Below are positions 1-64,000 of a stretch of 64,000 nt of DNA, piece after piece (position 1 is the stretch's first letter; the number at the start of each line of letters is the position of its first letter). The translations under genes were made by a program, and so were the position numbers. A model generated the notes under the pieces. The model was given only the letters and a program-made list of their open reading frames with translations. It was not told where the DNA came from and did no database searches. The stretch spans positions 6,734 through 70,733 of the forward strand of contig LBRD01000003.1 in NCBI GenBank assembly GCA_000991245.1, written 5' to 3'. Source of the DNA: Parcubacteria group bacterium GW2011_GWC1_36_108 (GTDB lineage: Bacteria > Patescibacteriota > Minisyncoccia > Moranbacterales > GWC2-37-73).

Positions 1-407
1 ACAAGACCACAATATTGTTTGCAATATTGAATGTCTTCGGCTTCTTCAAAATCCTTGCAACCATTTTTGCAATCGGAAGACAAAATTTCCAAAAAACTGT
101 TGTCTTCAATGATGATTGTGTCATCCAAATCTTCTTCGTCGATATCTTCGTCATCGAAATCTTCCGAATCGTCTTGGGTTTCATCTTCCTCATCTTCAAG
201 ATCGATTGCTTCGTCATCTTCAAATTCAGCTTCGCTTGTTTCGTCAAGAGATTCAGGAGTTGTTGTTTCTTCTGAAATAATTTCATTGGCCTCATTTTTT
301 TGCTCAGCAGGAAAATAGCGAGATTTCAAAACAGGAAATGCCAAAACAGAAAGGATAATAATAGCCAGACCGAAGATGATAAGAGGGGCTTTGGGAGGAA
401 GAGACAT
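1..407 (-). CDS. hypothetical membrane-anchored acidic protein (partial, C-terminus beyond window edge)
   Basis: ATG at 407-405. The minus frame stays open to base 1, so it is absent from the track (no stop in window). N-terminal hydrophobic helix MSLPPKAPLIIFGLAIIILSVLAF, then a D/E-rich tail. Track ORFs 15..275 and 31..318 are antisense shadows. Confidence 0.5.
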   Translation of the reverse strand, partial: MSLPPKAPLIIFGLAIIILSVLAFPVLKSRYFPAEQKNEANEIISEETTTPESLDETSEAEFEDDEAIDLEDEEDETQDDSEDFDDEDIDEEDLDDTIIIEDNSFLEILSSDCKNGCKDFEEAEDIQYCKQYCGL

Positions 408-413
408 TGGATA

Positions 414-499
414 ATTTCAAATTAAAAATTAAAAATATCAAATAAATTAAAAACAAATTAAAAATTAAAAATATCAAATAAATTTTAAATTACTAAATT
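414..499. repeat. AT-rich word array (AATTTCAAATTAAAAATTAAAAATATCAAATAAATT), 30-nt unit duplicated in tandem (419-448, 455-484)
   Basis: Direct reading. An inverted partner lies at 880-911 on the other side of the four-helix-bundle gene. A near-identical copy in reverse orientation lies at about 20675-20717. Confidence 0.7.
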
Positions 500-865
500 T
501 CAATTTTGTTTTGTCTTTGTAATTATTGCTGAAAATATTAGCGTAAGTTCTTGGCATTCCCGCCATAATTCTCTAGACTCGTTACTTACTTCCGAGTCTG
601 CAACAGCAATCATTCTGAGCCAATGCTTGGTCTCCTTGCTTTCTTTTTTGCAAATGCCTAATTTGTGGATAAAGTCTTTTCGAGATTCTGCACCGTCAGC
701 TTCCATATAATTTGCGCCAATACTTGTTCCGCTTCTTACAATTTGACTGATCAGTGGTTTTGTTACTTCGCTTTTGGAAATACATTTAGAAAATTTAATA
801 ATTTTTTCTCCAAAAATTGCTGTACGCTCCTCCAAGTCAAATTTTATTGGTTTTTCATTTGTCAT
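500..865 (-). CDS. four-helix-bundle protein (23S rRNA intervening-sequence protein family)
   Basis: 121 aa. Family-typical pattern IVRSGTSIGANYMEA...SRKDFIHKLGICKKESKETKHWL. Confidence 0.8.
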   Translation of the reverse strand: MTNEKPIKFDLEERTAIFGEKIIKFSKCISKSEVTKPLISQIVRSGTSIGANYMEADGAESRKDFIHKLGICKKESKETKHWLRMIAVADSEVSNESRELWRECQELTLIFSAIITKTKQN

Positions 866-879
866 TTTTTTGGACTTTT

Positions 880-911
880 ATTTGAAATTTGATATTTGAA
901 ATTTGATATTC
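880..911. repeat. tandem 14-mer ATTTGAAATTTGAT x2, inverted relative to array 414-499
   Basis: Direct reading. Confidence 0.65.
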
Positions 912-916
912 TAATA

Positions 917-2377
917 CTAGTATTCTTTGACGATGTTTATACCGGAATAGTAGTAGCTGAGGATGCGGGTCCATTGCCAAGAGTGGTCACTGGCAAGAAC
1001 TCTGGCTCCATTGGCTGAAAGTCCAACCATATGATTGCCAGCGCTAGGATTGGAGATTGCTCCATATGGATCTGCTACTGATTGCAGATATGGATGATTT
1101 GAAAGTCCCCAAGCTTCTTCGGCACTTTTTGTTCGACCGTCAGTGTTGCTGCAATATGCACCCAAAACAATGTCGCTGCCATATTTCATTATAATCCCGT
1201 TGGTTTTTTGCGCTGCATCTGGAATAAAAGAATGTGTCAGTTCATAATCATATCCGTTGTAAATTTGATTAACAGGACTGGCAATCAAATCGAAACCAGC
1301 CATATCCCATTTGGTGGCATATTCAACCCACCAACGAGCATATGAGCGAGCGGCGACCATCATTGTTTTTGCCAAATGCTCAATTCCACCGGTACTCATT
1401 TCTCCATAGCCCCAAAGGTATAATTCCAAAGGCAATTCGTTGATTACCCAAACTCTGCGGCAAGCATTTTCCGGATCCCAAGCTGGGAAAGTTGCATCTT
1501 GATACAAACTGCAATTTGCATTTCCATCATTTGGAAGATTAGGATCAAGACTGTGCTGAATTTTAATCTTGCCTCTATATTGATCATATCCTGATCCTGA
1601 ATCGCCATCATAAAGAAGTGGCCTGTTAACATCAAAAATCATATCCGAATTGTTTCCGTCAACTGCATCAAAACAAATTTTATCCCCAACATTAGCGTTG
1701 GCCAAAATCAAAGGATCTGAATTGTATGCATTTAAAACTCCATCTCCTGCATATGAAACTCTGACATTTTGTCCAATTGCAATTGAAGGAGCAACAACGG
1801 TTGCTGCGCAATTTGTCACGCGGAAAGCCTTGTTGGCTGTTATTTTGAACGGATTGGCAGCAAGATCGATGGTATTTGAACTCCAAAGTCCGACTTTGAT
1901 TTCTGGTCCTCGGTTGGTAGTAACATTATCAATGTCAGCCATAAAAACTTTGTATCGATTGTATCCGTCTTTGTATGCACTTGAGCCATAATTTTTGTAA
2001 TTGTCATATTCCTTCTTGTCATATTTTTTGTATTTGGAATATTTTTTCACAGGCACGTATTTTTCCTTGTAAGTTTTGTATTTTTTGTATTCCTTAAGAA
2101 GCCCAGCATATTTTTGATTTGCGGCTGGATTTTTTTTGTACAATCTGTAATTGTCGTAAGCTTTTTTGTATCTCAGTCTTTCCTCAGTATTCTTAAAGCC
2201 GTATTTTGCTTTTGCTTTCTTGTATTTTGAGTAATCTTTCTTTTTTTCGTATTTACTGTATAAAGGATATTTTTCATAGTAATTAGCATCGTCAGACAAA
2301 GCGGCATCAGCCTTAAAGGTTGGTGTTAACAAGAAAGAGAGGATAATTACTACTAATACTATTTTTATTTTTGACAT
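917..2377 (-). CDS. SpoIID/LytB-domain protein with Lys/Tyr-rich N-terminal region
   Basis: Signal-like N-terminus MSKIKIVLVVIILSFLL. About 110 aa of K/Y-rich low complexity. C-terminal SpoIID-like motifs (MVAARSYARWW, YCSNTDGRT, NHMVGLSANGA, ILSYYYSG). Confidence 0.7.
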   Translation of the reverse strand: MSKIKIVLVVIILSFLLTPTFKADAALSDDANYYEKYPLYSKYEKKKDYSKYKKAKAKYGFKNTEERLRYKKAYDNYRLYKKNPAANQKYAGLLKEYKKYKTYKEKYVPVKKYSKYKKYDKKEYDNYKNYGSSAYKDGYNRYKVFMADIDNVTTNRGPEIKVGLWSSNTIDLAANPFKITANKAFRVTNCAATVVAPSIAIGQNVRVSYAGDGVLNAYNSDPLILANANVGDKICFDAVDGNNSDMIFDVNRPLLYDGDSGSGYDQYRGKIKIQHSLDPNLPNDGNANCSLYQDATFPAWDPENACRRVWVINELPLELYLWGYGEMSTGGIEHLAKTMMVAARSYARWWVEYATKWDMAGFDLIASPVNQIYNGYDYELTHSFIPDAAQKTNGIIMKYGSDIVLGAYCSNTDGRTKSAEEAWGLSNHPYLQSVADPYGAISNPSAGNHMVGLSANGARVLASDHSWQWTRILSYYYSGINIVKEY

Positions 2378-2408
2378 TATCTTTTATTTTTAAATTTAAA
2401 ATTGCAAC

Positions 2409-2441
2409 AAAAACTGCCACAATACAATTGTAGCAGTTTTC
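2409..2441 (-). terminator. rho-independent terminator-like hairpin
   Basis: CTGCCACAAT-aca-ATTGTAGCAG (9/10 bp), flanked by an A-run and a T-run, downstream of minus gene 2570..3202. Confidence 0.55.
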
Positions 2442-2466
2442 CCAGCTTCTTCCAAGTTTATTTTTT

Positions 2467-2541
2467 TCAGAAGTTACGCATTTCGAAACATTTCTTTTTT
2501 GGCCAATTGTTGGCGACAGCGACTCTTTGAGCTTTTGGATA
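2467..2541 (-). mobile_element. truncated copy of TIR element D (reverse orientation)
   Basis: tcagaagttacgcatttcgaaacatttcttttttggccaattgttggcgacagcgactctttgag is the reverse complement of 49172-49237. Confidence 0.7.
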
Positions 2542-2569
2542 CTCGCCCCGTCAAATTGTTCACAGATTT

Positions 2570-3202
2570 TTATTTAAATTTCTTTAAAAGTTTGCCATAT
2601 TTGCTTGATGGGTAATAGCAGTTTGGATTCGGTGTTTCGTCTGGGTCAAGACAACATTCCATATCCATATGTTTCTTTTTGCCCTTGTCACTTTTTTGAG
2701 GTTTGTCGTTTTTATTACTGCAAACTTTTTTGCCATCAGCATTTCTTTTAAAAATATAAGGTTCTGGCGCTTTTTTAATTGAAGGTGGTGCGGGAGTAAT
2801 TTTTTTTGTGTTAATATTTTCTTTGGGTTTGGGAATATCTTTTTTTGGAATTGTTTTTTCTGGGGATGCTATTGTTGGTGGTGTTACTGGTGTAATAATT
2901 TGAGTTTCTTGTGATTGATTTTCTTGTTCAGGTTCAGGCTGAGATTTTTTTTCATCATCAATGGTCGCGACAGGCGTGTTTTCAACTGGAATTTCTTTTT
3001 GCATATTTATGGCTGTTAAAAAAAACCCATTGATTGTCGATTCATTTATAAATTCAAGAAATGGTATAGAAACAGGCTTATCTTCTGAAACCTCAATATT
3101 TTGTGCCAGCAAAACTTTTGTTGGCAAGAAAACAATGAAAGACCCCAAAAAAATAAGTGGTAAAATTAGTGCTTGTTTTTTGATGTAAGATGTAGTCTTC
3201 AT
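2570..3202 (-). CDS. secreted or membrane-anchored Pro/Lys-rich hypothetical protein
   Basis: The track ORF starts at a TTG (3208); the first ATG is at 3202. N-terminal hydrophobic segment, P/K/E-rich middle, Cys-rich C-terminus. Confidence 0.55.
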   Translation of the reverse strand: MKTTSYIKKQALILPLIFLGSFIVFLPTKVLLAQNIEVSEDKPVSIPFLEFINESTINGFFLTAINMQKEIPVENTPVATIDDEKKSQPEPEQENQSQETQIITPVTPPTIASPEKTIPKKDIPKPKENINTKKITPAPPSIKKAPEPYIFKRNADGKKVCSNKNDKPQKSDKGKKKHMDMECCLDPDETPNPNCYYPSSKYGKLLKKFK

Positions 3203-3206
3203 AAAC

Positions 3207-3291
3207 AAAAGTTTTAAAGTTTTTAAAGTTATAAAGTTTTTAAAGTAAATTTCACACCTTTACCTTATGAACATTACAAACTTTACGAACA
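3207..3291. repeat. palindromic 9-bp-period array (GTTTTTAAA/GTTATAAAG words, then the inverted CTTATGAAC...TTTACGAAC)
   Basis: Direct reading. Confidence 0.65.
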
Positions 3292-3383
3292 AATTAAAGA
3301 TTTAGCTCACCACAACTTCGGCTATGTTATAATTCATCCTCGTTTGTCTTGAAGGTAATACCAATAAAATTAGAAAATAGTTC

Positions 3384-3418
3384 AAAAAACTGCCACCCTA
3401 TTGGGCGGCAGTTTTTTT
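3384..3418 (-). terminator. rho-independent terminator (bidirectional shape)
   Basis: CTGCCACCC-tatt-GGGCGGCAG between an A-run and a T-run, just downstream of minus gene 3435..3863. Confidence 0.7.
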
Positions 3419-3434
3419 GTTTTTGCTATATTTT

Positions 3435-3863
3435 TTATTGTTGTGCTTTTTGAGCTTGCTTCAAGGCTTTTGCTGCGAGTCTGGCAGCTTTTTTGGCTTC
3501 TTTGGCTGCGATTCTTTCTGCTTTGATTTTTTGTCTTTCAGCAATTTTAGCTTCTTTTGCTAGTCTTTTTGCTTCTTGTTTTTTCAAACGCTCAGCTTTT
3601 TTGATTTGCTGTGCTAATCTTTTTTCTTCCTGCTTTTTCAAAAGAGCGGCTTTTTTTGCAATTTGCGCTAGTCTTTTTGCTTCTTGTTTGGCTTTGATTG
3701 CTGCCAATCTTTCTGCTTGGCGTGCTTTGTTTGCTGCGAGTCGTTGTTGTTTTTTTGCTTGCGTGGTTGTTTCGGTTGTTGTTGTCGTTTCGTTTGCGCT
3801 AACAAACGTCACTGGGAAAGCAAATGCAACCATAAGGGCAATTGCCACGAGTTTTTTCTTCAT
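3435..3863 (-). CDS. secreted Lys/Ala/Glu-rich coiled-coil repeat protein
   Basis: Start moved to MKKKLVAIALMVAFAFPVTFVSA (signal-peptide-like). Reiterated KRLAQ/AKEAK motifs. The upstream extension in the track has no support. Confidence 0.6.
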   Translation of the reverse strand: MKKKLVAIALMVAFAFPVTFVSANETTTTTETTTQAKKQQRLAANKARQAERLAAIKAKQEAKRLAQIAKKAALLKKQEEKRLAQQIKKAERLKKQEAKRLAKEAKIAERQKIKAERIAAKEAKKAARLAAKALKQAQKAQQ

Positions 3864-4058
3864 TGTTTTTATTTTTAATAAATTACATCTGTTATTATAC
3901 AGCTTTGAAGCGAGAGCCACAAGGGAGTTGTGCACACCCGTCCGCATCGTCACGCGAGCAAGCTCGTTTGCCAGGGTCACATAAAATTTTTTAAATATTG
4001 TCTATAAATCAAATTTGCGCTATACTGGATAGGTAAATATTGAATAAATCAAACAATT

Positions 4059-5000
4059 ATGGAAGGTCAAAAACCGTTTATCTCAGTTGTCGTGCCTTTG
4101 TATAATGAAGAAGGAAATGTGAGGGAATTACACAAGCGTATTTTAGATGCGTGTGAAAAACTGGGAAAACCATTTGAAATTATCTTTATTGATGACGGTT
4201 CTAAGGATGAGACAATCAAAAATGCCCAAGGCTTGACTCCTCTTACTTTAATCAAATTTCGCAAAAATTTTGGACAAACCGCAGCTTTTGATGCTGGTAT
4301 TAAGCAAGCGCAGGGTGAGATTGTGATCACAATGGATGGAGATTTGCAAAATGATCCTGCTGACATCGGGCTGCTGTTATCCAAAATGGAAGAAGGATTC
4401 GATGTTGTTTCGGGTTGGCGTTTCAAGCGAAAAGATTCGTTGAGCAAAAAAATATTTTCACGTACTGCCAATTTGCTGCGAAAAATTCTGATTCAGGACA
4501 CGATTCACGATAGCGGTTGTTCTCTGAAAGCGTATAAACGAAATTGTTTCGAAGACGTTGATCTTTTTGGAGAGATGCATCGTTTTATGCCGGCATTGCT
4601 GGAACTTCAAGGGTATAAAATTGGTGAAGTGAAAGTGAATCATTATCCTCGCGTGCATGGCGTGACCAAATATAATTGGAAACGTGGGATGAAGGGTTTT
4701 GTGGATATGATTTCGATTTGGTTTTGGCGCAAATATTCCAACAGGCCGCTGCATCTTTTTGGTGGAACCGGCATCGTTGTTTCATTTTTGGGGACATTGG
4801 TTCTTGTTTGGATGGTGGTTGAGAAAATTTTCTTTGGCGCATCACTTTCAGAAAAAATATGGCCTTTGGTGGGAATCTTTTTGGTTCTCGTTGGCATTCA
4901 ACTTTTCGTGTTCGGACTTTTGGCCGATATTATGCTTAAGAATTATTACAAAGGACAAAAGAGGATGAATTACAATATCAAAGAAATTAGTCAAAGCTAA
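4059..5000 (+). CDS. GT2 polyprenol-phosphate glycosyltransferase (GtrB/ArnC-like)
   Basis: VVVPLYNEE...IFIDDGSKD...MDGDLQNDP, plus two C-terminal TM helices. Confidence 0.85.
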   Translation: MEGQKPFISVVVPLYNEEGNVRELHKRILDACEKLGKPFEIIFIDDGSKDETIKNAQGLTPLTLIKFRKNFGQTAAFDAGIKQAQGEIVITMDGDLQNDPADIGLLLSKMEEGFDVVSGWRFKRKDSLSKKIFSRTANLLRKILIQDTIHDSGCSLKAYKRNCFEDVDLFGEMHRFMPALLELQGYKIGEVKVNHYPRVHGVTKYNWKRGMKGFVDMISIWFWRKYSNRPLHLFGGTGIVVSFLGTLVLVWMVVEKIFFGASLSEKIWPLVGIFLVLVGIQLFVFGLLADIMLKNYYKGQKRMNYNIKEISQS

Positions 5001-5008
5001 TTTCTTAT

Positions 5009-5093
5009 TGTCATTCCCGTGAAAACGGGAATCCAGGACTGAGCCTAACTTGCGCGCAAACCTGGATCCCGGATCTGCTGTCCGGGACGACAC
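5009..5093. mobile_element. MITE-like hairpin element, family A copy 1
   Basis: GTCATTCCCGTGAAAACGGGAATCCAGG...CCTGGATCCCGGATCTGCTGTCCGGGACGAC. Three nested hairpins, with GTCAT / (G)ACGAC termini. Confidence 0.7.
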
Positions 5094-5106
5094 GAGTACA
5101 TGTCGA

Positions 5107-5175
5107 TTTCTTAACGCTCATCACTCGTTTTTTGCCTACGTACTTCATATGGTGCAAAGGGATGCGGGATACAAG
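5107..5175 (+). repeat. mosaic repeat: module C plus tail
   Basis: 5107-5156 matches 6677-6726 (50 nt, 2 mismatches). The tail ggtgcaaagggatgcgggataca matches 9446-9476. Confidence 0.75.
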
Positions 5176-5203
5176 ATATATAATTAGTATAATATTTTAA
5201 ATT

Positions 5204-6529
5204 ATGAAAATTGGAGTTATTGGAACTGGATATGTGGGTAGTGTGACAGGAGCTTGTTTTGCGGAAATGGGGAACACTGTTATTTGCGTGGACAATGATC
5301 AAAAAAAAGTTGATCAGTTTTCTTCTGGCAAAGTTCCACTTCACGAAAAAGGTTTGGATGAATTGGTTTCTCGAAATTTGAAAAACAAAACTTTGACATT
5401 CACGACTGATCTTGAAGATACTTTGAAAAAATCTGACATTATTTTTATCGCTGTTGGGACACCTCCAAATGAAGATGGAAGCGCCGACCTTTCTCACGTG
5501 CTTGGCGTGGCAACCTCAATCGGGCAAATGATGGATCATAAACTTATCATCGTGGACAAATCAACTGTGCCGGTTGGAACTGCTGAAAAAGTTTCCAAAA
5601 ATATCGCTAAAGAGCTTAAGGATAGAGGGGTCGAGATTCCTTTTTCCGTGGTTAGTAATCCCGAGTTTTTGGCGCAAGGAACTGCTGTCAAAGATTTCTT
5701 GGAACCGAGTCGTATTGTTATTGGCGCAGATGATCCAAAAGTAATTGAAACGATGCGCGAACTGTATGAACCTTTTATGCGTCGTGAAGGACGTTTCTTT
5801 TCAATGGATGCAAAAACAGCCGAGATTGTGAAATATGCTTCAAACTGTTTCTTGGCTGCCAAAATTTCTGTGAACAATGAGTTGGCAAACATTTGCTCAA
5901 AGGCAGGAGCTGATTTTGACAATGTGCGCAAAGCGATGGGCGCCGATCCGCGCATTGGAGAACCTTTTATGTATGCGGGTCCCGGTTTTGGTGGATCTTG
6001 TTTTCCAAAAGATGTGAAAGCACTTGTCAAAACAGCCAAGGATTTTGGATATGACGCTGAAATGTTGAAACAAACACTGGGAACAAACGACAAGCAAAAA
6101 TTTGTGTTGTCTCAAATGGTTATTGATGAGCTTGGGGAGGATTTGAAAAACAAAGTTTTTGGTGTTTGGGGATTGGCTTTCAAAGCGGGAACTGATGATA
6201 TGCGCGAATCTTCAGCGCTTACTATTATCAGTGAACTCATCAAAAGAGGAGCCAAAATTCAAGCGCACGATCCAGAAGCAATGAAAATGGCGCAGCGCGA
6301 GGAATATTTTGGCGAAAATTCAAGCATTACATATTTTGAAAATAAATATGATGCACTTAAGGAAGCGGATGCGATGCTTGTTATTACTGAATGGAAAGAA
6401 TTTCGCACACCAGATTTTGATGAGATTAAAAAACTTTTGAAAACTCCTATGATTTTTGATGGCAGGCTTTTGTATGAACCCAAGAAAATGAAAGAAATGG
6501 GATTTGATTATAAATCGATAGGAAGATAA
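5204..6529 (+). CDS. ugd: UDP-glucose 6-dehydrogenase family protein
   Basis: MKIGVIGTGYVGSVTGACFAEMG Rossmann N-terminus, GGSCFPKD catalytic-Cys motif, 441 aa. Confidence 0.85.
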   Translation: MKIGVIGTGYVGSVTGACFAEMGNTVICVDNDQKKVDQFSSGKVPLHEKGLDELVSRNLKNKTLTFTTDLEDTLKKSDIIFIAVGTPPNEDGSADLSHVLGVATSIGQMMDHKLIIVDKSTVPVGTAEKVSKNIAKELKDRGVEIPFSVVSNPEFLAQGTAVKDFLEPSRIVIGADDPKVIETMRELYEPFMRREGRFFSMDAKTAEIVKYASNCFLAAKISVNNELANICSKAGADFDNVRKAMGADPRIGEPFMYAGPGFGGSCFPKDVKALVKTAKDFGYDAEMLKQTLGTNDKQKFVLSQMVIDELGEDLKNKVFGVWGLAFKAGTDDMRESSALTIISELIKRGAKIQAHDPEAMKMAQREEYFGENSSITYFENKYDALKEADAMLVITEWKEFRTPDFDEIKKLLKTPMIFDGRLLYEPKKMKEMGFDYKSIGR

Positions 6530-6726
6530 ACTCATTTCCACATTTCTTTTTCCCGCAAAAAGAAACCTGGAGGAAAGAAAAGCTCGCACCTGATGAAGAT
6601 ACTGTGGCAAAAACTTCACTCTTCACTAAAATTTCTAACCGCCTCCGTCATTTTTGAAAATGACTCCGCGAAGAAATTTCTTAACGCTCATCACTCGTTT
6701 TTCGCCTATGTACTTCATATGGTGCA
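6530..6726 (+). repeat. mosaic repeat: module B (6530-6632), linker, module C (6677-6726)
   Basis: Module B is about 103 nt and nearly identical to 9341-9443. It contains the hairpin TTTCTTTTT-cccgc-AAAAAGAAA and starts 1 nt after the ugd stop. Confidence 0.8.
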
Positions 6727-6823
6727 GATAGGCTCAAAAAAATACAAACAGTTGCAGAATTTGAATGCAAATAAAAAAGACTTAGCGGGTTTTCTCGCTA
6801 AGCCTTTTGTTTATGTTAGGTCA

Positions 6824-7111
6824 CTAAGTCCATACGATTGAGTGACCTGGGTATATTTTTTGAATTTGTTTGATAAAATCCTCCTTTGAAATCGGAACGC
6901 AGAAGCGTTTGATTTTATCTATACCTCCAGAATAAAGAAGTGAAAATCCTGGAATATCAAACAGCGAAGCTTCGTTATGTTTCGTTGAAACATAAAGAAG
7001 AGGCGATCGTTTTGAGACCACAAAATCGTAGTCTTTTTGAAGTAGCGTTTTTTCTGTTGCTGTATCGGAAGCTTCTTTGATAATAATTGTTTTGCTCCTC
7101 CCGTCCTTCAT
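6824..7111 (-). CDS. hypothetical protein
   Basis: Start moved to the ATG preceded by AGGAGGAGGATT (strong SD). 95 aa. Confidence 0.5.
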   Translation of the reverse strand: MKDGRSKTIIIKEASDTATEKTLLQKDYDFVVSKRSPLLYVSTKHNEASLFDIPGFSLLYSGGIDKIKRFCVPISKEDFIKQIQKIYPGHSIVWT

Positions 7112-7121
7112 AATCCTCCTC

Positions 7122-7490
7122 CTATTTTGTGAGATTTGAAGATACAATCATACACACTGCGTTTACGTGCGTGGAAGATACATCAAGGGCAATTTCCTTT
7201 ACTCGCTTGTGTGTTCTGAGTACAAGACTACACGCTCTTTCCTGAACCTTTTTGTCAGAGAGAGCTTTTACGCGCAGAGCCTGCATCATAATTCGTTGAG
7301 CGTGGTCGTCGTCTATCTCTTTCAAGTCGTATTCCTTAAAAGAGGCGATATGTATACTTATGCCAAAGTTAAGTTCAGGATTATCATTCAAAAATTCACC
7401 AACAATTGCGGACACGGATTTAACCGCGGAATCCTTGTTGAAATTTTTGAGTTTTAGCTCCGCTGCTGCGTCAATAGTTGTTCTTTTCAT
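7122..7490 (-). CDS. hypothetical protein
   Basis: Start moved to the ATG preceded by TAGGGGGTAATACG (SD-like). 122 aa. Lies 10 nt upstream of 6824..7111, so probably forms an operon with it. Confidence 0.5.
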   Translation of the reverse strand: MKRTTIDAAAELKLKNFNKDSAVKSVSAIVGEFLNDNPELNFGISIHIASFKEYDLKEIDDDHAQRIMMQALRVKALSDKKVQERACSLVLRTHKRVKEIALDVSSTHVNAVCMIVSSNLTK

Positions 7491-7657
7491 CGTATTACCC
7501 CCTAAGTTTTTAAAGTGCATGGGCACTTTTTGGTATTTCAGCTATTATACACCTAAACGGGCAACGTGTCAATATGGGCGCCATTTTGCCCGCCTGCAAC
7601 GCTGTAGCACTGCGGGCAGGCCCTTGAGAAAGCGGAGAAAAGGTGGTAGGATGTAAT

Positions 7658-7788
7658 AGTTCATAAAGTTTTTAAAGTTCTTAAGGTTTATAAAGTAAAA
7701 TGCAAAAAGTTGTAAGGTTTTTAAGGTTTGTAAAGTTTATAATGTAAAATACAAAAAACTCCAAAGTTTATAAAGTTCATAAGGTAAA
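7658..7788 (+). repeat. 9-bp-period array, three sub-arrays each ending in GTAAAATRCAAAAA
   Basis: gttcataaa gtttttaaa gttcttaag gtttataaa ... read directly. Immediately upstream of four-helix-bundle gene 7794. Confidence 0.75.
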
Positions 7789-7793
7789 ACAAA

Positions 7794-8144
7794 ATGGCGA
7801 AATTTGAGACATTTGAAGATATTGTTGCTTGGCAAAAATCAAGAATTCTTGTAACTGATATTTATCAAGTATTCAGAAGCAGCAAGGACTATTCTTTTCG
7901 AGATCAAATACAGAGAGCTGCAGTTTCAATTATGAATAATATCGCCGAAGGTTATGAAAGAAAAGGAAATAAGGAATTTGCAAAGTTTTTATATATAGCA
8001 AAAGGTTCTTGCGCAGAGGTTCGTTCAATGCTTTATCTCGCTCTAGATTTAAGATATATTAATAGGGAAGAATTTAATAACTTTTCTGAACAATCACTTG
8101 TAATTTCTAAGATGTTATCAAGTCTCATAAAAACATTGTGTTAG
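7794..8144 (+). CDS. four-helix-bundle protein (23S rRNA intervening-sequence protein family)
   Basis: 116 aa. Motifs QIQRAAVSIMNNIAEGYER and FLYIAKGSCAEVRSMLYLA. Confidence 0.8.
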   Translation: MAKFETFEDIVAWQKSRILVTDIYQVFRSSKDYSFRDQIQRAAVSIMNNIAEGYERKGNKEFAKFLYIAKGSCAEVRSMLYLALDLRYINREEFNNFSEQSLVISKMLSSLIKTLC

Positions 8145-8146
8145 GG

Positions 8147-8166
8147 ACTTTAAAAACTTTAAGAAC
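8147..8166 (-). repeat. short inverted 9-mer array (ACTTTAAAA ACTTTAAGA)
   Basis: Reverse complement of the words in 7658-7788. It closes an inverted pair around gene 7794..8144. Confidence 0.55.
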
Positions 8167-8172
8167 TATACT

Positions 8173-9339
8173 ATGCGAATTTTATTCTTCAATTATGAAT
8201 TTCCACCGTTGGGTGGGGGAGCGGGAAATGCTTCTTTTTATTTGTTGCGCGAATATGCAAAAAATTCTGATTTGGAAGTTGATTTTGTGACAGCTTCAGT
8301 TGATGGGCAATATCATCTTTTGAAAATGGGAGAGAATGTTAATATTCATCGACTCCCGATTGGAAAAAATGCTGAAAATATTCATTATCAAACAAAGAAA
8401 GACTTGATTTTATACACTTGGAAAGCATATTGGTTTTCCAGAAAGTTGGCCAAGAAAAATCAATATGACTTGTCGCACTCATTTTTTTCTGTGCCTTGCG
8501 GAGCAATTTCATTGTTACTAAAATGGGAGTTCAAATTGCCATATATTGTTTCACTTCGTGGAAGCGACGTTCCTGGTTATAGTGAGCGATTTGTTGGGCT
8601 TTACAGGTGGATCACGCCGACTATTTTGAAAATTTGGAAAAATGCTTTTTTTGTGGTTGCCAACAGCCAAGGACTAAAAGAATTGGCAGTTAAATCTGAG
8701 CCGAAAAAAGAAATAGGTGTTATTTATAACGGCGTTGACGTCAAAGAATTTGTTGCTGATCCAAGCAAGCGCAATCCTGAGCACTTTACTATTATTTGTG
8801 TTTCACGTGTTACGCCGAGAAAAGGTATTCGTTTTTTGATTCAAGCTTTCAAGATGCTCTCTGGACGTTATGATAATGTGCAGCTTTTGATTGTGGGAGA
8901 TGGTAATGAAAAAAAATCACTTGAAGATTTGGTGCGAAGTCTTGAAATTGAAAACAGAGTTGAATTTGCAGGAGCGATTGATCACACAAATGTATTGGCA
9001 TATTATCAGCGAGCTGATGTTTTTGTGCTTCCGTCGCTTAATGAAGGAATGAGTAATGTGATGCTTGAAGCGTTGGCGGTTGGATTGCCAGTGGTTGCAA
9101 CTGATACGGGCGGTACCAAGGAACTTTTGACTGATAATGTGAATGGTTTGGTTGTTAAAATGAAAGATTCAAATGATTTGGCTGAAAAAATTGAAAAATT
9201 AATCGTGAATGATGAACTCAGAAAAACAATGAGTTTGGAGAGTCGCAAATTGGCGGAAAGGATGAGTTGGGAAAAAGTGGCAGGAGAATATGTTGAATTG
9301 TATAAAAAAATAGATAATTCGAGGAAGATGAAGGGGTAA
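8173..9339 (+). CDS. GT4 glycosyltransferase
   Basis: FPPLGGGAGN N-terminus. C-terminal LPSLNEGMSNVMLEALAVGLPVVATDTGG (E-x7-E region). Confidence 0.85.
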   Translation: MRILFFNYEFPPLGGGAGNASFYLLREYAKNSDLEVDFVTASVDGQYHLLKMGENVNIHRLPIGKNAENIHYQTKKDLILYTWKAYWFSRKLAKKNQYDLSHSFFSVPCGAISLLLKWEFKLPYIVSLRGSDVPGYSERFVGLYRWITPTILKIWKNAFFVVANSQGLKELAVKSEPKKEIGVIYNGVDVKEFVADPSKRNPEHFTIICVSRVTPRKGIRFLIQAFKMLSGRYDNVQLLIVGDGNEKKSLEDLVRSLEIENRVEFAGAIDHTNVLAYYQRADVFVLPSLNEGMSNVMLEALAVGLPVVATDTGGTKELLTDNVNGLVVKMKDSNDLAEKIEKLIVNDELRKTMSLESRKLAERMSWEKVAGEYVELYKKIDNSRKMKG

Positions 9340-9340
9340 G

Positions 9341-9476
9341 ACTCATTTCCACATTTCTTTTTCCCGCAAAAAGAAACCTGGAGGAAAGAAAAGCTCGCAC
9401 CGGATGAAGATACTGTGGCAAAAACTTCGTTCTTCACTAAAATTGGTGCAAAGGAATGCGGGATGCGGAATACAAA
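9341..9476 (+). repeat. mosaic repeat: module B (9341-9443) plus tail
   Basis: Near-identical to 6530-6632, starting 2 nt after the GT4 stop. The tail matches 5151-5175. Confidence 0.8.
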
Positions 9477-9480
9477 TCCA

Positions 9481-10413
9481 ATGAAAATATTGAATAATAA
9501 AATTGTGAAGTTTGTTGTAAAGTTAATAATCAGTCTTGCTTTTGTGGCTTGGTTGATTTTTGAGATTGATTGGTTGCAGGTTTGGGGGTATTTGAAAGAG
9601 CTTAGTCTTGTTTCGATTGTTTTATATGTGGCAGTGCTTCTTTTGGGGATGATGATTTCAGCTTGGAAGTGGAAAATGCTTTTGGCGCATAAAAATATTT
9701 CCATTAGTTTGAAGAAAAGTTTTCAACTTTATTTGACAGGCGCCTTCATTAATAATTTTATGCCCTCGACAATTGGAGGGGATACATATCGCGCATATCA
9801 AATTGGCAAAGACTCCAAAAGGTTTTCCGCGGTTAGTTCAAGTGTGGTTTTTGATCGTGTGACAGGACTTTTTGCAGTAATTCTTTTGACTGGGCTGATT
9901 GCGATTTTCCGGTGGAATGAAATTTCCAAATTTGCAGAATTGAAACTTGCTGTTATTGCTGTGCTTATCATTATGCACGCGATTATTTTTTTTGGTATTT
10001 TGACGAAGTTTTCTTTTTGGAAAAAAATTGCCGGCAAATTTCCAAAAATTGTGCAGGATTTTGCAATTGAGCTTGCACATTACAAAGAAGATGGGGCATA
10101 TTTGAGAGCAATTGGAATTTCAATTTTGTTCAGTGTTGTCGGTCTTGGATTGGTCAATTGGATTCTTTTTTCCGGACTTGGAATAACGGTGGGAATTTGG
10201 CAATATCTTTCAGTGATTTTTCTTATAAGCATAATTTCTGCTTTGCCAATCAGTATAAATAACATAGGGCTCAAAGAATGGGCCTATGTGACGTTCTTTG
10301 GTTTCTTTGGTGTTCCGGCCAGTGCTGTGGTTGCTGTGGCACTGATAAGCCGCGTGCTGCAAATGATTGTAAGTTTCACAGCACTGTCGATGTATTTGAG
10401 GAGCAAAAAATAG
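9481..10413 (+). CDS. flippase-like membrane protein (lysyl-PG synthase TM-region / UPF0104 family)
   Basis: Polytopic. Motif NNFMPSTIGGDTYRAYQIG. Start moved past the repeat-derived N-terminus of the track ORF. Confidence 0.65.
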   Translation: MKILNNKIVKFVVKLIISLAFVAWLIFEIDWLQVWGYLKELSLVSIVLYVAVLLLGMMISAWKWKMLLAHKNISISLKKSFQLYLTGAFINNFMPSTIGGDTYRAYQIGKDSKRFSAVSSSVVFDRVTGLFAVILLTGLIAIFRWNEISKFAELKLAVIAVLIIMHAIIFFGILTKFSFWKKIAGKFPKIVQDFAIELAHYKEDGAYLRAIGISILFSVVGLGLVNWILFSGLGITVGIWQYLSVIFLISIISALPISINNIGLKEWAYVTFFGFFGVPASAVVAVALISRVLQMIVSFTALSMYLRSKK

Positions 10414-10432
10414 TTTTGAATCTTTGTTCCTA

Positions 10433-13147
10433 TTAGTGAATTTCTTTTTCCAGATGGAATCCGTCTTTATTCCAAGTGAAATATGCCCAAGAGCCATTTG
10501 ATTTGCGAAATTCATCGATAATGTAATATTGAATGTTTCCTTGTTTTTCTTCGTGCCAAAGATGAGCTTCGCCGGAAATAGCCACGATTTCTTTTCCACT
10601 TTTTTCCAATAACTCTCTTACTTTGTCTCCATTGACGACATCATAAACTTTTTTTTGCGAGGTAAATTTGAACAATGGATGATCACTGAAGATAAGCACG
10701 CGGGAATGTTGCGTTGCGTTTATATCCGCAGAAAGCCAAGCCAATTCTTTTTCTAATATTTGCCCGCGATCACGAATACTCCATGAGCGGGTAATTTTTC
10801 TTGAATTATACATTTCTTGAAAAATAAAATTGAGAGCTTGTTTTTCTTCCGCGAGAGTTTTTTTCGAGTCAGTGTATTTCTGAGTGTATGTTTTAAATGA
10901 GATTTTGTTTAATTCTGAAAGACGATTTTCGATTAGTGTGCAATAAACATCCTCTTGGCAGGAAAGACCCATTGGTTCTCCTCCAAGAACTGTATCTAAA
11001 ATAATAATATGCAAATTTTTCAAATCAAAAGAATAGAATGTTTCATTTCTTTTGGTTGTTTCCAGCCAGTTTCGGTAGGATTTGACATTGCTTTCTATGT
11101 CATGATCTCCAAGAACAAAATGTGTCGGCAAGGCTGAATTTCTCAAATAATCGGCAACAAAGCGCGCATCCATATCTGCAGTTGTCGAGCAGCTTCTGAG
11201 ACGATGACTTGCATTATCTCCGAGACTGATTATAAAATCAGCTTTTTTTTCTCCACTAAAATCAATAAAAGCTTCAAGTTTTTCAGTTGAAACAGCTTCT
11301 CTTGAGGGACAGTGATCGATGTCTGTTATGATTGCAGCGCGCAGTTCATTATCGGAAATTTTTTTTATGTCTGACACCTTATTAAGGAGCGTTGAATTTA
11401 GGAATAAATCTTTCCATGAATGCATTTTTTCTATTGCTGAAAGTTGGCTCCTTTTTTGCATTGTTGTCTTGATATTGGCGTCATCTTCGATAGCAATTTT
11501 TGGTTTCAAATGCGTAACCTTCATTATCCCGAAATCTTTAATTTCAATAACATCAAAAAAATCAGAAAACTTTTCAGAATCGTTCTTTTTTTTGTTAGCA
11601 CTTAATTGTATTGAAAAATATTCTCCATTCTCACGTGGTTTTTCATTGTTAAATTCTTCAAAATAATTGTAGCCTTTATTTTGAAGAATAATCCAATATG
11701 TTGGTTCATATTCTGATTCTGATGAAATGAAAATTTTCGTGTTTTTGTTTGGAACTTGTTGTTCCATATAATCCGAAATTTTCTGATGTATGAATAGCGG
11801 AGTTCTATAATAATTGGGGAAGACATCTTCAGTTTCAATCTTAACCGCAACTTGCTGAGAATTTTTCAGTTGCCAAAAGCTGTCTGATATTTTTGTTGAA
11901 TTTATTATTACAATTAATAATGTAATCGTAATAATAAGGACAGTGTTGGTAAGTTTTTTTCTGAAAATTATTTTTTCAAATATTAGACCCAGAAGTATGA
12001 ACGCAAGTGGTGCAAGCACAAGATAAAACCTTGGGTATATGTACAATTTGTTTAAGGTTAAGGATATAAAATAAGCACTGCCGATGGATAGCCATAGTGC
12101 TGAAAGTATCAAAAAATCTTTTCTCTCTTCATTCTTTTCTTTTTTAATGTTCCACCCAAGAAGAAAAATGGATGTAATATATAAAAATAGTGCTGATAAT
12201 CTCCAGATGCGATCTTCTTTGCACGTGTTGCATAATATCCCCAGCGAATATCCATTTGGACGACTTGTGTTTATTCTGTCTTCTCCTGTGAGTATGAGAA
12301 AAAATTCTCCGGAATTGTAACGCAGATTCTGCACTATTTTTTCTGAAATATTTTTTTCTTCTGACTCTTCTTTTTCTTTCGAATTGCCTGAAATTTTTTC
12401 AATTAATAATTTTGAATTTGAAAAATCATATTTTAATTCATGCAATATAACAGGGGAATAGATGAGAATTGAAAATAAGACTGCATAAGCCCATGTTTTG
12501 ATGGGGAAGTGCGGTCTTTTTATTAGAAGAAAAATTACATATGCAGGGACAATAATAAAAAGACCGTTGAAATGCAATTGACTTATTATTGAAAGAATTG
12601 TTAATGAAGATATGAAAAAAACATCTCGTTTTTTTTCTTCGGGAGAAATGCTTCTTAGCAGTAAATAAAAGGTTGCTAGAACAAAAAAGGGTAAAACATT
12701 TGGATTCCAGGAAAAGCGAGCATATTGAATCAGATAAAATGAAGTGGCATATAAAGCCAGCAGCGATGCGGAAATTATTCGGGAAAAATAAAGACGCGCA
12801 AAAACAAGGAACAATGGCATAGCAGCAATAGCGAGAATTAAGTTTGGCGTGGCATGACCCTGTGGGGTGTTTCCAAAAATTTTTCCACCAAGATATTCAA
12901 TATAATAATATGCTGGTCCTATGCGCAATTCTTCTGCTCCAGCTCTTGGCCCAAGCAGCTTAAGATTTTCTATTCCATTTTGAATTGCGGGAGATGTTAT
13001 GAGATAATCATCTGTTTGATCGGTTTCAAAATGAATCCAATCGTTGAAATGATAAATTCGTAGAAATGAACCGGCAAGAATGATAAAAACTATGACAATA
13101 AGAAACCATTTTTTCTTCGTTAAGTCTAATATTTTTTTTGGGGTCAT
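10433..13147 (-). CDS. GT-C (ArnT/PMT-like) membrane glycosyltransferase fused to a C-terminal metallophosphoesterase domain
   Basis: The N-terminal ~400 aa are polytopic and paralogous to 15551..17344. The C-terminus has calcineurin-like motifs (DIDHCP, SLGDNASH, VLGDHDIE, IFSDHPLF, ISGEAHLWH). Confidence 0.7.
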   Translation of the reverse strand: MTPKKILDLTKKKWFLIVIVFIILAGSFLRIYHFNDWIHFETDQTDDYLITSPAIQNGIENLKLLGPRAGAEELRIGPAYYYIEYLGGKIFGNTPQGHATPNLILAIAAMPLFLVFARLYFSRIISASLLALYATSFYLIQYARFSWNPNVLPFFVLATFYLLLRSISPEEKKRDVFFISSLTILSIISQLHFNGLFIIVPAYVIFLLIKRPHFPIKTWAYAVLFSILIYSPVILHELKYDFSNSKLLIEKISGNSKEKEESEEKNISEKIVQNLRYNSGEFFLILTGEDRINTSRPNGYSLGILCNTCKEDRIWRLSALFLYITSIFLLGWNIKKEKNEERKDFLILSALWLSIGSAYFISLTLNKLYIYPRFYLVLAPLAFILLGLIFEKIIFRKKLTNTVLIITITLLIVIINSTKISDSFWQLKNSQQVAVKIETEDVFPNYYRTPLFIHQKISDYMEQQVPNKNTKIFISSESEYEPTYWIILQNKGYNYFEEFNNEKPRENGEYFSIQLSANKKKNDSEKFSDFFDVIEIKDFGIMKVTHLKPKIAIEDDANIKTTMQKRSQLSAIEKMHSWKDLFLNSTLLNKVSDIKKISDNELRAAIITDIDHCPSREAVSTEKLEAFIDFSGEKKADFIISLGDNASHRLRSCSTTADMDARFVADYLRNSALPTHFVLGDHDIESNVKSYRNWLETTKRNETFYSFDLKNLHIIILDTVLGGEPMGLSCQEDVYCTLIENRLSELNKISFKTYTQKYTDSKKTLAEEKQALNFIFQEMYNSRKITRSWSIRDRGQILEKELAWLSADINATQHSRVLIFSDHPLFKFTSQKKVYDVVNGDKVRELLEKSGKEIVAISGEAHLWHEEKQGNIQYYIIDEFRKSNGSWAYFTWNKDGFHLEKEIH

Positions 13148-13164
13148 AGATAATTTTTAATTCA

Positions 13165-15471
13165 TCAGTTATTTTTGTATAGATCGAAAAATTCTTGATC
13201 AAGCTTGATCACTTTTATGAAATTTCTAGGACGCCCGTTTATTTCCAGTTTGTAGACAACTTTTTCATCATCTCTGTCATAAAGAGTGTCAAAGCGAATC
13301 AAATCTTTTTTGATGGTCAAAGGAGTGACCATTTTTTTTGTTCGGGCAGATCTGCCAGCCGAAACGATTGCATAATCAAGATTGGCAGCTCGCAGTTTTG
13401 GATAGGCAAAACCAGAATAACATTTCGCCTTGAGAAAAGGGCAGACACCTTTTTTATCGGTCCATACTTGCAACTCCTCAGGATTTGGCAGGGAATTGAT
13501 GAATTGCGCAGCCTCGTAACTTCCAGTGCCCATATCCTTAAGGTCCGTGTAATATTTTTCAGGCAAAAGAGGGGAATCATAACTTATGAAAAATGGTTTG
13601 GCAAAATAAAGAGTGCCGATACCTAGGATTAGAAATAGTAATACGGTAATGTTTTTCTTGTCGAGTTTGTTTTTGATGAATTTTTCATAAAAAATACCCA
13701 TACCGATGCCGCCCAATATCATAGCCAATGGAAAGACCATAATTTGATAGCGATTCATTGCCGCAACTTTGTTAACGGTCGTTGCTAAATAATAGAGAAA
13801 GATAAAAAGAGAAAGGGAGAAAATGGTTGAGCTTGTTCTGGTGGGAATATTTTTTCCAAATATACTTATAATGGCGGCGAAAACCAGAAAGATTAGTGAT
13901 AATGGAGCTATGCTGAAAACTAATGGAAAAAAGTTTGCAAAGAACAGTCCATCATATCCACCCGTGGTGTAGGCTGATTTTGGGGAAGATATGATTGCTT
14001 CAAAATCATACCAAGACATATTCGTGTAAGTGTTGGCAAAAGTAAACGCGATAAAAAAAAGAAAAAGAGCTGAAATTGAAATGAGAAAAACTTTGCTGTA
14101 TCTGGAAAGAAAATTTAAAACATATGAAGATATTTTTCCACCTATTGCTGCAATGTCAATCAAGAGGAGTGCAAAAAAACCAGCGAAAATCGGCCAAGTG
14201 CTTTCAAAAGCCTGACTGAGCAATGTTCCCTCGAGAAGTCTTGAGGGCTTTATCCAAACTGCAGGAAACAAGACATAAAAAACCACCAATGAAACAAAAA
14301 AGAGAATGAGATAATCAGTGAGAGATTCTTTAATATATCTTTTGAGTGTCATTTTCGCATAGTTTGCTTTGTGGAAAACATATTCGACGAAAATCAGACC
14401 CAAGAAGAAAACGGAAAGAATATTGGCGACATATTTTGTCAGAAGTGCTAGTCCGAGCAATATTCCTGATAAATACAGATAAAAAGGAGTTCTTCTTTTT
14501 TGATAAACCAAAAAGGATAGCAGTGAAAGAGGTGCAAAAACCCAAAGGATAGCATCAGGATTTATGATGCTTGCCATCCCAATCAAAAGCGGAGAAAGAC
14601 CAATTGAGATATAGGAAAAAAGAGCTGTTTTCTTTCCTAAAAGTCTTTCCATAAGAAAATAGAAAAATGGAAGCATCAAGATGGTAAACAGTAAAATTGG
14701 AAATCTGAAAGTAAAATTCAATTTTTCAAAATCAAAACGATTAAGTTCGGTTCCTATCAATCCTCTGCCATAAGCCGATTTGTATGTTTTTGGACTTTCA
14801 AACAGGAGTCCTGCTCCCGAGATTATTGCTACCGTTATGCCCGGCTTGTCACTGATTTTTGTGTTTCGCCAATCTCTTTCCTTGAGATTTTTCCAATAAC
14901 TTGGAATTCGATCAAATGTCCAAAGTGGTTCATCAACTGCTCCAAATTTTGCCAGATTATATGTTCCAAGCCCCAAATTTGTCAGCATCACAGCAAAAAT
15001 AACAAACCAAGCAACTTTTCCTTGCAGTTTTGCCCATATTTTGAAAGATGAAAATGTGTTTTTGACCTCGTTCTCTTTCCATATGAAATTTCTTCTACCA
15101 ATCAGAAAGAATCCTGCTAGGATTACGTATAGTCCTGATGCGATATAAAAAAGATAATGAAAATCGGTTGATTGACTGAGACCATAAAGCATCACGAATT
15201 CTGCTGGCAAAAAAGTCAGCAACAACTTTTCAATGGTCAGTTTCAAGCTTGTTTCTTTGGTATAAAAAAAAGCGATGATTCCAAACGTCAAAACAATGAG
15301 TATGAAATATGCCAAATAGTGATTTGTCGTGCGGCTGGAAATGTTGAACATTGAAAGATTCTTTACCTCGCGGGAAATGAAAAACAATGTGTTTATAGTG
15401 AAGGCAAAAGACAGAAAAGTCAGCAGCGCATCAAGTGTATTTTTAGGAATATTATTCAAGAAATTTTTCAT
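13165..15471 (-). CDS. GT-C family membrane glycosyltransferase (PMT_2/ArnT-like)
   Basis: Many TM helices. The first ATG (15471) is preferred over the track's TTG at 15498. Confidence 0.6.
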   Translation of the reverse strand: MKNFLNNIPKNTLDALLTFLSFAFTINTLFFISREVKNLSMFNISSRTTNHYLAYFILIVLTFGIIAFFYTKETSLKLTIEKLLLTFLPAEFVMLYGLSQSTDFHYLFYIASGLYVILAGFFLIGRRNFIWKENEVKNTFSSFKIWAKLQGKVAWFVIFAVMLTNLGLGTYNLAKFGAVDEPLWTFDRIPSYWKNLKERDWRNTKISDKPGITVAIISGAGLLFESPKTYKSAYGRGLIGTELNRFDFEKLNFTFRFPILLFTILMLPFFYFLMERLLGKKTALFSYISIGLSPLLIGMASIINPDAILWVFAPLSLLSFLVYQKRRTPFYLYLSGILLGLALLTKYVANILSVFFLGLIFVEYVFHKANYAKMTLKRYIKESLTDYLILFFVSLVVFYVLFPAVWIKPSRLLEGTLLSQAFESTWPIFAGFFALLLIDIAAIGGKISSYVLNFLSRYSKVFLISISALFLFFIAFTFANTYTNMSWYDFEAIISSPKSAYTTGGYDGLFFANFFPLVFSIAPLSLIFLVFAAIISIFGKNIPTRTSSTIFSLSLFIFLYYLATTVNKVAAMNRYQIMVFPLAMILGGIGMGIFYEKFIKNKLDKKNITVLLFLILGIGTLYFAKPFFISYDSPLLPEKYYTDLKDMGTGSYEAAQFINSLPNPEELQVWTDKKGVCPFLKAKCYSGFAYPKLRAANLDYAIVSAGRSARTKKMVTPLTIKKDLIRFDTLYDRDDEKVVYKLEINGRPRNFIKVIKLDQEFFDLYKNN

Positions 15472-15550
15472 ATAAAAATGGTTGATTTCACGGTGCAATT
15501 GTAATATAATACCGGTGTGATCAATTTAATGTTTATACTTATCATTATAC

Positions 15551-17344
15551 ATGAATAATCCAATAGATAAAGAGTCTTTGAAGTCTTTGGTTGGGAGCAG
15601 ATTTTTTGTTGGAGCAATCTTGATTGCGATTTTGGCAGTTGGTGTTTTTTTGCGCGCATATAACTTTTCTGACTGGCAACATTTTGAACTTGATCAATCT
15701 CGCGATGCAAAGGTTATAGATTTGGCGGTGGAAAACGGAGTGGGGGATCTTCCTCTTTTGGGACCAAAGGCAGCGGGGTCATTTTTGCGTCTCGGTCCAA
15801 TATTTTATTATTTCGGTTATGTGAGCGCAAAAGTATTTGGTAACACGCCTTCTGGGATTGCTGTCATTTCACTCATTTTTTCTTGTTTAACGCTGCCCCT
15901 GTTTTATTTGTTTGTCAGAAGATTTTTTTCAAAAAAAATAGGACTTATGCTTCTAGGAGTTTTTTCCGTTTCAATTTTTCTTGTTCTGTACTCACGTTTT
16001 TCATGGAATCCTAATAATTTGCCATTTTTCATTTTGGGTGCACTTTATGGTCTCCTTCGTGCAACGGATGAGAATGAAAAAAGAAAAGGCTGGTGGTTGA
16101 TTGTAGGAGTTGTTTCTTTGACTATTGCAACTCAACTTCACTTTGTGGCTTTTTTGGGCTTGCCGATGATTGCCGTCGCGTATCTTCTAATAAAAAGACC
16201 TTTAATAAACTGGAAATATTGGCTGGCTTCTATCGCATGCATTGTTTTTTTGTATATTCCTTCGATAATAAATGATTTCAAGACAGGTGGTTCAAATATT
16301 ATTGAATTTGAAAAAGTGTTCGCAAAAACATCCACCAAGGGCGAGCATACTCTTGTTGAAAAAATAATAAGAAACATCGACAAGAGTTCGGCTGGATATG
16401 TCTTGCTGATAAGTGGAAATTCACAGGCCGAATTGCCAAAGGTGAAGATTCCAAGAATACGACCAATTTTTACATGTGATGAGGATTGCAAAAAAGGTGT
16501 CCCAATGGGAATTTTTTCACTATTCTTTGCTATTATTGGAAGTGCACTTTTGGGTTGGAATATTTTCAAAACAAAAGAAACTTCGCGCAGAGATTTTTTG
16601 ATCATCGTGGCTATTTGGGTATTGGTTACGCTGGCACTTTTTACTCCGATTTCATATGATATGGCTCCAAGATTCTTTCTGCTGGTTGCTCCGATCCCAT
16701 TTGTTTATTTGGGGCTTATTTTGGATTTTTTTGAAAAAAGAAAAGCCAGTGTTCTTTCTTGGGTTTTCGTTTTGATTCTCTTGGCTTCAAATGGCTGGCT
16801 TGTTAAAGAAAGATTTAGCGAACTTGCAAATGCTCCCGTTAAAGAATTTGAGATATCTTCGGACAAAATTCTCAAAGAAAACGAACGAGTAACCCTTGAG
16901 CAACAGCTTCTGATTACCAAATATATTGAAAGTATTTATAATCAAAACAACTTTCCAGTTTATGTTAATAGTGAGGCATTTTATCGCAGATCATTTTTGT
17001 ATCATCTGGAACAACGTTTGATAGTTCGCGATGATTTTCGCAATACCAGAAGTGTTTATTCTGAGGGAAATTATTTTTTGGTGTATCCATCTTCTTCAAC
17101 TGTGGAAAAAATTTATGAAAATTATCAGGATAAATATGATATTGCTGAAATCAAGGAATTTGGCACGCTTAGAGTTGTGCGCTTGCTTCCAAAATTGCAA
17201 ATGATAACAGCGGTGCGTCAGGAATTTGCTCCAGCAAGAAAACCAATCAGCGCTCCTGGCGTGCCAGTGCGTTGTCGTTGGAATGAAATTTTTTCCCAAT
17301 GTAATAGTGACGGAACGGAGGCGGAGGATGAAAGTAGTTTATAA
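15551..17344 (+). CDS. GT-C family membrane glycosyltransferase (ArnT-like)
   Basis: FLRAYNFSDWQHFELDQSRD...LLGPKA...GPIFYY, paralogous to the N-terminus of 10433..13147. Confidence 0.7.
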   Translation: MNNPIDKESLKSLVGSRFFVGAILIAILAVGVFLRAYNFSDWQHFELDQSRDAKVIDLAVENGVGDLPLLGPKAAGSFLRLGPIFYYFGYVSAKVFGNTPSGIAVISLIFSCLTLPLFYLFVRRFFSKKIGLMLLGVFSVSIFLVLYSRFSWNPNNLPFFILGALYGLLRATDENEKRKGWWLIVGVVSLTIATQLHFVAFLGLPMIAVAYLLIKRPLINWKYWLASIACIVFLYIPSIINDFKTGGSNIIEFEKVFAKTSTKGEHTLVEKIIRNIDKSSAGYVLLISGNSQAELPKVKIPRIRPIFTCDEDCKKGVPMGIFSLFFAIIGSALLGWNIFKTKETSRRDFLIIVAIWVLVTLALFTPISYDMAPRFFLLVAPIPFVYLGLILDFFEKRKASVLSWVFVLILLASNGWLVKERFSELANAPVKEFEISSDKILKENERVTLEQQLLITKYIESIYNQNNFPVYVNSEAFYRRSFLYHLEQRLIVRDDFRNTRSVYSEGNYFLVYPSSSTVEKIYENYQDKYDIAEIKEFGTLRVVRLLPKLQMITAVRQEFAPARKPISAPGVPVRCRWNEIFSQCNSDGTEAEDESSL

Positions 17345-17392
17345 AGTTTGTAAAGTTATAAAGTTCATAAAGTTTATAAAGTTCATAAAGTT
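17337..17392 (+). repeat. 9-bp-period array (GTTTATAAA/GTTCATAAA x6)
   Basis: Direct reading. It generates the fake KFIKFIKFIK N-terminus of track ORF 17226. Confidence 0.75.
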
Positions 17393-17399
17393 AAAAAAT

Positions 17400-18926
17400 A
17401 TGAAAAAGACATTTCTTATCTTGTTTGCCATCATAATTCTGGGTGCTTTTTTGCGCTTTTATAAATTGGGAGAACTTTCTTTTGTGGCGGATGAATTTTT
17501 GGATATGAATTCTTCCTATGCTTATGCTCAAACTGGAACTTGGCAATCCTGGGATTTTAATCGTGGAGTTGTTAATGTGGAAAATGAATTTGCACCGCGC
17601 GATGAAAGAGCATGGCCATATAAGATTCAAGTTGCCAAACTGTTTGGTTTTTTTGCTCCGACTGAAGAGGTGGCAAGGAGTATTAGTGCGGTGTGGGGAA
17701 TCTTGAGTATTATCCTAATTTTTTTCGTGGCAAAATATTTTACTAGGAAAAATTCAATCGGACTTCTCAGTGCATTTTTGTTTGCAATAAGTGTCAGCGG
17801 AATCATTTTTGACAGACGTCTTCGAATGTATGCAATGTTCTTCCCATTTTTTCTGCTTTTCTCTTGGTTGACGTATAAATTTTTTGAGGAATCTTATGGA
17901 GGCAAGCTCAGGGTTTTTAAATATGTAAATGAAAAAATAGGTGTAAATTTGAAATATATCCTGCCAATGCTTCTGTCAGGATCGATGAGTCTGAAGATTC
18001 ATGATTTGACGGTCAGTATGGTTGCTATCTTTACTACATATGTCTTTATTATGACAACCAAGACTTTCTTGGAAAAAAAGACATTCATTTGGAATAAATA
18101 TTCTGTGACATTAAGCGTTGTCTTGGTCGCTGCTGCAGGAATTTTTACTTTTGCATCTGAAAAGATTGGAATGTATGCAGCTGGTATAAAATTTTTCAAC
18201 GACAATTTTAGTTATTTTTCAATAGTTACTTCGGACTATAGCCATCCATTGTTGGCACTTTTGTTTTTTGTTGCCGGTATTTATTATCTGGCGGTGCATA
18301 AAAAACTTTCCAAGGAGGGAATATGGCTGGCAGTTTCTTTTTTGGTTCCGCTTTTAATGGCAGTATTTTTGTGGAGGAGAAATGCGGGCGCCCAATATAT
18401 TTTCTTTGCTCAGTCTTTTGCTATTATCTTGATTGCATCTGGTGTTTACGGTGCAGCAAAATTTTTCAAAAATAATCTCGAGACTTTTTCTGCAAAAAAA
18501 GTATATTTCGTGACCATTGCCTTATCTCTGATGCTTTTGCCAAACTACGCATATTTTTTTCAGGAGAACAACGCTTACAGCCAGACTTCAGCAGCTGAAA
18601 ATCCGAATTATCGAAGCATCTTCACATATTTCAAGAAGAAAAAAATCGATGGCGATGTTCTGATAACAAGAAATTTTCGAAACTATTATTGGAGTGGACA
18701 AAATGTGAAAGTGATTGACTTTGGTGGGGAATTGGCTGAAGAAAAATTTTCATTAGCCCAACTTACAAATGTCGTGAATGAAAATAAGACAGGTTGGGTA
18801 ATTCTTTCCGACAATGATGACCGCTACATTTCAAATGAGGCTTCTGTTTATATGCAAGAAAATATGACCAAGATAAATGATATTGCAGTGCGAGGAAACG
18901 TGCTGGTTTACAGATGGGGGATGTAA
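17400..18926 (+). CDS. GT-C family membrane glycosyltransferase (GT39/GT83-like)
   Basis: Start moved to MKKTFLILFAIIILGAFLRFYKLGE. Polytopic. Confidence 0.7.
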   Translation: MKKTFLILFAIIILGAFLRFYKLGELSFVADEFLDMNSSYAYAQTGTWQSWDFNRGVVNVENEFAPRDERAWPYKIQVAKLFGFFAPTEEVARSISAVWGILSIILIFFVAKYFTRKNSIGLLSAFLFAISVSGIIFDRRLRMYAMFFPFFLLFSWLTYKFFEESYGGKLRVFKYVNEKIGVNLKYILPMLLSGSMSLKIHDLTVSMVAIFTTYVFIMTTKTFLEKKTFIWNKYSVTLSVVLVAAAGIFTFASEKIGMYAAGIKFFNDNFSYFSIVTSDYSHPLLALLFFVAGIYYLAVHKKLSKEGIWLAVSFLVPLLMAVFLWRRNAGAQYIFFAQSFAIILIASGVYGAAKFFKNNLETFSAKKVYFVTIALSLMLLPNYAYFFQENNAYSQTSAAENPNYRSIFTYFKKKKIDGDVLITRNFRNYYWSGQNVKVIDFGGELAEEKFSLAQLTNVVNENKTGWVILSDNDDRYISNEASVYMQENMTKINDIAVRGNVLVYRWGM

Positions 18927-18980
18927 AACAAACAACAATCAACTTACAACAAACAACAAGAATTCATACTATTGGATAAC

Positions 18981-19008
18981 AAAAAAGACTCTTCACGAGT
19001 CTTTTTTT
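18981..19008. terminator. bidirectional terminator hairpin
   Basis: AAAAAAGACTC-ttcac-GAGTCTTTTTTT between convergent genes. Confidence 0.6.
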
Positions 19009-19053
19009 GGAATGCATTTTTTGCTATATGCTATATGCTATATGTTTTATGAT

Positions 19054-20583
19054 CTATGCGCTTGGTTCGTTACCAGAAAGTTCTTCTTGAATCTCAGTTT
19101 TCTTTTTCTTGGAGATGATGCTTTTTAAATATTCAAAATCTGTCAGCGTGATTTCTTTCAGCAAGATAAGGATAAAAATATAAAGGGAGAGCAGTGCGAC
19201 AGACCAGATTAGGAAGATGAAAGTTCCTTGAGAGAAAAATAGGGAAGCGAAATACATAATAATTCCTGCAAAAATCATTTTGAGCAAGCTTTTAATTTTA
19301 ATCAAAGTTCCGAAATCTTTTTGAATGTAATACAAGATTGCGAGCATTACCACAAAAGAAGTGATTGATGTTGCAATGGCGCTGCCAGCAAGAGCATATT
19401 TTTTGATCAAAATCACATTGAGGACGGTGTTGAGAATGACACCGAAGATTGAAATCCACATTGGAATTTTTGTTTTGCCGGCGCCGTTAGCCACAAAGCT
19501 CATCACATAAAAAATAGTGAGAAATCCCACACCATATGCCAAGATCGACATTGGATATGCTGCATCAAGATACTCAGCGGAATAAAAAAGTTTGATGATT
19601 GGAGCAGAAAATTGTGCCATCAAAATTACAGCTGGAATCAAGAAGATTAACATTAGTCGCAGGGAATGTTGAATGATCTGGTTGGTTTTGGCGCTGTCGT
19701 TTTCAGAAGTGCTTTTTGAAACCACTGGCAAAAGCATTATCGTGAGCGCATAAAAAATGTAATATGGGATGCGTCCAACAGTTAGAGCAGCGTTATAGAT
19801 TCCAGTTAGATGATCATTGTGCAAGATGCCTTTTACGAGGTACAAATCAATGCTGATAAGAAGCTCGTAGGCCAAAAAGAATAATATAACCTGCCAAGCG
19901 TAGTTAAGCAGTTTTTTGGTCTCAAATTCACTCTGTAGGCTCAAATTTTGCACCTTGGCGGCCTTTTTAATTTCTTTGGTATATTTGAGCTGATCAAGAG
20001 AAAAGGCAATTATAAAGACGCTTAATGCGGCTAGGGCATATCCCACAATCGATCCTGGCACTCCAAAAGCGTATGCAAGCCCTACGATTGCCACTACCTT
20101 CAAGATAGAGCGCAGGGTTTTGAGGATTGATTGGACATTGAACTTATGCAGGGCTGTATAGAAGGAAAAATAGAAAGAGGCCGCGGCAAAAGTAGGGATT
20201 ATGAGTGTTGAAATGCGAAATAGTGGCGTAAGCGTCTCATCTCCTAATGCTCTACTTATAAGTGGGGCACAAAAAAAGAAAATGACAGTGATTGATCCAA
20301 TAAGAAGAGATTGCAAAATAAGTGCTTTTCTTTTGATAACCAGCACTAGGCGCGGGTTGGTTTCAAAAATCTCGCTGATATATTTTGCCATCGCAGTCGG
20401 AATGCCATTGCCGATCAAAATAATGATCATTGTAGTCATTGTCACAACCAAACCATAGCGACCATAATCTGCCGGTCCCAAAATGCGCCCAACAAAAGAA
20501 TGGATGATATATCCGGAAAGATTGAAGATTATTTCACTGGCAATAAGCCACATTGTTGATTTTGCGAGATTTTTTGAGGTCAT
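19054..20583 (-). CDS. polysaccharide flippase (Wzx / MOP superfamily)
   Basis: 509 aa, about 14 TM segments, typical flippase N-terminus. Confidence 0.8.
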   Translation of the reverse strand: MTSKNLAKSTMWLIASEIIFNLSGYIIHSFVGRILGPADYGRYGLVVTMTTMIIILIGNGIPTAMAKYISEIFETNPRLVLVIKRKALILQSLLIGSITVIFFFCAPLISRALGDETLTPLFRISTLIIPTFAAASFYFSFYTALHKFNVQSILKTLRSILKVVAIVGLAYAFGVPGSIVGYALAALSVFIIAFSLDQLKYTKEIKKAAKVQNLSLQSEFETKKLLNYAWQVILFFLAYELLISIDLYLVKGILHNDHLTGIYNAALTVGRIPYYIFYALTIMLLPVVSKSTSENDSAKTNQIIQHSLRLMLIFLIPAVILMAQFSAPIIKLFYSAEYLDAAYPMSILAYGVGFLTIFYVMSFVANGAGKTKIPMWISIFGVILNTVLNVILIKKYALAGSAIATSITSFVVMLAILYYIQKDFGTLIKIKSLLKMIFAGIIMYFASLFFSQGTFIFLIWSVALLSLYIFILILLKEITLTDFEYLKSIISKKKKTEIQEELSGNEPSA

Positions 20584-20589
20584 CGAAGA

Positions 20590-20717
20590 TGAAAAATTTT
20601 AAATGTCAAAATTAAAATTTCAAATAAATGACTAAATATTTAATTTATTAAAAAATATTTTTATCATTAAGGAATTTGAAATTTATTTGATATTTGTAAT
20701 TTTTAATTTGAAATTAT
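20590..20717. repeat. palindromic AT-rich word array related to 414-499
   Basis: The reverse complement of about 20675-20717 is nearly identical to 414-448. Confidence 0.65.
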
Positions 20718-21305
20718 TTATGCTATCTGGGATTTTATAATGCTAAATATTTCTTCTTTATCTTTATTGCCGTCTACTATTTTTAAATTCCAGACAGTTG
20801 CTGCTTGGTCGAGAAGCGCTTTTTTCTTGTTTAAATATTCCAATCCTTGATCTGGCACGCGGTCACGTTGCATTATTTTTTCTGGAGAGGTGTTGAGATA
20901 AAAAGCAAAATCGGGAGTAGGAATTAGGTGGTAGGAATTAGGTGGTAGGGGGGAATTTTGAAGGTATAAAATATTAATAATGTTGTCGTAGAAATAGCGG
21001 TCGGAAAGAATGTAGTCGTAGCCGGAGTTACGTAGCTTGTTACGTAGCAAAACAAAACGCAGCAGGTCAATGTGCAGCGCAACTTTGCGCAGTTGGATTT
21101 GCAGCCAACCAGCCTTTGTTACACTTTTTGTTTCCTGTTGACCGTTGATTGTTGATTGTTGATTGTTAAGAACATTGGCGATTGAAAACTGGACAGCGTG
21201 AAAATAAAAAACTTTCTTGCCTTGTGATTCAAGATAATTTTTCAATAAATTTATTTGGGTCGATTTGCCGCTGCCGTCTAAACCTGAGATTGAAATTATT
21301 TTCAC
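20718..21305 (-). CDS. thymidylate-kinase-like nucleotide kinase carrying two in-frame tandem-repeat insertions
   Basis: GTG start. P-loop GLDGSGKST and an LSDRYFYD (DRY) motif. Repeats at 20917-20953 and 21144-21167. Confidence 0.6.
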   Translation of the reverse strand: MKIISISGLDGSGKSTQINLLKNYLESQGKKVFYFHAVQFSIANVLNNQQSTINGQQETKSVTKAGWLQIQLRKVALHIDLLRFVLLRNKLRNSGYDYILSDRYFYDNIINILYLQNSPLPPNSYHLIPTPDFAFYLNTSPEKIMQRDRVPDQGLEYLNKKKALLDQAATVWNLKIVDGNKDKEEIFSIIKSQIA

Positions 21306-21306
21306 A

Positions 21307-21389
21307 AAAGTTTATAAGGTTCATAAAGTTCTTAAGGTTCATAAAGTGTTTTTGTATTTACTTTATAAACTTTATAACTTTATAACTTT
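21307..21389. repeat. palindromic 9-bp-period array with loop GTTTTTGTATTT
   Basis: Forward words 21307-21346, inverted words 21360-21389. Confidence 0.75.
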
Positions 21390-21396
21390 TTACTAT

Positions 21397-22896
21397 TTAG
21401 TACATTATTACTGCCACTGGTTGCATTTTGGCGACAATATGTGCGACGCCGTTGGCTTCAACTCCTTTGATCACTTCATCAATATTTTTATATTTGGCGC
21501 TGTCTTGGTTGATGACGATTGAGGACTGGGCATTGTAAAGTCTAACACCTTTTTCTTCCATTTTGGCAAAAAGTTCTTCCTTGTTGGAAATGCTTTTTTC
21601 GTTGTTGTTTTTTCCTTTGCCGGTTCCGTGTGGTGCAGAATAAAAACTTTGATCGTTTCTGTCAGTGCCGACACAGATGTATGCATCAGTGCTCATTGAA
21701 GAGGGGATAAATGCTGGTTCTCCTGTTTCTTTATAAATCGGATGGTGCGACATTTTTGCAGGACCAAAGGCGCGCGAAGTGTTGGAACGATGAATCATCA
21801 CATCTTTTCCGAAATGCTCCTCCTTGGTGATGGAAATGTGCGGCAGGTCATAAATTAAATCCATTTCAGGGTCGCGGCCGAGAATTTTTTTGATAGCCTG
21901 CGAAATGTTGTGCGTGATGACAGCTCGGTTGGCTGTTCCAAAATTGCTTGCAGCTGCTCGGGCGTTCATATACATTTCGCCATCTTCTCCGTTGGCATCA
22001 TATTTCAAAAGCGAATCATCTTTGGTCATATGCAGCTTTATTTTTTTCTGCATCTTTTTGTAAACATCTTTTTTGCGAGAACTGAATGTGAGGCGACCAA
22101 GCGCAACCATAAGAGCTTGCGAAAGATGTTCAGCTTTTTTGGCTGTGTGAGTATACATTGTGTATTGGCCAAGAATGCCACTTCCGGTGTGAATCATAAA
22201 AAGATATTGGCCCTTTTTAATTCCAAATTTTTCTGCCATCTCAGCATCAACAATGTCTCCAACTTTCATTAAGTCAAGAAAGTGATTGCCAGCAGCGCCA
22301 AGAACTCCCAATCGATATTTCGCAAAGTTTAAATATAGTTTCGGGATGACATCAAAAATATCTTGTCGGGTCATTTCTTTTTCAAAAAAACTTCCTCCAC
22401 TCTGGGTGTTTTCCAATTCATTTTTGGTGGTAATTCCAAGATGTTTGATGATGGCCTTTGTGCCTTGACGGCAGATGTCCACCACGACATTGAAGGGAAC
22501 TTTTGTGCCGACAAATTTCTTGGTGGGAACAACCGAAACTAATTCTTGAAATAGCTTATGAATTTCTTCCGGCGAAATGTTTTCATCGCTAAGATTTGTT
22601 TTGACAAGTCGCATTCCGCAATTAGGATCAGAGTCATTAACTTGCGGGAGAATATATTTTTCACTGGCGATTGTTGTGCCAGCAGCATTTTTTCTTCCTG
22701 GCTTGGAACAAACATCTGGCATAGCGACGGTGCTTCTAAAAAAAGTGTCTTTATTTGAAGCGATGTCTTCCACTTGAGAGAATGTTTCTTCTTCTGGCAA
22801 AAGATTTTGATTCATAAAAAAAAGTGCCGGCACAGACATTTTGTCGGTTTTAAATTCTTTTATGTTCTCAGAAAGTGATTTCGTTTCGTATTTCAT
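21397..22896 (-). CDS. rtcB: RtcB-family RNA ligase (divergent)
   Basis: Ordered RtcB-like blocks: MPDV, PNCGMR, GNHFLD, HTGSG, FGTANR, HRSNTSRAFGP, SAPHGTGKG. Confidence 0.7.
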   Translation of the reverse strand: MKYETKSLSENIKEFKTDKMSVPALFFMNQNLLPEEETFSQVEDIASNKDTFFRSTVAMPDVCSKPGRKNAAGTTIASEKYILPQVNDSDPNCGMRLVKTNLSDENISPEEIHKLFQELVSVVPTKKFVGTKVPFNVVVDICRQGTKAIIKHLGITTKNELENTQSGGSFFEKEMTRQDIFDVIPKLYLNFAKYRLGVLGAAGNHFLDLMKVGDIVDAEMAEKFGIKKGQYLFMIHTGSGILGQYTMYTHTAKKAEHLSQALMVALGRLTFSSRKKDVYKKMQKKIKLHMTKDDSLLKYDANGEDGEMYMNARAAASNFGTANRAVITHNISQAIKKILGRDPEMDLIYDLPHISITKEEHFGKDVMIHRSNTSRAFGPAKMSHHPIYKETGEPAFIPSSMSTDAYICVGTDRNDQSFYSAPHGTGKGKNNNEKSISNKEELFAKMEEKGVRLYNAQSSIVINQDSAKYKNIDEVIKGVEANGVAHIVAKMQPVAVIMY

Positions 22897-23136
22897 AATT
22901 TTTTATTGTGTCAGGGTTGAGCTTCTTCAGAATTAAATTTTTTAAAAAATATTCTCGACGCTCCTTATTTTTTATCTGCACCCTCCGGGTATATATTATC
23001 CGGACAAAATCACAGATTTTGAAGGATGATTAAAATTTTCCCTCAATCAACACAATTATAGGAAAATTTTAGAAAAAATAAGGGCTTACTCAATCAAAAA
23101 ATATTTTTAAAAAAATTTATTCTTCAGTCGCTCCTC

Positions 23137-24249
23137 CTAGGATTTTAAAAGGTTGTTATAGACTTCTTGATATCTTTTGGCAACATCTTGAATGTCAAAA
23201 TTTTCCGCTACATAATTTCTTGCTACTGCACCTATTTTGGCACATTTTTCCTTATTTTCAAATAGATCAACAATTGCTGCATTAAGCTGGGACGAATCTT
23301 TAGGATTAATAACAATCGAATTTTCTTGAGAGGTAAATTCTTGCAGGATTGGAAGATTTGAGATTATTACGGGTTTGGCACAGGCCATTGCTTCAATGAC
23401 AGCAAGCGGCACGTCAAATTTTCCTTGCATATTTTGAACTGGAAAAATGACAATGTCAGAAAGGTTATATATTTTTGGCATATCAGAAAAAGTGTCTGTG
23501 AAGACAACTTTCTCCAAAATTCCTTTTTCCTTCAGTGTTGCGATAATTTCATCTTTTTTGCGTGCATCTTTTTCATTTTTTATGCGATTTGCAAAAACAA
23601 ATTTGGCGTTGGGAATTTTTGCAAAAAGCTCCGGCAGGGAAGAGACAATGTCATCAGTCGCGCCCAGGCGAGTGTATTCTCCTGGGTAGGAAATTACAAA
23701 ATCGGATTGCTTGATTTTGAAAATTTCCATTGCGGAGAAATCTTTTGGCTTGGGGAAAAATAATTCAATATCGATACCGGGATAAATTCGCACAACATTT
23801 TTAAAACCAATTTTTTCAAGTTTGTTTTTTGCATAGTCGGAATATGTGATAATCAGGTCAGCAAAAATAATTTTTTTGAAATCTTCATCGGAAAAAAGAT
23901 CTTCGCGCAAAGTGGCGATGGTTTGGATCGTCTTTGTTTGTTTGTTTGTTAAAAAAGTTTTGAAAGCCCAGGTGTTGAGTTTGTTGGGCGTGAGCATAAA
24001 GTGGGCGATGTCAAAATTTTTGATCATCGGTGCAATTTTTAGTAGTCGCAAACGCTCGCTCCAATCCAAGTGATTTTTTGAATAAATTGGAATTTGACTT
24101 ATTTTTTCCGGAAAGTCGCTGATAATTTTTGGAGTTAGCAAGCTAAAATCAAAACCGTCAACGCTTTTGGCGAGATAGTATGCGAAATTTTTGGATGCTT
24201 CATCCCACGGTGGAGCGATGGGGCGGGTAATTAGCAGAATTTTTTTCAT
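23137..24249 (-). CDS. GT4 glycosyltransferase
   Basis: 370 aa. C-terminal FPVQNMQGKFDVPLAVIEAMACAKPVIISN. Confidence 0.8.
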   Translation of the reverse strand: MKKILLITRPIAPPWDEASKNFAYYLAKSVDGFDFSLLTPKIISDFPEKISQIPIYSKNHLDWSERLRLLKIAPMIKNFDIAHFMLTPNKLNTWAFKTFLTNKQTKTIQTIATLREDLFSDEDFKKIIFADLIITYSDYAKNKLEKIGFKNVVRIYPGIDIELFFPKPKDFSAMEIFKIKQSDFVISYPGEYTRLGATDDIVSSLPELFAKIPNAKFVFANRIKNEKDARKKDEIIATLKEKGILEKVVFTDTFSDMPKIYNLSDIVIFPVQNMQGKFDVPLAVIEAMACAKPVIISNLPILQEFTSQENSIVINPKDSSQLNAAIVDLFENKEKCAKIGAVARNYVAENFDIQDVAKRYQEVYNNLLKS

Positions 24250-24259
24250 AAATAGTGTT

Positions 24260-24346
24260 TGTCATTCCGGACTTGATCCGGAATCCCGAGTTTTAGCTTA
24301 TAAGCCGTTCTGCTGCGAGAGATCCTGAAACAAGTTCAGGATGACA
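24260..24346. mobile_element. MITE-like hairpin element, family A copy 2
   Basis: GTCATTCCGGACTTGATCCGGAATCC...GATCCTGAAACAAGTTCAGGATGAC. Confidence 0.7.
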
Positions 24347-24356
24347 CAATATAAAA

Positions 24357-24710
24357 TTACAAACTCTTATATATTTCCTTAGTGTTTCCGTCACTTGTAA
24401 TAATCACGGTGATTTTTTTGTTTGTGATTCCATCAGAGGAAACGGGAATTGTTTTTTTTGCTCCGTTTGTAATCACGCTGTTGCCTTGGGTGACGCTGTC
24501 CTTGTCTGCCAAAATTTCCCAGTGAAAATTTGTACTGAGTGAATGATTTTCAATGGTAAAATTCAATGATTTGTCTTTAGGGTTTTCAAAATAAATCATC
24601 CACACATTTTTAGTGTTGATGTCTGCTTGTTTTCTTTCAACAAATGACAAAAAAACAAAACTTGTCAGGAGAAAAAAACTTGTTGCTAGGATGATGAGTT
24701 TATTGTTCAT
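24357..24710 (-). CDS. small membrane-anchored hypothetical protein
   Basis: N-terminal TM segment LIILATSFFLLTSFVFLSFV. Confidence 0.5.
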   Translation of the reverse strand: MNNKLIILATSFFLLTSFVFLSFVERKQADINTKNVWMIYFENPKDKSLNFTIENHSLSTNFHWEILADKDSVTQGNSVITNGAKKTIPVSSDGITNKKITVIITSDGNTKEIYKSL

Positions 24711-24724
24711 GTATGTGTAGTTGT

Positions 24725-24841
24725 TGTCATCCTGAGCGAAATTGAGACTGATAAGTCGAAATGTAGTCGAAGGATCTGAGCCCAGATTTCTCGACTGCGC
24801 TAATCTTCCCCATGGTTAGATTAGCTTCGCTCGAAATGACA
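24725..24841. mobile_element. MITE-like hairpin element, family A-related copy 3 (117 bp)
   Basis: TGTCATCCTGAGCGAA...TTCGCTCGAAATGACA, with internal hairpin GCTAATCT-N11-AGATTAGC. Confidence 0.65.
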
Positions 24842-24850
24842 TAGTGATGT

Positions 24851-26782
24851 TTAATTTGCTTTATAAAATATGCCAATGTCGTCGGCTGAGTAGACTTGCC
24901 AAAATTCTTTTAGACGAGAAAATTGCGAGCTGTCTATTTTTGGGTTTATCATAATGAAATCAGTGCCAGTGCCGTCGTAACATTGTTTGGCTTCTTTTGC
25001 GGTTGGGGTGGATATCATAAAATTGGTACACTGTTCACGTGGTTTTGTTTCATCTTCATATCGCTTGAAATATCCTCTTGAAAGGGGATAGCTGTAGCCG
25101 CGCATTGTGAAAAGTTTGATCCAAGAATCACCAGCGAGATAGTTGTGATCTTTGAGAATCATATCTTTGGCATCGCTGCGTTTGGTAATATATTCGGAAG
25201 CATTATACGTTTGCAAGGCTTTATTGGCGCTGCTAGCATCATTAAGAGCAAGGGCGTTGTCATAAAGTCCGCTTGTTGCAATGAATGATAAGAAAATAAA
25301 AAAAGTGGCCAATAGAAAAATCGGGTTGAGATAATTTTTTCCTTCTGATTTGAGTGCGGTTAAAATTTTTATCAGTGCATATGCTGCAATGATGGTTATT
25401 GGAAATACAATATAACTGGCGACGCGATTGGAAGGAATGTCCACAAAGAGCCAATTGGGACGAAGCGACATAATGGTCAGTGCGACAATCCATCCAATTA
25501 AAAAAGCTTGATTGTATTTTCCCAAACTGCGAGCAAAAAATAATATTACAATTCCGAGAAGTGCAAATGCAAAACGTGCTTCGCCAGCTGTTGACTTGAA
25601 TTGGTCAAATGTAAGTCCAGTGCGGGTGGCCTTGCTTGGCGCGCCAACTGCAGTGTCGATGGCTGTAGTGTTTAGATAGGTTGGGGTATATAAGAAGAAA
25701 ATAAAAATAATTCCTGCCGTAAGCACACCCAAAACCCAAGGAGAAATTATTAATTTCATCCATCCTTTTGCATCTTGTAAGAGTGTTTTGGGGTTGATTA
25801 TTGCATATGCAATGATTGTGAAAAAGAAAATAAATGCAAAAACAAAAGTGCTGAGATGATGCGTATATGCCAATCCAAAACTTAAAAATAGTGCGTAGGC
25901 AAGAATCTTTGATTTTTTTTCAATAAGCGCTTTCAAAAAAAGTAAGATAATCAAGGGTATTAAAAGGTTGCCAATATTATTTCCAATAACTCCACCGCTG
26001 GCGAATTTTGCTTGAGGCGAAGCAATTGCCCAAAGAGGACCAACGAGAAAAAGGGTCGCAGTAGCAATGGCGTTTTGGTGTTTTGAATTTTTAAACAGAG
26101 CTTGAGTGAGAACAAAAATAGCCAAAACAGACATAAGATGAATCAAAAATAGCGTGATGGCAGGGAATGCAGAAATGACACTGGCGCTTGAGATTATTGC
26201 AATGGCTGCAAATGGCAAGTGTTCGCCAATAATAAAATCAGCAATAGGCGACGGTTCTTCCAATGTGAAATCTTCTTGAATTTCAACCTTTTCATATTTT
26301 GGCAGTTCTCCAGTGACGGCAATAACTTTCGTCCAATACATATGATGTCCAAGATCAGTCGAGGTTGGGAAAATAGCATCTTTGAAATAAATTGTTTTGA
26401 TAAAGATTGTCAAAAGTAAAAGAGTGATGACCAAAATTGTGGAATGTTTTTTTATTCTTGATGATGAAATTGCTGGGGCTGGAATCGAAGGTTCGCTGTT
26501 GTTTTTTTTGTTAAAAATAAAATAAACGGTAAGGCAAATAACACTAAAAAGAACGATTCCACCCACGATGCTATTTCGAGTGATGCCAAGAGGGGATTTG
26601 CCAAGTATGATTACAAGAAAATCAATCAAGGCTATGCTGCTTCCAAATGACAAAACGAACAATTCCAACAGTGAAAATTCCTTGTGCATTCTTGTGCCCA
26701 GAATCAGAAAAAACCCAGGGACAAAAAGCACCAGGATTAGTGTTAAATAAAGTATTGTTTGTGAGAAGATGAAATCGAACAT
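24851..26782 (-). CDS. polytopic membrane protein, function unknown (glycan-assembly context)
   Basis: 643 aa, more than 12 hydrophobic segments. Confidence 0.55.
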   Translation of the reverse strand: MFDFIFSQTILYLTLILVLFVPGFFLILGTRMHKEFSLLELFVLSFGSSIALIDFLVIILGKSPLGITRNSIVGGIVLFSVICLTVYFIFNKKNNSEPSIPAPAISSSRIKKHSTILVITLLLLTIFIKTIYFKDAIFPTSTDLGHHMYWTKVIAVTGELPKYEKVEIQEDFTLEEPSPIADFIIGEHLPFAAIAIISSASVISAFPAITLFLIHLMSVLAIFVLTQALFKNSKHQNAIATATLFLVGPLWAIASPQAKFASGGVIGNNIGNLLIPLIILLFLKALIEKKSKILAYALFLSFGLAYTHHLSTFVFAFIFFFTIIAYAIINPKTLLQDAKGWMKLIISPWVLGVLTAGIIFIFFLYTPTYLNTTAIDTAVGAPSKATRTGLTFDQFKSTAGEARFAFALLGIVILFFARSLGKYNQAFLIGWIVALTIMSLRPNWLFVDIPSNRVASYIVFPITIIAAYALIKILTALKSEGKNYLNPIFLLATFFIFLSFIATSGLYDNALALNDASSANKALQTYNASEYITKRSDAKDMILKDHNYLAGDSWIKLFTMRGYSYPLSRGYFKRYEDETKPREQCTNFMISTPTAKEAKQCYDGTGTDFIMINPKIDSSQFSRLKEFWQVYSADDIGIFYKAN

Positions 26783-26842
26783 TGTTGAAATAATTTTAAG
26801 TTTTAAGTTTTAAATTTAAAATTGAACCATCGTCCTCTGTGC

Positions 26843-27967
26843 TTATGATCGCTTATTATTTATAGCCTTCTCTATCTCACTTAAATATATCTGTGAAATT
26901 CTTTTCCATTGATAATTTTCAATAACGAAATCGCGAACTTTTTGACCATATGTTTCGCGAGGACTTCCATTTGTGAAAAGCTCGTTGATTTTTTGAACAT
27001 AAGCTTCGGCATTTTCTGATTCAACCAAAAATCCATTTTTACCTTCCTTGATGGCATCTTTCAATCCTTCCATATTAGAAGCGAGTACAGGCAGGCGACA
27101 GGCGCCAGCTTCAATAACGGAGATGCCGAATCCTTCCATATCGCCAGCAATTTTGATGTTTGGTTGCACAAAAAGATCTGCAGTTGCCCAAAGAATGTTC
27201 CGATCTTCGTCTGGAATATATCCAAGCATTGCTACACGATTTTCAAGGCGATTGTTTTTAATCGCTTGGCTTATGTTTTCCTTGTCAGGGCCAGCGCCTG
27301 CAACAACGTATAAAAAGTTTTCATCCAGTTTTGGCATCACATTTGAAATAAACCACGCCACACCTTTTCTTTTGGCGAGTCTCCCGGAAGTCATTAAAAC
27401 TTTTTTGTCTGCAGTCGATTTCCCAATGATTTTCTCAAGATCAGTTTGCGTCGCTTGGACAAGATGTTTTTCAGTGTCGACTCCGTTAGGAATGAAAACA
27501 AATTTTTCTGCAGGAATATTTTTTTCTATGCCAACTTTTATAGTCTCATTGCCAACGGCGATTAATTTATCAAAGCTTTTAATGAAAACACCAATCCAAA
27601 AGGTTTGATATAATTTAATAAGAATTTTCTCATACCAGACGCCAAGGGAGGATGATCCATAATTTATATCTAGTCCGTGCACTACACACAATGTTGGTTT
27701 CTTATAAAACAATTTTATAATCCAACTTAAAATTGCTAGGGTACCATCTCCAATGAGCAGTGCATCATATCTTGGCATCAAAAATAATGCCCGTAGTAGT
27801 GCATAGGGTGCAAAAACAGGAAGAAATTTTCGTCCTCTAGTGTTGGCAATAATTTTTATTTCTGCAATTTCTCCTAGCCATGTTGCTAGTTCATAATTTT
27901 GGTTTTCAATGCCGCCAACAGTTGGAGGATAAGCCCTTGAAATGAAGAGTATTTTTAGATTATTCAT
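26843..27967 (-). CDS. GT4 glycosyltransferase
   Basis: Start moved to MNNLKILFISRAYPPTVGGIENQ. C-terminal EGFGISVIEAGACRLPVLAS. Confidence 0.8.
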   Translation of the reverse strand: MNNLKILFISRAYPPTVGGIENQNYELATWLGEIAEIKIIANTRGRKFLPVFAPYALLRALFLMPRYDALLIGDGTLAILSWIIKLFYKKPTLCVVHGLDINYGSSSLGVWYEKILIKLYQTFWIGVFIKSFDKLIAVGNETIKVGIEKNIPAEKFVFIPNGVDTEKHLVQATQTDLEKIIGKSTADKKVLMTSGRLAKRKGVAWFISNVMPKLDENFLYVVAGAGPDKENISQAIKNNRLENRVAMLGYIPDEDRNILWATADLFVQPNIKIAGDMEGFGISVIEAGACRLPVLASNMEGLKDAIKEGKNGFLVESENAEAYVQKINELFTNGSPRETYGQKVRDFVIENYQWKRISQIYLSEIEKAINNKRS

Positions 27968-28064
27968 ATACCTTATTCTAGCGCAAAAACAAATTAATTT
28001 CAACCTATTATAAAGAAAAAATGTCATAAGACATTTTTTCTAAAAAACGTAATTTTTTGTGTTT

Positions 28065-29015
28065 TTATCTCTTGTATTTTTCGACTTTCATCATATACAT
28101 CTGATCCTCAGTAAGTTTTCTGCTGGATTTGATCATATCAGCGATAAGTGCAAAAACCAAGAACTGAAGGCCAATAAGAAAACTTGAAATTGAAAAAATT
28201 AAATAATTGCGGTAAGGAGATATTTTGAATTCTTGAAAATATAACATTATGAAATATCCAAATACCGCTAAAGAGATGATTATTAAGAATAATCCAGGAA
28301 CACCAAAAAATTTCATTGGGCGCACATCGCGCACAGCCTTGAGAATTATTTTTGCGCTGTTGTTTACATATTTATAAATGCTGCGAACAACGCGAGATTT
28401 TCTTCCTTCAAAGTAAGTAACCTCCACTGGAATCCATTTAATTTTTAAATTTTTTCCAAGCGCATCAATAATAACTTCTTGTGTGTAAGTGAAAGCACCC
28501 GGAAGGTTTAATCGTAGCAATGTCTCTTTGTTATAACCGCGAAAACCACAAGTAAGATCCTTGATTGGATAATTCATAAACCAGCCTATGATCCAAGCGG
28601 CGAAACGGTTTAGATAATATTTGGCAGCCGGCATGTTTTTGGCTTTGTGCTTGCCAAAACGATCAGCGCTGGTCATATCAACCTCGCCATTTAAAATAGG
28701 TTCAATTATTTTTGAAATATCATTGGGATTGAATTGTCCGTCAGCGTCAATATTTACCATTATGTCAGCTCCATTTTCGAGAGCTTTTTCGGTGGCTGTT
28801 CTGAATGTTATGCCTAGTCCACGATTTACTTTATGTGAAAAAACAAAATCAGCTCCAGCTTCTTTTGCCTTTGTGGCTGTTTGATCTTTTGAGCCATCAT
28901 CAATAACCTGAACCAAAACCTCATCGATACCCTTGATTGTGCGTGGAATGCTTTTAATGGTTTCTGCAATTTTTTCTTCTTCATTAAATGCTGGAAGGTT
29001 TACAATCAGTCTCAT
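28065..29015 (-). CDS. GT2 polyprenol-phosphate glycosyltransferase (DPM/DPG-synthase-like)
   Basis: VIDDGSKD, NIDADGQ, and C-terminal TM helices. Confidence 0.85.
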   Translation of the reverse strand: MRLIVNLPAFNEEEKIAETIKSIPRTIKGIDEVLVQVIDDGSKDQTATKAKEAGADFVFSHKVNRGLGITFRTATEKALENGADIMVNIDADGQFNPNDISKIIEPILNGEVDMTSADRFGKHKAKNMPAAKYYLNRFAAWIIGWFMNYPIKDLTCGFRGYNKETLLRLNLPGAFTYTQEVIIDALGKNLKIKWIPVEVTYFEGRKSRVVRSIYKYVNNSAKIILKAVRDVRPMKFFGVPGLFLIIISLAVFGYFIMLYFQEFKISPYRNYLIFSISSFLIGLQFLVFALIADMIKSSRKLTEDQMYMMKVEKYKR

Positions 29016-29016
29016 A

Positions 29017-29247
29017 CTATTGTTTTTCGATTATTAATTTAGGATCAACACAATTGAGATCACATTTGGCATTCTGAGTTCCTTGTTTGATAAATTCTTT
29101 TGAACAATCGTTTAATTTCTGTTGACAAACAGATTTGCTTTCATTGAAATAATTCAAATTAACTTCATATCCAAAATAGGGAAGCGTGAAATATGCGACA
29201 ACTGCGATTCCTGCGAGCCAGATTGCAAATTTAATGAGATGAAACAT
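29017..29247 (-). CDS. small membrane protein with four Cys
   Basis: 76 aa, N-terminal TM. Its stop abuts the start of 28065..29015. Confidence 0.5.
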   Translation of the reverse strand: MFHLIKFAIWLAGIAVVAYFTLPYFGYEVNLNYFNESKSVCQQKLNDCSKEFIKQGTQNAKCDLNCVDPKLIIEKQ

Positions 29248-29256
29248 AGAAAAGTC

Positions 29257-29342
29257 AAAAAGTTTTTAAGGTTCTTAAGGTTTTTAAAGTATAAGCAGGT
29301 GTATGCCTTATGAACTTTATAACTTTATGAACTTTATAACTT
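29257..29342. repeat. palindromic 9-bp-period array
   Basis: Forward words 29257-29290, inverted words 29307-29342. Confidence 0.75.
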
Positions 29343-29349
29343 GTTTTTA

Positions 29350-30633
29350 TTATCGTCCGATTCCTTTATAGATTATACCACGTTTTTGAATTTCAGCCTT
29401 ATCGAGACAATTTTTTCCGTCAGTGATAACTTTGATGTTATTTTGTACAAATTTTTCAACAGGAATATCAATAAATTCTTGATGATTGGTAGCAAGTAGG
29501 ACAGCTTCACTTTTTTCCAATAGATCATCAATATTCTTAGCACTTGACATTGCAGGTACGAAAGGATCAAAGGTAACAACCTTGGCTCCATTTTTTTCCA
29601 AAAGCTTAATCAGTTCAAATGAAGGACTTTCTCTGAGGTCTCCAACGTTGGCTTTGTATGATAATCCTAATACTCCAACAGTTGTTCCTTTGAGAGATTT
29701 TTCAATTTCATTAAGTTGATCTTGCAAAAGTTCGATTGTGTATTCCGGCATACTGTTGTTTATTTTTCTGGCAGCTCGCAAAAACACGTGGTCGAAATCG
29801 TTTTCTTTGGCTTTTTCAATTAGGTAATATGGATCAACTGGAATGCAGTGACCACCAACTCCGCAGCTTGGCCAGTGTGCCAAAAATGAAAACGGTTTGG
29901 TGGATGCACCTTTAATCACGTTGGTAACATCTATATCCATTCGCTCAAAAGACCTGGCCAACTCATTTACAAAGGCAATATTGATATCACGGAAAGAGTT
30001 TTCGGTAATTTTCACAGCTTCTGCTTCTCGGATTGTTGCCATTGGCATAATTGGGGCATCCACAATGCTTTCATAAAACTCTTGTGAACGTTTCAAGCCA
30101 ATTTCATCAAAAGATCCAACCACACGCGGAATGTTTGAAACATTCCATTTTGGATCGCCGGGATTAACACGCTCTGGGCAGTGTGAAATAAAAACATCCT
30201 TACCAACTTCATAGCCTGCTTTTTCAAAAATTGGTTTGACGACTTCCTCACTAACTCCGGGATTGACGGTTGATTCAAGAATGACAAGCGAACCCTTCTT
30301 CATATTCTTAGCAACCGTTTCTGATGCACTTATAACTGGACTAAGATCTGGAAAATATTTATCATCTACTGGGGTTGGAACACATATGATATGGATATCA
30401 CACTGCGACATTAATTTTGGATCGCTGAAAACGTTTATTTTGACCTTTGGTAAGAGTTCCTCTAAAAATTCCTCCTTAAAAGGGGATATGCCTTGCTTGA
30501 TTAAATCTAATTTTTTCTGGTCATTATCAAAACCATATACTTCGTAACCCTTATTTGCGGCAACTGCGGCTAATGGTAAGCCCACATACCCCATTCCAAC
30601 AACGCACACTACTGGTTTTTCATTTTGATTCAT
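29350..30633 (-). CDS. nucleotide-sugar dehydrogenase (UDP-ManNAc/UDP-Glc dehydrogenase family)
   Basis: VCVVGMGYVGLPLA Rossmann N-terminus, GGHCIPVDP catalytic Cys. Confidence 0.85.
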   Translation of the reverse strand: MNQNEKPVVCVVGMGYVGLPLAAVAANKGYEVYGFDNDQKKLDLIKQGISPFKEEFLEELLPKVKINVFSDPKLMSQCDIHIICVPTPVDDKYFPDLSPVISASETVAKNMKKGSLVILESTVNPGVSEEVVKPIFEKAGYEVGKDVFISHCPERVNPGDPKWNVSNIPRVVGSFDEIGLKRSQEFYESIVDAPIMPMATIREAEAVKITENSFRDINIAFVNELARSFERMDIDVTNVIKGASTKPFSFLAHWPSCGVGGHCIPVDPYYLIEKAKENDFDHVFLRAARKINNSMPEYTIELLQDQLNEIEKSLKGTTVGVLGLSYKANVGDLRESPSFELIKLLEKNGAKVVTFDPFVPAMSSAKNIDDLLEKSEAVLLATNHQEFIDIPVEKFVQNNIKVITDGKNCLDKAEIQKRGIIYKGIGR

Positions 30634-30689
30634 ATTTTTTTGAAATTAAAAAATTTTTTTATTACATAGGCAAAAAAGCCAATGTGTAT

Positions 30690-30718
30690 AGTATATCTTT
30701 CTATAGAAATTAGGTCAA
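30690..30718 (-). promoter_or_regulatory. sigma70-like promoter (TTGACC-17-TATACT) for the minus-strand operon
   Basis: Read on the minus strand: -35 at 30718-30713, -10 at 30695-30690. Confidence 0.5.
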
Positions 30719-30732
30719 TTGTGATAGGGTTG

Positions 30733-30835
30733 ACCCCGTTAGAGATTTCACATTTATTGTTTAGTTTGAATATTGTACTTTATCTCTCAAAATAGACATA
30801 TTATTTGAGTTTACTTTTGAAATCTCTAACGGGGT
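30733..30835. repeat. perfect 18-bp inverted repeat ACCCCGTTAGAGATTTCA, arms 67 bp apart (operator or MITE-like)
   Basis: 30733-30750 is the exact reverse complement of 30818-30835. Lies between divergent promoters. Confidence 0.8.
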
Positions 30836-30863
30836 TGACAAAAGTGCTATTTGGGTGTATAAT
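30835..30863 (+). promoter_or_regulatory. consensus sigma70 promoter TTGACA-17-TATAAT
   Basis: -35 at 30835-30840, -10 at 30858-30863, both exact consensus. Confidence 0.6.
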
Positions 30864-30890
30864 AGATTGTTAATTTGTAAGTACAAAATT

Positions 30891-31028
30891 ATGCATAGAC
30901 AGCACCATAAAATGCACAAAGAGGAAATTATTTTCCATTTAATAGTCCCTGTGGTTATATTCGCGACAGTTGCGGCAATGGGATATTATGTGGTTATGCT
31001 TGTTACTGATATTATGAAAATGGCATAA
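30891..31028 (+). CDS. small membrane protein (45 aa), below track threshold
   Basis: MHRQHHKMHKEEIIFHLIVPVVIFATVAAMGYYVVMLVTDIMKMA. Sits downstream of the consensus promoter and upstream of a hairpin terminator. No clear SD. Confidence 0.4.
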   Translation: MHRQHHKMHKEEIIFHLIVPVVIFATVAAMGYYVVMLVTDIMKMA

Positions 31029-31043
31029 AGATTCAAAAAATTT

Positions 31044-31082
31044 AAAGACACTGGTTGCTGTTTGGCGATTAGTGTCTTTTTT
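31044..31082 (+). terminator. terminator-like hairpin
   Basis: AAGACACT-N19-AGTGTCTT followed by a T-run. Confidence 0.5.
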
Positions 31083-31096
31083 GTTATACTTACAAC

Positions 31097-32311
31097 ATGA
31101 TTAAAGTAGGAATAAATGCGTCATTTTTGCGCAAACAAAATACGGGGATAGGGCAAGTAAACATCAATTTTATTAAAAAATTGATGGAATTTCGAATTCC
31201 TGCCCGAAATGCTTCGCATAACGAAGCAGGCGGGTCGAATTTTGAATTTCTAAACAATAAGGAAGTTGAGTTTGTTTTGTATCTTGAAGAAGATGTTGAT
31301 TTAGATTTGCCGGATGGGTTCAGTAAAAAAGTTTTTTTGCCTGTATATAAGAGGGATGATTTGATACGTAAAATTTGGTGGGAAATGTTTTCACTCCCGA
31401 GAATTGCAAAAAGGGATAAATGTGATGTTTTTCTTAGTCTTTATCAGTCGCCAACAGTAATGCCAAAGAAAATAAAGCATATTATTGTTGCGCATGATAT
31501 TATTCCAAAACTTTTTCCAGAATATTTAAATAATTGGCGAAAAAAGATTTACCAATGGCTCATAGAACGAGCTATGAAAAAAGCTAATAAAATTATTGCG
31601 GTTTCGCATCGCACAGAAAAAGATTTGATTGCTCACTTAGAAATTGATGCCAAGAAAATTACAGTTTGCCATGTTGATGTGGATGAGATTTATAAAAAAG
31701 AAATTTCAGAAAAAGAAAGTCAGCGCGTTTTGAAAAAATATAATTTAGAAGCGGGATATATTTATTCCGGAGGGGGATTGGAAGTTAGAAAAAACACGGA
31801 GAATGTCCTTAGAGCCTATAAGATTTTGTTTGAAGCCTATGGTCATGCTAGTTGGCTTCCGAAAGTTGTTGTTTCTGGAAAAATGATGCCGCAGCTTGCT
31901 CCGTTGGTTACTGATGTTGAAGCTGTTGTGAAAGGTCTTGAACTCGAAAGCGAAGTTTCCTTATTGGATTTTGTACCGCAGGAAGATTTGCCGGCGCTAT
32001 ATAAAAATGCCAAAGTTTTTGTGTATCCATCATTATATGAGGGATTTGGACTTCCCGTTTTGGAAGCAATGAGTCAGGGCACTCCCGTGATAACATCAAA
32101 AACATCTTCACTGCCTGAGATTGGTAGTGACAGTGTTGTTTATTGCGACCCAAAGAGTGTGGACGACCTGGCGATGGTGATGAAGAATGTTTTGATGAGT
32201 AATCATTTGCTCAGTTCACTTTCAATAAAAGGCAAAGAGCGTGCTACGCATTTTTCATGGGATAAGTTTACTGAAAAGATGATAAATATAATAATTGATT
32301 TGAAAAAATAG
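31097..32311 (+). CDS. GT4 glycosyltransferase with an in-frame palindromic insertion
   Basis: YPSLYEGFGLPVLEAMSQGTPVITS. GC-rich palindrome at 31196-31238 encodes IPARNASHNEAGGS. Confidence 0.8.
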   Translation: MIKVGINASFLRKQNTGIGQVNINFIKKLMEFRIPARNASHNEAGGSNFEFLNNKEVEFVLYLEEDVDLDLPDGFSKKVFLPVYKRDDLIRKIWWEMFSLPRIAKRDKCDVFLSLYQSPTVMPKKIKHIIVAHDIIPKLFPEYLNNWRKKIYQWLIERAMKKANKIIAVSHRTEKDLIAHLEIDAKKITVCHVDVDEIYKKEISEKESQRVLKKYNLEAGYIYSGGGLEVRKNTENVLRAYKILFEAYGHASWLPKVVVSGKMMPQLAPLVTDVEAVVKGLELESEVSLLDFVPQEDLPALYKNAKVFVYPSLYEGFGLPVLEAMSQGTPVITSKTSSLPEIGSDSVVYCDPKSVDDLAMVMKNVLMSNHLLSSLSIKGKERATHFSWDKFTEKMINIIIDLKK

Positions 32312-32323
32312 TGTTGCGTGTTT

Positions 32324-32430
32324 AAAATTCCGTACAAATATATATTTTTTGTTTGCCTTTCCCTCGCCAGCCAAGGAAAAAACATGGCATCGGCCGGACT
32401 GCACAAAAAATAATATTTGTACGAAATTTT
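32324..32430. mobile_element. 107-bp element with ~28-bp imperfect terminal inverted repeats
   Basis: AAAATTCCGTACAAATATATATTTTTTGT ... ACAAAAAATAATATTTGTACGAAATTTT. Confidence 0.6.
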
Positions 32431-32461
32431 AAAAGTTATTATCAAGCGACAATAAAAAGAT

Positions 32462-34165
32462 ATGCCAATCATTAAACAAATTTTGGATCAAATTTTTAAA
32501 AATCCAACAAAGCTGTATCTCATTTTGGCCAATGTTGTTTTGGTTTCTTTTGCTATTTGGTTTTCAAATGTTGGACTTTTGCCGTTTAAAAACTTTGGAG
32601 ACTTTGCAGTTTTTGCAGTGTTGACTTTGATTTTGGGATTGTATCGTCCTGGTTGGACATTTCTTTTTTTTGTGGGAGCATTGGCCTTGAAGAATATTAA
32701 TCTTGTGCCAAAGGAGATTGGTTTGTCACTCAGACCATATCAATTTTTTGGGTTCATCACGATAATCGCGCTCTTGGTTCAGACTTTGTCAAAACGTCTT
32801 GCATTTTCATTGCCAAAATTTGCTTGGTATGACGCAATGCCTGTTGTTTTTGCTGTGGCTGGTTTTTTGAGCGCCTTGGGTGCAACAAACAAAGGGATGA
32901 GTTTCAAACAATCAATAATCGCTCTTACATTTGTCGCTTTGTATTTTTTAACCAGGATTTATGTGCAATCTTTTGATGATGCGAAACGCGTTCTGCCATT
33001 TTTTCTGAGCAGTGGATTGGTAGTGATGATATATTCTATTTGGCAAAATATCAGATTTTTAACTGGTGGAAATTCTTTTGAGGTAATGCCCGGCAGACCC
33101 AATGGAACTTTTACCGAGGCTGACTGGCTAGGAATATTTGTCACTTTTATTTTAGCTGTTTTATTAACAATATTGTATGCGCTTAATAGAAATTATATAA
33201 AAGATAGTGCTGGTCAAATTTCCAATTTCCAATTTCCAATTTCCAATAAATTCTTAAATTTACAAATTTTTAAAAAAGTAAGTGCTTATGTTTTTATTAC
33301 ACTTACGTTAATAACACTCATTCTGACTGTTTCTCGTAGTGCTTGGGTGGGGGCGGTGTTTGTGGCGGTTGTTTTTCTTAAATTTGTTCTCCTTGGAAAT
33401 TATGCGGAGCTTGGAGAAGGAGATCGAAGTAAATGGAAAAGATTGCTAAACATTTTGAAAATGCAAAAGTGGCAATGGAAAAAAGCCGGAACTCAGCTGC
33501 TGTTTGTTTTGCTTGCACTTGCTGTTGCACTTGCAATTGCAATGCCTCTGACACGTTTTCAATTGGCAAGCAGAGCAGCGAGCACAGCAGGATTTCAGAA
33601 AATAACGGTTGCGTGTCATAGTAGCGCTGACAATATTGTACCGCAAAAAATTCTCAGTGTTGATGAATTGGGAGGCTATGGTTGCAGACACATTAATCTG
33701 GAAGATATTGAAAAAGAAAAAGCTCTTGGCAATATGGTTATTGAAGTTGACAGGCCTGATCCAAATGTGAACATTCGCGCTGAAATTTATCAAAAATCTT
33801 GGCAGCAAATAAAATCACATCCTGTTTTTGGAATTGGGTGGGGAAGCATCTCGCAAGTTTTAGGCACAGACGAGCGTGGTGCGGGACTTAATGCGAGCAA
33901 TATCTTTTTGGAAGTCTGGCTGGGAAGTGGACTGCTTGGAATATTGTCGTTTGTGGTATTGCTTGGATATATTCTTGTATCATCAATCGGTGTGTTTTTG
34001 GATAATGGTAATAAGAATAAAAATGGTGCAGCACTTCTTTTTGTGATGGCCGGCTGGGCGGCTGTTGTTTTTCCAAATCTTTTTAATTCCGGAATATTCT
34101 TAGGATTCGTCTGGGTGTATTTAGGAGTAGCGGTGAGCTTATTACGAAATCATAAAAACATATAA
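32462..34165 (+). CDS. O-antigen ligase/polymerase-like membrane protein (Wzy_C-type)
   Basis: Polytopic, with LTVSRSAWVGAVFVAV and a large loop. In-frame AATTTCC repeat at 33215-33271. Confidence 0.7.
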   Translation: MPIIKQILDQIFKNPTKLYLILANVVLVSFAIWFSNVGLLPFKNFGDFAVFAVLTLILGLYRPGWTFLFFVGALALKNINLVPKEIGLSLRPYQFFGFITIIALLVQTLSKRLAFSLPKFAWYDAMPVVFAVAGFLSALGATNKGMSFKQSIIALTFVALYFLTRIYVQSFDDAKRVLPFFLSSGLVVMIYSIWQNIRFLTGGNSFEVMPGRPNGTFTEADWLGIFVTFILAVLLTILYALNRNYIKDSAGQISNFQFPISNKFLNLQIFKKVSAYVFITLTLITLILTVSRSAWVGAVFVAVVFLKFVLLGNYAELGEGDRSKWKRLLNILKMQKWQWKKAGTQLLFVLLALAVALAIAMPLTRFQLASRAASTAGFQKITVACHSSADNIVPQKILSVDELGGYGCRHINLEDIEKEKALGNMVIEVDRPDPNVNIRAEIYQKSWQQIKSHPVFGIGWGSISQVLGTDERGAGLNASNIFLEVWLGSGLLGILSFVVLLGYILVSSIGVFLDNGNKNKNGAALLFVMAGWAAVVFPNLFNSGIFLGFVWVYLGVAVSLLRNHKNI

Positions 34166-34226
34166 TATAACATAAAACATGTAACAATAAATACAAGAAT
34201 GTTACATGCTATATGCTACATGCTTC

Positions 34227-35372
34227 ATGGATATTGGAATCGACATTAGATTAATAGGGAAGAAGAGGACTGGCGATGAGGTGGTTGTTTTTAATTTGGT
34301 CAAGAACTTCGTACGGATAAATACGGATCACAAATTCAGACTTTTTACGGATGTTACAGATAAGGTGGTGCTTGAGAAAATCAGTGAGCAATTGGGAATT
34401 ATTGAAAGAGAAAATTTTGAAATTATTTCACTTCCAACCAAAAATAAATTCGTTTGGAATTTTTGGACGCTGCCAAAATATCTCAAAAAAAATCCGGTTG
34501 ATGTATATCACACGCAATACATCACACCGTTTTTTGTTTCAAGAAAAGTTAAGATTGTGACGATTGTGCACGACATTTCCTTTAATTTTTTTCCGCAGTT
34601 TATAAAATTTTCAGATTTATTTTTTTTGAAAACATTGATTCCGCTGAGTTTGAAACGCGCAGATAAAATTGTTGGTGTTTCGCAATTTACCAAAGATGAA
34701 ATTATTAAATATTATAAAGTTAATCCTGAAAAAGTTGAGTGGATTCACAATTCGATTAGTGATGAATTTGCAAAAACGATAGAGGCGCAAAATCTTGCGT
34801 CTGTGCGCGAAAAATATCACTTGCCTGAAAAATTCATTTTATATTTGGGCACTTTGCAGCCGCGAAAAAACGTTTCGCACCTAGTTTCCGCCTTTGCTCG
34901 TATTAAAGATAGTCTTGATGGCACAAAGCTTGTTATTTGTGGCAACATTGAAGGACACAATGCTGACAGTCAAATCAAGAAAAACGTGGTTAAGTTCAAT
35001 CTTGAGGAAGATGTGTTGTTTCCTGGTTTTATTGATGAACAAGACAAGGTGGCAGTTTTTGCTTTGGCGCATTCTTTTGTTTTTCCTTCATTGTATGAAG
35101 GATTTGGTATTCCTGTGCTTGAGGCGATGAGTCAAGGTGTGCCAGTGCTTTGCTCTGATATTCCAAGTTTGAAAGAAATTGCCGAGAATGGCGCATTATT
35201 CTTTGATTTGCAAGACCTTGATGATTTTTCAAAAAAGTTGTATGATATATCTATGAATTTGGACCTTCGAAGTGAGCTAATTCGATTGGGAAAACAGCGA
35301 GTTAGCTTTTTTTCTTGGGAAAAATCAGCACATAGGATGCTTGCAATTTATGAAAATATGCGGCATAATTAA
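34227..35372 (+). CDS. GT4 glycosyltransferase
   Basis: Start moved to MDIGIDIRLIGKKRTG. FPSLYEGFGIPVLEAMSQGVPVLCS. Confidence 0.8.
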   Translation: MDIGIDIRLIGKKRTGDEVVVFNLVKNFVRINTDHKFRLFTDVTDKVVLEKISEQLGIIERENFEIISLPTKNKFVWNFWTLPKYLKKNPVDVYHTQYITPFFVSRKVKIVTIVHDISFNFFPQFIKFSDLFFLKTLIPLSLKRADKIVGVSQFTKDEIIKYYKVNPEKVEWIHNSISDEFAKTIEAQNLASVREKYHLPEKFILYLGTLQPRKNVSHLVSAFARIKDSLDGTKLVICGNIEGHNADSQIKKNVVKFNLEEDVLFPGFIDEQDKVAVFALAHSFVFPSLYEGFGIPVLEAMSQGVPVLCSDIPSLKEIAENGALFFDLQDLDDFSKKLYDISMNLDLRSELIRLGKQRVSFFSWEKSAHRMLAIYENMRHN

Positions 35373-35419
35373 GCAGATTGTTTAGAAAATTTTAATTAAC
35401 GTAAAAAATAATATTTTGT

Positions 35420-36622
35420 ATGGAAAATGAACAGGGTTTTGGCCGAAATTCAAAGGCTGAATTGAAAAAAACAACTAAAAAAAGGTGGTTAAAGCCACTT
35501 CTTGTTATTATTGTCTTATTATTGCTTATTGGTGGTGTTTTTGCTTGGAAAGCAGGTAGCATTTTTGATAAAATTTCGACAGATGGTAATGTTTTTGGAA
35601 GTCTTACCCGTATGATTCCGGGTGTGGATAATGAATTGATAGGTGAAAAGGAGGGGAGAGTGAATATTTTGCTTTTGGGAATGCGAGGAGAGGAATTGAC
35701 CGGTGGTGGTCTTTTGGCTGACACCATTATGGTTGCAAGCATCGCACCTGCAGAAAACAAAATATCATTGTTTTCTTTGCCGCGAGATTTGTATGTTCAA
35801 AATCCCGGGACGGAATCAAGAAGCAAAATCAACGCCGTATATGCTTATGGCGAAGAAAAAAGAAAAGGAGGAGGAATGGAGGATATGAAAACAGTTGTTA
35901 GTGAGATTGTTGGTCAGCCAATCGGATATGCTTTGGCGATTAACTTTAAAGGCTTCACTGACTTGGTCAATGCTATTGATGGTGTGGAAGTTGATTTGAA
36001 GCAACCGTTTGAAGAGAATATGCAATTCAATGAAGAGCGTGCGTGTGATTCATATACTTTCACTAAGCCAACTGGAAAATTTGAAAATAAATATTACACC
36101 AGAAGTGAGGGAACTAAATATCTCGCAAAAAGTTATCCTCTTTGCACAAATCCAAATGTTGAATGTGGCGGCGATTTCAAATTGCCAGCCGGCAAGCAGA
36201 CTCTAAGTGGAGAGCAAGCTCTTTGCTACGCTCGTTCAAGAAAGACCTCAAGTGATTTTGAACGCGCAAAAAGACAACAACTTGTGATTCAGAAAATAAA
36301 AGAAAAAGCTCTTTCATTGGGAACATTGACTGATTTCAATAAGGTAAATGGAATAATTGATAGTCTTGGTAATAATGTTAGAACCGATATGCAAGCTTGG
36401 GAAATGAAACGTCTCTATGAAATTGAAAGAGGCCTGGAAAATCCGCAAATGGCTCAAAGAGTTTTGGAAAATTCAGAGGAAGGGTTGCTTTATAATCCTG
36501 AACAACGACCAGAAACGGGATACATTTTGCTTCCAATTGGTGATAACTATGACAAAATAAGAGAAGTGTTTAAGAATATTTTCACACTTCCTGCTCAGTC
36601 TGACATTGAACCAAAAGCATAA
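35420..36622 (+). CDS. LytR-CpsA-Psr (LCP) family glycopolymer ligase
   Basis: NILLLGMRG...LADTIMVASI...SLPRDLYV. Confidence 0.85.
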   Translation: MENEQGFGRNSKAELKKTTKKRWLKPLLVIIVLLLLIGGVFAWKAGSIFDKISTDGNVFGSLTRMIPGVDNELIGEKEGRVNILLLGMRGEELTGGGLLADTIMVASIAPAENKISLFSLPRDLYVQNPGTESRSKINAVYAYGEEKRKGGGMEDMKTVVSEIVGQPIGYALAINFKGFTDLVNAIDGVEVDLKQPFEENMQFNEERACDSYTFTKPTGKFENKYYTRSEGTKYLAKSYPLCTNPNVECGGDFKLPAGKQTLSGEQALCYARSRKTSSDFERAKRQQLVIQKIKEKALSLGTLTDFNKVNGIIDSLGNNVRTDMQAWEMKRLYEIERGLENPQMAQRVLENSEEGLLYNPEQRPETGYILLPIGDNYDKIREVFKNIFTLPAQSDIEPKA

Positions 36623-36627
36623 ACTTA

Positions 36628-37437
36628 ATGGAACTTTCTATAATCGTAACAAGTTATCGCAATCCCGAACTCCTACGAGTTTGCTTGGATTCAATCAGAA
36701 AATGCGTCACTGGGATCGCGTATGAGTTAATTGTGGCTGATAGTGCAACCCAGGAGGATATGGAGATGATGATGCGTGAAGATTATGCTGATGTTAAGTT
36801 TTTTTCTTTTGAAAAGAACGTTGGATTTCAAGCTTTGGTAAAAATAGGACTTGATAATTCTGTGGGCAAATATATATTAATGCTTAATGGGGATATTCTT
36901 GTTACGCCAGATTCTGTGACCAAGATGTTAGAATTTTTGAAAACGGATGCTTCAATTGGAATGGTTGGTCCAAAGCTGCTTAATTTTAATGGCACACTTC
37001 AACCTTCCTGTTTTCGTTTTTATAAGCCGATTACAATTGTTTATCGCAGAACATTTTTAAGCAAATTTTCTTTTGCAAAAAAACATTTGGATTGGTTTTT
37101 GATGAAAGACTATGATCACAGTGAGCCAAAGGAAGTTGATTGGATTATGGGAAGTGCGGTTATGATTTCAAGATCTGCTTTGGAAAAAGTAGGGATTATG
37201 GATCCTCGATATTTTATGTATATGGAAGATGTTGATTGGTGTCGCAGGTTTTGGGAGAATGGCTTTAAGGTGATATATTTTCCATTGGTTAGTATGCATC
37301 ATTATCACGGCAAAGGAAGTGCCAAGGGTGGCGTGATAAGATCACTATTGTTTAACAAATATACCTGGATTCATATTGCAAGTGGAATTAAATATTTCAA
37401 AAAGTTTTTAGGAAAACCGCTCCCAATTCATAATTAA
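36628..37437 (+). CDS. GT2 glycosyltransferase
   Basis: LSIIVTSYRN N-terminus, and a NGD...ED(V)DWC pattern. Confidence 0.8.
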   Translation: MELSIIVTSYRNPELLRVCLDSIRKCVTGIAYELIVADSATQEDMEMMMREDYADVKFFSFEKNVGFQALVKIGLDNSVGKYILMLNGDILVTPDSVTKMLEFLKTDASIGMVGPKLLNFNGTLQPSCFRFYKPITIVYRRTFLSKFSFAKKHLDWFLMKDYDHSEPKEVDWIMGSAVMISRSALEKVGIMDPRYFMYMEDVDWCRRFWENGFKVIYFPLVSMHHYHGKGSAKGGVIRSLLFNKYTWIHIASGIKYFKKFLGKPLPIHN

Positions 37438-37442
37438 TAGGA

Positions 37443-37575
37443 TTAGGACTTACGCATTTTCTCAACGATTTCTTTTTTGGCACGTTTTTGACCCAAGACT
37501 ATGGTTAAAAACTCAAAGAATTGCTGTCGCAATAATTGGCTAAAAAAGAAATGTTTCGAAATGCGTAACCTCTAA
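37443..37575 (+). mobile_element. TIR element D, full copy (133 bp)
   Basis: TTAGGACTTACGCATTT...AAATGCGTAACCTCTAA termini. About 85% identical to 49102-49238. Confidence 0.8.
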
Positions 37576-37594
37576 GTATTACAAAATTAATAAT

Positions 37595-38881
37595 ATGTCA
37601 GATTTTCAGCAGTCGAAAGATTTTCCGGAAGAATTTCAACTTTATAAAAAAAGAATGTTGAAATATTTCGTCCAAATATTTGCAATTATCTTGTTGGGCG
37701 GGGGAGTATTCTGGATGGGTTTTGAAAATGGAAAGAATAGTGGGCAATTAGAAGCTCCAATTTCAATTGAAGGTGCAATGTTTAAAAATAAAGATCAAGG
37801 TGCTGATGGCGCCATCGATTTTTCTTTGTTTTGGAGCGTCTGGGACTTGCTCAAGAGCAAATATGTTGATGCGGGAAGTTTGGATGCGAAAAAGCTATAC
37901 TACGGAGCTATAAAGGGTATGCTTGCAGCCACGGGAGATCCGTATACAACATTTCTTGATCCTATTGAAAATCAAAAATTTGGCGAGGATATTTCCGGAA
38001 ATTTCGAAGGAATTGGAGCTGAACTTGGAATAAAGAGTGGAATCCTTACGGTTATTGCACCACTTCAGGGAACACCAGCGGAAAAAGCGGGGATTCGCAG
38101 TGGTGACAAGATAATAAAAATTGATGGCAAATCTTCTGGCGATATGACAATTGAAGAAGCTGTCGATCATATTCGTGGGAAAAAGGGAACCAGTGTGGTG
38201 CTAACTGTTTATCGAGAAGGAAATGCTGATGCGCAGGATATTACCGTGCAAAGAGGTATAATCAATGTTAAGAGTGTGACTTTTGAGGTTAAAGAAAATA
38301 ATATTGCCTATATAAAAATTACGCGTTTTGGAGATGACACGAACAAGCTTTTTGCAGAAGCTATTAAAAAAGTTTCTACTGCAAAAAATCAGGGACTTGT
38401 GATTGATTTGCGGAATAATCCTGGTGGATATCTTGAAACATCAATAGATGTTGCCAGCAAATTATTGCCAAAAGGTAAAATCGTGGTTATTGAAGAGAGT
38501 GGCAACAAGAGTCAAAAGAAAATGTATACCCGAGGAGGTGATGTGGCCAGCGAGATTGAAACTGTGGTGCTTATCAACGAGGGAAGTGCTAGTGCCTCAG
38601 AAATTTTGGCAGGAGCGCTTAAAAATAATCGCAGCAATATAACCTTGGTTGGAAAAAAATCATTTGGCAAAGGATCGGTGCAGGAATTTATTGAAATGCC
38701 ACAAGGCACAGCTGCCAAAATAACAGTTGCGCGTTGGCTCACACCTGATGGCACGCAAATCAATGAGCAAGGCATCAAACCTGACAATGAAGTTGAGTTT
38801 AGTGACGAAGACTATGAAAATAATCGCGATCCTCAATTGGATGAAGCATTGAAGATATTGAAAGAAAAACTTTCTTTATAA
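37595..38881 (+). CDS. S41 C-terminal processing peptidase with PDZ domain
   Basis: GIRSGDKIIKIDG (PDZ), GSASASEILAGAL, FGKGSVQ. Confidence 0.85.
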   Translation: MSDFQQSKDFPEEFQLYKKRMLKYFVQIFAIILLGGGVFWMGFENGKNSGQLEAPISIEGAMFKNKDQGADGAIDFSLFWSVWDLLKSKYVDAGSLDAKKLYYGAIKGMLAATGDPYTTFLDPIENQKFGEDISGNFEGIGAELGIKSGILTVIAPLQGTPAEKAGIRSGDKIIKIDGKSSGDMTIEEAVDHIRGKKGTSVVLTVYREGNADAQDITVQRGIINVKSVTFEVKENNIAYIKITRFGDDTNKLFAEAIKKVSTAKNQGLVIDLRNNPGGYLETSIDVASKLLPKGKIVVIEESGNKSQKKMYTRGGDVASEIETVVLINEGSASASEILAGALKNNRSNITLVGKKSFGKGSVQEFIEMPQGTAAKITVARWLTPDGTQINEQGIKPDNEVEFSDEDYENNRDPQLDEALKILKEKLSL

Positions 38882-38906
38882 ATAAGTTACTTGTTTTGTA
38901 AGAGAT

Positions 38907-38934
38907 AAAAACACTCAGTTTCAACTGAGTGTTT
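38907..38934 (+). terminator. rho-independent terminator
   Basis: AAAACACTCAGT-ttca-ACTGAGTGTTTT. Confidence 0.7.
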
Positions 38935-38987
38935 TGCGTTTCAAACTCATTTCCACATTTCTTTTTCCCGTAAGCGGAATATAAATA

Positions 38988-39821
38988 CTATTTTACTAGT
39001 GGGAATCCTTTGTCTTTCCAGCCGGTCATCGCTGTGCGCATTACGTAGGGAGAAACAAGTAGCATATCATACATTTGAACCGAAGCTTGAAATTCCTGCA
39101 GTTCATTTAAGCCGACCACGATAACCTTTTTTTCTGTGATTTCGTTACGTCTTTTTTCAAGTTCTTCGAATGGAATGTTTTTTGCTTCTGCTATATGACC
39201 CTCGGCAAATTGCTCTTTGGAGCGAACGTCTATAATATAGATAGGAACTTTTTGCGTTATTGCATCATTGAGCTCAGCTGGATCAAGATATAAAACCTTT
39301 GCTTGATCCACAAATGATTTTGGATCGCCATAAGTAACAGTTGCTCCGATAATTTGAGTCCAAGAAGACATTCCTCCAGCCAGAACAATAATATTTTTGC
39401 AATCTTCTTCCTTAAGTTTTTCCAGTGCTGTGGAGATGTTTTTATCGGCGCTGTCACTTCCGATGACAACAATAAGATTTTTGGTGTTTATTTTTTCTTT
39501 TACTGGAAATTCATCAAGCGGAATGTTGATTGCGTCCACAATGTGTTCTTGAATGTATTCATTAAAAGGTCTGATGTCCAGCAAAGTAAATTCTTCTTTT
39601 GTTCCAATGCCTAGAATTTTTTTGTTAAGATCTTTTGCGCCGATTGTTTCATACGGCAGTGATGTTGAAAGCTGCGAATTTAAGTTGCTTTGCTTGGAGT
39701 CGGAATTATCTTTTTTTGTAAAATCAGAATTGCGAAGCAGTGTAAAAACAATAACAAAAAGAATCAAACCAAAACCAAGACCGATAATCATTTTTTCTTT
39801 TTTGTCTTTTTCTATTTCCAT
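38988..39821 (-). CDS. membrane-anchored tandem rhodanese-like domain protein (no obvious catalytic Cys)
   Basis: N-terminal TM segment, then two rhodanese-like repeats (LLDIRPFNEY..., IIDVRSKEQF...). Confidence 0.6.
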   Translation of the reverse strand: MEIEKDKKEKMIIGLGFGLILFVIVFTLLRNSDFTKKDNSDSKQSNLNSQLSTSLPYETIGAKDLNKKILGIGTKEEFTLLDIRPFNEYIQEHIVDAINIPLDEFPVKEKINTKNLIVVIGSDSADKNISTALEKLKEEDCKNIIVLAGGMSSWTQIIGATVTYGDPKSFVDQAKVLYLDPAELNDAITQKVPIYIIDVRSKEQFAEGHIAEAKNIPFEELEKRRNEITEKKVIVVGLNELQEFQASVQMYDMLLVSPYVMRTAMTGWKDKGFPLVK

Positions 39822-39857
39822 ATTTACTTGTGATTATATTCAATTTATAATATTGAA

Positions 39858-40820
39858 TTATTGCAAAATACTGCCGATAAAATTTGGATAACCGTTGATA
39901 AATTCTTTTATGGTTGCAGTTTTTTTGCCTTCTTTTTGAATTTCCTTGAGAATGACGATGCCTTCTTCGGTTTGAATTCCAATATCATCTCCCAATTCGA
40001 AAATCTCGCCAACCTGATGTTTTTCGATCGGATTAATTTTTTGTAGCTCGATGGAAATTAATTTCAGCCTGATGTTTTCCGCAGAGTTTTTCCAAAAAGT
40101 GAAAATGCCCGGCCAAGGAGTGAGGGCGCGATATTTGTTGAAGATATCCTGAGCACTGTCTGTCCAAAATATTCTACCATCTTCGCGTTCAATCAATTGG
40201 CAAAGCGTTGCCTGGCTGTGATCTTGAGCAGTGGGCTGGATTTTGCGTTCAATCCAAAGAGGAATAGTTTTTAACAATAGCGCTGCGCCTATAAAAGACA
40301 ATTTTTCCATTAAAATTGCAGTTGTGTCGTTTTGCTGGATGGTTACTTTTTCCTGAGTCAAAATATCTCCCGTATCAACACCTTCATCCATCAGCATTAT
40401 GGTCACGCCAGTCTCTGTTTCACCTGAAAGCAAAGCATTTTGGATAGGAGATGGACCGCGATATTTTGGCAAGAGCGAAACGTGCACATTGATGCAACCA
40501 AAACCTGGGATTTCCAAGGCTTCCTTGGGGATTATTTTTCCATATGCCGCTACGATAATAAGATCGGGTTTTAGTTTTTTCAATTCCTCAACTGCATCAG
40601 TTTTAAATTTGACAGGTTGAAAAACGGGGATGCTGCTTTGCTCAGCCAGTTGTTTTACCAAAGGTTTTTCAATTTCTTGTTTGCGTCCAACCTTGGTGTC
40701 AGGTTTCGTGAAAACCCCCACGATGTTATATTCATCGTCAATTAAGGCTCTGAGAACTTTTTCCGACAAATCGGAAGTTCCCATAAAAACAACCCGCAGT
40801 TTTATTTTTTTTGAATCCAT
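39858..40820 (-). CDS. fmt: methionyl-tRNA formyltransferase
   Basis: VVFMGTSD, INVHVSLLPKYRGPSPIQ. Confidence 0.9.
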   Translation of the reverse strand: MDSKKIKLRVVFMGTSDLSEKVLRALIDDEYNIVGVFTKPDTKVGRKQEIEKPLVKQLAEQSSIPVFQPVKFKTDAVEELKKLKPDLIIVAAYGKIIPKEALEIPGFGCINVHVSLLPKYRGPSPIQNALLSGETETGVTIMLMDEGVDTGDILTQEKVTIQQNDTTAILMEKLSFIGAALLLKTIPLWIERKIQPTAQDHSQATLCQLIEREDGRIFWTDSAQDIFNKYRALTPWPGIFTFWKNSAENIRLKLISIELQKINPIEKHQVGEIFELGDDIGIQTEEGIVILKEIQKEGKKTATIKEFINGYPNFIGSILQ

Positions 40821-40848
40821 TTTATTTTTTATAAAAATATTTTCACAT

Positions 40849-40930
40849 TGTCATTCCCGTGAAAACGGGAATCCAGGACTGAGTCTGACTGAAGAGCTAA
40901 ACTGGATCCTGAAACAAGTTCAGGATGACA
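40849..40930. mobile_element. MITE-like hairpin element, family A copy 4
   Basis: TGTCATTCCCGTGAAAACGGGAATCCAGG...GGATCCTGAAACAAGTTCAGGATGACA. Confidence 0.75.
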
Positions 40931-40940
40931 AACAATTAAT

Positions 40941-41429
40941 TTATTTTTTATTTTTAACATCATTCGGTTTAATTTTAGGTTGACGTGTTTTTTTCACTCT
41001 ATCAATAATGAGCATACCATCAAGATGATCAAGTTCGTGCTGAATGGCTCTGGCCAGTAAATCGCGACCCTTGAGCTTGCTTGCCTTGCCGTTTTCGTCA
41101 ATATATCTAACTTGCACTTCCTTGTAACGAGAAATCGGAAAAAATTTCCCCGGGAAACTAAGACAACCTTCTTCAGAAACAACCTTAATTTTTGATTTGG
41201 CGGTGATTTGGGGATTAATGAGGACATATTGAACACCTTCCGTTTCAATCACGCACACGCGCAAATTTGAGCCAACCTGCGTCGCTGCCAAGCCAACACC
41301 ATTATTGGCATACATCGTTTCAATCATATTTAAAACAAGCTCCTGCACATCTTTAGCAAGAGGATCTTTAATTTTCACCGTTTTCACCCGCAAAAGGGGA
41401 TTGGGATCTTTTAGGATTTTTAACTTCAT
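40941..41429 (-). CDS. def: peptide deformylase
   Basis: GVGLAATQV, EGCLSFP, HELDHL. Confidence 0.9.
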   Translation of the reverse strand: MKLKILKDPNPLLRVKTVKIKDPLAKDVQELVLNMIETMYANNGVGLAATQVGSNLRVCVIETEGVQYVLINPQITAKSKIKVVSEEGCLSFPGKFFPISRYKEVQVRYIDENGKASKLKGRDLLARAIQHELDHLDGMLIIDRVKKTRQPKIKPNDVKNKK

Positions 41430-41444
41430 ATTTATAGCTAGTGT

Positions 41445-42263
41445 TTAAAATGGGCTTTTGATGTTTCTAAGCATTGGATTAGTTACTTTCGTGTATATCT
41501 GTGTTGTTCTTATATTAGCATGTCCAAGCAATTCTTGTACATATCGCACATCAACCCCATTTTCAAGCAGATGAGTGGCAAAAGAATGTCTAAGTGAGTG
41601 AAAAGTGGCTTCTTTTTGAACCTCAGCTTTTTGCAGAGCATTTTCAAAAACTTTTTGTGCGCTACGCTCATCTAATTTTCCTCCGCGATTACTGGCAAAA
41701 ACATAATCATTTAAATCTCTAAGCGCAATCATATTAAGCAATTGTGGTTTCAATTTTTCTGAAATTACACTTATTCTATCCTTGTTTCCTTTAGCTCCTT
41801 TTATATGAATTGTTAATTCGTCTAAATTGATGTCTTTAATCTTTAAATTTATTGCTTCACTGACGCGAAAACCTGCGCCATAGGAAAGGGAAATGAGCAG
41901 CTTATGTTTCGGATTGCTTATGGAATCAATCATTCTTCCAATCTCATCCCTAGAAAGTACTACGGGCAATTTGCTGGCAGTTTTGGCAAATTTGATATCA
42001 ATTTCAATATTATTTTTAAAAACTTCTCTATAAAAGTATTTAATAGCTTGAAGATGCACATTCATCGTCTGTGAGGATTGTCCACGAGCTTGTTTTTCTA
42101 ATAAATATTTCTTAATTACTTCAATTTCCGGTTCGCGCTTAATAATTTTAATGTATTTGAAATATTCATTCAGACAAGACAAATAACTCTCAATTGTCCT
42201 TGGACTGTAATTTCGAAGTTTCAGTTCGTTTTTGATTTTTTCCAGCAACTCTTGGAGATTCAT
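41445..42263 (-). CDS. tyrosine site-specific recombinase (Xer/IntI-like, 272 aa)
   Basis: YSPRTIESY N-terminal SAM-like domain; KLPVVLSRDE; catalytic R (GFRVSE), K (KGNKDR), HSLRHSFATHL and LGHANIRTTQIYTKV (Tyr). There is no long insertion between the K and HxxR regions. Confidence 0.85.
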   Translation of the reverse strand: MNLQELLEKIKNELKLRNYSPRTIESYLSCLNEYFKYIKIIKREPEIEVIKKYLLEKQARGQSSQTMNVHLQAIKYFYREVFKNNIEIDIKFAKTASKLPVVLSRDEIGRMIDSISNPKHKLLISLSYGAGFRVSEAINLKIKDINLDELTIHIKGAKGNKDRISVISEKLKPQLLNMIALRDLNDYVFASNRGGKLDERSAQKVFENALQKAEVQKEATFHSLRHSFATHLLENGVDVRYVQELLGHANIRTTQIYTKVTNPMLRNIKSPF

Positions 42264-42321
42264 AAAAAATATGCTATATTTTATTCATAAATCAGTGATG
42301 GTTGTATTATACTAAAAGTTC

Positions 42322-42384
42322 GCATAACCTGCAACTTTCAACATACTATCAAACACTAAGTTCGTATATAAAGGAGTTATGTGC
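42322..42384 (+). other. attI-like region: GCATAAC (42322-42328) ... GTTATGTGC (42376-42384)
   Basis: Inverted AAC/GTT boxes 113 bp or less from the recombinase start. 42376 is where similarity to the right end of cassette 1 begins. Confidence 0.4.
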
Positions 42385-42489
42385 AATAGCCAGAAATACC
42401 CCATTATCTTTTAGAATTTTTTTTGGCGAAATGCAGGGTCGAATAACTCAAGGTAAAATTAATATTAATTAAATTAAACAACAAACATT

Positions 42490-43110
42490 ATGAAAGAAAT
42501 GTATCAACCATCGCAAGCTGAAATAAAAAAAGCAGAAGATGTCATGACTGAAGAACAAAAACTTGAGAGCATGACGAGAGAAAATGCTGTTCACGCAGGG
42601 GAAGCATCTTTCAGTGATTATGATGAAACAAAAAAAATTAACCCAGAAAAAACCCATAAAATTGAGATAGAACTGCAAGCCACAATTTATAAGGAATTCA
42701 ATGATCGAGTTAAAGAATTAGTTAAATCATATACAGAAAGCCTATCTGCCCTAAAAAGAGAAGCTAACTATGAAGACGACGAGCAGCTTGATGAGATAGA
42801 TAAAAAAATAAATGAATTAACAAAAAAATTATTTGAAGACTTTGGAGAACAGTATATGCGCTTAAGCAAGGTTGTAATAGACACCACAATAACAATATCA
42901 GATTTTGTAATTCATAAAAAAGACATGTTATTACAGCAAGAAGAAGATCAACAAAAAAGACAGGAGTTAGAAGCCAGCATACTTAAAAGCGAAAATGCAA
43001 AAATACAAAGAGCGGAAGCTGTCATAGCAAATCTTGAAAAATATATAAACGATGTTAAAAACAATTTTGAAAAAGGTGCTGAAGAATTAATGAAAGAAAT
43101 AAAGAAATAA
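42490..43110 (+). CDS. cassette 1 ORF: acidic coiled-coil protein, unknown function
   Basis: 206 aa, E/K-rich. Bracketed by inverted repeats 42376-42430 and 43117-43175. Confidence 0.6.
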   Translation: MKEMYQPSQAEIKKAEDVMTEEQKLESMTRENAVHAGEASFSDYDETKKINPEKTHKIEIELQATIYKEFNDRVKELVKSYTESLSALKREANYEDDEQLDEIDKKINELTKKLFEDFGEQYMRLSKVVIDTTITISDFVIHKKDMLLQQEEDQQKRQELEASILKSENAKIQRAEAVIANLEKYINDVKNNFEKGAEELMKEIKK

Positions 43111-43166
43111 GAAAAATTCGCCAAAAAAAATTAAACACAAATAAGGAATGGGTATTTCTAGCTACA

Positions 43167-43364
43167 GCACATAACAGCCCATATCTGGCTACAGGAAATT
43201 GACGCTAGTAAAAACAATATTGAGTGTCAATTTCCCTCCGCCCAAATTTTCATCCCTTGGTTTGATGAAGGTTTAGGCGGAGTGCATTAAAAAAAATATC
43301 AGCCTGTAATTAAAGTTTATCCTGCTAAACGGGATGAAAACTTCAGATATGGGCGACGTTGTGC
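43167..43364 (+). other. attC-like folded site 1
   Basis: GCACATAAC, then CCCATATCTG pairing with CAGATATGGG; hairpin GGAAATTGAC/GTCAATTTCC; CCCAAATT; GTTGTGC. Confidence 0.55.
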
Positions 43365-43527
43365 GAAATAAATTTTTTATCTATACTAATATTAGCGTTT
43401 AGTGATGCTAGTAAGGACAGAAAATTTGATTTTTTAATTATTTTAAGAGGGGTAATATGTGTTTTTCTGCTCTTTGGGGAGCAGAAAAAATTAATTCATT
43501 TGTAATTTATTTTTAAGCAATAAAACT

Positions 43528-44430
43528 ATGAGCATGGAACAACCAAAATTTAATCCACACAATCCTGAATATAAAAAAGTTGAGGATTTACCAAAAGAAG
43601 AACAAGTAAATTATTCTGACGTTGAAGGTGGTTTTGTTCAAAAAGAAGCAGCTGAGTTTTATAAAATAGCGCAGGACATTGAAAGAATTACAGAGCGCGA
43701 AAGTGGCTCAATGAGTGCTGACAAATTCATGATGCTTCTCGCGCAAGATGAGGACACGAAAAGAGAATGGGATGCGCTTACTGGAAAACAAAAGCTCAAT
43801 GTTCTCATGGGAAATCCTAAAAAAGAGGACATGGATTTATCGACTTGGAACACGAATAGGTCTGCGATAGAGAAAACTCTTGAAGAACATCCTGAACTTA
43901 GAGATAACAAGAAGCTTATGCTTAAATTGATTATTTCAGGTACCAGTCAGGCACCAGGGCTTGCTTCTGAAAAAGTGCGTAATGATAAGGGTTACGCTTT
44001 GGAGGCGGTAAAACGAAACGGAATGGCTCTCGGGTATCTTCCAGAGGAGATGCAAGACGATGAAGATGTTGTTATGGCAGCAGTTACTACGCGTGGATTA
44101 GCTCTTAGAGAGGCTTCTCCACGATTGCAGAACAATAGAGAAATTGTTGCTGCAGCAATCACCTCAGAGGATGGAGACTTTGGAGACATAATATATGCCT
44201 CCTCAGATGAGGTAATTGAAAGTTTATTGGATGAAAATAACCCAGCCAATAAGGATATTCTTTTAAAAGCGATGAATAACAAGCATGTCAATGATAATTA
44301 TAAAAGAATTGCCAGCTATAATCCAAATCATCCAGACTACCAGGGTGGGCAGTACGATGAAGTTTTCAAGAGATATGAGCATCTGCACATGCGTGAGAAA
44401 ATAGAGAAAATATTGGGAGAGAATTTATAA
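43528..44430 (+). CDS. cassette 2 ORF: DUF4116-type repeat protein
   Basis: Repeats of the form AVKRNGMALGYLPEEMQDDEDVVMAAVTTRGLALREASPRLQNNREIVAAAI. No SD. Confidence 0.6.
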   Translation: MSMEQPKFNPHNPEYKKVEDLPKEEQVNYSDVEGGFVQKEAAEFYKIAQDIERITERESGSMSADKFMMLLAQDEDTKREWDALTGKQKLNVLMGNPKKEDMDLSTWNTNRSAIEKTLEEHPELRDNKKLMLKLIISGTSQAPGLASEKVRNDKGYALEAVKRNGMALGYLPEEMQDDEDVVMAAVTTRGLALREASPRLQNNREIVAAAITSEDGDFGDIIYASSDEVIESLLDENNPANKDILLKAMNNKHVNDNYKRIASYNPNHPDYQGGQYDEVFKRYEHLHMREKIEKILGENL

Positions 44431-44455
44431 ATATCCAAAAAAATACCAATAAGGA

Positions 44456-44504
44456 GTCTTGAAAAAAGGAATTCACCCCTTACCCCTCTTCCTTTTTTCA
44501 AGAC
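44456..44504 (+). other. 15-bp perfect hairpin with conserved C-rich loop ATTCACCCCTTACCCCTCT
   Basis: GTCTTGAAAAAAGGA / TCCTTTTTTCAAGAC. The loop is complementary to AAGAGGGGTAA at 43445-43455 and 44782-44792. Confidence 0.7.
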
Positions 44505-44573
44505 AAAAATCAAATTTTCTTAGACGCAACACAACGTTTAGTTTAATAAAAAACGAGATAAAAAATTTACATC

Positions 44574-44700
44574 GCACAACAACTCATATCTGGCTCAAGA
44601 AATTGACACTTTAATGTTTCAGATGAAAGTCAATTTCTTTCGACCCAAATTTTTGTGCAATTACATTGCGCAAAAACTTCAGATATGAGTAACGTTAGCT
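44574..44700 (+). other. attC-like folded site 2
   Basis: GCACAAC, then ACTCATATCTG pairing with CAGATATGAGT; GAAATTGAC/GTCAATTTC; CCCAAATT; GTTAGCT. Confidence 0.55.
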
Positions 44701-44853
44701 GAAATATTTTTTTGTCTTTAGTAGTGATTTTTAGATTTGTGATTTAAATAGGGACAGAAAATTTGATTTTTAATTTATTTAAAGAGGGGTAATGGGATAT
44801 TTTTTTGCTCCTGGAATCGCAAAAAAAAGATTTATTTTATTTTTAAAAACAGT

Positions 44854-46431
44854 ATGGAAAAATATTCATTAGAAAATGCCCAGAGCGAAGCTACTGTTAT
44901 TAGAAATGATGCACAAGAGGCAAAACAAAAAAGAGTGCTAGAGGGCGAAAAAAGCGGTGAGCCAAATAGAGATGATTATGACAAAGCCGACAAAGCGATT
45001 GATAGCATTGGCATAAGTAATAGAAAAGAATTTGAGCAAAAACAAGCTGAGATACAAAATAAATATTCAACCGTATTGGAGGGGTCAAAAAATAGCGGTA
45101 ATCAAGAATCTGTAAAATTGCTTCAAGATAACATGAGTCAAGAACTATCTTTTATTGATAGCCAATCAAAGAAATTTAATAGTTTGGAATTTAAAAAGGG
45201 AGAGAAGGCGACGCGTGAATATATTAAAAAAAATAATCTTGATAAATTAGTAGAAGAATTCGGAATTGAGCCAATGAAAGAGGGTTGTCGTCTTTCATTG
45301 GTCATTCCAGCATGCAACGAGGGGCGTGATATTCAAAAAACATTACAATCCTTAGCAGAGCAGAAAGATGAAAATGGTGAAGGTATTAATCCTGATGAAT
45401 TTGAGGTTTTGATTACAGTCAATCAAAAAGAGCAATCAAGCGAGGAAATAAAAAAATCAAATCAACAAACACTTGAAGCAATAGAAGAATTCAAAAGGAA
45501 TAATCCATCTTTAAATATCCATGCTATTTTAAAAGAATTTACGGGCGAGCAAGGTGGTGTTGGTTGGGCAAGAAAATTAGGAAGTGATTTGGTACTTGCA
45601 AGAAGTTTTAGCAGAAATCAAGAATCTGAACGAGAACCGATGTATATTGCAGGAACTGACGCTGATACAATTGTTGGTGAGCAATATGTATCAGAAATTA
45701 TCAAGGCAGCAAATAAGTATGGCGATGCCGCCTATGGCGGTGGTGTTATTTTTGATGAGAATTGGGAAAAAGCATTGGGAAAAAATGCGTCCGACAAGCT
45801 CAGGGTATTCATGGAAGATATGCGTGGATTTCTATTAAAGGCATTAAATGGCGGTTTGCAAGGTGCAAACTTTGCCATACGCGAAGATATCTATGCTCGC
45901 ATGGAAGGAAGCTCAACAAAAGTACATAGCGAAGATGCGGAAAATGATGAACGATTACGAAGTTTGAAAAAAAATGTAACATTTTTAAATTCTGACCATA
46001 TCACTAGCTCTCGTAGGATGATTGGAGAATTCGAAAACTATATTGCTGGAATGCGAGGGCAAAAAATAGACTGGGAAACACGAAACAAGACTTATGGAAA
46101 GTCTGTCCCTACGGGAGAAAAAATTGACTTTACTGAATCCGAGCTTGATGAGGTAATTGCTTACCACAAATTACATAGATCAGATCTAATTATAGACAGT
46201 ATAACTTCGGAAAACGTAAATAATCCAGAGATGGTGCAATTGATTGGAGAAAAATATCATTCTGATTTTAAAGATTTAAAAACTGAAGAATTTAAGACAC
46301 TATTGAATGATAAAAATTTTAGAAAAAAATTACAAATTGAGATAGCATACAATATGTCTAAATTATTTGCATCGAAAATTTCATATACAGAAAAAGATAA
46401 ATTCATCATCGGAATTCCAGAAAAACAATAA
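44854..46431 (+). CDS. cassette 3 ORF: protein with central GT-A (GT2-like) glycosyltransferase fold
   Basis: LSLVIPACNEGRDIQKTLQSL and GTDADTIV (DxD-like). Coiled-coil N-terminus. No SD. Confidence 0.55.
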   Translation: MEKYSLENAQSEATVIRNDAQEAKQKRVLEGEKSGEPNRDDYDKADKAIDSIGISNRKEFEQKQAEIQNKYSTVLEGSKNSGNQESVKLLQDNMSQELSFIDSQSKKFNSLEFKKGEKATREYIKKNNLDKLVEEFGIEPMKEGCRLSLVIPACNEGRDIQKTLQSLAEQKDENGEGINPDEFEVLITVNQKEQSSEEIKKSNQQTLEAIEEFKRNNPSLNIHAILKEFTGEQGGVGWARKLGSDLVLARSFSRNQESEREPMYIAGTDADTIVGEQYVSEIIKAANKYGDAAYGGGVIFDENWEKALGKNASDKLRVFMEDMRGFLLKALNGGLQGANFAIREDIYARMEGSSTKVHSEDAENDERLRSLKKNVTFLNSDHITSSRRMIGEFENYIAGMRGQKIDWETRNKTYGKSVPTGEKIDFTESELDEVIAYHKLHRSDLIIDSITSENVNNPEMVQLIGEKYHSDFKDLKTEEFKTLLNDKNFRKKLQIEIAYNMSKLFASKISYTEKDKFIIGIPEKQ

Positions 46432-46434
46432 GGA

Positions 46435-46484
46435 GTTTTGTTTCAAAAAAATTCACCCCTACCCCTCTTTTTTTGAAACAAAAC
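46435..46484 (+). other. 17-bp perfect hairpin with conserved loop TTCACCCCTACCCCTC
   Basis: GTTTTGTTTCAAAAAAA / TTTTTTTGAAACAAAAC. The stem differs from 44456-44504 but the loop is conserved. Confidence 0.7.
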
Positions 46485-46553
46485 GAAAAATCAAATTTTC
46501 TTAGTAATAAAACAAAGTTTGTATTAATAAAATAGAAGACAAAAAAATACATC

Positions 46554-46743
46554 AGCTAACACGGCATATCTGGTTCAGAAATTTTTCACTTTTATACTTT
46601 TTAACGCCAAGGTTTGAAAAATTTCCTCTCCCAAATTGCGCTGTGATATGGCAAAGTTTAGTGATATAATTAAGGCAGGCAGAAAGTTGAAGTTTTAGCC
46701 AATGAATATGGGCGCAACTTCAGATGATGCCGATACGTTGTCG
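46554..46743 (+). other. attC-like folded site 3
   Basis: AGCTAAC, then GGCATATCTG pairing with CAGATGATGCC (one bulge); GAAATTTTTCA/TGAAAAATTTC; CCCAAATT; GTTGTCG. Confidence 0.5.
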
Positions 46744-46803
46744 GAAATATCAAAAAACAAATTCATTAATATTTTTTTCAAGCCCTTTTGAAATTCAGGT
46801 AAA

Positions 46804-46830
46804 GAAAAAACCGCACAGTATTCTGTGCGG
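46804..46830 (-). terminator. rho-independent terminator for the minus-strand small ORF
   Basis: Minus strand reads CCGCACAG-aata-CTGTGCGG followed by TTTTTT. Confidence 0.7.
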
Positions 46831-46848
46831 TCGTAATTACATTTGTCA

Positions 46849-47019
46849 TTATATCGCCCTCGACATTTCCTGAATTGAAGCCTCGCTTAGTTTGTTGTGT
46901 TCTTTTTCGTCACAAGAAGCTATCAAGTACGTGCACAAGATTATAGTACCACCAAATCCATTGGGAAAATGTTGGGCATGTCTACAGTCATCATCTTCGT
47001 ATGGACAACGCTTTTCCAT
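46849..47019 (-). CDS. cassette 4 ORF: 56-aa Cys/His-rich protein (below track threshold)
   Basis: AAGGAGGTGATTAAT-ATG strong SD. MEKRCPYEDDDCRHAQHFPNGFGGTIILCTYLIASCDEKEHNKLSEASIQEMSRAI. Has its own terminator. Confidence 0.5.
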   Translation of the reverse strand: MEKRCPYEDDDCRHAQHFPNGFGGTIILCTYLIASCDEKEHNKLSEASIQEMSRAI

Positions 47020-47092
47020 ATTAATCACCTCCTTGTTTAATGTGCTAGTATACTATTATTAGATAAATTATCAATATTGTCAAGCGGGGAAA

Positions 47093-47124
47093 AACTTCTC
47101 ATACTTAGATATGTTGTGCGAAAT
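47093..47124 (+). other. degenerate terminal site (AACTTC...TAGATAT-GTTGTGCGAAAT)
   Basis: Shares GTTGTGCGAAAT with 43358-43369 and retains a decayed AACTTCAGATATG box. Confidence 0.4.
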
Positions 47125-47212
47125 TTTTTAAAAATGCTGTGGATAAGTTACGGTGTACGGTTTTTAATTATAATGATACAATATCACTATAATTAAATAA
47201 AGAATAAAACTT

Positions 47213-48040
47213 ATGCAAAATCCAGAAAGTCACATTGCCATTTTCAAGGGAAAAACTATCAGAAAAATCATTTTTCAAAAGGAATGGTGGTTTTCTGTTG
47301 TGGATATTATACAGGTCATAACGGACAGTCCAACTCCAAGGCAATATTGGGGCAAGGTTAAGCAGCGTGAATTTACTGATCTTCAGTTGTCCCCAATTTG
47401 GGTACAACTGAAATTGGAAGCTTCTGATGGCAAAAAATATGAAACAGATTGTGCAAATACAGAAGGAATGCTTCGTATTATTCAATCAATACCATCTCCT
47501 AGGGTTGAACCATTGAAACGTTGGCTAGCAAAGGTTGGTTATGAGCGCATTCAAGAGGTAGAAAACCCAGAACTTGCCAGCAAACGGACAAGATTATTAT
47601 ATAAACTAAAAGGTTATCCTGAAGATTGGATTGAAATGCGTATGCGTGGTATTGCAATTCGCGAAGAATTGACAGATGAATGGCAAAAAAGAGGTGCAAA
47701 ATATAAACAAGATTACGAAATTTTAACTGCAGAAATATCTGAGGCCACATTTGGACTAAAACCAAATGAATATAAAAAAGTAAAAAGTCTGAAGCGTGAA
47801 AATCTTCGTGACCACATGGATGACTTCGAATTAATTTTGACTATGCTGGGCGAGCGAACCACAAAAGAAATTCATAAAACCAAAGATTCCAAAGGTATAC
47901 AAAGATTGAAAGATGATGCTAGACTTGGCGGAGAAGTAGCAGGAACAGCTAGAAAACAAATTGAAAGAAGAATTGGCAGACCAGTGATTTCAGAAAAGAA
48001 TTTTCTGAAATCTAACAATAGGAAGAAAATTAAAAAATAG
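47213..48040 (+). CDS. Bro-N domain protein (DinD/antirepressor-like)
   Basis: IAIFKGKTIRKIIFQKEWWFSVVDIIQVITDS N-terminal Bro-N pattern. DinD-like C-terminal half. Confidence 0.65.
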   Translation: MQNPESHIAIFKGKTIRKIIFQKEWWFSVVDIIQVITDSPTPRQYWGKVKQREFTDLQLSPIWVQLKLEASDGKKYETDCANTEGMLRIIQSIPSPRVEPLKRWLAKVGYERIQEVENPELASKRTRLLYKLKGYPEDWIEMRMRGIAIREELTDEWQKRGAKYKQDYEILTAEISEATFGLKPNEYKKVKSLKRENLRDHMDDFELILTMLGERTTKEIHKTKDSKGIQRLKDDARLGGEVAGTARKQIERRIGRPVISEKNFLKSNNRKKIKK

Positions 48041-48077
48041 AATATTTTCAAAAATAATAATAAGCAATCTTAATCTT

Positions 48078-48539
48078 ATGAAATATAAACACACTCAAAT
48101 TGGTTATCTGATGTTAGTTGTTACGTTGGCTGTGGCGGTGCTTTTCGCACGGATTTATATTATGGCTGCTGCCGAGCCACCTTCGGCTGATTCGGGCACA
48201 AATCTTCTTGTTACTGCTGTAATGTTATTAATCCTGTCTGTTCTTGCTTCCTTCGGGTCACTTCAAGTAATTATTGATGAAGAAAATTTAAGAATAAAAT
48301 TTGGCTACGGTATTTTTAGAAAAAAGTTTTCGCTTGATGATATAATTTCTGCTAAAACAGTGAAGAATCATTGGTATTATGGATGGGGAATAAAGATGTG
48401 GCTCTGGCCAAAAATGTGGATTTACAACGTTTCCGGTTTTGATGCGGTTGAAATAAAAATGAAGAATGGTAAAATGTATAGAATAGGCACGGATGAACCT
48501 GGAAAATTAGAACAAGCAATTTTGCAATCAATTAAATAA
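48078..48539 (+). CDS. membrane protein, two TM segments plus a small soluble domain
   Basis: 153 aa. Hydrophobic N-terminus. Confidence 0.5.
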   Translation: MKYKHTQIGYLMLVVTLAVAVLFARIYIMAAAEPPSADSGTNLLVTAVMLLILSVLASFGSLQVIIDEENLRIKFGYGIFRKKFSLDDIISAKTVKNHWYYGWGIKMWLWPKMWIYNVSGFDAVEIKMKNGKMYRIGTDEPGKLEQAILQSIK

Positions 48540-48574
48540 TTAAGACTAGGTAAAAAAATAAAAAAACAAAAACT

Positions 48575-48781
48575 ATGTTTAAACATCACAAAAAGAAAAA
48601 CCCATTCTTGTATCATTTAATATCAGGAATTGGGCTTATTATTTTTTGGCGAGGAATTTGGGGGATTATGGATCTGTATCTCTTTCCCGGAAATCCAACG
48701 CTGAGTCATTCTTTTGCAATTACACTTGGGCTTGTTATTTTATATTTCAATGATTTTTCAATATCAGAGTTGATCAAATAA
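48575..48781 (+). CDS. small membrane protein
   Basis: 68 aa, two hydrophobic segments. Confidence 0.45.
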   Translation: MFKHHKKKNPFLYHLISGIGLIIFWRGIWGIMDLYLFPGNPTLSHSFAITLGLVILYFNDFSISELIK

Positions 48782-49064
48782 GTGGCTCGGTTTTGACTTT
48801 CGGCGCATCTGATTTCTTGCCAATAATTTTGAAGAAGTAATTCCACTTTTGTCCTGTTTTGCAAAGCTCTTTGGTGTCGTTCATTGCGCGCTCAACGATT
48901 TGTTTGTTGTATTGCTTGCAGACACGAAAGATGGAACCGCGTTTGTCATTGGGAACATCAAAATCTTTGATAATTTTAAGTGCCAGCTCTTGCCACTGAT
49001 AAGCAGGAGCTTTTTGAACAACTCTTTTTTTCATTAATTCTCCAAAGGTTTTTAAATCTTTCAT
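48774..49064 (-). CDS. hypothetical protein
   Basis: 96 aa, basic, no recognisable motif. Confidence 0.45.
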   Translation of the reverse strand: MKDLKTFGELMKKRVVQKAPAYQWQELALKIIKDFDVPNDKRGSIFRVCKQYNKQIVERAMNDTKELCKTGQKWNYFFKIIGKKSDAPKVKTEPLI

Positions 49065-49101
49065 ATGTTTTTGCGGGGATTATCTTAATAATTTTTTATT
49101 G

Positions 49102-49238
49102 TTAGGACTTACGCACTTTCTCAACGATTTCTTTTTTGGCACGCTTTTGGATAAATACTCACTATCCAAAAACTCAAAGAGTCGCTGTCGCCAACAATTG
49201 GCCAAAAAAGAAATGTTTCGAAATGCGTAACTTCTGAA
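49102..49238 (+). mobile_element. TIR element D, full copy
   Basis: TTAGGACTTACGCACTT...AAATGCGTAACTTCTGAA. Track ORF 49080..49274 lies inside it. Confidence 0.8.
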
Positions 49239-49326
49239 TTTGTTTATTTTACCAGTAGGGGATGGTAAAAGCAAAGATGTTATTCAAAAAGGTTGATTTA
49301 ACGCTAAAAGCTGTTATAATAGGGCA

Positions 49327-49866
49327 ATGCAAAAGAAAAAAATATTTGTTGAAATAGAGGTTCCCGGACAGTTAAAAAGACGGTTGGCTCAGATTATAGC
49401 CAAGTGGTCTGATTTGCCGATCAAATGGATGAAAGAGGAAAATTTGCACATCACTGTGTCTTTTGTGGGATATGTTGATGAAAGCGTGCTGCCTGAAATT
49501 TGTCAAAAAGTCAGAGTGGCTGTGGAAAACTTTGAAGCTTTTGATTTGGAATTTGACCGCATCGAACTTGGACCAAATCCTGCTGATCCCAAAACAGTTT
49601 GGCTCACGGGACAGCCTTGCAGTGAGCTTGGCGTGCTTAATGAACAAGTCGAGCGAGCTCTTGGAATGAGACCGGAAACACACAAGGAATTTCGACCGCA
49701 CATCACGCTGGGGCGCATTCGCAAGCTGAAATGGGATGAACTTGTCGAAAAGCCTGAAATTTCTGAGAAAATTAATGTTTCAATGACGGTGGACAGTCTT
49801 TCGATTATGGAAAGTAAAGGCGGGGGAGCGGAATATGTTTCGTTGGAAGAATGTTCGCTGGCGTAA
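49327..49866 (+). CDS. thpR: RNA 2',3'-cyclic phosphodiesterase (2H phosphoesterase, ThpR/LigT)
   Basis: Two HxT/S motifs: LHITVSF and PHITLGR. Confidence 0.8.
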   Translation: MQKKKIFVEIEVPGQLKRRLAQIIAKWSDLPIKWMKEENLHITVSFVGYVDESVLPEICQKVRVAVENFEAFDLEFDRIELGPNPADPKTVWLTGQPCSELGVLNEQVERALGMRPETHKEFRPHITLGRIRKLKWDELVEKPEISEKINVSMTVDSLSIMESKGGGAEYVSLEECSLA

Positions 49867-49870
49867 AATA

Positions 49871-49906
49871 GTTCGTAAGGTTATAAGGTTTGTAAAGTTC
49901 ATAAAG
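49871..49906 (+). repeat. 9-bp-period array (4 words) abutting the next start codon
   Basis: gttcgtaag gttataag gtttgtaaa gttcataaa gta-ATG. Confidence 0.65.
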
Positions 49907-49908
49907 TA

Positions 49909-50646
49909 ATGCAGATACTTGGTGTGAGGATTGATAATTTTTCTAAAAAAGAAATTCTTGAAAAAATAGAATTTTTTTTGAATGAAGAAAATCTTCATCA
50001 AATTGCTACTGTTAATCCGGAGTTTATTTTGAGAGCTCAAAAAGATTTGGAATTTAAAAATATTTTGAATAAATCTGATTTGAATGTGGCTGATGGCGTT
50101 GGAATTTGGTATGCATTTTTGAGGTATGGGGGTCGCCTTAAAAACAGAATCGCGGGAGTTGATCTGATGGATATGATACTTAAAATGGCAGATGAAAAAA
50201 ACCTCAGTTTGTTTTTGGCAATACATAAAAATGGTTTGAGCTCGTTTGATGAGATTAAAAAGGTTTTAAATGAAAAATATCCCAACATTGAAGTTTTTGG
50301 TGGAGATATTGATTCTCGAAGGAATAAAAAGATTATACCTAATGTTGATCAGACATTAGTCCTGTGCAACTTTGGTTTTCCGGCGCAGGAAAAATTTATA
50401 AATTTACTCAAAAACAAACAAAATTCAAGCTTGCAGTTAAATAGCTGTCGGGGTAAAATAAGATTGGCTATAGGAGTTGGTGGCAGTTTTGATTTTGTCA
50501 CTGGAAAAATTTCGCGCGCTCCACATTGGATGCAAAAAATTGGTTTAGAATGGCTATGGAGATTTGCTCAAGAGCCAAAATATAGATTTAAAAGAATTAT
50601 AAACGCAGTTATTGTTTTTCCGATTAGAGTTTTGTTTAATAAGTAG
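49909..50646 (+). CDS. WecB/TagA/CpsF family (GT26) glycosyltransferase
   Basis: ATVNPEF...LNVADGVGI... family pattern. Confidence 0.8.
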   Translation: MQILGVRIDNFSKKEILEKIEFFLNEENLHQIATVNPEFILRAQKDLEFKNILNKSDLNVADGVGIWYAFLRYGGRLKNRIAGVDLMDMILKMADEKNLSLFLAIHKNGLSSFDEIKKVLNEKYPNIEVFGGDIDSRRNKKIIPNVDQTLVLCNFGFPAQEKFINLLKNKQNSSLQLNSCRGKIRLAIGVGGSFDFVTGKISRAPHWMQKIGLEWLWRFAQEPKYRFKRIINAVIVFPIRVLFNK

Positions 50647-50654
50647 TTAAAAAA

Positions 50655-50736
50655 TGTCATTCCCGTGAAAACGGGAATCCAGAACCGAGTCTAGCTGAAG
50701 AGCTAAACTAGATTCCGGATCAAGTCCGGAATGACA
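50655..50736. mobile_element. MITE-like hairpin element, family A copy 5
   Basis: TGTCATTCCCGTGAAAACGGGAATCCAG...GATTCCGGATCAAGTCCGGAATGACA. Confidence 0.75.
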
Positions 50737-50743
50737 ATGAAAT

Positions 50744-52291
50744 ATGACTGAATCAGAAAAAAAAGTTCGTGTGCGTTTTGCGCCATCGCCGACGGGCTAT
50801 ATGCACGTGGGAAATTTCAGGACGGCTTTGTATAATTATTTGTTTGCCAAAAAAACTAGTGGCGACTTTTTGATACGTATTGAGGACACTGATCAAACAC
50901 GGTTTGTTAATGGTGCTGCTGAACAGTTGTTGCAATCTATGAATGAGATGGGAATTATTTGGAGCGAAGGAAATTATTTAAAATCTCAAGTTAAAGATTC
51001 TGAATCTCAAAAATTAGTAGAATCAAAAACATATCCTAATACTGTAGAAATTGGTGAATTTGGACCATATGCTCAGTCAGAAAGAACTGAAATTTACAAG
51101 AAATATGCACAACAACTAGTTAATGATGGTCATGCCTACTATTGTTTTTGTGAGCCAGCTAGATTAAATGAGATGCGTGAGAATCAACAAAAAGAAAAGC
51201 GTGCGCCAATGTATGATCGTTATTGCTTGGCAAATCTTAGTCCTGATCAAATAAATCAAAAATTGAAAGAAAAATGTCCCGCAACTATCAGATTAAAAGT
51301 TCCAAAAGATGAAATTGTGGAATTTGATGATATGATTCGTGGAAAAGTTTCATTTAATACTAGTAATATTGACGATCAAGTTCTCTTAAAATCTGATGGT
51401 TTTCCAACTTATCATTTGGCGAATGTGGTTGACGATCATTTGATGCAAATTACACATGTTATTCGTGGAGAAGATTGGCTTCCTAGTACGCCTAAGCATA
51501 TTTTGTTGTATCGAGCTTTTGGTTGGGAAATTCCTGTTTTTGCACATTTGCCATTATTATTAAATCCGGACAGGTCAAAACTTTCTAAGCGACAAGGAGA
51601 CGTCGCTGTGGAGGATTATTTAGCTAAGGGATATCTTAAGGAGGCAATTTTGAATTTTGTGGCGATGCTTGGTTGGAATCCTGGAGAGGGAAGTGTGCAG
51701 GAAATTTTTTCAATGGAGGAATTGATTGAAAAATTTGAATTGGAAAAAGTGCACAAAGCTGGCGCAGTTTTTGATATTAAAAAATTGGATTGGATTAATG
51801 GGCAATATATTAAAAAACTTTCTGCAGATGATTTGCTTGAAAATGCACTGCCATTTTTTACCGAGAAAGATTTTTTTGCGAAAGCATCTGATGAAAAAAA
51901 AACTGATGATTATTTAAAAAGGGTTTTGACTGTAGAAAAAGAGCGTTTGGCAAAATTTACTGACGTGGGCGAGGAAAACAAATTCTTTTTTCAAGATATT
52001 TCTTATGAAAAAGAAATGTTACACTGGAAAACAAATACGAGTGAGGAAACAATAGCATCATTGAATACTGCGCAAACAGTGCTTGATGAAATTCCTGAAA
52101 ATGATTGGATGCTTGCAAAAATTGAAGAAAAACTATTGGCAGTAGCAGGGGATAAGCGCGGGGACTTGCTTTGGCCACTTCGTATGGCATTAACTGGTGC
52201 GCAAAAATCGCCATCACCATTTGAATGTGCTTGGGTGCTGGGAAAAATTGAAACGTTAAAAAGAATAGCTGAAGCGATAAAAAAGCTTTAA
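50744..52291 (+). CDS. gltX: glutamate--tRNA ligase
   Basis: RFAPSPTGYMHVGNFRTAL (HIGH region), KLSKRQG (KMSKS). Confidence 0.9.
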   Translation: MTESEKKVRVRFAPSPTGYMHVGNFRTALYNYLFAKKTSGDFLIRIEDTDQTRFVNGAAEQLLQSMNEMGIIWSEGNYLKSQVKDSESQKLVESKTYPNTVEIGEFGPYAQSERTEIYKKYAQQLVNDGHAYYCFCEPARLNEMRENQQKEKRAPMYDRYCLANLSPDQINQKLKEKCPATIRLKVPKDEIVEFDDMIRGKVSFNTSNIDDQVLLKSDGFPTYHLANVVDDHLMQITHVIRGEDWLPSTPKHILLYRAFGWEIPVFAHLPLLLNPDRSKLSKRQGDVAVEDYLAKGYLKEAILNFVAMLGWNPGEGSVQEIFSMEELIEKFELEKVHKAGAVFDIKKLDWINGQYIKKLSADDLLENALPFFTEKDFFAKASDEKKTDDYLKRVLTVEKERLAKFTDVGEENKFFFQDISYEKEMLHWKTNTSEETIASLNTAQTVLDEIPENDWMLAKIEEKLLAVAGDKRGDLLWPLRMALTGAQKSPSPFECAWVLGKIETLKRIAEAIKKL

Positions 52292-52306
52292 AACTCGTAG
52301 GTGGAT

Positions 52307-53668
52307 ATGAAAATCAATATAAAACAAAAAAAGAAATATATAAGTTTGTTTTTAATTGCAGCGCTTGGCGTTGGAATATCTTTTTTGTTTTGGCAAAATA
52401 TTAAAGCTGAAACTGATAGCATTGAAAATGAGATTACTGAGGCGCAAGAAGAAACGCAGGAAAAAATAGAGGAATTGGAAAAACGCGCGGATGTCTATCG
52501 CGAGATTATTGATATTAAAAAGAAGCAAGGCGAAACATTGAACAATCAGTTGGCTATAACTGATACTAGTATTCAACAGGTTCAAGCTCAAATAGAAGTC
52601 AGCAAACAACAAATTGATGATTATAACAGCCAAATAACACGCATTGAAGCGCAAATCAAAGAAAAGAGTGAAACAATTTTGTCACAGAAAGAAATGTTGG
52701 CAAATTTGATGCAAGCATATTATGAAGTGAATTTGGCAAGTCCAATTGTTTCATATTTAACTAGTGGTAACATCGCTTCTTTTATTGTTGAAAAAGACAG
52801 GCTTTCGCAGACTGGGGATAAAATCAAGGATTTGGTTGTTTCCGTTAAGGAAATTAGGGATGATCTTGAGGTTCAAAGCAAAGAACTTGATAAGAAAAAA
52901 GGAGAATTCGTGGTAACAAAAGAAAAATTGCAGAATCAAGGTTCTACTCTTGAGTCTGCAAAAAAACAAAAAGAAACTTTGCTAGCACAAACAAAGGGCG
53001 AAGAAGCACGCTATGCACAACTTCTTGAACGTGTTGAACAGCAAAAACAAGATTTGTTGAATATGGATCAACTCTTCTTGAGTGGAAATTTTAGTGTTGG
53101 TGGGCTTTCAGCAGATGAATATATTAAAAAAAATACGCCACCTTCATCAGTATTTGCTTCAACCAGTTGGTTTTTTTCTCAGAAAGATCCAAAATGGGCT
53201 GATGTGAATATTGGAAACTCAACTAGTGATATGAAAAACTGGGGATGCGCAGTGACTTCAGTTGCAATGGTTGCAAAATTTTATGGCGATAGTAAAATAA
53301 CCCCTGGAATATTGGCAAAAAAACCGATTTTTTCATTTGACCTTATGAAATGGCAAATGAATGAATGGTCAGATGCCAAAATAACACTTGTGGATACATA
53401 TGGGTCATCACATAGAAATTTGAGTTGGACAGCAATTGATTCACTTGTGAAAAACAAACAACCCGTAATTGTTTATATTGGAAAATCAGGTGGAAAAGGT
53501 GGTCACTATGTGGTTATTCATACGAAAGAATCTAAAACAGGGAAGTATGTTGTTCATGATCCATATTTTGGTGCTAATTTATATTTGGACACTTCTCGCG
53601 CTTTAGTTGGTGCTATGGGTACAAGCACAAGCACATATCTTGATCAAATGATTGTGTATAATGATTAG
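52307..53668 (+). CDS. secreted coiled-coil protein with C-terminal C39-like/papain-like peptidase domain (PcsB-like architecture)
   Basis: ATG at 52307 preferred over the track's GTG at 52301. N-terminal TM/signal, about 230 aa of coiled coil, then NWGCAVTSVAMV...GGHYVVIH. Confidence 0.6.
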   Translation: MKINIKQKKKYISLFLIAALGVGISFLFWQNIKAETDSIENEITEAQEETQEKIEELEKRADVYREIIDIKKKQGETLNNQLAITDTSIQQVQAQIEVSKQQIDDYNSQITRIEAQIKEKSETILSQKEMLANLMQAYYEVNLASPIVSYLTSGNIASFIVEKDRLSQTGDKIKDLVVSVKEIRDDLEVQSKELDKKKGEFVVTKEKLQNQGSTLESAKKQKETLLAQTKGEEARYAQLLERVEQQKQDLLNMDQLFLSGNFSVGGLSADEYIKKNTPPSSVFASTSWFFSQKDPKWADVNIGNSTSDMKNWGCAVTSVAMVAKFYGDSKITPGILAKKPIFSFDLMKWQMNEWSDAKITLVDTYGSSHRNLSWTAIDSLVKNKQPVIVYIGKSGGKGGHYVVIHTKESKTGKYVVHDPYFGANLYLDTSRALVGAMGTSTSTYLDQMIVYND

Positions 53669-53697
53669 AAATGCAGCTTATTTTTTGTAGCCAAACT

Positions 53698-53740
53698 AAA
53701 CATATAAATTATTTTGTATTTATATGTTTTTATTTTTTAT
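53698..53740 (+). terminator. terminator-like hairpin
   Basis: AAACATATAAAT-N8-ATTTATATGTTT followed by a T-rich tract. Confidence 0.5.
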
Positions 53741-53809
53741 ATACAAAGGGGTTGTGCGACATTAAAAAGGGCGGACCAATCTTAGTAGAGGATTGTTATT
53801 TATCGCCGC

Positions 53810-53879
53810 TGTCATTCCCGTAAAAACGGAAATCTGGAACTAGGCATCACTCTGGATCCCAGTTAAGCCGAAGATGACA
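53810..53879. mobile_element. MITE-like hairpin element, family A copy 6 (short)
   Basis: TGTCATTCCCGTAAAAACGGAAATCTGG...CTGGATCCC...GATGACA. Confidence 0.65.
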
Positions 53880-54588
53880 ATGTGCGCTTAGCTCATTATT
53901 CAAATTATTTTTTGTAATTTTTCAAAAAATTTTAAAATTTATTTTTTTTAAATTTTTATAGATAATAACATTTAAATGTATGTCCGTAGTTGGTATATTA
54001 GAGATAGCAAAAAGACCTCTTATTTTGCTCTAGAAGCTTTGTATTTGATTAATCTATATACAGACACTAGAAGTAATAAAATATACAATCCTGGGGCAAA
54101 AACAGCTAAAATACACCCCAAAAAGAGCTTAAAATGACCTCCAAATTATGGCTTAAACAAGCCATAAAACGACGCTCAAAATTGACCTGTAAGGCCCCTT
54201 TGGGTAAAAAGTGGTATACGTATACCTCCTAATATGGCTTATCTTAGGCATTATTTCACGATTATGTTAAAAATGAGATATTATTTAAGAAATCTCAAAA
54301 AAGGAATATGATTATTGAAATTATCAGATATGGTTTTGGAGAGTATTTGATTGGTTGAGCAGAGTAATAGCATCAGTAGATTGATAGTAGGGTTAAATAT
54401 GAATACAAAAGATATTATTGGATAGTTGGTGGTATATGACTAACTGATGTTCTATTTGTATTATATGTCGTAAAAGATATAATGTGCGACATTGTATATA
54501 TTTATAAATAAGGTGTCTTCTACCCTATTTATATATCAAAATGTAGAGATGTGTGCAGATTGAAGTAATTAATTTTTGAATTTAAAAA

Positions 54589-55002
54589 CTAAAAAGTCAT
54601 TCTGAATGTGTCCGTGTTATGCTTAACGAAACCAACTGATTCGTATAACTTCTGCGCAGCAACTCGCATCGGATTACTTGTAAGATTTATTTGTTTTATT
54701 TTCCGCTGCTTTGCAATTTCAATTAATCCTAGGACTAATGCTCGTCCAAGACCTCTTCCTTGGTTATTATCGCCAATAACAATATCTTCAAGTCTAGCCA
54801 CCTCCCCTTTCGTTGGAACTTTGTGAATTATCAGGGACCCAAAGCCGATCAATTCATCTCCTTCTTCAAAAACCAAACAGACAGCATTTGCATCAGCAAC
54901 TAATGACGCATCATCAATAAGGATTTCTTTGCCGGTTAAAATCTTAAACAGTGGTTTTAATTTTTCCGCATCCCCTACTTTTAATTCTCTTAAATTTGGC
55001 AT
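54589..55002 (-). CDS. GNAT family N-acetyltransferase
   Basis: QGRGLGRALV acetyl-CoA-binding motif. Confidence 0.8.
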   Translation of the reverse strand: MPNLRELKVGDAEKLKPLFKILTGKEILIDDASLVADANAVCLVFEEGDELIGFGSLIIHKVPTKGEVARLEDIVIGDNNQGRGLGRALVLGLIEIAKQRKIKQINLTSNPMRVAAQKLYESVGFVKHNTDTFRMTF

Positions 55003-55088
55003 AGGATTATTTTTTATTATCTAGTGAAACGAGCGAAATGATTCGTCAGCAGACGAGTATTTCCGAGTGAGCGACGATACCAAAAGGT

Positions 55089-55159
55089 TTAATACCTTCC
55101 CCGACTTTGTCGGGGTAAGCCCAAAGGGTCCAGGGCTTGCCCTGGGGTGTTAATACCTT
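55089..55159. repeat. 51-bp GC-rich double-hairpin segment flanked by the 10-bp direct repeat TTAATACCTT
   Basis: CCCCGAC-ttt-GTCGGGG and CCAGGG-cttg-CCCTGG. The right repeat contains the stop codon of 55150..55539. Confidence 0.55.
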
Positions 55160-55539
55160 TTATTTTTATAATTTTTAATAGCAGCGTGAAGCGCATCAGC
55201 AGCTAGGTTTGAACAGTGCATTTTTGCTGTTGGAAGTCCTCCTAGTTCTTCTGCCACACTCTTGTTGGTTATTTCCAAGGCTTGCTTGATGGTTTTCCCT
55301 TTTGCCAAATCAGTGGTCATTGATGATGTTGAAATGGCTGCACCACAACCCAGTGTTTCAAATTTCACATCTTTGATTATTTCTTGACCTTGTTTATCCT
55401 TGGAAACCTTGATGTATAGGCGCATAATGTCGCCACACTTTGGATTGCCAACAGTGCCAACACCGTCTGCATTTTTAATTTTCCCCTGATTATGGGGTTT
55501 GGTAAAGTGTTCTAAAACTTTTTTTGAATATTTTTGCAT
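55150..55539 (-). CDS. NifU/IscU-type Fe-S cluster scaffold
   Basis: GNPKCGD, LGCGAAI, HCSNLA (three conserved Cys). Confidence 0.85.
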   Translation of the reverse strand: MQKYSKKVLEHFTKPHNQGKIKNADGVGTVGNPKCGDIMRLYIKVSKDKQGQEIIKDVKFETLGCGAAISTSSMTTDLAKGKTIKQALEITNKSVAEELGGLPTAKMHCSNLAADALHAAIKNYKNKRY

Positions 55540-55705
55540 ATAAATTTCTAATTTTTATAATTACCAAAATAATAAGTAAATTAATTGTGGTGAGAATATT
55601 TTTTATTTTTTCACTTAAAACAAGTCTCATTGGCTGTTAATTTCAAAAGTTGCAATTGTTTTTCTGTGACAAAAATAAAAATATATTCGAACCACAAACT
55701 CAATA

Positions 55706-56926
55706 CTATTGGAAGTCTGCGAGGACGTTGCCGGAAATTTTTCGCAGGCGTTTTACAACTTCTTTTATTTTTTCAATGACAGTGTCTAGTTCTTTTTTGG
55801 TGGTATGTTTTCCTAAGGTTAGTCTGAGACTGCCGTGAGCTTGCTCGTGCTTAAGTCCCAAAGAAAGCAAAACGTGCGATGGATCAAGTGCTCCAGATGA
55901 GCAAGCAGAGCCCGTAGAAGCCGCGATGCCGTCTAAATCAAGTGAGAGTATTAATCCCTCTCCTTCAACATCATCAAAACGAAAATTGGCATTATTTGGA
56001 GATCTTTTTTCTAATGAGCCATTAAGATATGATTTAGGGATTTCTTTTAGTACACGTTTGATAAGATAATCTCGCAGCTTGGTTATTTCAATAATATTTT
56101 TTTGCGCGGCTGGAGTTTTGATCATATTAATTGCTTCTCCAAGACCAACTATTGCTGGAACGTTGTGCGTTCCTGCGCGCAGCCTGAATTCTTGATCGCC
56201 GCCATCTTGCACACGTTTAATCAAAGTGCCTTTTCTAACATACAAAAGTCCAATCCCCTTTGGACCATATATTTTGTGCGCCGACATTGAAAGCAAATCA
56301 ACTCCAAGTTCATTCACATCACAATCAAAATAGTTTATAGCTTGAGTGGCGTCAGTATGAAATGAGATGCGCGGCAGCTTGTTTTCTGCTCGCTCAACAT
56401 TTATTTTTTTTAGCAACTTCCCTATTTCAGCAATCGGCTGAACTGTGCCAATTTCATTATTAACGTACATCACGGAAATTAAAATCGTGTTAGGTTTGAT
56501 GGCTGCTTTGATATCTTTAACTGCGATTAAGCCTTCTTTATTGGGCGCAACGAATGTCACATCAGCAAGTCCATCTTTTTCGGCAAATTTGCAAGCATCT
56601 AAAACGCAATGATGTTCAAATTTGCTGGTAATGATATGTGGTTTTTCTCCTGCTTTTCTGGCAATGGAATAATATGAACGCAAACCTCCCTTTACAACAA
56701 GATTATTACTCTCCGTGGCTCCAGAGGTAAAAATTATTTCAGAAGCATTAGCGCGGAAAAAAAGTGCAGCTTTAGCTCTGGCATCATCAACTGCTTCTAA
56801 GGCTTCTTGACCAAAACTATGCACACTCATTGCATTACCAAAATTCTGCGAAAAATATGGCAACATTTTTTCAAACACTTTAGCATCAACTGGAGTTGTG
56901 GCTGCGTAATCTAAATATATTTTCAT
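55706..56926 (-). CDS. cysteine desulfurase (NifS/IscS class)
   Basis: YLDYAATTP, SAHKIYGPKGIG (PLP Lys), SSGSACSS (active Cys). Confidence 0.9.
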   Translation of the reverse strand: MKIYLDYAATTPVDAKVFEKMLPYFSQNFGNAMSVHSFGQEALEAVDDARAKAALFFRANASEIIFTSGATESNNLVVKGGLRSYYSIARKAGEKPHIITSKFEHHCVLDACKFAEKDGLADVTFVAPNKEGLIAVKDIKAAIKPNTILISVMYVNNEIGTVQPIAEIGKLLKKINVERAENKLPRISFHTDATQAINYFDCDVNELGVDLLSMSAHKIYGPKGIGLLYVRKGTLIKRVQDGGDQEFRLRAGTHNVPAIVGLGEAINMIKTPAAQKNIIEITKLRDYLIKRVLKEIPKSYLNGSLEKRSPNNANFRFDDVEGEGLILSLDLDGIAASTGSACSSGALDPSHVLLSLGLKHEQAHGSLRLTLGKHTTKKELDTVIEKIKEVVKRLRKISGNVLADFQ

Positions 56927-56929
56927 AAT

Positions 56930-56962
56930 AGGTTTTAGGTATTAGGTTTTAGTTTTTAGGTT
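56930..56962 (+). repeat. AGGTTTTAGGT word array
   Basis: Direct reading. An inverted partner lies at 57819-57856. Confidence 0.6.
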
Positions 56963-56992
56963 GCTCACTCTAAATGCTAATTTCTAATTAAG

Positions 56993-57385
56993 CTAGTTTT
57001 TTATTAGGTCACTTAATTTCATCCCGTACAGTGTTTTTTTAATTTGCACTCCTAATTTATTCCAAACAACACTTGATGGACATTTATGCTCGCTGGAACA
57101 GAATTTTCCTACACAGCGCATTGGCGCAATATCTCCATCCAAAAGTTCTATGATCTCGCCAACCGGAATTTTTTTTGGGTCTTTCGATAACACATAACCA
57201 CCCTGTTTTCCTTTTGAGCTTTGTACCACTTCCCCATTTCGAAGGATTCCCATCAGTCTCTCAAGATATTTTTGAGAAATATTTTCTTGACTGGCAATCT
57301 CGCCTATTGTTTTTTGGGCTGGATAACATTGAGCCAGGTTAGTCATAGCCTTAAGTCCATATTCTGCTTTAGTGGAGAATCTCAT
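56993..57385 (-). CDS. Rrf2 family transcriptional regulator (IscR-like)
   Basis: Start moved to MRFSTKAEYGLKAM. Cys cluster CVGKFCSSEHKC. Lies upstream of NifS-NifU. Confidence 0.8.
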   Translation of the reverse strand: MRFSTKAEYGLKAMTNLAQCYPAQKTIGEIASQENISQKYLERLMGILRNGEVVQSSKGKQGGYVLSKDPKKIPVGEIIELLDGDIAPMRCVGKFCSSEHKCPSSVVWNKLGVQIKKTLYGMKLSDLIKN

Positions 57386-57420
57386 ATTTTTATTAATGTC
57401 TACTAAATTAGTATACATTC

Positions 57421-57449
57421 ATAATAATAGGCTTTATACAAATTGTCAA
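57421..57449 (-). promoter_or_regulatory. sigma70-like promoter TTGACA-17-TATTAT for the Rrf2-NifS-NifU operon
   Basis: Minus strand: -35 at 57449-57444, -10 at 57426-57421. Confidence 0.5.
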
Positions 57450-57461
57450 ATCGTATCATTC

Positions 57462-57489
57462 TTGCTTAAAAGTTAACATTTAGTATAAT
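57462..57489 (+). promoter_or_regulatory. sigma70-like promoter TTGCTT-16-TATAAT
   Basis: Upstream of 57539. Confidence 0.45.
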
Positions 57490-57538
57490 TACAGTAGAAA
57501 AATATCATCATAGTACCTTAGTAAGAAGGAGGAGATGT

Positions 57539-57745
57539 ATGGAAAAAATTTTATTGTGTCCAGATTGTCTGGACAATGATGAAAGAAAAATCATAGGGTG
57601 TGAGGATAGTGGAAGAAAAAAAGAGTGTCTTTGGTGTAGCGCTAAAGACAAGGCAAATTGTCCCCAGCACAAGACACCCCTTATTTTCTTTGCTAATCCA
57701 GGTTTGCGATGTGATCCTTGTGATGAAATAAGGAATATTTGGTAA
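57539..57745 (+). CDS. Cys-rich small protein (zinc-ribbon-like)
   Basis: AGGAGGAG SD. CPDC...C...CLWC...C...CDPC. Confidence 0.55.
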   Translation: MEKILLCPDCLDNDERKIIGCEDSGRKKECLWCSAKDKANCPQHKTPLIFFANPGLRCDPCDEIRNIW

Positions 57746-57775
57746 AAAGGCTGTGCAGCGACACAGCCTTTTTTT
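57744..57775 (+). terminator. rho-independent terminator
   Basis: GGCTGTG-cagcga-CACAGCC followed by TTTTTTT. Confidence 0.75.
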
Positions 57776-57795
57776 CTTGCTCAAAAACTCTTATT

Positions 57796-57804
57796 TGTTA
57801 TAAT
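57796..57804 (+). promoter_or_regulatory. extended -10 element TGTTATAAT
   Basis: About 58 nt upstream of 57862. Confidence 0.4.
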
Positions 57805-57818
57805 AAATTAAGTTATCA

Positions 57819-57856
57819 TATCACCTAAAACCTAGCACCTAATCACCTAAAACCTA
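57819..57856 (-). repeat. inverted ACCTAAAAC word array
   Basis: Reverse complement of the words at 56930-56962. Confidence 0.6.
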
Positions 57857-57861
57857 TTCTT

Positions 57862-58992
57862 ATGCGTTTATCATATTCAGCACTCGATAGTTTTCAAAAT
57901 TGTAGTTTGAAATATAAATTTCAAAATATCGACAAAATTAAAGAACCCAAAAGCAAAGAAGCTGTTTTTGGAACGCTTGTTCATGGCACGATGAAATTTA
58001 TTCATAATCCTTCTTTACTACCCCCGAAATTGGAAGATGCTTTGGATTATTTTTCCAAAAATTGGAACAGTGATGTTTTTGAAGATGAACTTGAAGAACG
58101 CAGCGCTTTTTCAATGGGTGTGGCGATGATTCAACAATATTATAAAAATAATATTGTTTCTGAATATAATATTGTTGATTTGGAAAGCAGGTTTGCTATT
58201 GAAATAATAGATCCTAAAAATGGAGCTAACCATACTATTTCCGGTATTATTGACCGTATTGATAAAACAGAAGATGGCTATGAAATTATTGATTATAAGA
58301 CAACCAAAAAAATGCCTTCGCAAGACAAGGTGGATAATGATTTGCAGCTATCAGTTTACTTGAACGCATTTTTGGCTCGCTACCCAAAAGAAGCTGCAAA
58401 TCTGGATAAGATTACCGTTAGCCTTTATTATCTCAAGCACGGCGTAAAATTGAGCTCACAGCGTTCACTTGAACAACTTAAAAATGCAAACCAACTTTTC
58501 CTAGATGTTATTGCGGAAATTGAAAAAGGAATTTTCGTGCCTAATGTTACTCCACTTTGCGATTGGTGTGGTTTTCAAAAGATTTGTCCGATGTGGAAGC
58601 ATAAATTTAAGGAGGAGAGAAAAATTGATAGTGAAGAAATTAATGCTGCCATTGGTGATTATATCAATCTTAAATCAGCTATTGCTTCTACCAAAACTCA
58701 GTTTGCTGAGCTGCAAGAAAAAATTACCAAATATATGGAGCAAGAAGGTGTTGAAAGAGTTTTTTCTGATGAAGGAATCATTGCTCAGACACTGCGCAAG
58801 ACCTATAAATATGATGAAAAACAACTTCGTGAAATTCTGGAGCCTCTGGATAAATGGGAGTCAGTCCTCAAGGTTGATGGCATCGCACTGAAAAATATTA
58901 TGAGTGTGCTGCCGGTCAGCACGCGGCAGGACGTTGAACGCGCCCGCGTTTTAGATAAAGAAAGCAAGAGTTTGACTATCAAGAAGAAATGA
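57862..58992 (+). CDS. PD-(D/E)XK nuclease (RecB/Cas4/AddB-nuclease-like, with Cys cluster)
   Basis: IIDRID...YEIIDYKT nuclease core. C...CDWCGFQKIC Fe-S-type Cys motif. Confidence 0.75.
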   Translation: MRLSYSALDSFQNCSLKYKFQNIDKIKEPKSKEAVFGTLVHGTMKFIHNPSLLPPKLEDALDYFSKNWNSDVFEDELEERSAFSMGVAMIQQYYKNNIVSEYNIVDLESRFAIEIIDPKNGANHTISGIIDRIDKTEDGYEIIDYKTTKKMPSQDKVDNDLQLSVYLNAFLARYPKEAANLDKITVSLYYLKHGVKLSSQRSLEQLKNANQLFLDVIAEIEKGIFVPNVTPLCDWCGFQKICPMWKHKFKEERKIDSEEINAAIGDYINLKSAIASTKTQFAELQEKITKYMEQEGVERVFSDEGIIAQTLRKTYKYDEKQLREILEPLDKWESVLKVDGIALKNIMSVLPVSTRQDVERARVLDKESKSLTIKKK

Positions 58993-59042
58993 TTTAAGCT
59001 GTATAATCTTCTTTAAAAACTAAATCCAAGGAGGTATTGCAA

Positions 59043-59198
59043 ATGGAAACTGATCCTGTTGTTTGTGAGTATAATTCTAATGACGAAGTTCTAAAAGAAC
59101 TAGTAAGTATTTTCAAAGAAGATCTTTACAATAGTGGTTATATCGATAAAGAAGGAAATATAATTGGCGTTGGATTACAAGGCGAAGACTTTACCTGA
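59043..59198 (+). CDS. small acidic protein, 51 aa (below track threshold)
   Basis: AAGGAGGTATTGCAA-ATG strong SD. METDPVVCEYNSNDEVLKELVSIFKEDLYNSGYIDKEGNIIGVGLQGEDFT. Confidence 0.4.
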   Translation: METDPVVCEYNSNDEVLKELVSIFKEDLYNSGYIDKEGNIIGVGLQGEDFT

Positions 59199-59218
59199 TC
59201 TCCAAGGAGGTGTTACCA

Positions 59219-59536
59219 ATGGAAAAACAATTCTTTAAGAAATATTTTCTGGATTATTGGTTTGGCTTTTTCGTTTGGATTGTTCTTGCGGTGCTAATTT
59301 TCCTAGTTACTCCAAGCGCAATCATGTTTTTTCTTGTTTTAGTACTTTTAACTTCCGTTTGGTTAATCCCCTATGCGGATTACGTTTCTAAAACCGCAGT
59401 GGAATCGTATATAGAACGTATACGAAGGGAAACATACCCAACAACCAAAGATATCAATGAGGACACAGATCTTATTATTTTAGGATTTGATAATGGACTA
59501 TTAAAGACCAGCAAGCTTAGCAGAAAAATAAAATAA
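59219..59536 (+). CDS. small membrane protein
   Basis: AAGGAGGTGTTACCA-ATG. Two TM segments. Confidence 0.5.
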   Translation: MEKQFFKKYFLDYWFGFFVWIVLAVLIFLVTPSAIMFFLVLVLLTSVWLIPYADYVSKTAVESYIERIRRETYPTTKDINEDTDLIILGFDNGLLKTSKLSRKIK

Positions 59537-59551
59537 TTGAATATATTTCAA

Positions 59552-59577
59552 AAAAGCCGATCAATTGATCGGCTTTT
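59552..59577. terminator. bidirectional terminator
   Basis: AAAGCCGATC-aatt-GATCGGCTTTT between convergent genes. Confidence 0.7.
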
Positions 59578-60286
59578 AAAATTTTAAATATTTTTCCCAA
59601 TATTGATACAGCGCCTTGGTGGCTTGCAAGTCCCCTACATTATATTTTGCAATGTCGAGAAATCTTTTTTCCTTGAAAAGTTGACCAACGTCATCGCTGG
59701 AAATCCCTTCTTCTTTGGGACTTTTGATGCCAAAAGCTTTGCTCCAGAGATGCAAGTTTCCTTTGCGACGAACTGCACCATAAAAAGTTAATTGATCGAG
59801 TAAATCGATATGTTTGGCATTTTGCGGCTGGCTTGAGAGATATCGATTAGCCATTAAATTTTTAGTCGGACGTATTTTATTAATAGCACTTCTGACAAAT
59901 AAAAAAGGCACATCGAATGTGCGCCCGTTAAAGCTGACAAATTCATCATACTTTTCAGCCAAGTTCCAAAATTGCGCCAGCATTTCTTTTTCGCCCAAAA
60001 CTCTGAATTTTATATTGCCATCTTCATAATCAGAAACGCCACCATCTGGCGCTTGAAAATACACTGCGCCTTTGTCCTTTTCAACATCATACACTCCAAT
60101 AGCCACAATTTGCCCCGTAAGTGGCGAAAAACAAAGCCCATTTTTCACTTCTGCCAATTCTTTTTCGTATTCTTCATCCGAAGTTGTCTCTTTCTTGATC
60201 CAACGGGTAAGCGCTTCCTGTGAAATTTCATCCAGCAAGTTAAAATCATCCCCGATTGTTTCAATATCAAATACTAATTTCCCCAT
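59576..60286 (-). CDS. RNase H-like 3'-5' exonuclease (PolB-exonuclease-like DEDDy)
   Basis: FDIET (ExoI), SFNGRTFDVPFL (ExoII), YNVGDLQAT (ExoIII). Confidence 0.7.
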   Translation of the reverse strand: MGKLVFDIETIGDDFNLLDEISQEALTRWIKKETTSDEEYEKELAEVKNGLCFSPLTGQIVAIGVYDVEKDKGAVYFQAPDGGVSDYEDGNIKFRVLGEKEMLAQFWNLAEKYDEFVSFNGRTFDVPFLFVRSAINKIRPTKNLMANRYLSSQPQNAKHIDLLDQLTFYGAVRRKGNLHLWSKAFGIKSPKEEGISSDDVGQLFKEKRFLDIAKYNVGDLQATKALYQYWEKYLKF

Positions 60287-60422
60287 ATTGTTTTTCTATA
60301 GCTTAAACATATCAATTAATACCTGCTTGCACAAGTATTGACACAAAATACATAATATGTCACAATACAGCCTTCGCACATTAACAATAAAATATAAAAT
60401 ACATACAGGAAAGGGGTACGAA

Positions 60423-61475
60423 ATGGAAGAAAATAGAATGTTTAATGATTTAATGGGTCACTTATCAGTACTTGTGTTTTTTACTGATGAGCAGCTGTGT
60501 TTCACAAAGGTTAGTCAAGCAATGGCTAATTATTTGAATACAGATATGGAAAGTATGATTGGTAAATCAATCTTTGAATGCTTTCCTGAAAAAGAGGGTG
60601 ACCAAAATTGGTTGGCGCACATTAAGAATACTGGCAAATCCATTCGCGGTAAGCTTAAAAAATTAGCTGATTCTGATGGGAATGAAAGTTATTTAACTAT
60701 GGATATAGACTCAAGATATAATGAGGAACGTAAATTCCTTGGTCTAATGGGTTTTGCCATGGATGTAACAAAAATGATGGAATATGAACAAGCGTTAACA
60801 GATCTCGTGTTAAACGAATCACATGGGATTAAGGAGCCAATCATATCAGCAACAGGTTTTCTTTCAAGAATTATTGAAGGTAAATATGGTACGATGAATG
60901 ATGAAATTTTCAATAGAGTAAAGTTGGTTCATAAGACTAACACTTTTGCTCAGTTGAAAGTTATGAGTTCATTGACTCAATTGGCTATGATCAGTCCTGG
61001 TGAAAATAATTTTTTGATACGCAAAGTTAGAACAAATATTCAGCAAAGCATATTAGGACCTATTTTATATGCTTACTCTGAAAAAATAAAAGAGAGGAAT
61101 ATTAAAGTAGTAAATAAAATTGAGAACCAAGATATTCTTATCAGAACAAATAAGGATTGGATATCTTCTATTTTTGATAATTTTGTAGATAACGAAGTAA
61201 AATATCTTGAATATGGAGGAACGGTCGTAATAGATTCATATATGGAAGATAGTAAGGTTTATTTTTGCGTATCTGATTCCGGAAAACTTCTCGACGAAGA
61301 TTTCGTTCGCAACAGATTGTTTGGAAAATTTCAGCAGGAAAATGAAGACCAAGATGGTAGCGGAATTGGTTTGTATGCTAACAGAAAAACCATTCGTCTA
61401 CTAGGTGGTGATCTTGGTTATCGTATAAACGAAAATGGCCAAAATGAATTTTATTTCTGGCTGCCAATGCAATAA
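60423..61475 (+). CDS. cytoplasmic PAS-domain sensor histidine kinase
   Basis: Start moved to the ATG after AGGAAAGGGG. PAS-like N-terminus, ESHGIKEPI H-box-like motif, DNEVKY (N box), DSGKLL, GSGIGLYA (G2). Confidence 0.7.
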   Translation: MEENRMFNDLMGHLSVLVFFTDEQLCFTKVSQAMANYLNTDMESMIGKSIFECFPEKEGDQNWLAHIKNTGKSIRGKLKKLADSDGNESYLTMDIDSRYNEERKFLGLMGFAMDVTKMMEYEQALTDLVLNESHGIKEPIISATGFLSRIIEGKYGTMNDEIFNRVKLVHKTNTFAQLKVMSSLTQLAMISPGENNFLIRKVRTNIQQSILGPILYAYSEKIKERNIKVVNKIENQDILIRTNKDWISSIFDNFVDNEVKYLEYGGTVVIDSYMEDSKVYFCVSDSGKLLDEDFVRNRLFGKFQQENEDQDGSGIGLYANRKTIRLLGGDLGYRINENGQNEFYFWLPMQ

Positions 61476-61490
61476 AAGCAACAACATTAA

Positions 61491-61533
61491 AAAGAGCTCT
61501 GCGCGAGAATCATCGTGCAGAGCTCTTTAATTT
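61491..61533 (+). terminator. rho-independent terminator
   Basis: AAAGAGCTCTGC-N14-GCAGAGCTCTTT followed by a T-rich tract. Confidence 0.65.
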
Positions 61534-61544
61534 TTCAAAAAAAG

Positions 61545-61579
61545 AAAAAAGGCAACAGAGAAATCTCTATTTGCCTTTT
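61545..61579 (-). terminator. second hairpin terminator (serves the minus strand)
   Basis: AAAGGCAAcAGAGA-aa-TCTCTaTTGCCTTTT with A/T runs on both sides. Confidence 0.55.
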
Positions 61580-61815
61580 CGTTCGCCTTAGCATAGTTTT
61601 TTGATGAAATCTAGGGTGAGATCGCTCAAACCTTAAATTGCGGGTTCAATTGATGCAGGCCGTTCGAATCATGCTTACTATACTGGCTTCCACGTTCGTG
61701 GAAAATACGTTTAATCTCACCCCTATTTTTTATTTTTCCCCAATACTTGGGCTGGCAGTCCAGTTTCCATCATTCAGGGTGAGTAAGACAGAGTTCGCCA
61801 ACTCGATCGTCTTAA
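61546..61815 (-). ncRNA. candidate structured RNA of unknown class (about 270 nt)
   Basis: ORF-poor. Minus-strand promoter-like TTTGCA-16-TATAAT (61849-61822) and a terminator at 61545-61579. Several hairpins and mutually exclusive GGGTGAG/CTCACCC pairings. Confidence 0.3.
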
Positions 61816-61821
61816 AACGAT

Positions 61822-61849
61822 ATTATAACATTACTAGAAAATATGCAAA
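61822..61849 (-). promoter_or_regulatory. promoter-like TTTGCA-16-TATAAT
   Basis: Directly after the stop of 61856..62440. Confidence 0.4.
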
Positions 61850-61855
61850 TTTAAT

Positions 61856-62440
61856 TTATTCCCACTTGCCTACCTTAAAAAATGAAAGTCTGAGGGTTTT
61901 ATCGATGCTATCCTCATTGAAAGTTATAATGTAATCAACTTCCACGTTGTTAGGAAAATTTTTCAATGCAAGATTTTCATTTATTGATTTATCCGTATGA
62001 ATCCAGCAATATTGGTAATTCTTTACAACAAGAAGCGCGGCATCTGTTTCTTGTAGTGTTTTAGGATTATCAAAAGCACTAGGCTGAATACCTCCAAATT
62101 TACTTACGCGAATATTTTTCCACTTGGATTTATTTTGCATATCACAAATAGAACTTGCTATGTTAAATGTCAACCCCTGTTTCTTTTTATGATCAACGAT
62201 AGAATTTACACTGTTGCCCCAAAGAAGATCAAAAAAATCCCCGAATTTATTAAGCAGCTCCGGATAATTTCTGCTTAAAAAATAGAAAAATTTAGCTTCC
62301 TCCATGATTTCATACACAAAACATTCCATCCTTTTCATTAACCTTATTCGCATTTTACCTTCCAAGATTATGCCTATTAGTTTTAAAAGAGCCTTTGCCA
62401 ATTTTTCCGAACATCCGTCCATGCGGTTCGTTGTTTCCAT
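61856..62440 (-). CDS. hypothetical protein
   Basis: AAGGAGGCACAAA-ATG strong SD. 194 aa, no recognised motif. Confidence 0.55.
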   Translation of the reverse strand: METTNRMDGCSEKLAKALLKLIGIILEGKMRIRLMKRMECFVYEIMEEAKFFYFLSRNYPELLNKFGDFFDLLWGNSVNSIVDHKKKQGLTFNIASSICDMQNKSKWKNIRVSKFGGIQPSAFDNPKTLQETDAALLVVKNYQYCWIHTDKSINENLALKNFPNNVEVDYIITFNEDSIDKTLRLSFFKVGKWE

Positions 62441-62558
62441 TTTGTGCCTCCTTGGGCAATGGGATTTTTACTTCTGAATACAAACTAGCATAGATACACA
62501 AAAAAACAACCCTCTTGAGTTGTTTTTCTAGAAAGCTAAGAAGCTAATGCCTAATAAG

Positions 62559-63251
62559 CTATTTTATCATTGTTCCCACAAATTTCTCCCCATCCAAATA
62601 TCTCTGAAAGTTGTTCATTTTTTTGCCGTTTAAAATTGCAACCTCAATCCCCTCTTTGGCTGCCATTTTGGAAGCGATTGGATCAAATGGAACATTGGAG
62701 CCTGGATCCCAAGTTTCGCCGACTATTTTTTGAAAATCATTCCAATTTATTTCTTTGATTCTTTTGGCATCTTTGTGTTTCTTTGGATCTTTGTCACAAA
62801 CGTAATCAATATTGGAAAGGTTGGCAATTTTTTTAACATCAAAATGCTTAGCCAGCAGCACTGCAATATAATCCGTGGAATTTCCAGGTTTATATCCAGC
62901 CGCAACCAAAACTGATTCTTTGGCTTTTAAAAAACTTTCCAAATCATATGGATTTTTGTTAATCGTCGGATGTGCATATTTCTTGAAAATAGTTCGGATG
63001 AAATGTGCATTCATTCTGGTGGCATGAATCCCAATCCAATCCTTGTCTTCATCATCAATATCGCCCACTTTTGCGCCAGCTTCAATATATTTTCTTGCAG
63101 TCTTCCCCCCGCCAGTAATGATAATAAAACGAAAACCTTTGACAATTCCATCCTCAATAACTTTTTTAAATTGCTTAACAAATTTCCAATCAATTTCTTC
63201 CGGTACAATTAATGAACCACCAAGTGAAATAACGATTGTTTTTTTGTTCAT
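62559..63251 (-). CDS. pyrH: amino-acid-kinase-fold UMP kinase (archaeal-type PyrH)
   Basis: VISLGGSL..., IIITGGGKTAR, 230 aa without the long bacterial PyrH N-terminus. Confidence 0.7.
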   Translation of the reverse strand: MNKKTIVISLGGSLIVPEEIDWKFVKQFKKVIEDGIVKGFRFIIITGGGKTARKYIEAGAKVGDIDDEDKDWIGIHATRMNAHFIRTIFKKYAHPTINKNPYDLESFLKAKESVLVAAGYKPGNSTDYIAVLLAKHFDVKKIANLSNIDYVCDKDPKKHKDAKRIKEINWNDFQKIVGETWDPGSNVPFDPIASKMAAKEGIEVAILNGKKMNNFQRYLDGEKFVGTMIK

Positions 63252-63347
63252 AAGGTATAGTTGTAAAGTTCATAAAGTTTGTAAGGTTCATAAAGTATTT
63301 TTGTAATTCCACTTTATAAACTTTTGACTTTATAACTTTATAAACTT
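63246..63347. repeat. palindromic 9-bp-period array with loop ATTTTTGTAATTCC
   Basis: Forward words 63246-63296, inverted words 63311-63347. Confidence 0.75.
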
Positions 63348-63352
63348 TTTTA

Positions 63353-63661
63353 TTATTTAATATGCTCGTCGGCTTTGGCTTTTGTTTCAGTAAGCTTGGC
63401 TAAAGTGTTTTCCATCTCTTCCTTGATCCCTAAAAACATTTCCAAGCCCTTTTGCAATTTCTCAATATCATTTTTATACTTAGCAATGATTTCTTCGTTT
63501 TTAACTGGGCTTCCCTCTTGCAGCTTTCTTTCTTTTTCCAAAAGTTCTTCTCCCAATTTCAAAAAATTCTCAATCTCCCCAATCTCCATTCCAATCTGAA
63601 TCAAATTAGTCCTCAAATGCTCCTCAATTTCCTCAAATGTTTTAACCCGTTTATTTTCCAT
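63353..63661 (-). CDS. coiled-coil hypothetical protein
   Basis: ATG at 63661 preferred over the track's TTG at 63676. Starts 1 nt after the upstream stop. Confidence 0.5.
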   Translation of the reverse strand: MENKRVKTFEEIEEHLRTNLIQIGMEIGEIENFLKLGEELLEKERKLQEGSPVKNEEIIAKYKNDIEKLQKGLEMFLGIKEEMENTLAKLTETKAKADEHIK

Positions 63662-63662
63662 A

Positions 63663-64000
63663 TTATTTTGTTCCAATTATTTGCATAAAATATTTCGTAC
63701 CGCCATTACCAAAGTCAAATGGCTCAATTGAATTTATTATTAAACCATTCTCTTTAAATGATTCATCGATTTCCTTCATTGAATGCTTATAAAAAGTGTT
63801 TCTTGTGAGTGGTGTTATAGGGGTATTTGCTTTTCCGATAATTTTTTTACCATTTTCTTCTATATTATCATACGATTTTATCCAGCCCTCATATTCATCG
63901 GGATTTACAGTAATAATCATAAACTTGCCTGCCGGTTTTAATATTCGTGCAAGTTCTTTTGCGGCTTGGTTAAGATTTTCTAAATGAAACCAAACATTAA
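63663..64000 (-). CDS. class I SAM-dependent methyltransferase (partial, N-terminus beyond window edge)
   Basis: The frame stays open upstream of the track's Met. It reads ...NVWFHLENLNQAAKELARILKPAGKFMIITVNP, typical of the post-II/III region. Confidence 0.6.
   Translation of the reverse strand, partial: NVWFHLENLNQAAKELARILKPAGKFMIITVNPDEYEGWIKSYDNIEENGKKIIGKANTPITPLTRNTFYKHSMKEIDESFKENGLIINSIEPFDFGNGGTKYFMQIIGTK

Follow-up and report, generated by a model that had tools for sequence, protein, structure and literature searches.

Repeats around ugd and the element to which they belong

The region surrounding ugd in the window (the whole 64-kb stretch of DNA that was analysed) contains short repeated segments, some of them immediately behind stop codons, and the question raised by this locus is whether they are independent modules that recombine and delimit an unstable block of genes or parts of something larger. 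The repeats described in the initial annotation proved to be genuine, and chance would account for none of them. Segment B is duplicated at 6530-6633 and 9341-9444 (97% identity) and segment C at 5106-5156 and 6676-6726 (96% identity), while the first 26 nt of B have three exact occurrences, at 6530, 9341, and 38945, against an expectation of 0 matches from 100 shuffles. A shared tail, GGTGCAAAGGRATGCGGGAT, is located at 5151 and 9445 and at no other site in the window even with up to 3 mismatches. As claimed, B abuts stop codons, with the ugd stop ending at 6529 and the GT4 stop at 9339, and a third, truncated B start is present near 38945, past the hairpin that terminates an S41 peptidase gene confirmed by Pfam (37595-38881), in the convergent spacer between this gene and a rhodanese gene. 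A covariance model derived from the family returned three loci only when run on the window, at 156, 31, and 18 bits (the next best hit having E = 0.08), the best being copy 1 at 156 bits and E = 7e-41 over 6573-6735. Heptamer arrays, considered as a possible widespread feature of the genome or as a target, were found in the window at the two tails only. The parts of each copy are listed in Table 1.

Comparison of assemblies revealed that B, the linker, C, and the tail are not separate modules but form a single non-coding element of approximately 225 nt. In three further assemblies of this strain (L001, L002, and L004), whose flanks are 100% identical, B, linker, C, and tail lie contiguously between GT4 and the next gene, and a sibling strain (L022) has the contiguous arrangement at all three spacers, including a full copy at the copy 0 site. 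Relative to the other same-strain assemblies, copy 3 lacks 87 nt at 9444/9445, consisting of the linker and the right arm (C), and the resulting junction, CACTAAAATT joined to GGTGCAAAGG, is absent from all three. Apart from this, the window assembly matches L001 and L002 at 100.000% identity, and it shows a parallel loss of 91 nt in another hairpin repeat, the D repeat at 2565. The 87-nt loss in copy 3 is probably an assembly artefact, and the arrangement of B followed by tail, which had been read as a recombinant locus, is an internal loss confined to this one assembly. Repeats of this kind break and distort assemblies, with contigs ending within them, and neither of the two hairpin-half losses in the window is found in the three same-strain assemblies. 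Apparent rearrangements at sites of this type need to be checked against reads.

Exchange between copies does take place, as indicated by locus L046, in which the left arm of one subfamily is joined to the right arm of another, and by a composite of repeat A, joint, and C that is found in the window and also in L007, L013, and L019, the same A-to-C joint recurring at four unrelated sites. Copies decay and are remodelled through internal loss, through nested insertion of small repeats (A and GC palindromes), and through exchange between copies, and together these processes account for the three patterns seen in the window, namely B with linker and C, B with tail, and C with tail. The earlier proposal of mosaic loci generated by recombination was thus supported in part: the repeats, the mosaic loci, and the exchange are real, but B, C, and the tail are portions of one element rather than free modules. 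At least four interleaved repeat families remodel the spacers of this surface-glycan gene cluster. Repeat A is a fourth repeat that had previously been missed.

Table 1. Positions of the element copies, their parts, and the adjoining repeat in the 64-kb window
Feature	Position	Strand	Remarks
Copy 1, full element body	6530..6726	+	Begins right behind ugd stop; from module map, structure, and sequence
Copy 1, 5' hairpin P0	~6535-6573	+	
Copy 1, P1 left arm	6586-6614	+	
Copy 1, conserved loop strand CTTCACTCTTCAC	Between P1 left arm and P2 5' strand	+	
Copy 1, P2 5' strand	6627-6634	+	
Copy 1, apical hairpin	6647-6664	+	
Copy 1, P2 3' strand	6674-6683	+	
Copy 1, conserved loop strand ACGCTCATCACTC	Between P2 3' strand and P1 right arm	+	
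Copy 1, P1 right arm	6697-6725	+	
Copy 1, degenerate tail-like stretch AAATACAAACAGTTGCAGAATTTGAATGCAAAT	6727..6771	+	Putative tail, read from the sequence
Copy 3	9341..9476	+	GT4 / LPG_synthase_TM spacer; covariance model 30.9 bits
Copy 3, P0, left arm, and P2 5' strand	9341-9444	+	
Copy 3, heptamer tail	9445-9476	+	
Copy 0, remnant	5106..5179	+	Upstream of ugd; right arm and heptamer tail only
Copy 0, right arm (C)	5106-5156	+	
Copy 0, heptamer tail	5151-5179	+	
Repeat A with 13-nt joint	5009..5105	+	Stands in for the 5' two-thirds of copy 0
Repeat A (TGTCATTCCCGTGAAAACGGGAATCC...GACGACA)	5009-5092	+	Adjoins C at the ugd-upstream locus
Stub	38945..38987	+	First 26-28 nt of the element, then GCGGAATATAAATAC, a putative tail

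A terminator scan placed a bidirectional terminator at 6775-6808, just beyond the tail-like stretch of copy 1. This stretch is homologous to one that follows ugd in a relative (L024), where it occurs with no element body.

Structure and conservation of the element

Read from 5' to 3', the element is composed of a hairpin (P0), a long imperfect hairpin, and a run of 2-7 heptamers (NRRATRC). In the long hairpin, B supplies the left arm and C the right arm of a helix, P1 (~25 bp). Inside P1 lie a pair of conserved strands that stay unpaired, an A/T helix (P2), and, as the "linker", an apical hairpin that can be replaced. The rod measures ~33 base pairs and has a variable tip. Pairing was observed in 94.9% of 1056 rod cells compared with 36-46% when the partner was slid by 1-3 columns, and changes on both sides were present in 11 pairs (63 cells), values reached in none of 500 shuffles. 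Folding energies of single sequences were unexceptional (z = -1.2 and -1.6), and the support for the structure comes from covariation. P0 is maintained as two different sequence versions. The linkers comprised 28 distinct sequences of 30-48 nt, some with an apical hairpin and some without, and the hairpins were unrelated in sequence yet paired (CGTC/GACG, CGCT/AGCG, TTTTT/AAAAA, and GTCATTTT/AAAATGAC). No tandem array was found in this central portion, and repeat number varied solely in the 3' heptamers. A diversity-generating template/variable-region pair, suggested by a neighbouring Avd-like gene, was rejected for the linkers, which differ wholesale and not at adenines.

The two loop strands, CGCTCTTCRCT and CGCTCATCACT, are conserved, near-identical, and opposed across the rod. 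The motifs TTAACGCTCATCACTCG and CTTCRCTARAATT were invariant, which partly reflects how the copies were collected, and the diverged copies found with the covariance model retained CUAAAAUU and UUAACGYUCA. A hammerhead ribozyme, considered for the CUGAUGA in the left arm, was discarded, since most copies have CGGAUGA at this place and the motif is paired to the right arm.

An open frame (MKILWQKL...FLNAHHSFFAYVLHMVQ) spans both copy 1 and copy 3 and is not shifted by the 87-nt difference, as would be expected of a repeated small protein gene. We give this reading almost no credence, however, as the longest open frame varies in frame across 40 copies, entire subfamilies lack the ATG, the GC-rich subfamily is frameshifted by a 1-nt indel, and the substitutions are not synonymous but compensate for one another in stems.

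The covariation and the conserved unpaired strands would also fit a multi-copy structured non-coding or cis-regulatory RNA, in which the rod and loop strands bind a protein and the whole serves as a terminator, attenuator, RNase site, mRNA stabiliser, or small RNA with an internal promoter. Copies abut the stop codons of ugd and GT4 and those at L009, L029, and L046, several of them beginning 0-2 nt behind the stop, which could indicate an RNA or 3'-end function and not neutral tolerance. Copy 3 is located within an apparent operon, with 5 nt between the end of its tail and the start codon of the LPG-synthase gene, and must therefore be transcribed. A promoter-like GTGGCA-N17-TAAAAT is present within the conserved left arm and P2. 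The intrinsic terminator scan flagged nothing in the element itself, and on the reverse strand UUUUCUUU can be read behind the rod. Against an RNA function, this U-tract starts 4-5 nt past the stem and on the antisense strand only. No preferred orientation relative to flanking genes was seen, with 13 loci in -- arrangement and 10 in ++, besides 10 convergent and 1 divergent (1/34 in a divergent spacer, so that divergent-promoter spacers are nearly free of copies), counts which rest on crude ORF calls and include some orthologous duplicates. G-U cells made up ~1% and were equal by strand, with 11 G-U cells and 13 A-C cells (equivalent to G-U on the opposite strand), whereas functional RNAs typically differ. 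The lack of both a G-U strand bias and an orientation preference argues for constraint at the DNA level or on either strand. Searches of the window against Rfam gave nothing at gathering thresholds (best E = 9.4 for a full copy), and those for tRNA and tmRNA found nothing. In addition, the flanking genes are unrelated in function and the orthologous spacers of close relatives lack the element. On balance we regard an RNA of this kind as unlikely.

The ugd-GT4 neighbourhood in relatives

The initial annotation had further proposed that the direct B repeats bound an inserted or deletion-prone 2.7-kb block (6633-9340), with the mosaic arising from recombination among the three loci. The two B repeats are indeed 97% identical and 2811 nt apart, material between ugd and GT4 is missing in some relatives, and the interval is unstable, in that the GT4 protein of the sibling strain is only 57.6% identical, against 97-100% identity in the flanks, B included. 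In relatives whose ugd is 87-90% identical, however, the order GT2-ugd-GT4-LPG-synthase is kept with no copy at the three spacers. The orthologous GT4 is found directly behind ugd, with no B/C element, in four relatives (L067, L068, L069, and the P0007 contig), followed in L068 and L069 by LPG_synthase_TM. GT4 is thus ancestral at this position, and the idea of a 2.7-kb insertion delimited by B fails. In a further relative, W4, ugd is followed by homologues of the two small genes, again with no B, and the extra material is 6530-8172 and not 6633-9340. The breakpoints of the divergent GT4 allele lie within the ORF, outside B, and a deletion between B copies was seen in none of the 6 ugd-bearing contigs listed from 13 similar places. 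With the B-plus-tail arrangement also missing from the three other same-strain assemblies, we consider a block bounded by B very unlikely. These comparisons of the interval between ugd and the flippase-like gene, and a census showing B/C copies dispersed through many Moranbacteria, are outcomes that the initial annotation had itself named as contrary to its reading.

Family size and distribution

Searches with the C core identified 15 loci in 7 MAGs, and a gapped B...C pattern identified 42 metagenome loci, which combined amount to no fewer than 40 distinct copies from MAGs and metagenomes of Moranbacteria. The covariance model added diverged copies, some adjacent to each other in opposite orientation, with three in a single 7.7-kb contig. 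Orthologous spacers are polymorphic for the presence of copies. The W4 MAG lacks the element at the three spacers and carries at least 4 copies elsewhere, and the orthologous spacer at window position 63253 contains a 9-nt-repeat array where relatives carry the element.

No terminal inverted repeats were found, the inverted repeats P0, P1, and P2 all being internal, and no target-site duplications were detected among 13 copies, for which the mean longest flank match was 4.08 nt compared with 4.00 +/- 0.26 for mismatched flanks, the 3' end being imprecise. Mobility of the classical cut-and-paste MITE type is therefore unsupported. We found no clean filled and empty pair of near-identical sites, and the element ends and target are hence imprecise. 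Among window ORFs of at least 110 aa there was no transposase Pfam domain, and no mobilising enzyme was seen in the window, where the sole tyrosine recombinase is a 272-aa Xer-like protein encoded beside def and fmt.

The same features bear on integron-like attC sites trailing gene cassettes (GT2, ugd, and GT4). Such sites would explain the imperfect inverted repeat with its variable center, the starts right behind stop codons, and the three successive co-oriented genes of L022, each trailed by a copy. The RYYYAAC / GTTRRRY core sites are absent from the ends on both strands, however, and at ~225 nt the element is longer than attC. Relative to genes, either orientation of the element is found, the same gene order exists without the element in relatives, and beside the Xer-like recombinase no IntI with attI was seen in the window. 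We judge this reading highly improbable.

Proposed behaviour

We consider it likely that the family is a new dispersed, non-autonomous, structured intergenic repeat of Moranbacteria comparable to BOX and ERIC. Such a repeat may behave as selfish DNA that either spreads through gene conversion or is copied into intergenic spacers with the help of an enzyme whose gene lies elsewhere; this enzyme would probably recognise, at the DNA level, the hairpin together with the conserved loop strands. Copies would survive mainly downstream of genes, where the harm is small. For the copy within the apparent GT4 / LPG-synthase operon, the transcript would be expected to fold as a stable intercistronic stem-loop, with possible consequences for attenuation, processing, or stability of the mRNA. 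Expression of adjacent glycosylation genes may also be altered if the element is transcribed. The covariance model provides a marker with which to track Moranbacteria strains and a starting point to find the spreading enzyme.

A more speculative possibility, which we regard as rather doubtful, is that the element is the DNA or RNA substrate of an undescribed mobilisation or recombination system of the candidate phyla radiation. A trans-acting protein (HUH-type, IS110-type, or one of the abundant Avd-like four-helix-bundle proteins) would read the loop strands and the heptamer array, and the copies, being dispersed and highly conserved, could act as portable homology for swaps of glycosyltransferase alleles among co-occurring strains. 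The near-identical sequence flanking the sibling-strain GT4 replacement does include one element copy.

Comparison with known systems

A literature search for small intergenic repeats in the candidate phyla radiation or Moranbacteria returned no relevant paper, and we know of no insertion sequence with ends matching the element. The closest architecture is that of BOX (boxA-boxB(n)-boxC) in Streptococcus pneumoniae, a composite repeat of intergenic regions in which the outer modules form a long stem-loop by pairing with each other and the central module is dispensable or variable; BOX is non-coding, enriched downstream of genes, clustered and nested with other small repeats, and variable in length among strains (PMC3049150). 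Our element likewise has complementary outer modules forming a long stem-loop, a center that can vary or be dispensed with while the outer stem is undisturbed, a non-coding character, downstream enrichment, clustering and nesting with other small repeats, and variable length. It differs in that its center is a replaceable hairpin and not a tandem boxB array, in the extra 5' hairpin and the variable heptamer run behind the long hairpin, and in its host, a lineage of the candidate phyla radiation, whose members have small genomes (~1 Mb). The likeness is one of architecture, and no kinship in sequence would be expected.

The ERIC/IRU and Correia elements of enterobacteria and Neisseria are imperfect palindromes, 100-150 nt long, found between genes in regions that are transcribed; they have variants with internal insertions and deletions, and they may affect mRNA processing and promoters (summarised in PMC3049150). 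The element resembles them as an intergenic imperfect palindrome with internal insertion/deletion variants, but is longer and bears a heptamer tail, and it lacks the terminal inverted repeats (26 bp) and target duplication (TA) of Correia elements. With classical MITEs it shares its short, non-coding, multi-copy, presence-polymorphic, and non-autonomous nature, but not their terminal inverted repeats or target-site duplications. REPs are 20-40 nt in length and tied to RAYT transposases, whereas the B/C unit is one large structured element. Similar to BIMEs/REP and NIMEs, the spacers are intergenic mosaics in which short repeat families stand side by side, here B/C, A, D, GC palindromes, and 9-nt arrays, and the hairpin of repeat A (ATTCCCG-N6-CGGGAAT) presumably resembles the dRS3 motif (ATTCCC-N8-GGGAAT).

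A single element and its losses

The B and C repeats described in the initial annotation are real, with three occurrences of the 26-nt B start and two of the 20-nt tail in the window, against an expectation of zero for each in shuffled sequence. As had been noted, one B copy starts at the first base 3' of the ugd stop and the other at the second base 3' of the GT4 stop, and a third B start lies downstream of the terminator of an S41 peptidase, which was confirmed by Pfam. No additional copies in the window came to light when it was compared with itself at higher sensitivity or scanned with a covariance model.

Repeats and associated features, in window coordinates
Feature	Position (strand)	Remarks
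B copies	6530-6633; 9341-9444	97% identical
C copies	5106-5156; 6676-6726	96% identical
Repeat A, ~82 nt	5009-5092; 40849-40930; 50655-50736; 53810-53880; fragment 24321-24346	TGTCATTCCCGTGAAAACGGGAATCC...GGATGACA
Repeat D, hairpin element	2470-2565; 37443-37573; 49102-49235	TTAGGACTTACGCA ... TGCGTAACTTCT; also at L067 6750-6900
Four-helix-bundle genes	500-865 (-); 7794-8144 (+)	PF05635, Avd-like
9-nt unit arrays	3206; 7637-7796; 17317-17407; 21290-21408; 29233-29362; 49866-49918; 63248-63375	
54-nt period, four copies	3491-3689	within ORF 3435-3980 (-)
Two small genes	6824-7114 (-); 7122-7490 (-)	no Pfam match
GT4 gene	8173-9339	L022 10938-12104
Tyrosine recombinase, 272 aa	41445-42263 (-)	Phage_integrase, E = 2e-41

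The suggestion that B, C and the tail are free modules was not borne out. The source of the window is a Moranbacteria population of the Rifle aquifer, and an identical ugd protein is encoded on 13 contigs. In three independent same-strain assemblies (L001, L002, L004) the spacer between GT4 and LPG_synthase_TM is 87 nt longer and consists of an uninterrupted B, 43-nt linker, C and tail, and a sibling strain (L022, L023; ugd 98% identical) has a complete copy in all three spacers (GT2-ugd, after ugd, and GT4-LPG). A complete unit thus comprises B, linker, C and tail, approximately 225 nt in all. The "B+tail" of the window is a copy without linker and C, and its "C+tail", upstream of ugd, is one in which B and linker are replaced by the unrelated 82-nt repeat A and a 13-nt joint, a junction common to all assemblies of the strain.

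Over 16.4 kb, the window and the L001 and L002 assemblies were 100.000% identical apart from two gaps, one of 87 nt at 9444 and one of 91 nt at 2565, the latter being the right half of a repeat D copy and a loss of the same kind. In each case a long hairpin is left without its 3' half, neither junction shows microhomology, and the B+tail junction was found in 0 of 69 retrieved loci. We consider the 87-nt loss more likely to be an assembly artefact than a rare variant, a useful caution for hairpin repeats. Short same-strain contigs (the 1422-nt L006 and the ends of L003 and L005) stop either within the four-helix gene or roughly 30 nt past the start of B; thus these repeats fragment assemblies.

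Structure, distribution and remodelling

Both RNAalifold and a hand-specified structure supported a rod in which the long stem P1 pairs GCACCGGATGAAGATACTGTGGCAAAAAC in B with GTTTTTTGCCTACGTACTTCATATGGTGC in C, the A/T helix P2 pairs CTAAAATTT with AAAATTT..TA, and the linker forms the tip. Among 32 distinct copies, pairing held in 94.9% of cells, versus 36-46% with partners slid by 1-3 columns, and both-side changes were counted for eleven pairs and 63 cells; these values were reached by 0 of 500 shuffles. One subfamily replaces GCACC/GGTGC with GCGCC/GGCGC and CAAAAAC/GTTTTTG with CAAGCGC/GCGCTTG, and apical hairpins are unrelated in sequence between copies yet still pair, or are absent. 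The 5' portion of B forms a separate hairpin, P0, maintained in two sequence versions, and CUAAAAUU and UUAACGYUCA are kept in diverged copies. The tail consists of 2-7 tandem NRRATRC heptamers, arrays of which occur in the window at the two tails only.

The 22-nt C core was found at 15 loci in seven MAGs, which originate from different sites and are labelled Moranbacteria, Moraniibacteriota or Parcubacteria, and a gapped pattern joining the end of B to the start of C yielded 42 further metagenome loci. The combined set contains 40 distinct copies, among which 28 different linkers occur. The covariance model added more diverged copies within the same loci, some adjacent in opposite orientation, with three on one 7.7-kb contig.

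Copies have also been remodelled. The spacer orthologous to the neighbourhood of 63253 holds a complete copy in L061 and L017 and, in L007, a B stub followed by A, C and tail with a joint identical to window 5093-5105, so that the composite of A and C either spreads or converts other copies. Arms from two different subfamilies are joined in L046, and several copies have GC-rich palindromes inserted into P0, always at the same point. That point is GGAGGA|AAGAAA (L020, L022, L033, L054, L056), examples of the palindromes being CCTGCCTGCCGGCAGGCAGG and CCTGCCCGCAATGC...GCAGGCGGG, and a similar one lies at 7586-7625, upstream of a four-helix gene.

Class of element

By crude ORF calls, 10 copies were sense and 13 antisense to co-directional neighbours, with ten in convergent spacers and one in a divergent spacer. 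G-U cells numbered 11 (about 1% of all cells), equal to the A-C cells (13), which the opposite strand would read as G-U. No conserved frame or start codon was found among the copies, nor any Rfam match, terminal inverted repeats or target duplications, and no window ORF carried a transposase domain. These features are consistent with a selfish, non-autonomous repeat for which the hairpin is important on either strand. Where copies are transcribed, they may plausibly also act at the RNA level, because copy 3, in the GT4-LPG_synthase_TM spacer, ends 5 nt upstream of the next start codon. The repeat is a new family, found in an unusual host lineage, of an element type already known; nearest in kind is the pneumococcal BOX element, alongside the ERIC, Correia, BIME and NIME repeats. 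The BOX features compared were those in PMC3049150.

The sole recombinase in the window, Xer-like and adjoining def and fmt, is probably a housekeeping Xer enzyme.

The glycan locus

The two B copies had been proposed to bound a 2.7-kb candidate insertion or deletion-prone segment, and the insertion reading was not supported. Four relatives (L067, L068, L069 and the P0007 contig; ugd 87-89% identical) keep the order GT2-ugd-GT4 with spacers of 31-139 nt and no B/C element, and in L068 and L069 LPG_synthase_TM follows GT4. Their GT4 is orthologous (protein identity 68% in L068 and L069, 48% in L067). In the relative W4 (ugd 90% identical) both small minus-strand genes have homologues after ugd without B, and its MAG holds at least four element copies elsewhere. 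From this gene order and W4, it follows that GT4 is ancestral and that 6530-8172, comprising an element copy, the pair of small genes and the four-helix-bundle cassette, was added in the window lineage. No deletion between B copies was seen among the ugd-bearing contigs listed.

The two small genes may form a mobile module. Homologues follow ugd in L024, L067 carries one in its GT2-ugd interval, and the first gene is 67-76% identical in nucleotide sequence between the sibling strains, with flanks at 98-100%. For GT4, these co-occurring strains share 57.6% protein and 55-77% nucleotide identity, with 97-100% identity in the two flanks and at the ORF ends (~80 nt at the start, ~65 nt at the end), which indicates allele replacement via recombination within the surface-glycan locus. 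Window positions 1-2565 match L022 at 100.0%, with no mismatch over 2565 nt, and from 2566, exactly at the D repeat, identity falls to 87-99%, suggesting a recombination breakpoint there between sibling strains.

Other repeats

The ends of repeat A, which also occurs in relatives, match, and of its two internal hairpins one has a TCTGCTG loop similar to that at the apex of the B/C element; the 5' hairpin of A presumably resembles the Neisseria dRS3 motif. The plus-strand four-helix gene is flanked by inverted arrays of TAAAGTTYA units, and some 9-nt arrays lack a gene. In relatives, the GT2-ugd spacer contains either a cassette whose unit sequence differs (L024, L068) or an array that is empty (L069). 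The four-helix gene and its arrays look like a separate mobile cassette. The 54-nt repeat encodes an alanine/lysine-rich repeat (KQEAKRLA...).

What the first reader, a model, noticed from the sequence alone, without database searches (positions are those of the whole stretch)
10433..18926. Four adjacent ArnT/PMT-like GT-C transferases, one fused to a metallophosphoesterase
10433..13147, 13165..15471, 15551..17344 and 17400..18926 all encode large polytopic GT-C-type proteins. The first and third share a clearly paralogous N-terminus (FLR.Y.F.DW.HFE.DQ...LLGP...GP.YYY). The 904-aa protein adds a C-terminal calcineurin-like phosphoesterase domain (DHCP, GDNASH, GDHD, SDHPLF, GEAHLWH). A lipid-carrier-dependent transferase fused to a phosphoesterase would put glycan transfer and phosphodiester or pyrophosphate cleavage (for example carrier recycling or phospho-sugar trimming) in one envelope protein.
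Basis: partly seen in the sequence, partly recalled or inferred. Interest (0 to 1): 0.5.

Follow-up and report, generated by a model that had tools for sequence, protein, structure and literature searches.

The report
Glycosyltransferase fused to an outward-facing phosphoesterase
An uncultured Moranbacteria (candidate phyla radiation) genome carries four adjacent membrane glycosyltransferases, one genuinely fused to an unusual metal-dependent phosphoesterase predicted to sit outside the cell; related genomes keep this enzyme in the same gene cluster, free or fused to other glycosyltransferases, so it probably performs an undescribed step in building the cell-surface glycan.

Summary
The four ORFs are real. 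P1 and P2 are on the minus strand and P3 and P4 on the plus strand. All four are GT-C-type, although P4 shows this only by profile-profile comparison.

The 904-aa protein is a true in-frame fusion. Its exact sequence occurs on 9 contigs, and an 89%-identical copy exists in another genome. It has an 11-TM GT-C core (N-in, C-out), an outer α/β domain, a roughly 15-20-aa variable, low-confidence junction and a metallophosphoesterase (MPP) domain.

The MPP belongs to a small Patescibacteria-restricted family: 35 clusters among 1.84 billion proteins. Its dimetal site is shifted towards carboxylates (GNHD→GDHD, GHxH→GEAH), and it has four conserved cysteines.

Free members carry an N-terminal membrane anchor. 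In Moranbacteria they lie in the same conserved cluster: GT2, UDP-glucose dehydrogenase, GT4, flippase-like protein, several GT-Cs, Wzx.

The family has fused to three different GT-C partners. A distantly related canonical MPP is fused to a GT-C in the same slot.

I infer an outward-facing phosphoesterase acting on an intermediate shared by the GT-Cs. The most likely substrate is a polyprenyl-diphosphate-linked species (about 40%); a phosphorylated acceptor glycan is the main rival (about 30%). The substrate is unproven.

Novelty: a new variant of known kinds.

The parts
11864..13147 (-). P1 residues 1-428: GT-C transmembrane core. It has 11 TM helices and a basic cytoplasmic N-terminus. The first outer loop carries the invariant R30...D43-Q44...D47 and LLGP/GPxYYY motifs.
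   Evidence: The AF2 model has pLDDT 90.4. Foldseek matches ArnT 5ezm (E 4e-6), AglB, STT3, ALG12 and Pmt4. P1 keeps 42 of 43 family-conserved positions. PMT_2 scores 22.7 bits on residues 78-235, below the cut-off.
11393..11863 (-). P1 residues 429-585: extracytoplasmic α/β C-terminal domain of the GT-C unit, shared with P3. The unfused orthologues end here, at ...MHSWKDLF.
   Evidence: BLASTP of P1 against P3 aligns residues 8-553. AF2 strands and helices cover residues 451-549.
11348..11392 (-). P1 residues 586-600: low-confidence, poorly conserved junction segment. It replaces the stop codon of the GT-C gene and the membrane anchor of the free phosphoesterase.
   Evidence: pLDDT is below 50 for residues 586-598. 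Identity to P0002 over residues 551-600 is 68%, against 86-94% in the other regions.
10433..11347 (-). P1 residues 601-904 plus the stop codon: metallophosphoesterase domain. Motifs are TDIDHC (608-613), SLGDN (641-645), LGDHD (679-683), SDHP (821-824) and GEAHLWH (859-865). There are four near-invariant cysteines (613, 653, 730, 736) and a helical insert at about 734-811.
13165..15471 (-). P2: 768-aa GT-C (PMT/PMT_2) with about 160 extra N-terminal residues containing four TM segments. Its stop lies 17 nt upstream of the P1 start codon, so the two are very probably co-transcribed.
   Evidence: Pfam PMT_2 scores 44.9 bits and PMT 29.9 bits. Orthologues occupy the same position in L001, L003, L005, L007, L011, L013 and L019.
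15551..17344 (+). P3: 597-aa GT-C, a full-length paralogue of the GT-C part of P1. It is divergently transcribed from P2 across a 79-bp spacer.
   Evidence: Pfam PMT_2 scores 43.5 bits. BLASTP against P1 gives 33% identity and E 6e-96.
17400..18926 (+). P4: 508-aa divergent GT-C-like protein. It carries an invariant D31-E32 (ADEFLD) in the first outer loop and belongs to a highly conserved Moranbacteria family.
   Evidence: More than 500 homologues, of which the 120 listed are 51-100% identical and about 509 aa long. Of 59 members, 26 hit PMT_2. hhalign against the P1/P3 family gives 96.9% probability and E 1.4e-10. The family profile hits Pmt1 6p25 at E 0.064.
4059..5000 (+). Context: GT2 with two C-terminal TM helices, the ArnC/PgfS/GtrB type. 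It is the presumed polyprenyl-phosphate sugar synthase that makes the lipid-linked donor.
   Evidence: Pfam Glycos_transf_2 E 2e-31. NCBIfam ArnC E 2e-51 and PgfS E 8e-46, both below the equivalog cut-offs. TM helices at residues 236-254 and 270-288. Orthologues in the syntenic clusters are 68-89% identical.
5204..6529 (+). Context: UDP-glucose 6-dehydrogenase (TuaD-like).
   Evidence: Pfam UDPG_MGDP_dh N-terminal, central and C-terminal domains. NCBIfam TuaD E 3e-142.
8173..9339 (+). Context: GT4 (GT-B) cytoplasmic glycosyltransferase, conserved in the cluster.
   Evidence: Pfam Glycos_transf_1 E 4e-47.
9415..10413 (+). Context: flippase-like polytopic protein (LPG_synthase_TM / TIGR00374), convergent with P1 across a 19-nt gap.
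   Evidence: Pfam PF03706 E 2e-39. TIGR00374 scores 81.1 bits, above the 43.2 cut-off. It is conserved next to the MPP or MPP-fusion gene in every syntenic locus.
19054..20583 (-). Context: MOP/Wzx-type flippase, convergent with P4 and conserved at this position.
   Evidence: Pfam Polysacc_synt and MurJ.

Best explanation
Shown. The window comes from a Candidatus Moranbacteria (Patescibacteria/CPR) genome. It holds a conserved envelope-glycosylation cluster:
- an ArnC/GtrB-type GT2 with two C-terminal TM helices;
- a UDP-glucose dehydrogenase;
- a GT4;
- a TIGR00374 flippase-like protein;
- four GT-C glycosyltransferases (P1-P4);
- a Wzx-type flippase.

P1 is a genuine fusion. A complete, non-degenerate 11-TM GT-C is joined through a short, poorly conserved, low-confidence linker to a metallophosphoesterase domain. 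The fusion has lost the N-terminal membrane anchor that free-standing family members carry.

Inferred with good support (about 0.85). The phosphoesterase lies on the outer face of the membrane, held close to the GT-C active sites. It works in the same pathway as the GT-Cs. The grounds are that it sits in this cluster as a free gene and that it has been fused to three different GT-C partners.

Inferred, committed mechanism (about 0.4).
1. The GT2 loads a sugar, possibly glucuronic acid, onto polyprenyl phosphate.
2. The lipid-linked donor is flipped to the outer face.
3. The GT-Cs transfer sugars to a lipid-linked or wall-bound glycan outside the cell.
4. The dimetal phosphoesterase hydrolyses a diphosphate or phosphodiester bond of a polyprenyl-diphosphate-linked species at the membrane surface. 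The substrate would be spent polyprenyl diphosphate or a stalled polyprenyl-PP-glycan.
5. This returns polyprenyl phosphate to the carrier pool that all the GT-Cs share.

The chemistry would resemble that proposed for B. subtilis UpsH, but on the opposite face of the membrane and with a different branch of the superfamily.
For: Organism and cluster.

Fusion is real.
- The identical protein is found on 9 contigs.
- An 89%-identical 904-aa copy is in GW2011_GWD2_38_11.
- The unfused orthologues end exactly at the junction, and the linker is less conserved.
- The GT-C part keeps 42 of 43 family-conserved residues.

Outward orientation.
- The AF2 model shows 11 TM helices.
- Short inner loops hold 12 K/R in 37 residues; outer loops hold 15 in 141.
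- In GT-C enzymes the first loop, which carries the catalytic aspartate, and the C-terminal domain lie on the non-cytoplasmic side (established knowledge of ArnT, PMT and OST, the fold hits).
- 40 of 45 free homologues start with basic residues followed by a hydrophobic segment. The median distance from that segment to the first strand is about 20 residues, and two sequences look lipobox-like.
- Four near-invariant cysteines are present.

Pathway coupling.
- A free MPP lies inside the same cluster in L001/L013, L020 and L022.
- Fusions to a P2-like paralogue occur in L006-L008, L010, L011 and L019 and in P0286-P0289, P0292 and P0298.
- P0296 is a fusion to a full-length P2-type protein.
- The window and L005 carry the fusion to a P1/P3-type.
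- P0117 (L023) carries a distantly related canonical MPP fused to a P1-like GT-C in the same slot.
- An NJ tree scatters the fused forms among the free ones.

Chemistry.
- UpsH is a membrane-anchored MPP for which genetic evidence supports release of UndP from UndPP-linked wall polymers (PMC11898649).
- The window also encodes Wzx, Wzy, LCP and a TagA/WecG-family enzyme, so UndPP-linked polymers are expected.
Against: - No activity or substrate is shown.
- An ArnC/GtrB-type GT2 makes polyprenyl-monophosphate sugars. GT-C transfer from such donors releases polyprenyl phosphate directly, which needs no phosphatase.
- Known outer-face carrier phosphatases are BacA/UppP and PAP2 enzymes, not MPPs (own knowledge).
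- The family is not of the UpsH type. Its profile does not match E. coli YaeI (COG1408) and matches CpdA (COG1409) only weakly. UpsH faces the cytoplasm.
- The metal site is non-canonical: Asn→Asp in 45 of the 45 sequences with a residue at that column, first His of GHxH→Glu in 45 of 46, and motif I His replaced by Asp in 28 and by Gly in 6 of 43. Catalysis itself is therefore not certain.
- The closest unfused relative of P1 (L003) has no MPP within 9 kb.
- Many free-standing members lie outside any glycan cluster.
- Charge bias around the anchor of the free forms is only moderate: the N-flank is more positive in 27 of 46 and less positive in 10 of 46.
Confidence: 0.4

Rival explanations
1. 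Acceptor-side processing. The outward-facing phosphoesterase removes a phosphate, or cleaves a phosphodiester substituent, on the glycan or lipoglycan that the GT-Cs build. This would expose, cap or edit acceptor sites. Known parallels (own knowledge) are PGAP5/Cdc1/Ted1 trimming phosphoethanolamine from GPI mannoses made by GT-C mannosyltransferases, LpxE/LpxF dephosphorylation preceding GT-C modification of lipid A, and PhoD/GlpQ trimming of teichoic acids.
For: - Fusion to three different GT-C partners fits a shared acceptor polymer as well as it fits a shared carrier.
- In the fusion the domain hangs on a poorly structured stretch running from the last strand of the α/β domain (residue 549) to about 600, so it could reach away from the membrane.
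- The nearest generic MPPs outside the family are fused to lectin-type surface modules (DUF2341, Laminin_G_3, dockerin), which suggests glycan-directed extracellular enzymes.
- Structural neighbours include the glycerophosphodiesterase GpdQ, the type 5 acid phosphatase and PhoD.
- A transferase fused to a phosphatase that trims the transferred sugar has a precedent in the gPRT-PRP ribofuranosyltransferases (PMC11127046).
Against: - The conserved cluster contains no enzyme that would install a phosphate or phosphodiester substituent. No LicD, TagF, EptA or Stealth-type protein was seen.
- Free forms are tethered by short linkers (median about 20 residues, as few as 5-11), which favours a membrane-surface substrate.
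Confidence: 0.3
2. Surface scavenging enzyme with no mechanistic link to glycosyl transfer. The MPP would be an extracellular phosphodiesterase or nucleotidase that harvests phosphate, nucleotides or lipid head groups for a metabolically reduced CPR cell. Fusion to a GT-C would merely replace one membrane anchor with another.
For: - Many free-standing members lie next to housekeeping genes such as uvrA/B/C-like genes, not glycan genes.
- JGI names several members CpdA-type phosphodiesterases.
- Structural neighbours include the cyclic-nucleotide phosphodiesterases Rv0805 and Lmo2642 and the sphingomyelinase-like enzymes.
Against: - In Moranbacteria the gene occupies one fixed slot of the glycan cluster in at least nine distinct loci. 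In the most complete of these loci that slot lies between the P2-type GT-C and the flippase-like gene.
- Every fusion partner found is a GT-C from that cluster. No other membrane protein serves as partner.
- A second, distantly related MPP was recruited to the same slot and the same kind of partner.
Confidence: 0.12
3. Catalytically dead or altered module. The MPP fold would serve as a phosphate- or glycan-binding or scaffolding domain, as in the MPP-fold pseudoenzyme GAP50, helping the GT-C hold a phosphorylated substrate.
For: - Three of the canonical metal ligands are replaced across the family, and six members have Gly at the motif I His position.
Against: - The replacements are to Asp and Glu, which still bind metals. 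They are almost invariant, which points to a conserved, carboxylate-rich dimetal site rather than decay.
- The other ligands and the motif III His are invariant or nearly so: D609, D644, H682, H823, H862.
Confidence: 0.1
4. Artefact. A sequencing frameshift or misassembly joined a GT-C gene to a neighbouring phosphoesterase gene.
For: - Close relatives with 62-71% identity (P0003-P0005) are unfused, at 576-579 aa.
Against: - The identical 904-aa protein is found on 9 contigs from several sources.
- An 89%-identical fusion occurs in another genome, with many substitutions but the same frame.
- The anchor of the free enzyme is cleanly absent, and other fusion types exist.
Confidence: 0.01

Closest known systems
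ArnT (GT83) and PMT (GT39) type GT-C glycosyltransferases, Pfam PMT_2/PMT
   Same: - Polytopic GT-C fold with cytoplasmic N-terminus, a long first outer loop carrying conserved acidic residues, and an outer C-terminal domain.
- Best GT-C fold hits are ArnT 5ezm/5f15, followed by AglB/STT3, ALG12 and Pmt4.
- P2 and P3 pass PMT_2.
- A polyprenyl-phosphate sugar synthase (GT2) lies nearby.
   Different: - No sequence-level match to any solved GT-C for the P1/P3 family profile or for P2.
- The P1/P3 family has E-x-D-Q in place of the usual DE/DD motif.
- P4 is recognisable only by profile-profile comparison.
- None of the solved GT-C enzymes among the fold hits, and none I know of, carries a phosphoesterase domain.
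Three-component extracytoplasmic glycosylation systems (GtrB/GtrA/Gtr-type, CsbB/GtcA/YfhO; PMC11127046, PMC11898649)
   Same: - A GT2 that charges polyprenyl phosphate, a flippase candidate, and a GT-C that transfers the sugar outside the cell.
   Different: - There are four GT-Cs rather than one.
- The flippase candidate is a TIGR00374/LPG_synthase_TM protein, not GtrA or an SMR-type protein.
- UDP-glucose dehydrogenase, a GT4 and an MPP are added as conserved members.
UpsH (YpbG) of Bacillus subtilis, an undecaprenyl-diphosphate-linked polymer hydrolase (PMC11898649)
   Same: - A metallophosphoesterase tied to the membrane by a single N-terminal segment.
- It acts on carrier-lipid-linked envelope intermediates, which is a functional precedent for an MPP in carrier-lipid economy.
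   Different: - UpsH is COG1408 and faces the cytoplasm.
- The present family's profile does not match the COG1408 protein YaeI and matches CpdA only weakly.
- The present family is predicted to face outward.
- It has an altered metal site, four cysteines and a roughly 80-residue helical insert.
ADPRibase-Mn-like dimetal phosphatase (2nxf), GpdQ, Rv0805/CpdA class III phosphodiesterases, mammalian type 5 purple acid phosphatase
   Same: - Best sequence-profile hits are 2nxf (E 1.4e-6) and purple acid phosphatases.
- The SLGDN and RDxG...WL segments are shared with acid phosphatases.
   Different: - Only 14-20% identity.
- GNHD becomes GDHD, GHxH becomes GEAH, and the motif I His is mostly Asp.
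- There is no Tyr ligand at the purple acid phosphatase position.
- The family has a membrane anchor or a GT-C fusion, a cysteine pattern and a helical insert.
PGAP5/MPPE1, Cdc1, Ted1: lumenal MPPs that edit GPI anchors (own knowledge, not tested here)
   Same: - Membrane-bound MPPs on the non-cytoplasmic side.
- They act on a lipid-linked glycan assembled by dolichol-phosphate-mannose-dependent GT-C enzymes.
   Different: - Eukaryotic, separate polypeptides with canonical motifs.
- No homology beyond the superfamily was tested.
- No phosphoethanolamine transferase is present in this cluster.
Bipartite gPRT-PRP ribofuranosyltransferases and PPPRS-PRP fusions (PMC11127046)
   Same: - A glycan-building transferase is covalently fused to a phosphatase that acts on the product of the transfer step.
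   Different: - Those are cytoplasmic.
- The phosphatase is of the HAD type.
- The transferase is not a GT-C.
- The phosphate originates from PRPP, for which there is no sign here.

Membership tests
GT-C superfamily (PMT_2 / GT39-GT83-like) | Profile match to Pfam PMT_2 or PMT above the curated cut-off | tested here: inconclusive
   P2 scores 44.9 bits and P3 43.5 bits, both above the 26.1 cut-off. P1 scores 22.7 bits, below it. P4 has no hit. Most P1 homologues carry precomputed PF13231 hits, and 26 of 59 P4 family members hit PMT_2 at E <= 0.01.
GT-C superfamily (PMT_2 / GT39-GT83-like) | GT-C fold: polytopic core with TM1 followed by a long outer loop carrying conserved acidic residues, and a non-cytoplasmic C-terminal domain | tested here: met
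   Tested for P1. The AF2 model has pLDDT 90.4. Foldseek matches ArnT, AglB/STT3, ALG12 and Pmt4. There are 11 TM helices with N-in, C-out orientation. D43 and Q44 are at least 95% conserved in the family and retained in P1 (the equivalent D48/Q49 of P3 are invariant in A5). P3 follows by 33% identity over the full length. P4 follows by hhalign at 96.9% probability over the N-terminal module only. P2 was not modelled.
GT-C superfamily (PMT_2 / GT39-GT83-like) | Uses a polyprenyl-phosphate-linked sugar donor | not testable with these tools
   Only context is available: an ArnC/PgfS-like GT2 with two C-terminal TM helices and a flippase-like protein in the same conserved cluster.
Calcineurin-like metallophosphoesterase superfamily (PF00149) | Profile match above the curated cut-off | tested here: met
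   The isolated domain scores 28.2 bits against a 21.5 cut-off (E 3e-6). The match is not reported when the full 904-aa protein is scanned. NCBIfam SpdA gives E 5e-7 on residues 789-862.
Calcineurin-like metallophosphoesterase superfamily (PF00149) | Two-sheet sandwich MPP fold | tested here: met
   [not shown]
Calcineurin-like metallophosphoesterase superfamily (PF00149) | Canonical metal-ligand motifs DxH, GD, GNH(D/E), H, GHxH | tested here: not met
   GD and the motif IV His are kept. Motif III is GDHD in 45 of the 45 sequences with a residue at that column. Motif V is GEAH in 45 of 46. The motif I His position is Asp in 28, His in 9 and Gly in 6 of 43. The substitutions are to metal-binding carboxylates, so this is a variant site, not evidence of loss.
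Calcineurin-like metallophosphoesterase superfamily (PF00149) | Metal-dependent phosphoester hydrolysis | not testable with these tools
   Needs enzyme assays.
UpsH/YpbG-type (COG1408) carrier-lipid-releasing MPP | Sequence membership in the COG1408 branch | tested here: not met
   The family profile gives no hit to E. coli YaeI (COG1408) and 15.5 bits to CpdA (COG1409). The YpbG sequence itself was not available.
UpsH/YpbG-type (COG1408) carrier-lipid-releasing MPP | Catalytic domain on the cytoplasmic face | tested here: not met
   The domain is predicted to face outward, both from the GT-C topology and from the anchors of the free forms. UpsH is protease-protected in protoplasts.
UpsH/YpbG-type (COG1408) carrier-lipid-releasing MPP | Releases undecaprenyl phosphate from UndPP-linked polymers | not testable with these tools
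   This is the function proposed by analogy only.
Purple acid phosphatases | GDxxY motif with the Fe(III)-binding tyrosine | tested here: not met
   The family has GDN-x-(S/N/K)-(H/F/Y). The residue aligned with the Tyr is Ser, Asn or Lys.
Three-component extracytoplasmic glycosylation system | Polyprenyl-phosphate GT2, a flippase and a GT-C encoded together | tested here: inconclusive
   The GT2 and the GT-Cs are present and syntenic. The flippase role of the TIGR00374 protein is assumed, since no GtrA/ArnEF-type protein was found.

The most novel reading that the evidence does not exclude
This MPP family would be a previously unrecognised class of outer-face carrier-lipid hydrolase in Patescibacteria. 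It would be a dimetal enzyme with a carboxylate-rich site that cleaves polyprenyl diphosphate, or polyprenyl-PP-glycans, beside the GT-C active sites. In several lineages it would be welded to a GT-C to form a single 'transfer and recycle' enzyme. That would be a third solution to extracytoplasmic undecaprenyl-phosphate regeneration, alongside BacA/UppP and PAP2 enzymes, and an outward-facing counterpart of UpsH.
Probability: 0.25. Interest if true: 0.7.

Novelty: new variant of a known kind. Interest (0 to 1): 0.5.

Why it matters
How Patescibacteria build their envelopes is almost unknown, and the envelope is their interface with host cells. This locus defines a conserved multi-GT-C glycosylation module in Moranbacteria.

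Gene neighbourhood and repeated independent fusions tie a small, lineage-restricted phosphoesterase family with an atypical metal site to that module. This gives a concrete, testable candidate for a missing extracytoplasmic phosphoester-cleaving step, either carrier-lipid regeneration or glycan phosphate editing, physically coupled to GT-C transfer.

If the carrier-lipid reading is right, it adds a new enzyme class to undecaprenyl-phosphate homeostasis, which is an antibiotic-relevant process. If the acceptor reading is right, it would be a bacterial parallel to GPI-anchor editing by MPPs.

Tried and rejected
- First combined alignment. MAFFT pulled the C-terminal domain of 61 of 64 unfused GT-Cs onto the MPP region in the first alignment for the full-length model (A2). 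It was replaced by A3, which includes only 12 MPP sequences and was checked before use.
- Sequence search against solved structures. Neither the P1/P3 family profile nor P2 found anything. The P4 profile gave only a marginal Pmt1 hit.
- Model coordinates. The tools do not return them. Cysteine pair distances, the position of the MPP active site relative to the membrane, and its distance from the GT-C site could not be measured.
- Neighbours of free-standing MPPs outside the cluster (L009, L014-L018, L021). They are housekeeping genes and gave no functional lead.
- Long proteins among the generic MPP hits. They were checked for further GT-C fusions and none was found. They carry DUF2341, Laminin_G_3 or dockerin domains instead.
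- Literature. Searches on MPP with GT-C or polyprenyl terms, and on Patescibacteria with GT39, ArnT or PMT, found no description of this fusion or family. Absence holds within that library only.
- UpsH membership. Rejected on the COG1408 test and on topology.
- Purple acid phosphatase membership. Rejected on the missing Tyr ligand.
- Frameshift artefact. Rejected.
- Carrier phosphatases in the window. No UppP/BacA or PAP2 gene is present in the 64 kb. This says nothing about the rest of the genome.

Full report
**1. What is in the sequence**

The four large ORFs exist as described.
- P1: 10433..13147, minus strand, 904 aa.
- P2: 13165..15471, minus strand, 768 aa.
- P3: 15551..17344, plus strand, 597 aa.
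- P4: 17400..18926, plus strand, 508 aa.

They form two divergent pairs. P2 is followed 17 nt later by P1 on the minus strand. P3 is followed 55 nt later by P4 on the plus strand. A 79-bp spacer separates the P2 and P3 start codons.

The best database matches place the window in Candidatus Moranbacteria, in the Parcubacteria group of the Patescibacteria/CPR. The exact P1 sequence is deposited as a 'hypothetical protein' (KKP90148.1, KKQ40234.1) and was seen on 9 contigs.

**2. Are all four GT-C enzymes?**

- P2 and P3 pass Pfam PMT_2, and P2 also passes PMT.
- P1 falls just below the PMT_2 cut-off. Three results still place it in the family:
  - it is 33% identical to P3 over residues 8-553 (E 6e-96), so the paralogy is full-length and not only N-terminal;
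  - it keeps 42 of the 43 positions that are at least 95% conserved among 65 homologues, including R30, D43, Q44, D47, W147, N150, H192 and R373;
  - its AF2 model (pLDDT 90.4) matches ArnT, AglB/STT3, ALG12 and PMT structures.
- P4 has no hit of its own in Pfam or NCBIfam. It belongs to a large family of proteins about 509 aa long (more than 500 hits; the 120 listed are 51-100% identical).
  - Of 59 members scanned, 26 hit PMT_2.
  - Its family profile aligns with the P1/P3 family profile at 96.9% probability (E 1.4e-10) over the TM1, first-loop and TM2-4 module.
  - It carries an invariant D31-E32 in that loop.

'Four adjacent GT-C transferases' is therefore right, with P4 a divergent member. 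None has a sequence-level relative among solved structures.

**3. The phosphoesterase domain**

Scanned alone, the C-terminal 303 residues pass Pfam Metallophos. NCBIfam SpdA, a class III phosphodiesterase, matches residues 789-862.

An AF2 model of residues 585-904 built on 45 homologues is confident (pLDDT 94.8). It is an MPP sandwich with a helical insert of about 80 residues.

HMM alignments to 2nxf and to acid phosphatases fix the motif correspondence. Column counts then show a family-wide variant site:

| Motif | Canonical | This family (P1 numbering) | Counts |
|---|---|---|---|
| I | D-x-H | D609-x-(D/H/G)611 | D 28, H 9, G 6 of 43 |
| II | GD | G643-D644 | D in all 45 sequences with a residue there |
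| III | GNH(D/E) | G-D681-H682-D683 | Asn→Asp in all 45 sequences with a residue there |
| IV | H | H823 | 45 of 46 |
| V | GHxH | G859-E860-A861-H862 | first His→Glu in 45 of 46 |

All replacements are carboxylates. I read this as a conserved, carboxylate-rich dimetal site rather than decay. That reading is inference.

Four cysteines (613, 653, 730, 736) are invariant or nearly so.

**4. Is the fusion real, and how was it made?**

- An 89%-identical 904-aa protein is encoded in GW2011_GWD2_38_11 (P0002, L005).
- The closest unfused orthologues (P0003-P0005, 62-71% identical, 576-579 aa) end at ...MHSWKDLF, which is P1 residue about 583.
- The fusion continues from there with about 20 residues and then RAAIITDIDHC.
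- Residues 551-600 are only 68% identical between the two fusion proteins, against 86-94% in the other regions.
- pLDDT falls below 50 at residues 586-598.
- Free-standing relatives of the MPP start with basic residues and a hydrophobic segment that the fusion lacks.

The event therefore joined a complete GT-C to the catalytic domain of a membrane-anchored MPP, and the GT-C replaced the anchor. A frameshift artefact is excluded.

**5. Topology**

The AF2 helices give 11 membrane spans. The N-terminus has 5 K/R in 13 residues. Short loops assigned to the inside hold 12 K/R in 37 residues, while outside loops hold 15 in 141 and are net acidic.

This places the first loop (with D43), the α/β domain (residues 451-549) and the MPP outside the cell, as in ArnT, PMT and OST.

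Of the 45 free homologues, 40 have an N-terminal anchor. The median distance from anchor to first β-strand is about 20 residues, with a typical range of 5-36. Two sequences look lipobox-like.

Charge bias around the anchor favours N-in, C-out, but only moderately: 27 of 46 for and 10 of 46 against. This matters because UpsH, another anchored MPP, faces the cytoplasm.

The outward orientation therefore rests mainly on the GT-C fusions. It is an inference.

**6. Distribution and context**

An exhaustive profile search of 1.84 billion representative proteins finds only 35 clusters at E <= 1e-30. A sharp gap then separates these from generic MPPs.

Eight of the 35 are full-length GT-C fusions and one is a fragment of a fusion:
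- one is of the window's type, with a P1/P3-like partner;
- six, plus the fragment, have a P2-like paralogue that lacks P2's first ~160 residues;
- one (P0296, 1040 aa) has a full-length P2-type partner.

An NJ tree without support values scatters the fused forms among the free forms.

Locus comparisons show a conserved Moranbacteria cluster: GT2, UDP-glucose dehydrogenase, GT4, flippase-like protein, then a variable slot, the P2-type GT-C, the P3-type, the P4-type and Wzx. The variable slot holds one of the following:
- a free MPP (L001/L013, L020, L022);
- a P2-like::MPP fusion (L007, L010, L011, L019);
- the P1::MPP fusion (window, L005);
- a P1 orthologue with no MPP within 9 kb (L003/L004);
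- a P1-like GT-C fused to a distantly related MPP with canonical GNHD (P0117 in L023). This MPP scores 60.7 bits against the family profile, whereas family members score at least 139 bits.

In other Patescibacteria the free MPP lies among housekeeping genes.

The recurrence of the association, with different partners and even a different MPP, is the strongest evidence that the phosphoesterase works with the GT-C enzymes.

**7. The rest of the cluster**

- The GT2 has the ArnC/PgfS/GtrB architecture: a GT-A domain plus two C-terminal TM helices. Its best NCBIfam matches are ArnC and PgfS, both below the equivalog cut-offs.
- The adjacent polytopic protein is a TIGR00374 flippase-like domain protein.
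- Together with the GT-Cs this resembles the three-component extracytoplasmic glycosylation systems (PMC11127046). Here the system is expanded to four GT-Cs and has a UDP-glucose dehydrogenase, a GT4 and a Wzx-type flippase attached.
- Further along the window lie more GT4 and GT2 genes, a second sugar dehydrogenase, Wzy, an LCP ligase and a TagA/WecG-family enzyme. Undecaprenyl-diphosphate-linked wall polymers are therefore expected in this organism.

**8. Mechanism**

Shown: the architecture, the conservation and the association.

Inferred: an outward-facing, membrane-proximal dimetal phosphoesterase acting on something common to all the GT-Cs. That is either the polyprenyl carrier or the shared acceptor.

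I commit to the carrier-side reading at about 40%: hydrolysis of polyprenyl diphosphate, or of polyprenyl-PP-linked glycans, at the membrane surface, returning polyprenyl phosphate. The reasons are:
- the short tethers of the free forms;
- the diesterase or pyrophosphatase character of the closest solved relatives;
- the UpsH precedent for an MPP that frees UndP from UndPP-linked wall polymers (PMC11898649);
- the indifference of the MPP to which GT-C it is fused to.

Against this reading:
- GtrB/ArnC-type donors release polyprenyl monophosphate, which needs no phosphatase;
- the family is not UpsH-like in sequence or in orientation;
- the insert over the active site is polar;
- catalysis by the variant site is unproven.

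The main rival, at about 30%, is editing of a phosphorylated acceptor glycan. It is favoured by the lectin-type modules fused to the nearest generic MPPs and by the precedents of GPI editing, lipid A remodelling and the gPRT-PRP enzymes. It is weakened because the cluster contains no enzyme that would install a phosphate.

A surface scavenging role (about 12%), a non-catalytic module (about 10%) and an artefact (about 1%) are less likely.

**9. Novelty**

Both halves belong to well-known superfamilies, and three-component glycosylation is established. What appears new within the limits of the searches is:
- the MPP subfamily itself, which is small, Patescibacteria-restricted, and marked by an altered metal site, a cysteine pattern and a helical insert;
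- its fixed place in a multi-GT-C cluster;
- the repeated GT-C::MPP fusions.

I rate it a new variant of a known kind, of moderate interest. It is a clear and testable lead on envelope biogenesis in an uncultured phylum, but no new principle has been demonstrated.

Noticed in passing
window 7794-8144 (+): A 116-aa 23S_rRNA_IVP four-helix-bundle protein (PF05635, E 5e-36) sits between the UDP-glucose dehydrogenase and the GT4 of the conserved cluster. A gene with the same Pfam family (plus a weak bAvd hit) lies at the equivalent place in L003. Its role there is unexplained.
   Followed up: partly
window 24851-26782 (-): A 643-aa polytopic DUF6541/DUF1616 protein may be a fifth GT-C-like enzyme. 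A 45%-identical homologue lies close to the cluster in L020. DUF6541 also appears as a weak hit in one P4-family member and in one P1 homologue.
   Followed up: no
window 23137-37437 and 49909-50646: A second glycan-assembly block holds four GT4s, two GT2s, a second UDP-sugar dehydrogenase (29350-30633), Wzy_C (32462-34165) and an LCP ligase (35420-36622). A TagA/WecG-family transferase lies at 49909-50646. This suggests an undecaprenyl-diphosphate-linked secondary wall polymer attached to peptidoglycan.
   Followed up: no
window 41445-48600: A tyrosine integrase (41445-42263) is followed by a stretch with lower GC (0.325-0.35) and strongly positive AT skew. The stretch carries DUF4116, an atypical 525-aa GT2, a Bro-N protein and ORFs without Pfam hits. 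It may be an integrated mobile element.
   Followed up: no
L003/L004 (GCA_028699965.1), locus coordinates 9001-10740: The closest unfused orthologue of P1 (71% identity) occupies the same slot downstream of P2. No member of the MPP family lies within 9 kb. A 134-153-aa ORF without Pfam hits follows the gene. Whether that genome has the MPP elsewhere is unknown.
   Followed up: partly
L023 (GCA_964500125.1), locus coordinates 6502-8997: P0117 is a P1-like GT-C fused to a shorter MPP with canonical TDLH/GNHD motifs. It has no cysteine pattern and no helical insert. It lies in the same cluster slot. This looks like a convergent recruitment of phosphoesterase activity.
   Followed up: partly
proteins P0318, P0363, P0365, P0367, P0378, P0390 (one search list): The nearest generic MPP relatives outside the family are large secreted proteins fused to DUF2341, Laminin_G_3 (concanavalin-like lectin) or dockerin modules.
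   Followed up: partly
window 13165-15471 (-), P2 residues 1-160: P2 and its orthologues carry about 160 extra N-terminal residues with four hydrophobic segments ahead of the GT-C core. The P2-like paralogues that are fused to the MPP lack this extension.
   Followed up: no
window 21397-22896 (-) and 49327-49866 (+): The window encodes an RtcB RNA ligase and a LigT-type 2',5'-RNA ligase/phosphoesterase. RtcB and thymidylate kinase are syntenic with the Wzx end of the cluster in L013 and L020.
   Followed up: no

What the first reader, a model, noticed from the sequence alone, without database searches (positions are those of the whole stretch)
20917..21167. Thymidylate-kinase-like gene carries two in-frame tandem-repeat insertions
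A 14-mer GTAGGAATTAGGTG repeated 2.6 times (20917-20953) encodes ...LPPNSYHLIPTP... A 7-mer GTTGATT repeated 3.3 times (21144-21167) encodes ...NNQQSTINGQQ... Both lie between conserved kinase blocks (the P-loop and the DRY motif) and keep the frame. AGGTGGTAGGA also occurs intergenically at about 7644. The complement of the 7-mer array resembles the intergenic tract at 18927-18960. Intergenic-type repeats therefore appear to colonise coding sequence, as Rickettsia palindromic elements do.
Basis: partly seen in the sequence, partly recalled or inferred. Interest (0 to 1): 0.5.

Follow-up and report, generated by a model that had tools for sequence, protein, structure and literature searches.

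The report
Repeat DNA rewrites two kinase loops
Two short tandem DNA repeats inside a thymidylate-kinase-like gene of a Moranbacteria (CPR) genome are real and belong to the 7-base repeat families of the genome's intergenic DNA; they sit in two surface loops that related genomes have repeatedly refilled with repeat DNA, including small palindromes and a mobile-element-like sequence.

Summary
The gene at 20718-21305 (-) is a divergent dTMP-kinase-family protein, identical to one from Candidatus Moranbacteria GW2011_GWC2_37_73. Both repeats exist and exceed chance. They are heptamer-phased arrays without secondary structure: about five CAACNNN units (aa 47-57) and five NNCCTAN units, seen as a 14-mer x2.4 (aa 119-130). 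Arrays with the same cores occur intergenically at 18926-18957, 56927-56962 and 57817-57858. A close relative carries 20 identical bases of the 14-mer array in its rtcB-tmk spacer.

Corrections: the 14-mer array lies after the DRY motif, not before it. The 11-mer at 7641 is chance-level. Loop 2 is not a net insertion (19 aa, the family median). Loop 1 is about 6-7 aa longer than the shortest relatives.

In 64 orthologues, tandem arrays with different units, 17-40-nt hairpins and a roughly 100-nt MITE-like element pile up in exactly these two loops: 41 of 64 genes carry at least one, 19 carry one in both. Heptamer-array density matches intergenic DNA and is about 27-fold that of other coding sequence.

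"Intergenic repeats colonise coding sequence" is therefore supported. The Rickettsia-element analogy fits the family, not the window's own non-palindromic arrays. I found no evidence for phase variation. This is a new variant of a known kind, of moderate interest.

The parts
20718..21305 (-). Divergent thymidylate-kinase-family gene (195 aa, GTG start) lying between rtcB (21397-22896) and a Polysacc_synt/MurJ-like flippase gene (19054-20583)
   Evidence: ORF. Pfam PF02223 at 41 bits, above the cutoff of 27. TIGR00041 at 36.7 bits, below its cutoff of 83. 100% identical to Ca. Moranbacteria GW2011_GWC2_37_73 'Thymidylate kinase'. AF2 model pLDDT 87; the best Foldseek PDB hits are dTMP kinases with TM about 0.7. 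Synteny is conserved.
21136..21167 (-). Loop-1 array. The sense strand reads CAACAAT CAACAAT CAACAAT CAACGGT CAACAGG (CAACNNN heptamers; the perfect part is 21144-21167). It encodes NNQQSTINGQQ (aa 47-57), a peptide repeat with a 7-aa period (NNQQSTI/NGQQETK).
   Evidence: TRF period 7 x4.6, score 50. CAAC phased at 7 nt. AF2 pLDDT below 50 for aa 50-59, a disordered loop between helices 42-50 and 67-93. Unit-level turnover against P0007 (AAAB versus AABB') with no length change.
20911..20949 (-). Loop-2 array. The sense strand reads cCCCTAc cACCTAa ttCCTAc cACCTAa ttCCTAc, which is the 14-mer CACCTAATTCCTAC x2.4 or five NNCCTAN heptamers. It encodes PLPPNSYHLIPT (aa 119-130). The two 14-mer copies are read in different frames, and a third copy would create an in-frame TAA.
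   Evidence: TRF period 14, 100% identity, score 66. CCTA phased at 7 nt. Rare codons dictated by the repeat. Coil between helix 105-116 and strand 133-138, pLDDT about 77-85. No RNA structure.
21258..21284 (-). P-loop codons (aa 8-16, GLDGSGKST)
   Evidence: Translation; invariant in 34 orthologues.
20994..21002 (-). DRY motif codons (aa 102-104). The motif lies between the two arrays, not after both.
   Evidence: Translation; invariant S101-D102-R103.
20847..20867 (-). LID-like RDRVPDQ (aa 147-153)
   Evidence: Invariant R147, R149, P151 and Q153. Aligns with RRVRRPDR of Thermus Tmk.
18926..18957 (+). Intergenic relative of the loop-1 array: CAACAAT CAACTTA CAACAAA CAACAAG, located after the stop of gene 17226-18926 and before a terminator-like hairpin
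   Evidence: 8 matches against 0.28 expected; apart from one isolated one-mismatch hit at 42325, all at this site and tmk loop 1.
56927..56962 (-). Intergenic relative of the loop-2 array: AACCTAA AAACTAA AACCTAA TACCTAA AACCTAT, ending directly at the ATG of the nifS-like gene 55706-56926
57817..57858 (+). Intergenic relative of the loop-2 array: CACCTAA AACCTAG CACCTAAT CACCTAA AACCTAT, ending 3 nt before the ATG of gene 57862-58992
24715..24850 (-). Intergenic MITE-like palindromic element (GTCATTTCGAGCG...CGCTCAGGATGAC). Members of the same family sit in frame in tmk loop 1 or loop 2 of other Moranbacteria, where they encode the peptide CHSERSE...GMT.
   Evidence: alignment A3. The ssDNA fold is -26 kcal/mol, z -6.4. 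No Rfam match.
7641..7651 (+).
   Evidence: 64 of 300 resamples contain such a match.

Best explanation
The two repeats are heptamer-phased microsatellites of the kind that fills the intergenic DNA of this Moranbacteria genome. They occupy the only two unconstrained surface loops of a divergent dTMP-kinase-family protein.

Mechanism, inferred: replication slippage, unequal exchange or conversion between 7-nt units creates and turns over such arrays everywhere. In coding DNA they survive only where the protein tolerates any peptide and where the array keeps the frame and avoids stop codons. The translated peptides (NNQQSTINGQQ, PLPPNSYHLIPT) are by-products of the DNA repeat, not selected motifs.

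Shown: these two loops are a recurrent sink for repeat DNA across the family. Different lineages carry different heptamer arrays, short hairpin palindromes or a MITE-like element at exactly these positions, and loop alleles are reshuffled by homologous recombination. For the window itself, loop 1 is a small net gain of about 6-7 aa (three heptamers make 21 nt). Loop 2 is a like-for-like replacement of an ancestral 19-aa loop of the type LSGKNKKLFAEKFIPKPDF.
For: - The repeats are real and non-random.
- Heptamer arrays are a genome trait: 8 period-7 arrays in the window against 0.05 in shuffles.
- The same 4-nt cores at 7-nt spacing occur in tmk and in intergenic arrays only. L083's intergenic spacer contains 20 nt identical to the window's loop-2 array.
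- Rare codons (CTA 6.9%, TCC 11%, TAC 19%) show that the DNA drives the peptide.
- AF2 places loop 1 in a disordered segment (pLDDT below 50) and loop 2 in coil.
- In 64 distinct orthologue genes, TRF arrays map almost only to aa 45-60 and 116-133, with different units in different lineages. Hairpins and MITE-like inserts fall in the same loops. 41 of 64 genes are affected and 19 in both loops.
- Period-7/14 arrays number 19 in 39 kb of tmk, 4 in 224 kb of other coding sequence and 26 in 37 kb of non-coding sequence. Hairpin density is 1.02 per kb in tmk, 0.16 in other coding and 0.96 in non-coding sequence.
- Unit-level turnover without length change is seen between the window and P0007. Alleles are mosaic.
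- Loop lengths equal the family medians.
Against: - It is unexplained why this particular gene is about 7-27 times richer in such repeats than roughly 220 kb of neighbouring coding sequence. Tolerance alone may not suffice.
- The CCTA cores, including synonymous positions, are conserved across relatives down to 60% aa identity (L084) while the 3 spacer bases vary. All 8 differences between the window and L081 fall in spacer positions. This could mean nucleotide-level function rather than neutrality, although conversion between units would also preserve cores.
- Outside the window and L083, loop units were not found in the short flanks of the other loci.
- The slippage mechanism is inferred, not observed. 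No copy-number variants were seen.
Confidence: 0.6

Rival explanations
1. Contingency locus. The 7-nt and 14-nt units are not multiples of 3, so slippage by one unit would switch the kinase-like gene off and on, as in neuO. The gene sits among cell-envelope glycan genes.
For: - The unit lengths are 7 and 14, and perfect runs exist in the window and in orthologues (x4.6-4.9 perfect in L091, L096 and L113).
- The neighbours are glycosyltransferase and flippase genes.
- The heptanucleotide coding repeat of neuO is a precedent (PMC13001214).
Against: - Copy numbers are low (3-9 units) and the arrays are mostly imperfect.
- All near-identical variants are 195 or 194 aa (P0001 on 18 contigs, P0121 on 9, P0122, P0123).
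- None of 86 Moranbacteria loci shows a frameshift at an array; the one split hit is a run of N.
- Close relatives differ by substitutions or unit conversion, not by unit number.
- A further 14-mer copy would give an in-frame TAA.
- The protein looks like a housekeeping dTMP kinase.
Confidence: 0.06
2. The arrays have a nucleic-acid-level function. The phased 4-nt cores (CCUA, CAAC) would act as binding sites for an RNA- or ssDNA-binding factor, or as G-poor unstructured spacers that aid translation. Such elements would lie embedded in tmk as well as in 5' leaders.
For: - Cores are conserved and spacers variable in both the coding and the intergenic arrays.
- Core conservation extends to synonymous sites across 60-88% identical orthologues.
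- The two intergenic CCTA arrays end at start codons and are on the sense strand.
- The arrays are almost free of G and have no structure.
Against: - Other orthologues carry unrelated units or hairpins at the same loops, so no particular motif is required in tmk.
- L083's intergenic array is on the opposite strand.
- Core conservation is also expected from conversion between units.
- There is no known factor and no Rfam family.
Confidence: 0.12
3. Diversifying selection on the loop peptides, for example to evade a phage-encoded or host-encoded inhibitor or partner of the kinase. Repeat DNA would merely be the raw material.
For: - The two loops are the only hypervariable parts of an otherwise well conserved protein.
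- Loop alleles are exchanged as cassettes between nearly identical backgrounds: P0123 and P0006 differ only around loop 2.
- The loop-2 segment is shared between the window and the distant L084 but not with closer relatives.
Against: - The loop contents range from Q/N-rich to K/E-rich to Cys-containing MITE translations, with no common property.
- The protein is cytoplasmic.
- The pattern is what neutral turnover in an unconstrained loop predicts.
- No partner is known.
Confidence: 0.1
4. A true Rickettsia-palindromic-element-like event in the window itself: a mobile palindromic element inserted in frame.
For: Orthologues do carry in-frame hairpins and a MITE-like element in these loops, and the window has an intergenic copy of that element. 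RPE precedent: PMC10969869.
Against: - The window's arrays have no inverted repeats and no fold.
- They have no terminal repeats or target duplications.
- The units are 7 and 14 nt and tandem.
- Loop 2 shows no length gain.
Confidence: 0.03
5. Chance low-complexity sequence in an AT-rich genome.
For: The genome is AT-rich and gives many weak TRF hits.
Against: Shuffles almost never reach these scores. The cores recur at specific sites, and the same loops are repeat-rich in orthologues.
Confidence: 0.01

Closest known systems
Rickettsia palindromic elements (RPEs) and other MITEs that fuse in frame with host ORFs
   Same: Repeat DNA that is otherwise intergenic ends up translated inside conserved housekeeping genes, at positions the fold tolerates (PMC10969869). 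In orthologues of this gene the same two loops hold hairpins and a roughly 100-nt element with terminal inverted repeats, always in frame.
   Different: The window's own repeats are tandem 7- and 14-nt arrays with no palindrome, no terminal repeats and, for loop 2, no net insertion. RPEs are about 150 bp and scattered over many genes. Here several unrelated repeat classes converge on two loops of one gene.
neuO heptanucleotide (AAGACTC)n coding repeat of E. coli K1 (phase variation)
   Same: It is a 7-nt unit inside an ORF, read in all three frames, so that 3 units make 7 aa. The gene is full length only when the count keeps the frame (PMC13001214).
   Different: neuO has 3-53 perfect copies and most genomes are out of frame. 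Here there are 3-5 copies, mostly imperfect, with no length variants or frameshifted alleles in the available assemblies.
Borg tandem repeats that create intrinsically disordered regions (aaTRs)
   Same: Lineage-specific, fast-evolving nucleotide tandem repeats occur both between genes and inside ORFs. They give disordered segments and arise independently in homologues (PMC9879509).
   Different: All Borg ORF repeats have unit lengths divisible by three and are perfect. Here the units are 7 or 14 nt, short and partly decayed, and they sit in a cytoplasmic kinase of a CPR bacterium.
Cyanobacterial STRR heptanucleotide repeats (from my own recollection of Mazel et al. 1990; not checked here)
   Same: They are tandem heptamers that are abundant in intergenic DNA of one bacterial lineage, and their origin is unexplained.
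   Different: The lineage and units differ, and STRRs are described as intergenic. Membership was not tested.
Canonical bacterial dTMP kinase (Tmk, TIGR00041 / PF02223)
   Same: It shares the P-loop GxDGxGKST, the DRY motif, the Arg-rich LID and the fold.
   Different: The window protein scores below the TIGR00041 equivalog cutoff. The TREPGG-type segment is replaced by FYFHAVQF, and loop 2 replaces a helical segment of canonical Tmk.

Membership tests
Thymidylate kinase family (PF02223) | Profile match above the Pfam gathering score | tested here: met
   41 bits against a cutoff of 27.
Thymidylate kinase family (PF02223) | NCBIfam equivalog TIGR00041 above its cutoff (orthologous dTMP kinase) | tested here: not met
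   36.7 bits against a cutoff of 83.25. The protein is a divergent subfamily.
Thymidylate kinase family (PF02223) | P-loop, DRY motif, LID arginines and the Tmk fold | tested here: met
   Invariant D10-T16, D102-R103, R147 and R149. The Foldseek top 50 hits are all dTMP kinases with TM about 0.7.
Thymidylate kinase family (PF02223) | dTMP phosphorylation activity | not testable with these tools
   This needs an enzyme assay.
Rickettsia-palindromic-element-like / MITE in-frame insertion | The element is palindromic, with inverted repeats and a stable hairpin | tested here: not met
   The window arrays fold at 0 and -0.4 kcal/mol, no better than shuffles. The feature is met by the inserts in orthologues and by the window's intergenic copy.
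Rickettsia-palindromic-element-like / MITE in-frame insertion | Net insertion relative to orthologues lacking the element | tested here: inconclusive
   Loop 1 is 19 aa against a minimum of 13. Loop 2 is 19 aa, equal to the family median, so there is no gain.
Rickettsia-palindromic-element-like / MITE in-frame insertion | Multi-copy family that is also present in intergenic DNA | tested here: met
   Core-phased arrays of the same type occur at 18926, 56927 and 57817, and L083's spacer shares a 20-mer. These are array families, not a discrete element.
Rickettsia-palindromic-element-like / MITE in-frame insertion | In frame, at a structurally permissive surface site | tested here: met
   The ORF is intact. 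The AF2 model shows loops, with pLDDT below 50 for aa 50-59 and coil for aa 117-132.
Simple-sequence contingency locus (phase variation) | Tandem unit not divisible by 3 inside the ORF | tested here: met
   The units are 7 and 14 nt.
Simple-sequence contingency locus (phase variation) | Copy-number polymorphism, including out-of-frame alleles | tested here: not met
   No length variants among the cluster members or contigs and no frameshifts in 86 loci. This rests on assemblies only; reads were not available.
Borg-type aaTR | ORF repeats with unit length divisible by three that give perfect amino-acid repeats | tested here: not met
   The units are 7 and 14 nt, and only loop 1 gives an imperfect 7-aa repeat x2. 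Criterion taken from PMC9879509.

The most novel reading that the evidence does not exclude
The two loops of the Moranbacteria Tmk-like kinase are not passive sinks but an evolved diversification site. Under this reading, heptamer arrays with conserved 4-nt cores (CCTA, CAAC) are made or maintained by a dedicated, sequence-specific process in these CPR genomes, or are bound by a dedicated factor. Loop cassettes built from them, and from small palindromes, would be exchanged between strains under selection, for example to escape a phage or host factor that targets the kinase. This would be a new way of generating protein variation from non-triplet repeats in minimal genomes.
Probability: 0.07. 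Interest if true: 0.8.

Novelty: new variant of a known kind. Interest (0 to 1): 0.5.

Why it matters
The case shows, in a CPR bacterium, the phenomenon first seen with Rickettsia palindromic elements: selfish or slippage-born repeat DNA being translated inside a conserved housekeeping enzyme.

Two features are unusual. The repeats are 7-nt units read in all three frames. And at least three unrelated repeat classes converge on the same two loops across a whole phylum-level lineage.

This gives a natural experiment on how much arbitrary sequence an enzyme loop tolerates. It also gives a marker for strain typing and recombination in Moranbacteria, and a concrete entry point to the unexplained abundance of phased heptamer and nonamer arrays in these small genomes.

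For annotation, it warns that peptides such as CHSERSE..., RRRTST and LPPNSYHLIP in CPR proteins are translated repeats.

Tried and rejected
- **Rfam and tRNA scans.** Rfam at gathering thresholds and ARAGORN on the whole window found nothing. An Rfam E-value scan of the MITE-like element also found nothing.
- **Species-representative genomes.** The genome-contig scan returned no close relatives (best 57% identity). Close orthologue DNA therefore came from exact-protein look-ups and the metagenome scan.
- **Frameshifted (phase-off) alleles.** The only split tblastn hit, in L016, is caused by a masked run of N.
- **Copy-number variants.** None were found among the members of the 90% clusters.
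- **The 11-mer at 7641 as an intergenic copy.** Rejected as chance-level.
- **Loop units in other loci.** Searching each orthologue's 1.5-3 kb flanks for its own loop unit gave essentially nothing: one weak hit in L094. The hairpin TAGACGTCSGACGTCTA was found only inside tmk in the DNA I hold. The flanks are too short to decide whether it is multi-copy.
- **Literature.** Searches for heptanucleotide or palindromic repeats in CPR or Parcubacteria coding sequences found no prior description.
- **Not pursued.** A diversity-generating retroelement target was considered only from the sequence, which shows no template repeat or adenine-specific pattern. Programmed frameshifting was not pursued because the ORF is continuous.
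Full report
**What is at the coordinates.** The finding lies in a minus-strand ORF, 20718-21305, encoding 195 aa with a GTG start. The protein matches Pfam Thymidylate_kin above threshold (41 bits against 27). It falls below the NCBIfam dTMP-kinase equivalog cutoff (36.7 against 83.25). Its best sequence matches among solved structures are thymidylate kinases. It is 100% identical to a protein annotated as thymidylate kinase in Candidatus Moranbacteria bacterium GW2011_GWC2_37_73, so the window comes from a CPR genome. An AlphaFold2 model built on 34 orthologues has mean pLDDT 87, and all top Foldseek PDB hits are dTMP kinases with TM about 0.7. The P-loop (aa 8-16), S-D-R of the DRY motif (aa 101-103) and the LID arginines (R147, R149) are invariant in the family. 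The gene order glycosyltransferase, rtcB, tmk-like, Polysacc_synt/MurJ-like flippase is conserved in relatives.

**Check of the observation.** TRF reports GTAGGAATTAGGTG x2.4 at 100% identity (20917-20949, score 66). It also reports a period-7 array x4.6 at 88% (21136-21167, score 50), whose perfect part GTTGATT x3.4 is 21144-21167. In 100 locally shuffled windows, none gave a period-7 array scoring 50 or more, and one gave any array scoring 66 or more.

Three details need correction:
- The perfect 14-mer run is 2.4 copies.
- The 14-mer array lies after the DRY motif (aa 102-104, codons at 20994-21002), not between the P-loop and DRY.
- The 11-mer AGGTGGTAGGA at 7641-7651 exists, but 21% of resampled windows contain some 11-mer of the repeat, so it is not evidence.

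**Anatomy of the arrays.** On the sense strand, both arrays are phased heptamers with a conserved 4-nt core and 3 variable bases.
- Loop 1 reads CAACAAT CAACAAT CAACAAT CAACGGT CAACAGG.
- Loop 2 reads cCCCTAc cACCTAa ttCCTAc cACCTAa ttCCTAc, which TRF sees as a 14-mer.

Seven is not a multiple of three, so units are read in all three frames. Three loop-1 units (21 nt) give a 7-aa peptide period (NNQQSTI/NGQQETK). The two 14-mer copies of loop 2 are read in different frames (LPPNS versus YHLIP). A third 14-mer copy would read ...ACC ACC TAA, and the array stops just before that point; this follows from the sequence. Neither array has any secondary structure (0 and -0.4 kcal/mol, no better than shuffles).

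The codons in loop 2 are those the repeat dictates, not those the genome prefers. CTA is 6.9% of Leu codons, TCC 11% of Ser, TAC 19% of Tyr and CCT 25% of Pro. The DNA repeat therefore determines the peptide, not the reverse.

**Relation to intergenic repeats.** Period-7 arrays are a property of this genome: the window has 8 with TRF score 40 or more, against 0.05 in shuffles.
- CCTA cores at 7-nt spacing occur at exactly three places: tmk loop 2, 56927-56962 (-) and 57817-57858 (+). That is 9 matches against 0.05 expected. The two intergenic arrays lie on the sense strand directly upstream of start codons.
- CAAC cores at 7-nt spacing occur in tmk loop 1 and at 18926-18957 (+), with 8 matches against 0.28 expected; one of the eight is an isolated one-mismatch hit at 42325.
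- In a relative whose Tmk is 87% identical (L083), the rtcB-tmk spacer contains TTAGGTGGTAGGAATTAGGT. These 20 nt are identical to the window's loop-2 array, on the other strand.

The claim that the coding repeats are of the intergenic type is therefore supported, although not by the 7641 match.

**Are they insertions?** In the alignment of 34 and then 64 orthologues, both arrays fall in the only two hypervariable segments of the protein.
- Loop 1 (window aa 44-62) ranges from 13 to 44 aa, with a median of 18. The window has 19.
- Loop 2 (aa 115-133) ranges from 16 to 55 aa, with a median of 19. The window has 19.
- Against Thermus thermophilus Tmk, the phmmer alignment gives the window about 7 extra residues in loop 1 and 5 fewer in loop 2. 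Loop alignments at about 20% identity are imprecise.

Loop 1 is thus a modest net gain, compatible with three heptamers. Loop 2 replaces a common 19-aa loop, LSGKNKKLFAEKFIPKPDF, at equal length.

In the model, aa 50-59 have pLDDT below 50 and lie between two helices. Residues 117-132 are coil with pLDDT about 77-85.

**The main result: the same loops in orthologues.** I collected DNA for 64 distinct Moranbacteria orthologues. TRF arrays map almost exclusively to window aa 45-60 (up to 15 genes) and aa 116-133 (up to 19 genes). The units differ between lineages.
- Loop 2 units: CCTACCACCTAATT and its decayed form CCTAAAA; AACTTTC (perfect x4.6); AAGCCAA; ATTGAAA/GAAAATT (up to x9); ATACAAG (perfect x4.9); ATTCAAA (perfect x4.6); and 25-mers.
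- Loop 1 units: AACAATC, ACAACTCACAACAA, CAACAATCAACAGT, AAGTCAA and AGAGAATCAAGAAT, among others.

The same loops also contain in-frame palindromes:
- TGTAGACGTCGGACGTCTACA, which encodes RRRTST, occurs in loop 1 of six loci and in loop 2 of several others.
- Several other hairpins of 17-40 nt are present.
- A G5/C5 hairpin element encoding SPLVPLCERGK occurs in either loop.

A roughly 100-nt element with terminal inverted repeats (GTCATTCCGAGCG...CGGTCGGGATGAC, peptide CHSERSE...GMT) sits in loop 2 of four loci and in both loops of L008. The window itself has an intergenic member of that element family at 24715-24850. Its ssDNA fold is -26 kcal/mol with z -6.4, and alignment A3 shows the relationship.

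Overall, 41 of 64 orthologues carry an array or hairpin in at least one loop, and 19 carry one in both.

**Densities.**

| Feature | tmk genes | Other coding sequence in the same loci | Non-coding sequence |
|---|---|---|---|
| Period-7/14 arrays | 19 in 39 kb | 4 in 224 kb | 26 in 37 kb |
| Hairpins (stem of at least 8 bp) | 1.02 per kb | 0.16 per kb | 0.96 per kb |

The two loops therefore behave like intergenic DNA.

**Microevolution.**
- The window and P0007 have four loop-1 units each, but in the patterns AAAB and AABB'. This is unit turnover without a length change.
- In the CCTA clade (window, L081, L086, L089, L084), all five cores are kept while the spacer bases vary. All 8 differences between the window and L081 lie in spacer positions.
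- L084 is only 60% identical overall yet differs at 2 of 10 codons in the array, against 6-10 per 10 codons elsewhere.
- Alleles are mosaics. L082/P0002 equals the L091 type for codons 1-81 and is identical to the window for codons 82-195. P0123 and P0006 differ only around loop 2. P0123 occurs on a 52-kb contig, so this is not just an assembly chimera.
- No length variants were found among the near-identical sequences (P0001 on 18 contigs, P0121 on 9, P0122). No frameshifted allele was found in 86 loci.

**Explanation.** The best-supported reading has three parts.
- Moranbacteria genomes generate phased heptamer arrays, and also nonamer arrays, small hairpins and a MITE-like element, mainly between genes.
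- The two loops of this kinase tolerate almost any peptide. Repeat DNA that arises or lands there survives if it keeps the frame and avoids stop codons.
- The window shows the heptamer-array version of this process.

What is shown: the repeats are real, they are related to intergenic arrays, they encode loops, the peptide follows from the DNA, the same loops are hit recurrently and independently in orthologues, and alleles recombine. What is inferred: slippage or conversion as the generating process, and neutrality of the peptides.

Two things remain unexplained. The first is why this gene is so much richer in repeats than its neighbours. The second is why the cores are conserved even at synonymous sites. 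Conversion between units would produce that pattern, but so would a nucleic-acid-level function.

Phase variation, a neuO-like switch (PMC13001214), is not supported by the assemblies. It can only be excluded with reads.

**Comparison with what is known.** Rickettsia palindromic elements and other MITEs that fuse in frame with host genes are the closest precedent (PMC10969869). The analogy holds for the gene family, which has hairpins and a MITE-like element in the same loops. It does not hold for the window's arrays, which are non-palindromic tandem repeats.

Borg tandem repeats also create disordered segments and arise independently in homologues, but all Borg ORF repeats have unit lengths divisible by three (PMC9879509).

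Heptanucleotide arrays that are abundant between genes recall the cyanobacterial STRR sequences. That comparison rests on my own recollection and was not checked.

Full-text searches found no description of such in-frame repeats in CPR genomes.

**Verdict.** The window's loop 2 is not a net insertion, and the arrays are not palindromic elements. The novelty is a new variant of a known kind: non-triplet heptamer arrays, and several repeat classes converging on two loops of one housekeeping enzyme across a CPR lineage. Interest is moderate (0.5).

Noticed in passing
window 3216, 7656-7786, 17343-17392, 21307-21373, 29259-29335, 49894, 63265-63348: A family of 9-nt tandem arrays (AAAGTTYATAARGTT and variants) occurs at nine intergenic sites, with 21 matches against 0.28 expected. 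They often form inverted pairs that fold into hairpins. For example, the rtcB-tmk spacer 21300-21400 (-) folds at -18.9 kcal/mol, z -3.8. Function unknown; a terminator or regulatory role is possible.
   Followed up: partly
window 24715-24850 (-): An intergenic MITE-like element with terminal inverted repeats GTCATTTCGAGCG...CGCTCAGGATGAC. It has a strong ssDNA fold (z -6.4) and no Rfam family. Relatives of it are translated in frame inside tmk loops of other Moranbacteria as CHSERSE...GMT.
   Followed up: partly
window 33217-33247 (+): A perfect (AATTTCC) x4.4 heptamer array lies inside another gene, an O-antigen-ligase-like membrane protein at 32462-34165, and encodes GQISNFQFPISNK. It is the only other coding period-7 array in the window.
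   Followed up: partly
window 19022-19059 and 34199-34229: The same heptamer unit (ATGCTAT/ATGCTAC) forms arrays at two unrelated sites. One lies just past the 3' end of the flippase gene. The other overlaps the annotated start of gene 34206-35372, whose true start may be the ATG at 34227.
   Followed up: no
window 56927-56962 (-) and 57817-57858 (+): G-poor CCTA-phased heptamer arrays end directly at the start codons of a nifS-like gene and a nuclease-like gene, both finishing ...CCTAAAACCTATT before the ATG. No Shine-Dalgarno-like sequence is visible there.
   Followed up: partly
L084, L097, L105, L002, L007, L009, L113 (tmk loop 1); P0018, P0020, P0079, P0083: A subset of orthologues has a conserved Cys-rich insert in loop 1 (for example KYCLICRLTGKC, C-x2-C-x6-C). 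It is not repeat-derived and might be a small metal-binding or redox knuckle.
   Followed up: no
L081 2895-2995; L083 2900-2950; window 21306-21396: The rtcB-tmk spacer holds a different repeat class in each close relative: a MITE-like element in L081, a TAGG heptamer array in L083 and 9-mer hairpin arrays in the window. The neighbourhood as a whole is therefore repeat-prone.
   Followed up: partly
window 6824-7526 (-): Two small overlapping minus-strand ORFs (107 and 134 aa) lie upstream of the 7641 site and look like a toxin-antitoxin-type pair. Not examined further.
   Followed up: no
L108 767-808: The hairpin GTCGAGGTGAGACCTCGAC, found in tmk loop 1 of L108, also occurs as an inverted double copy inside what my naive ORF call treats as another coding region of the same locus. 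This suggests that these hairpins are multi-copy and can enter other genes.
   Followed up: no
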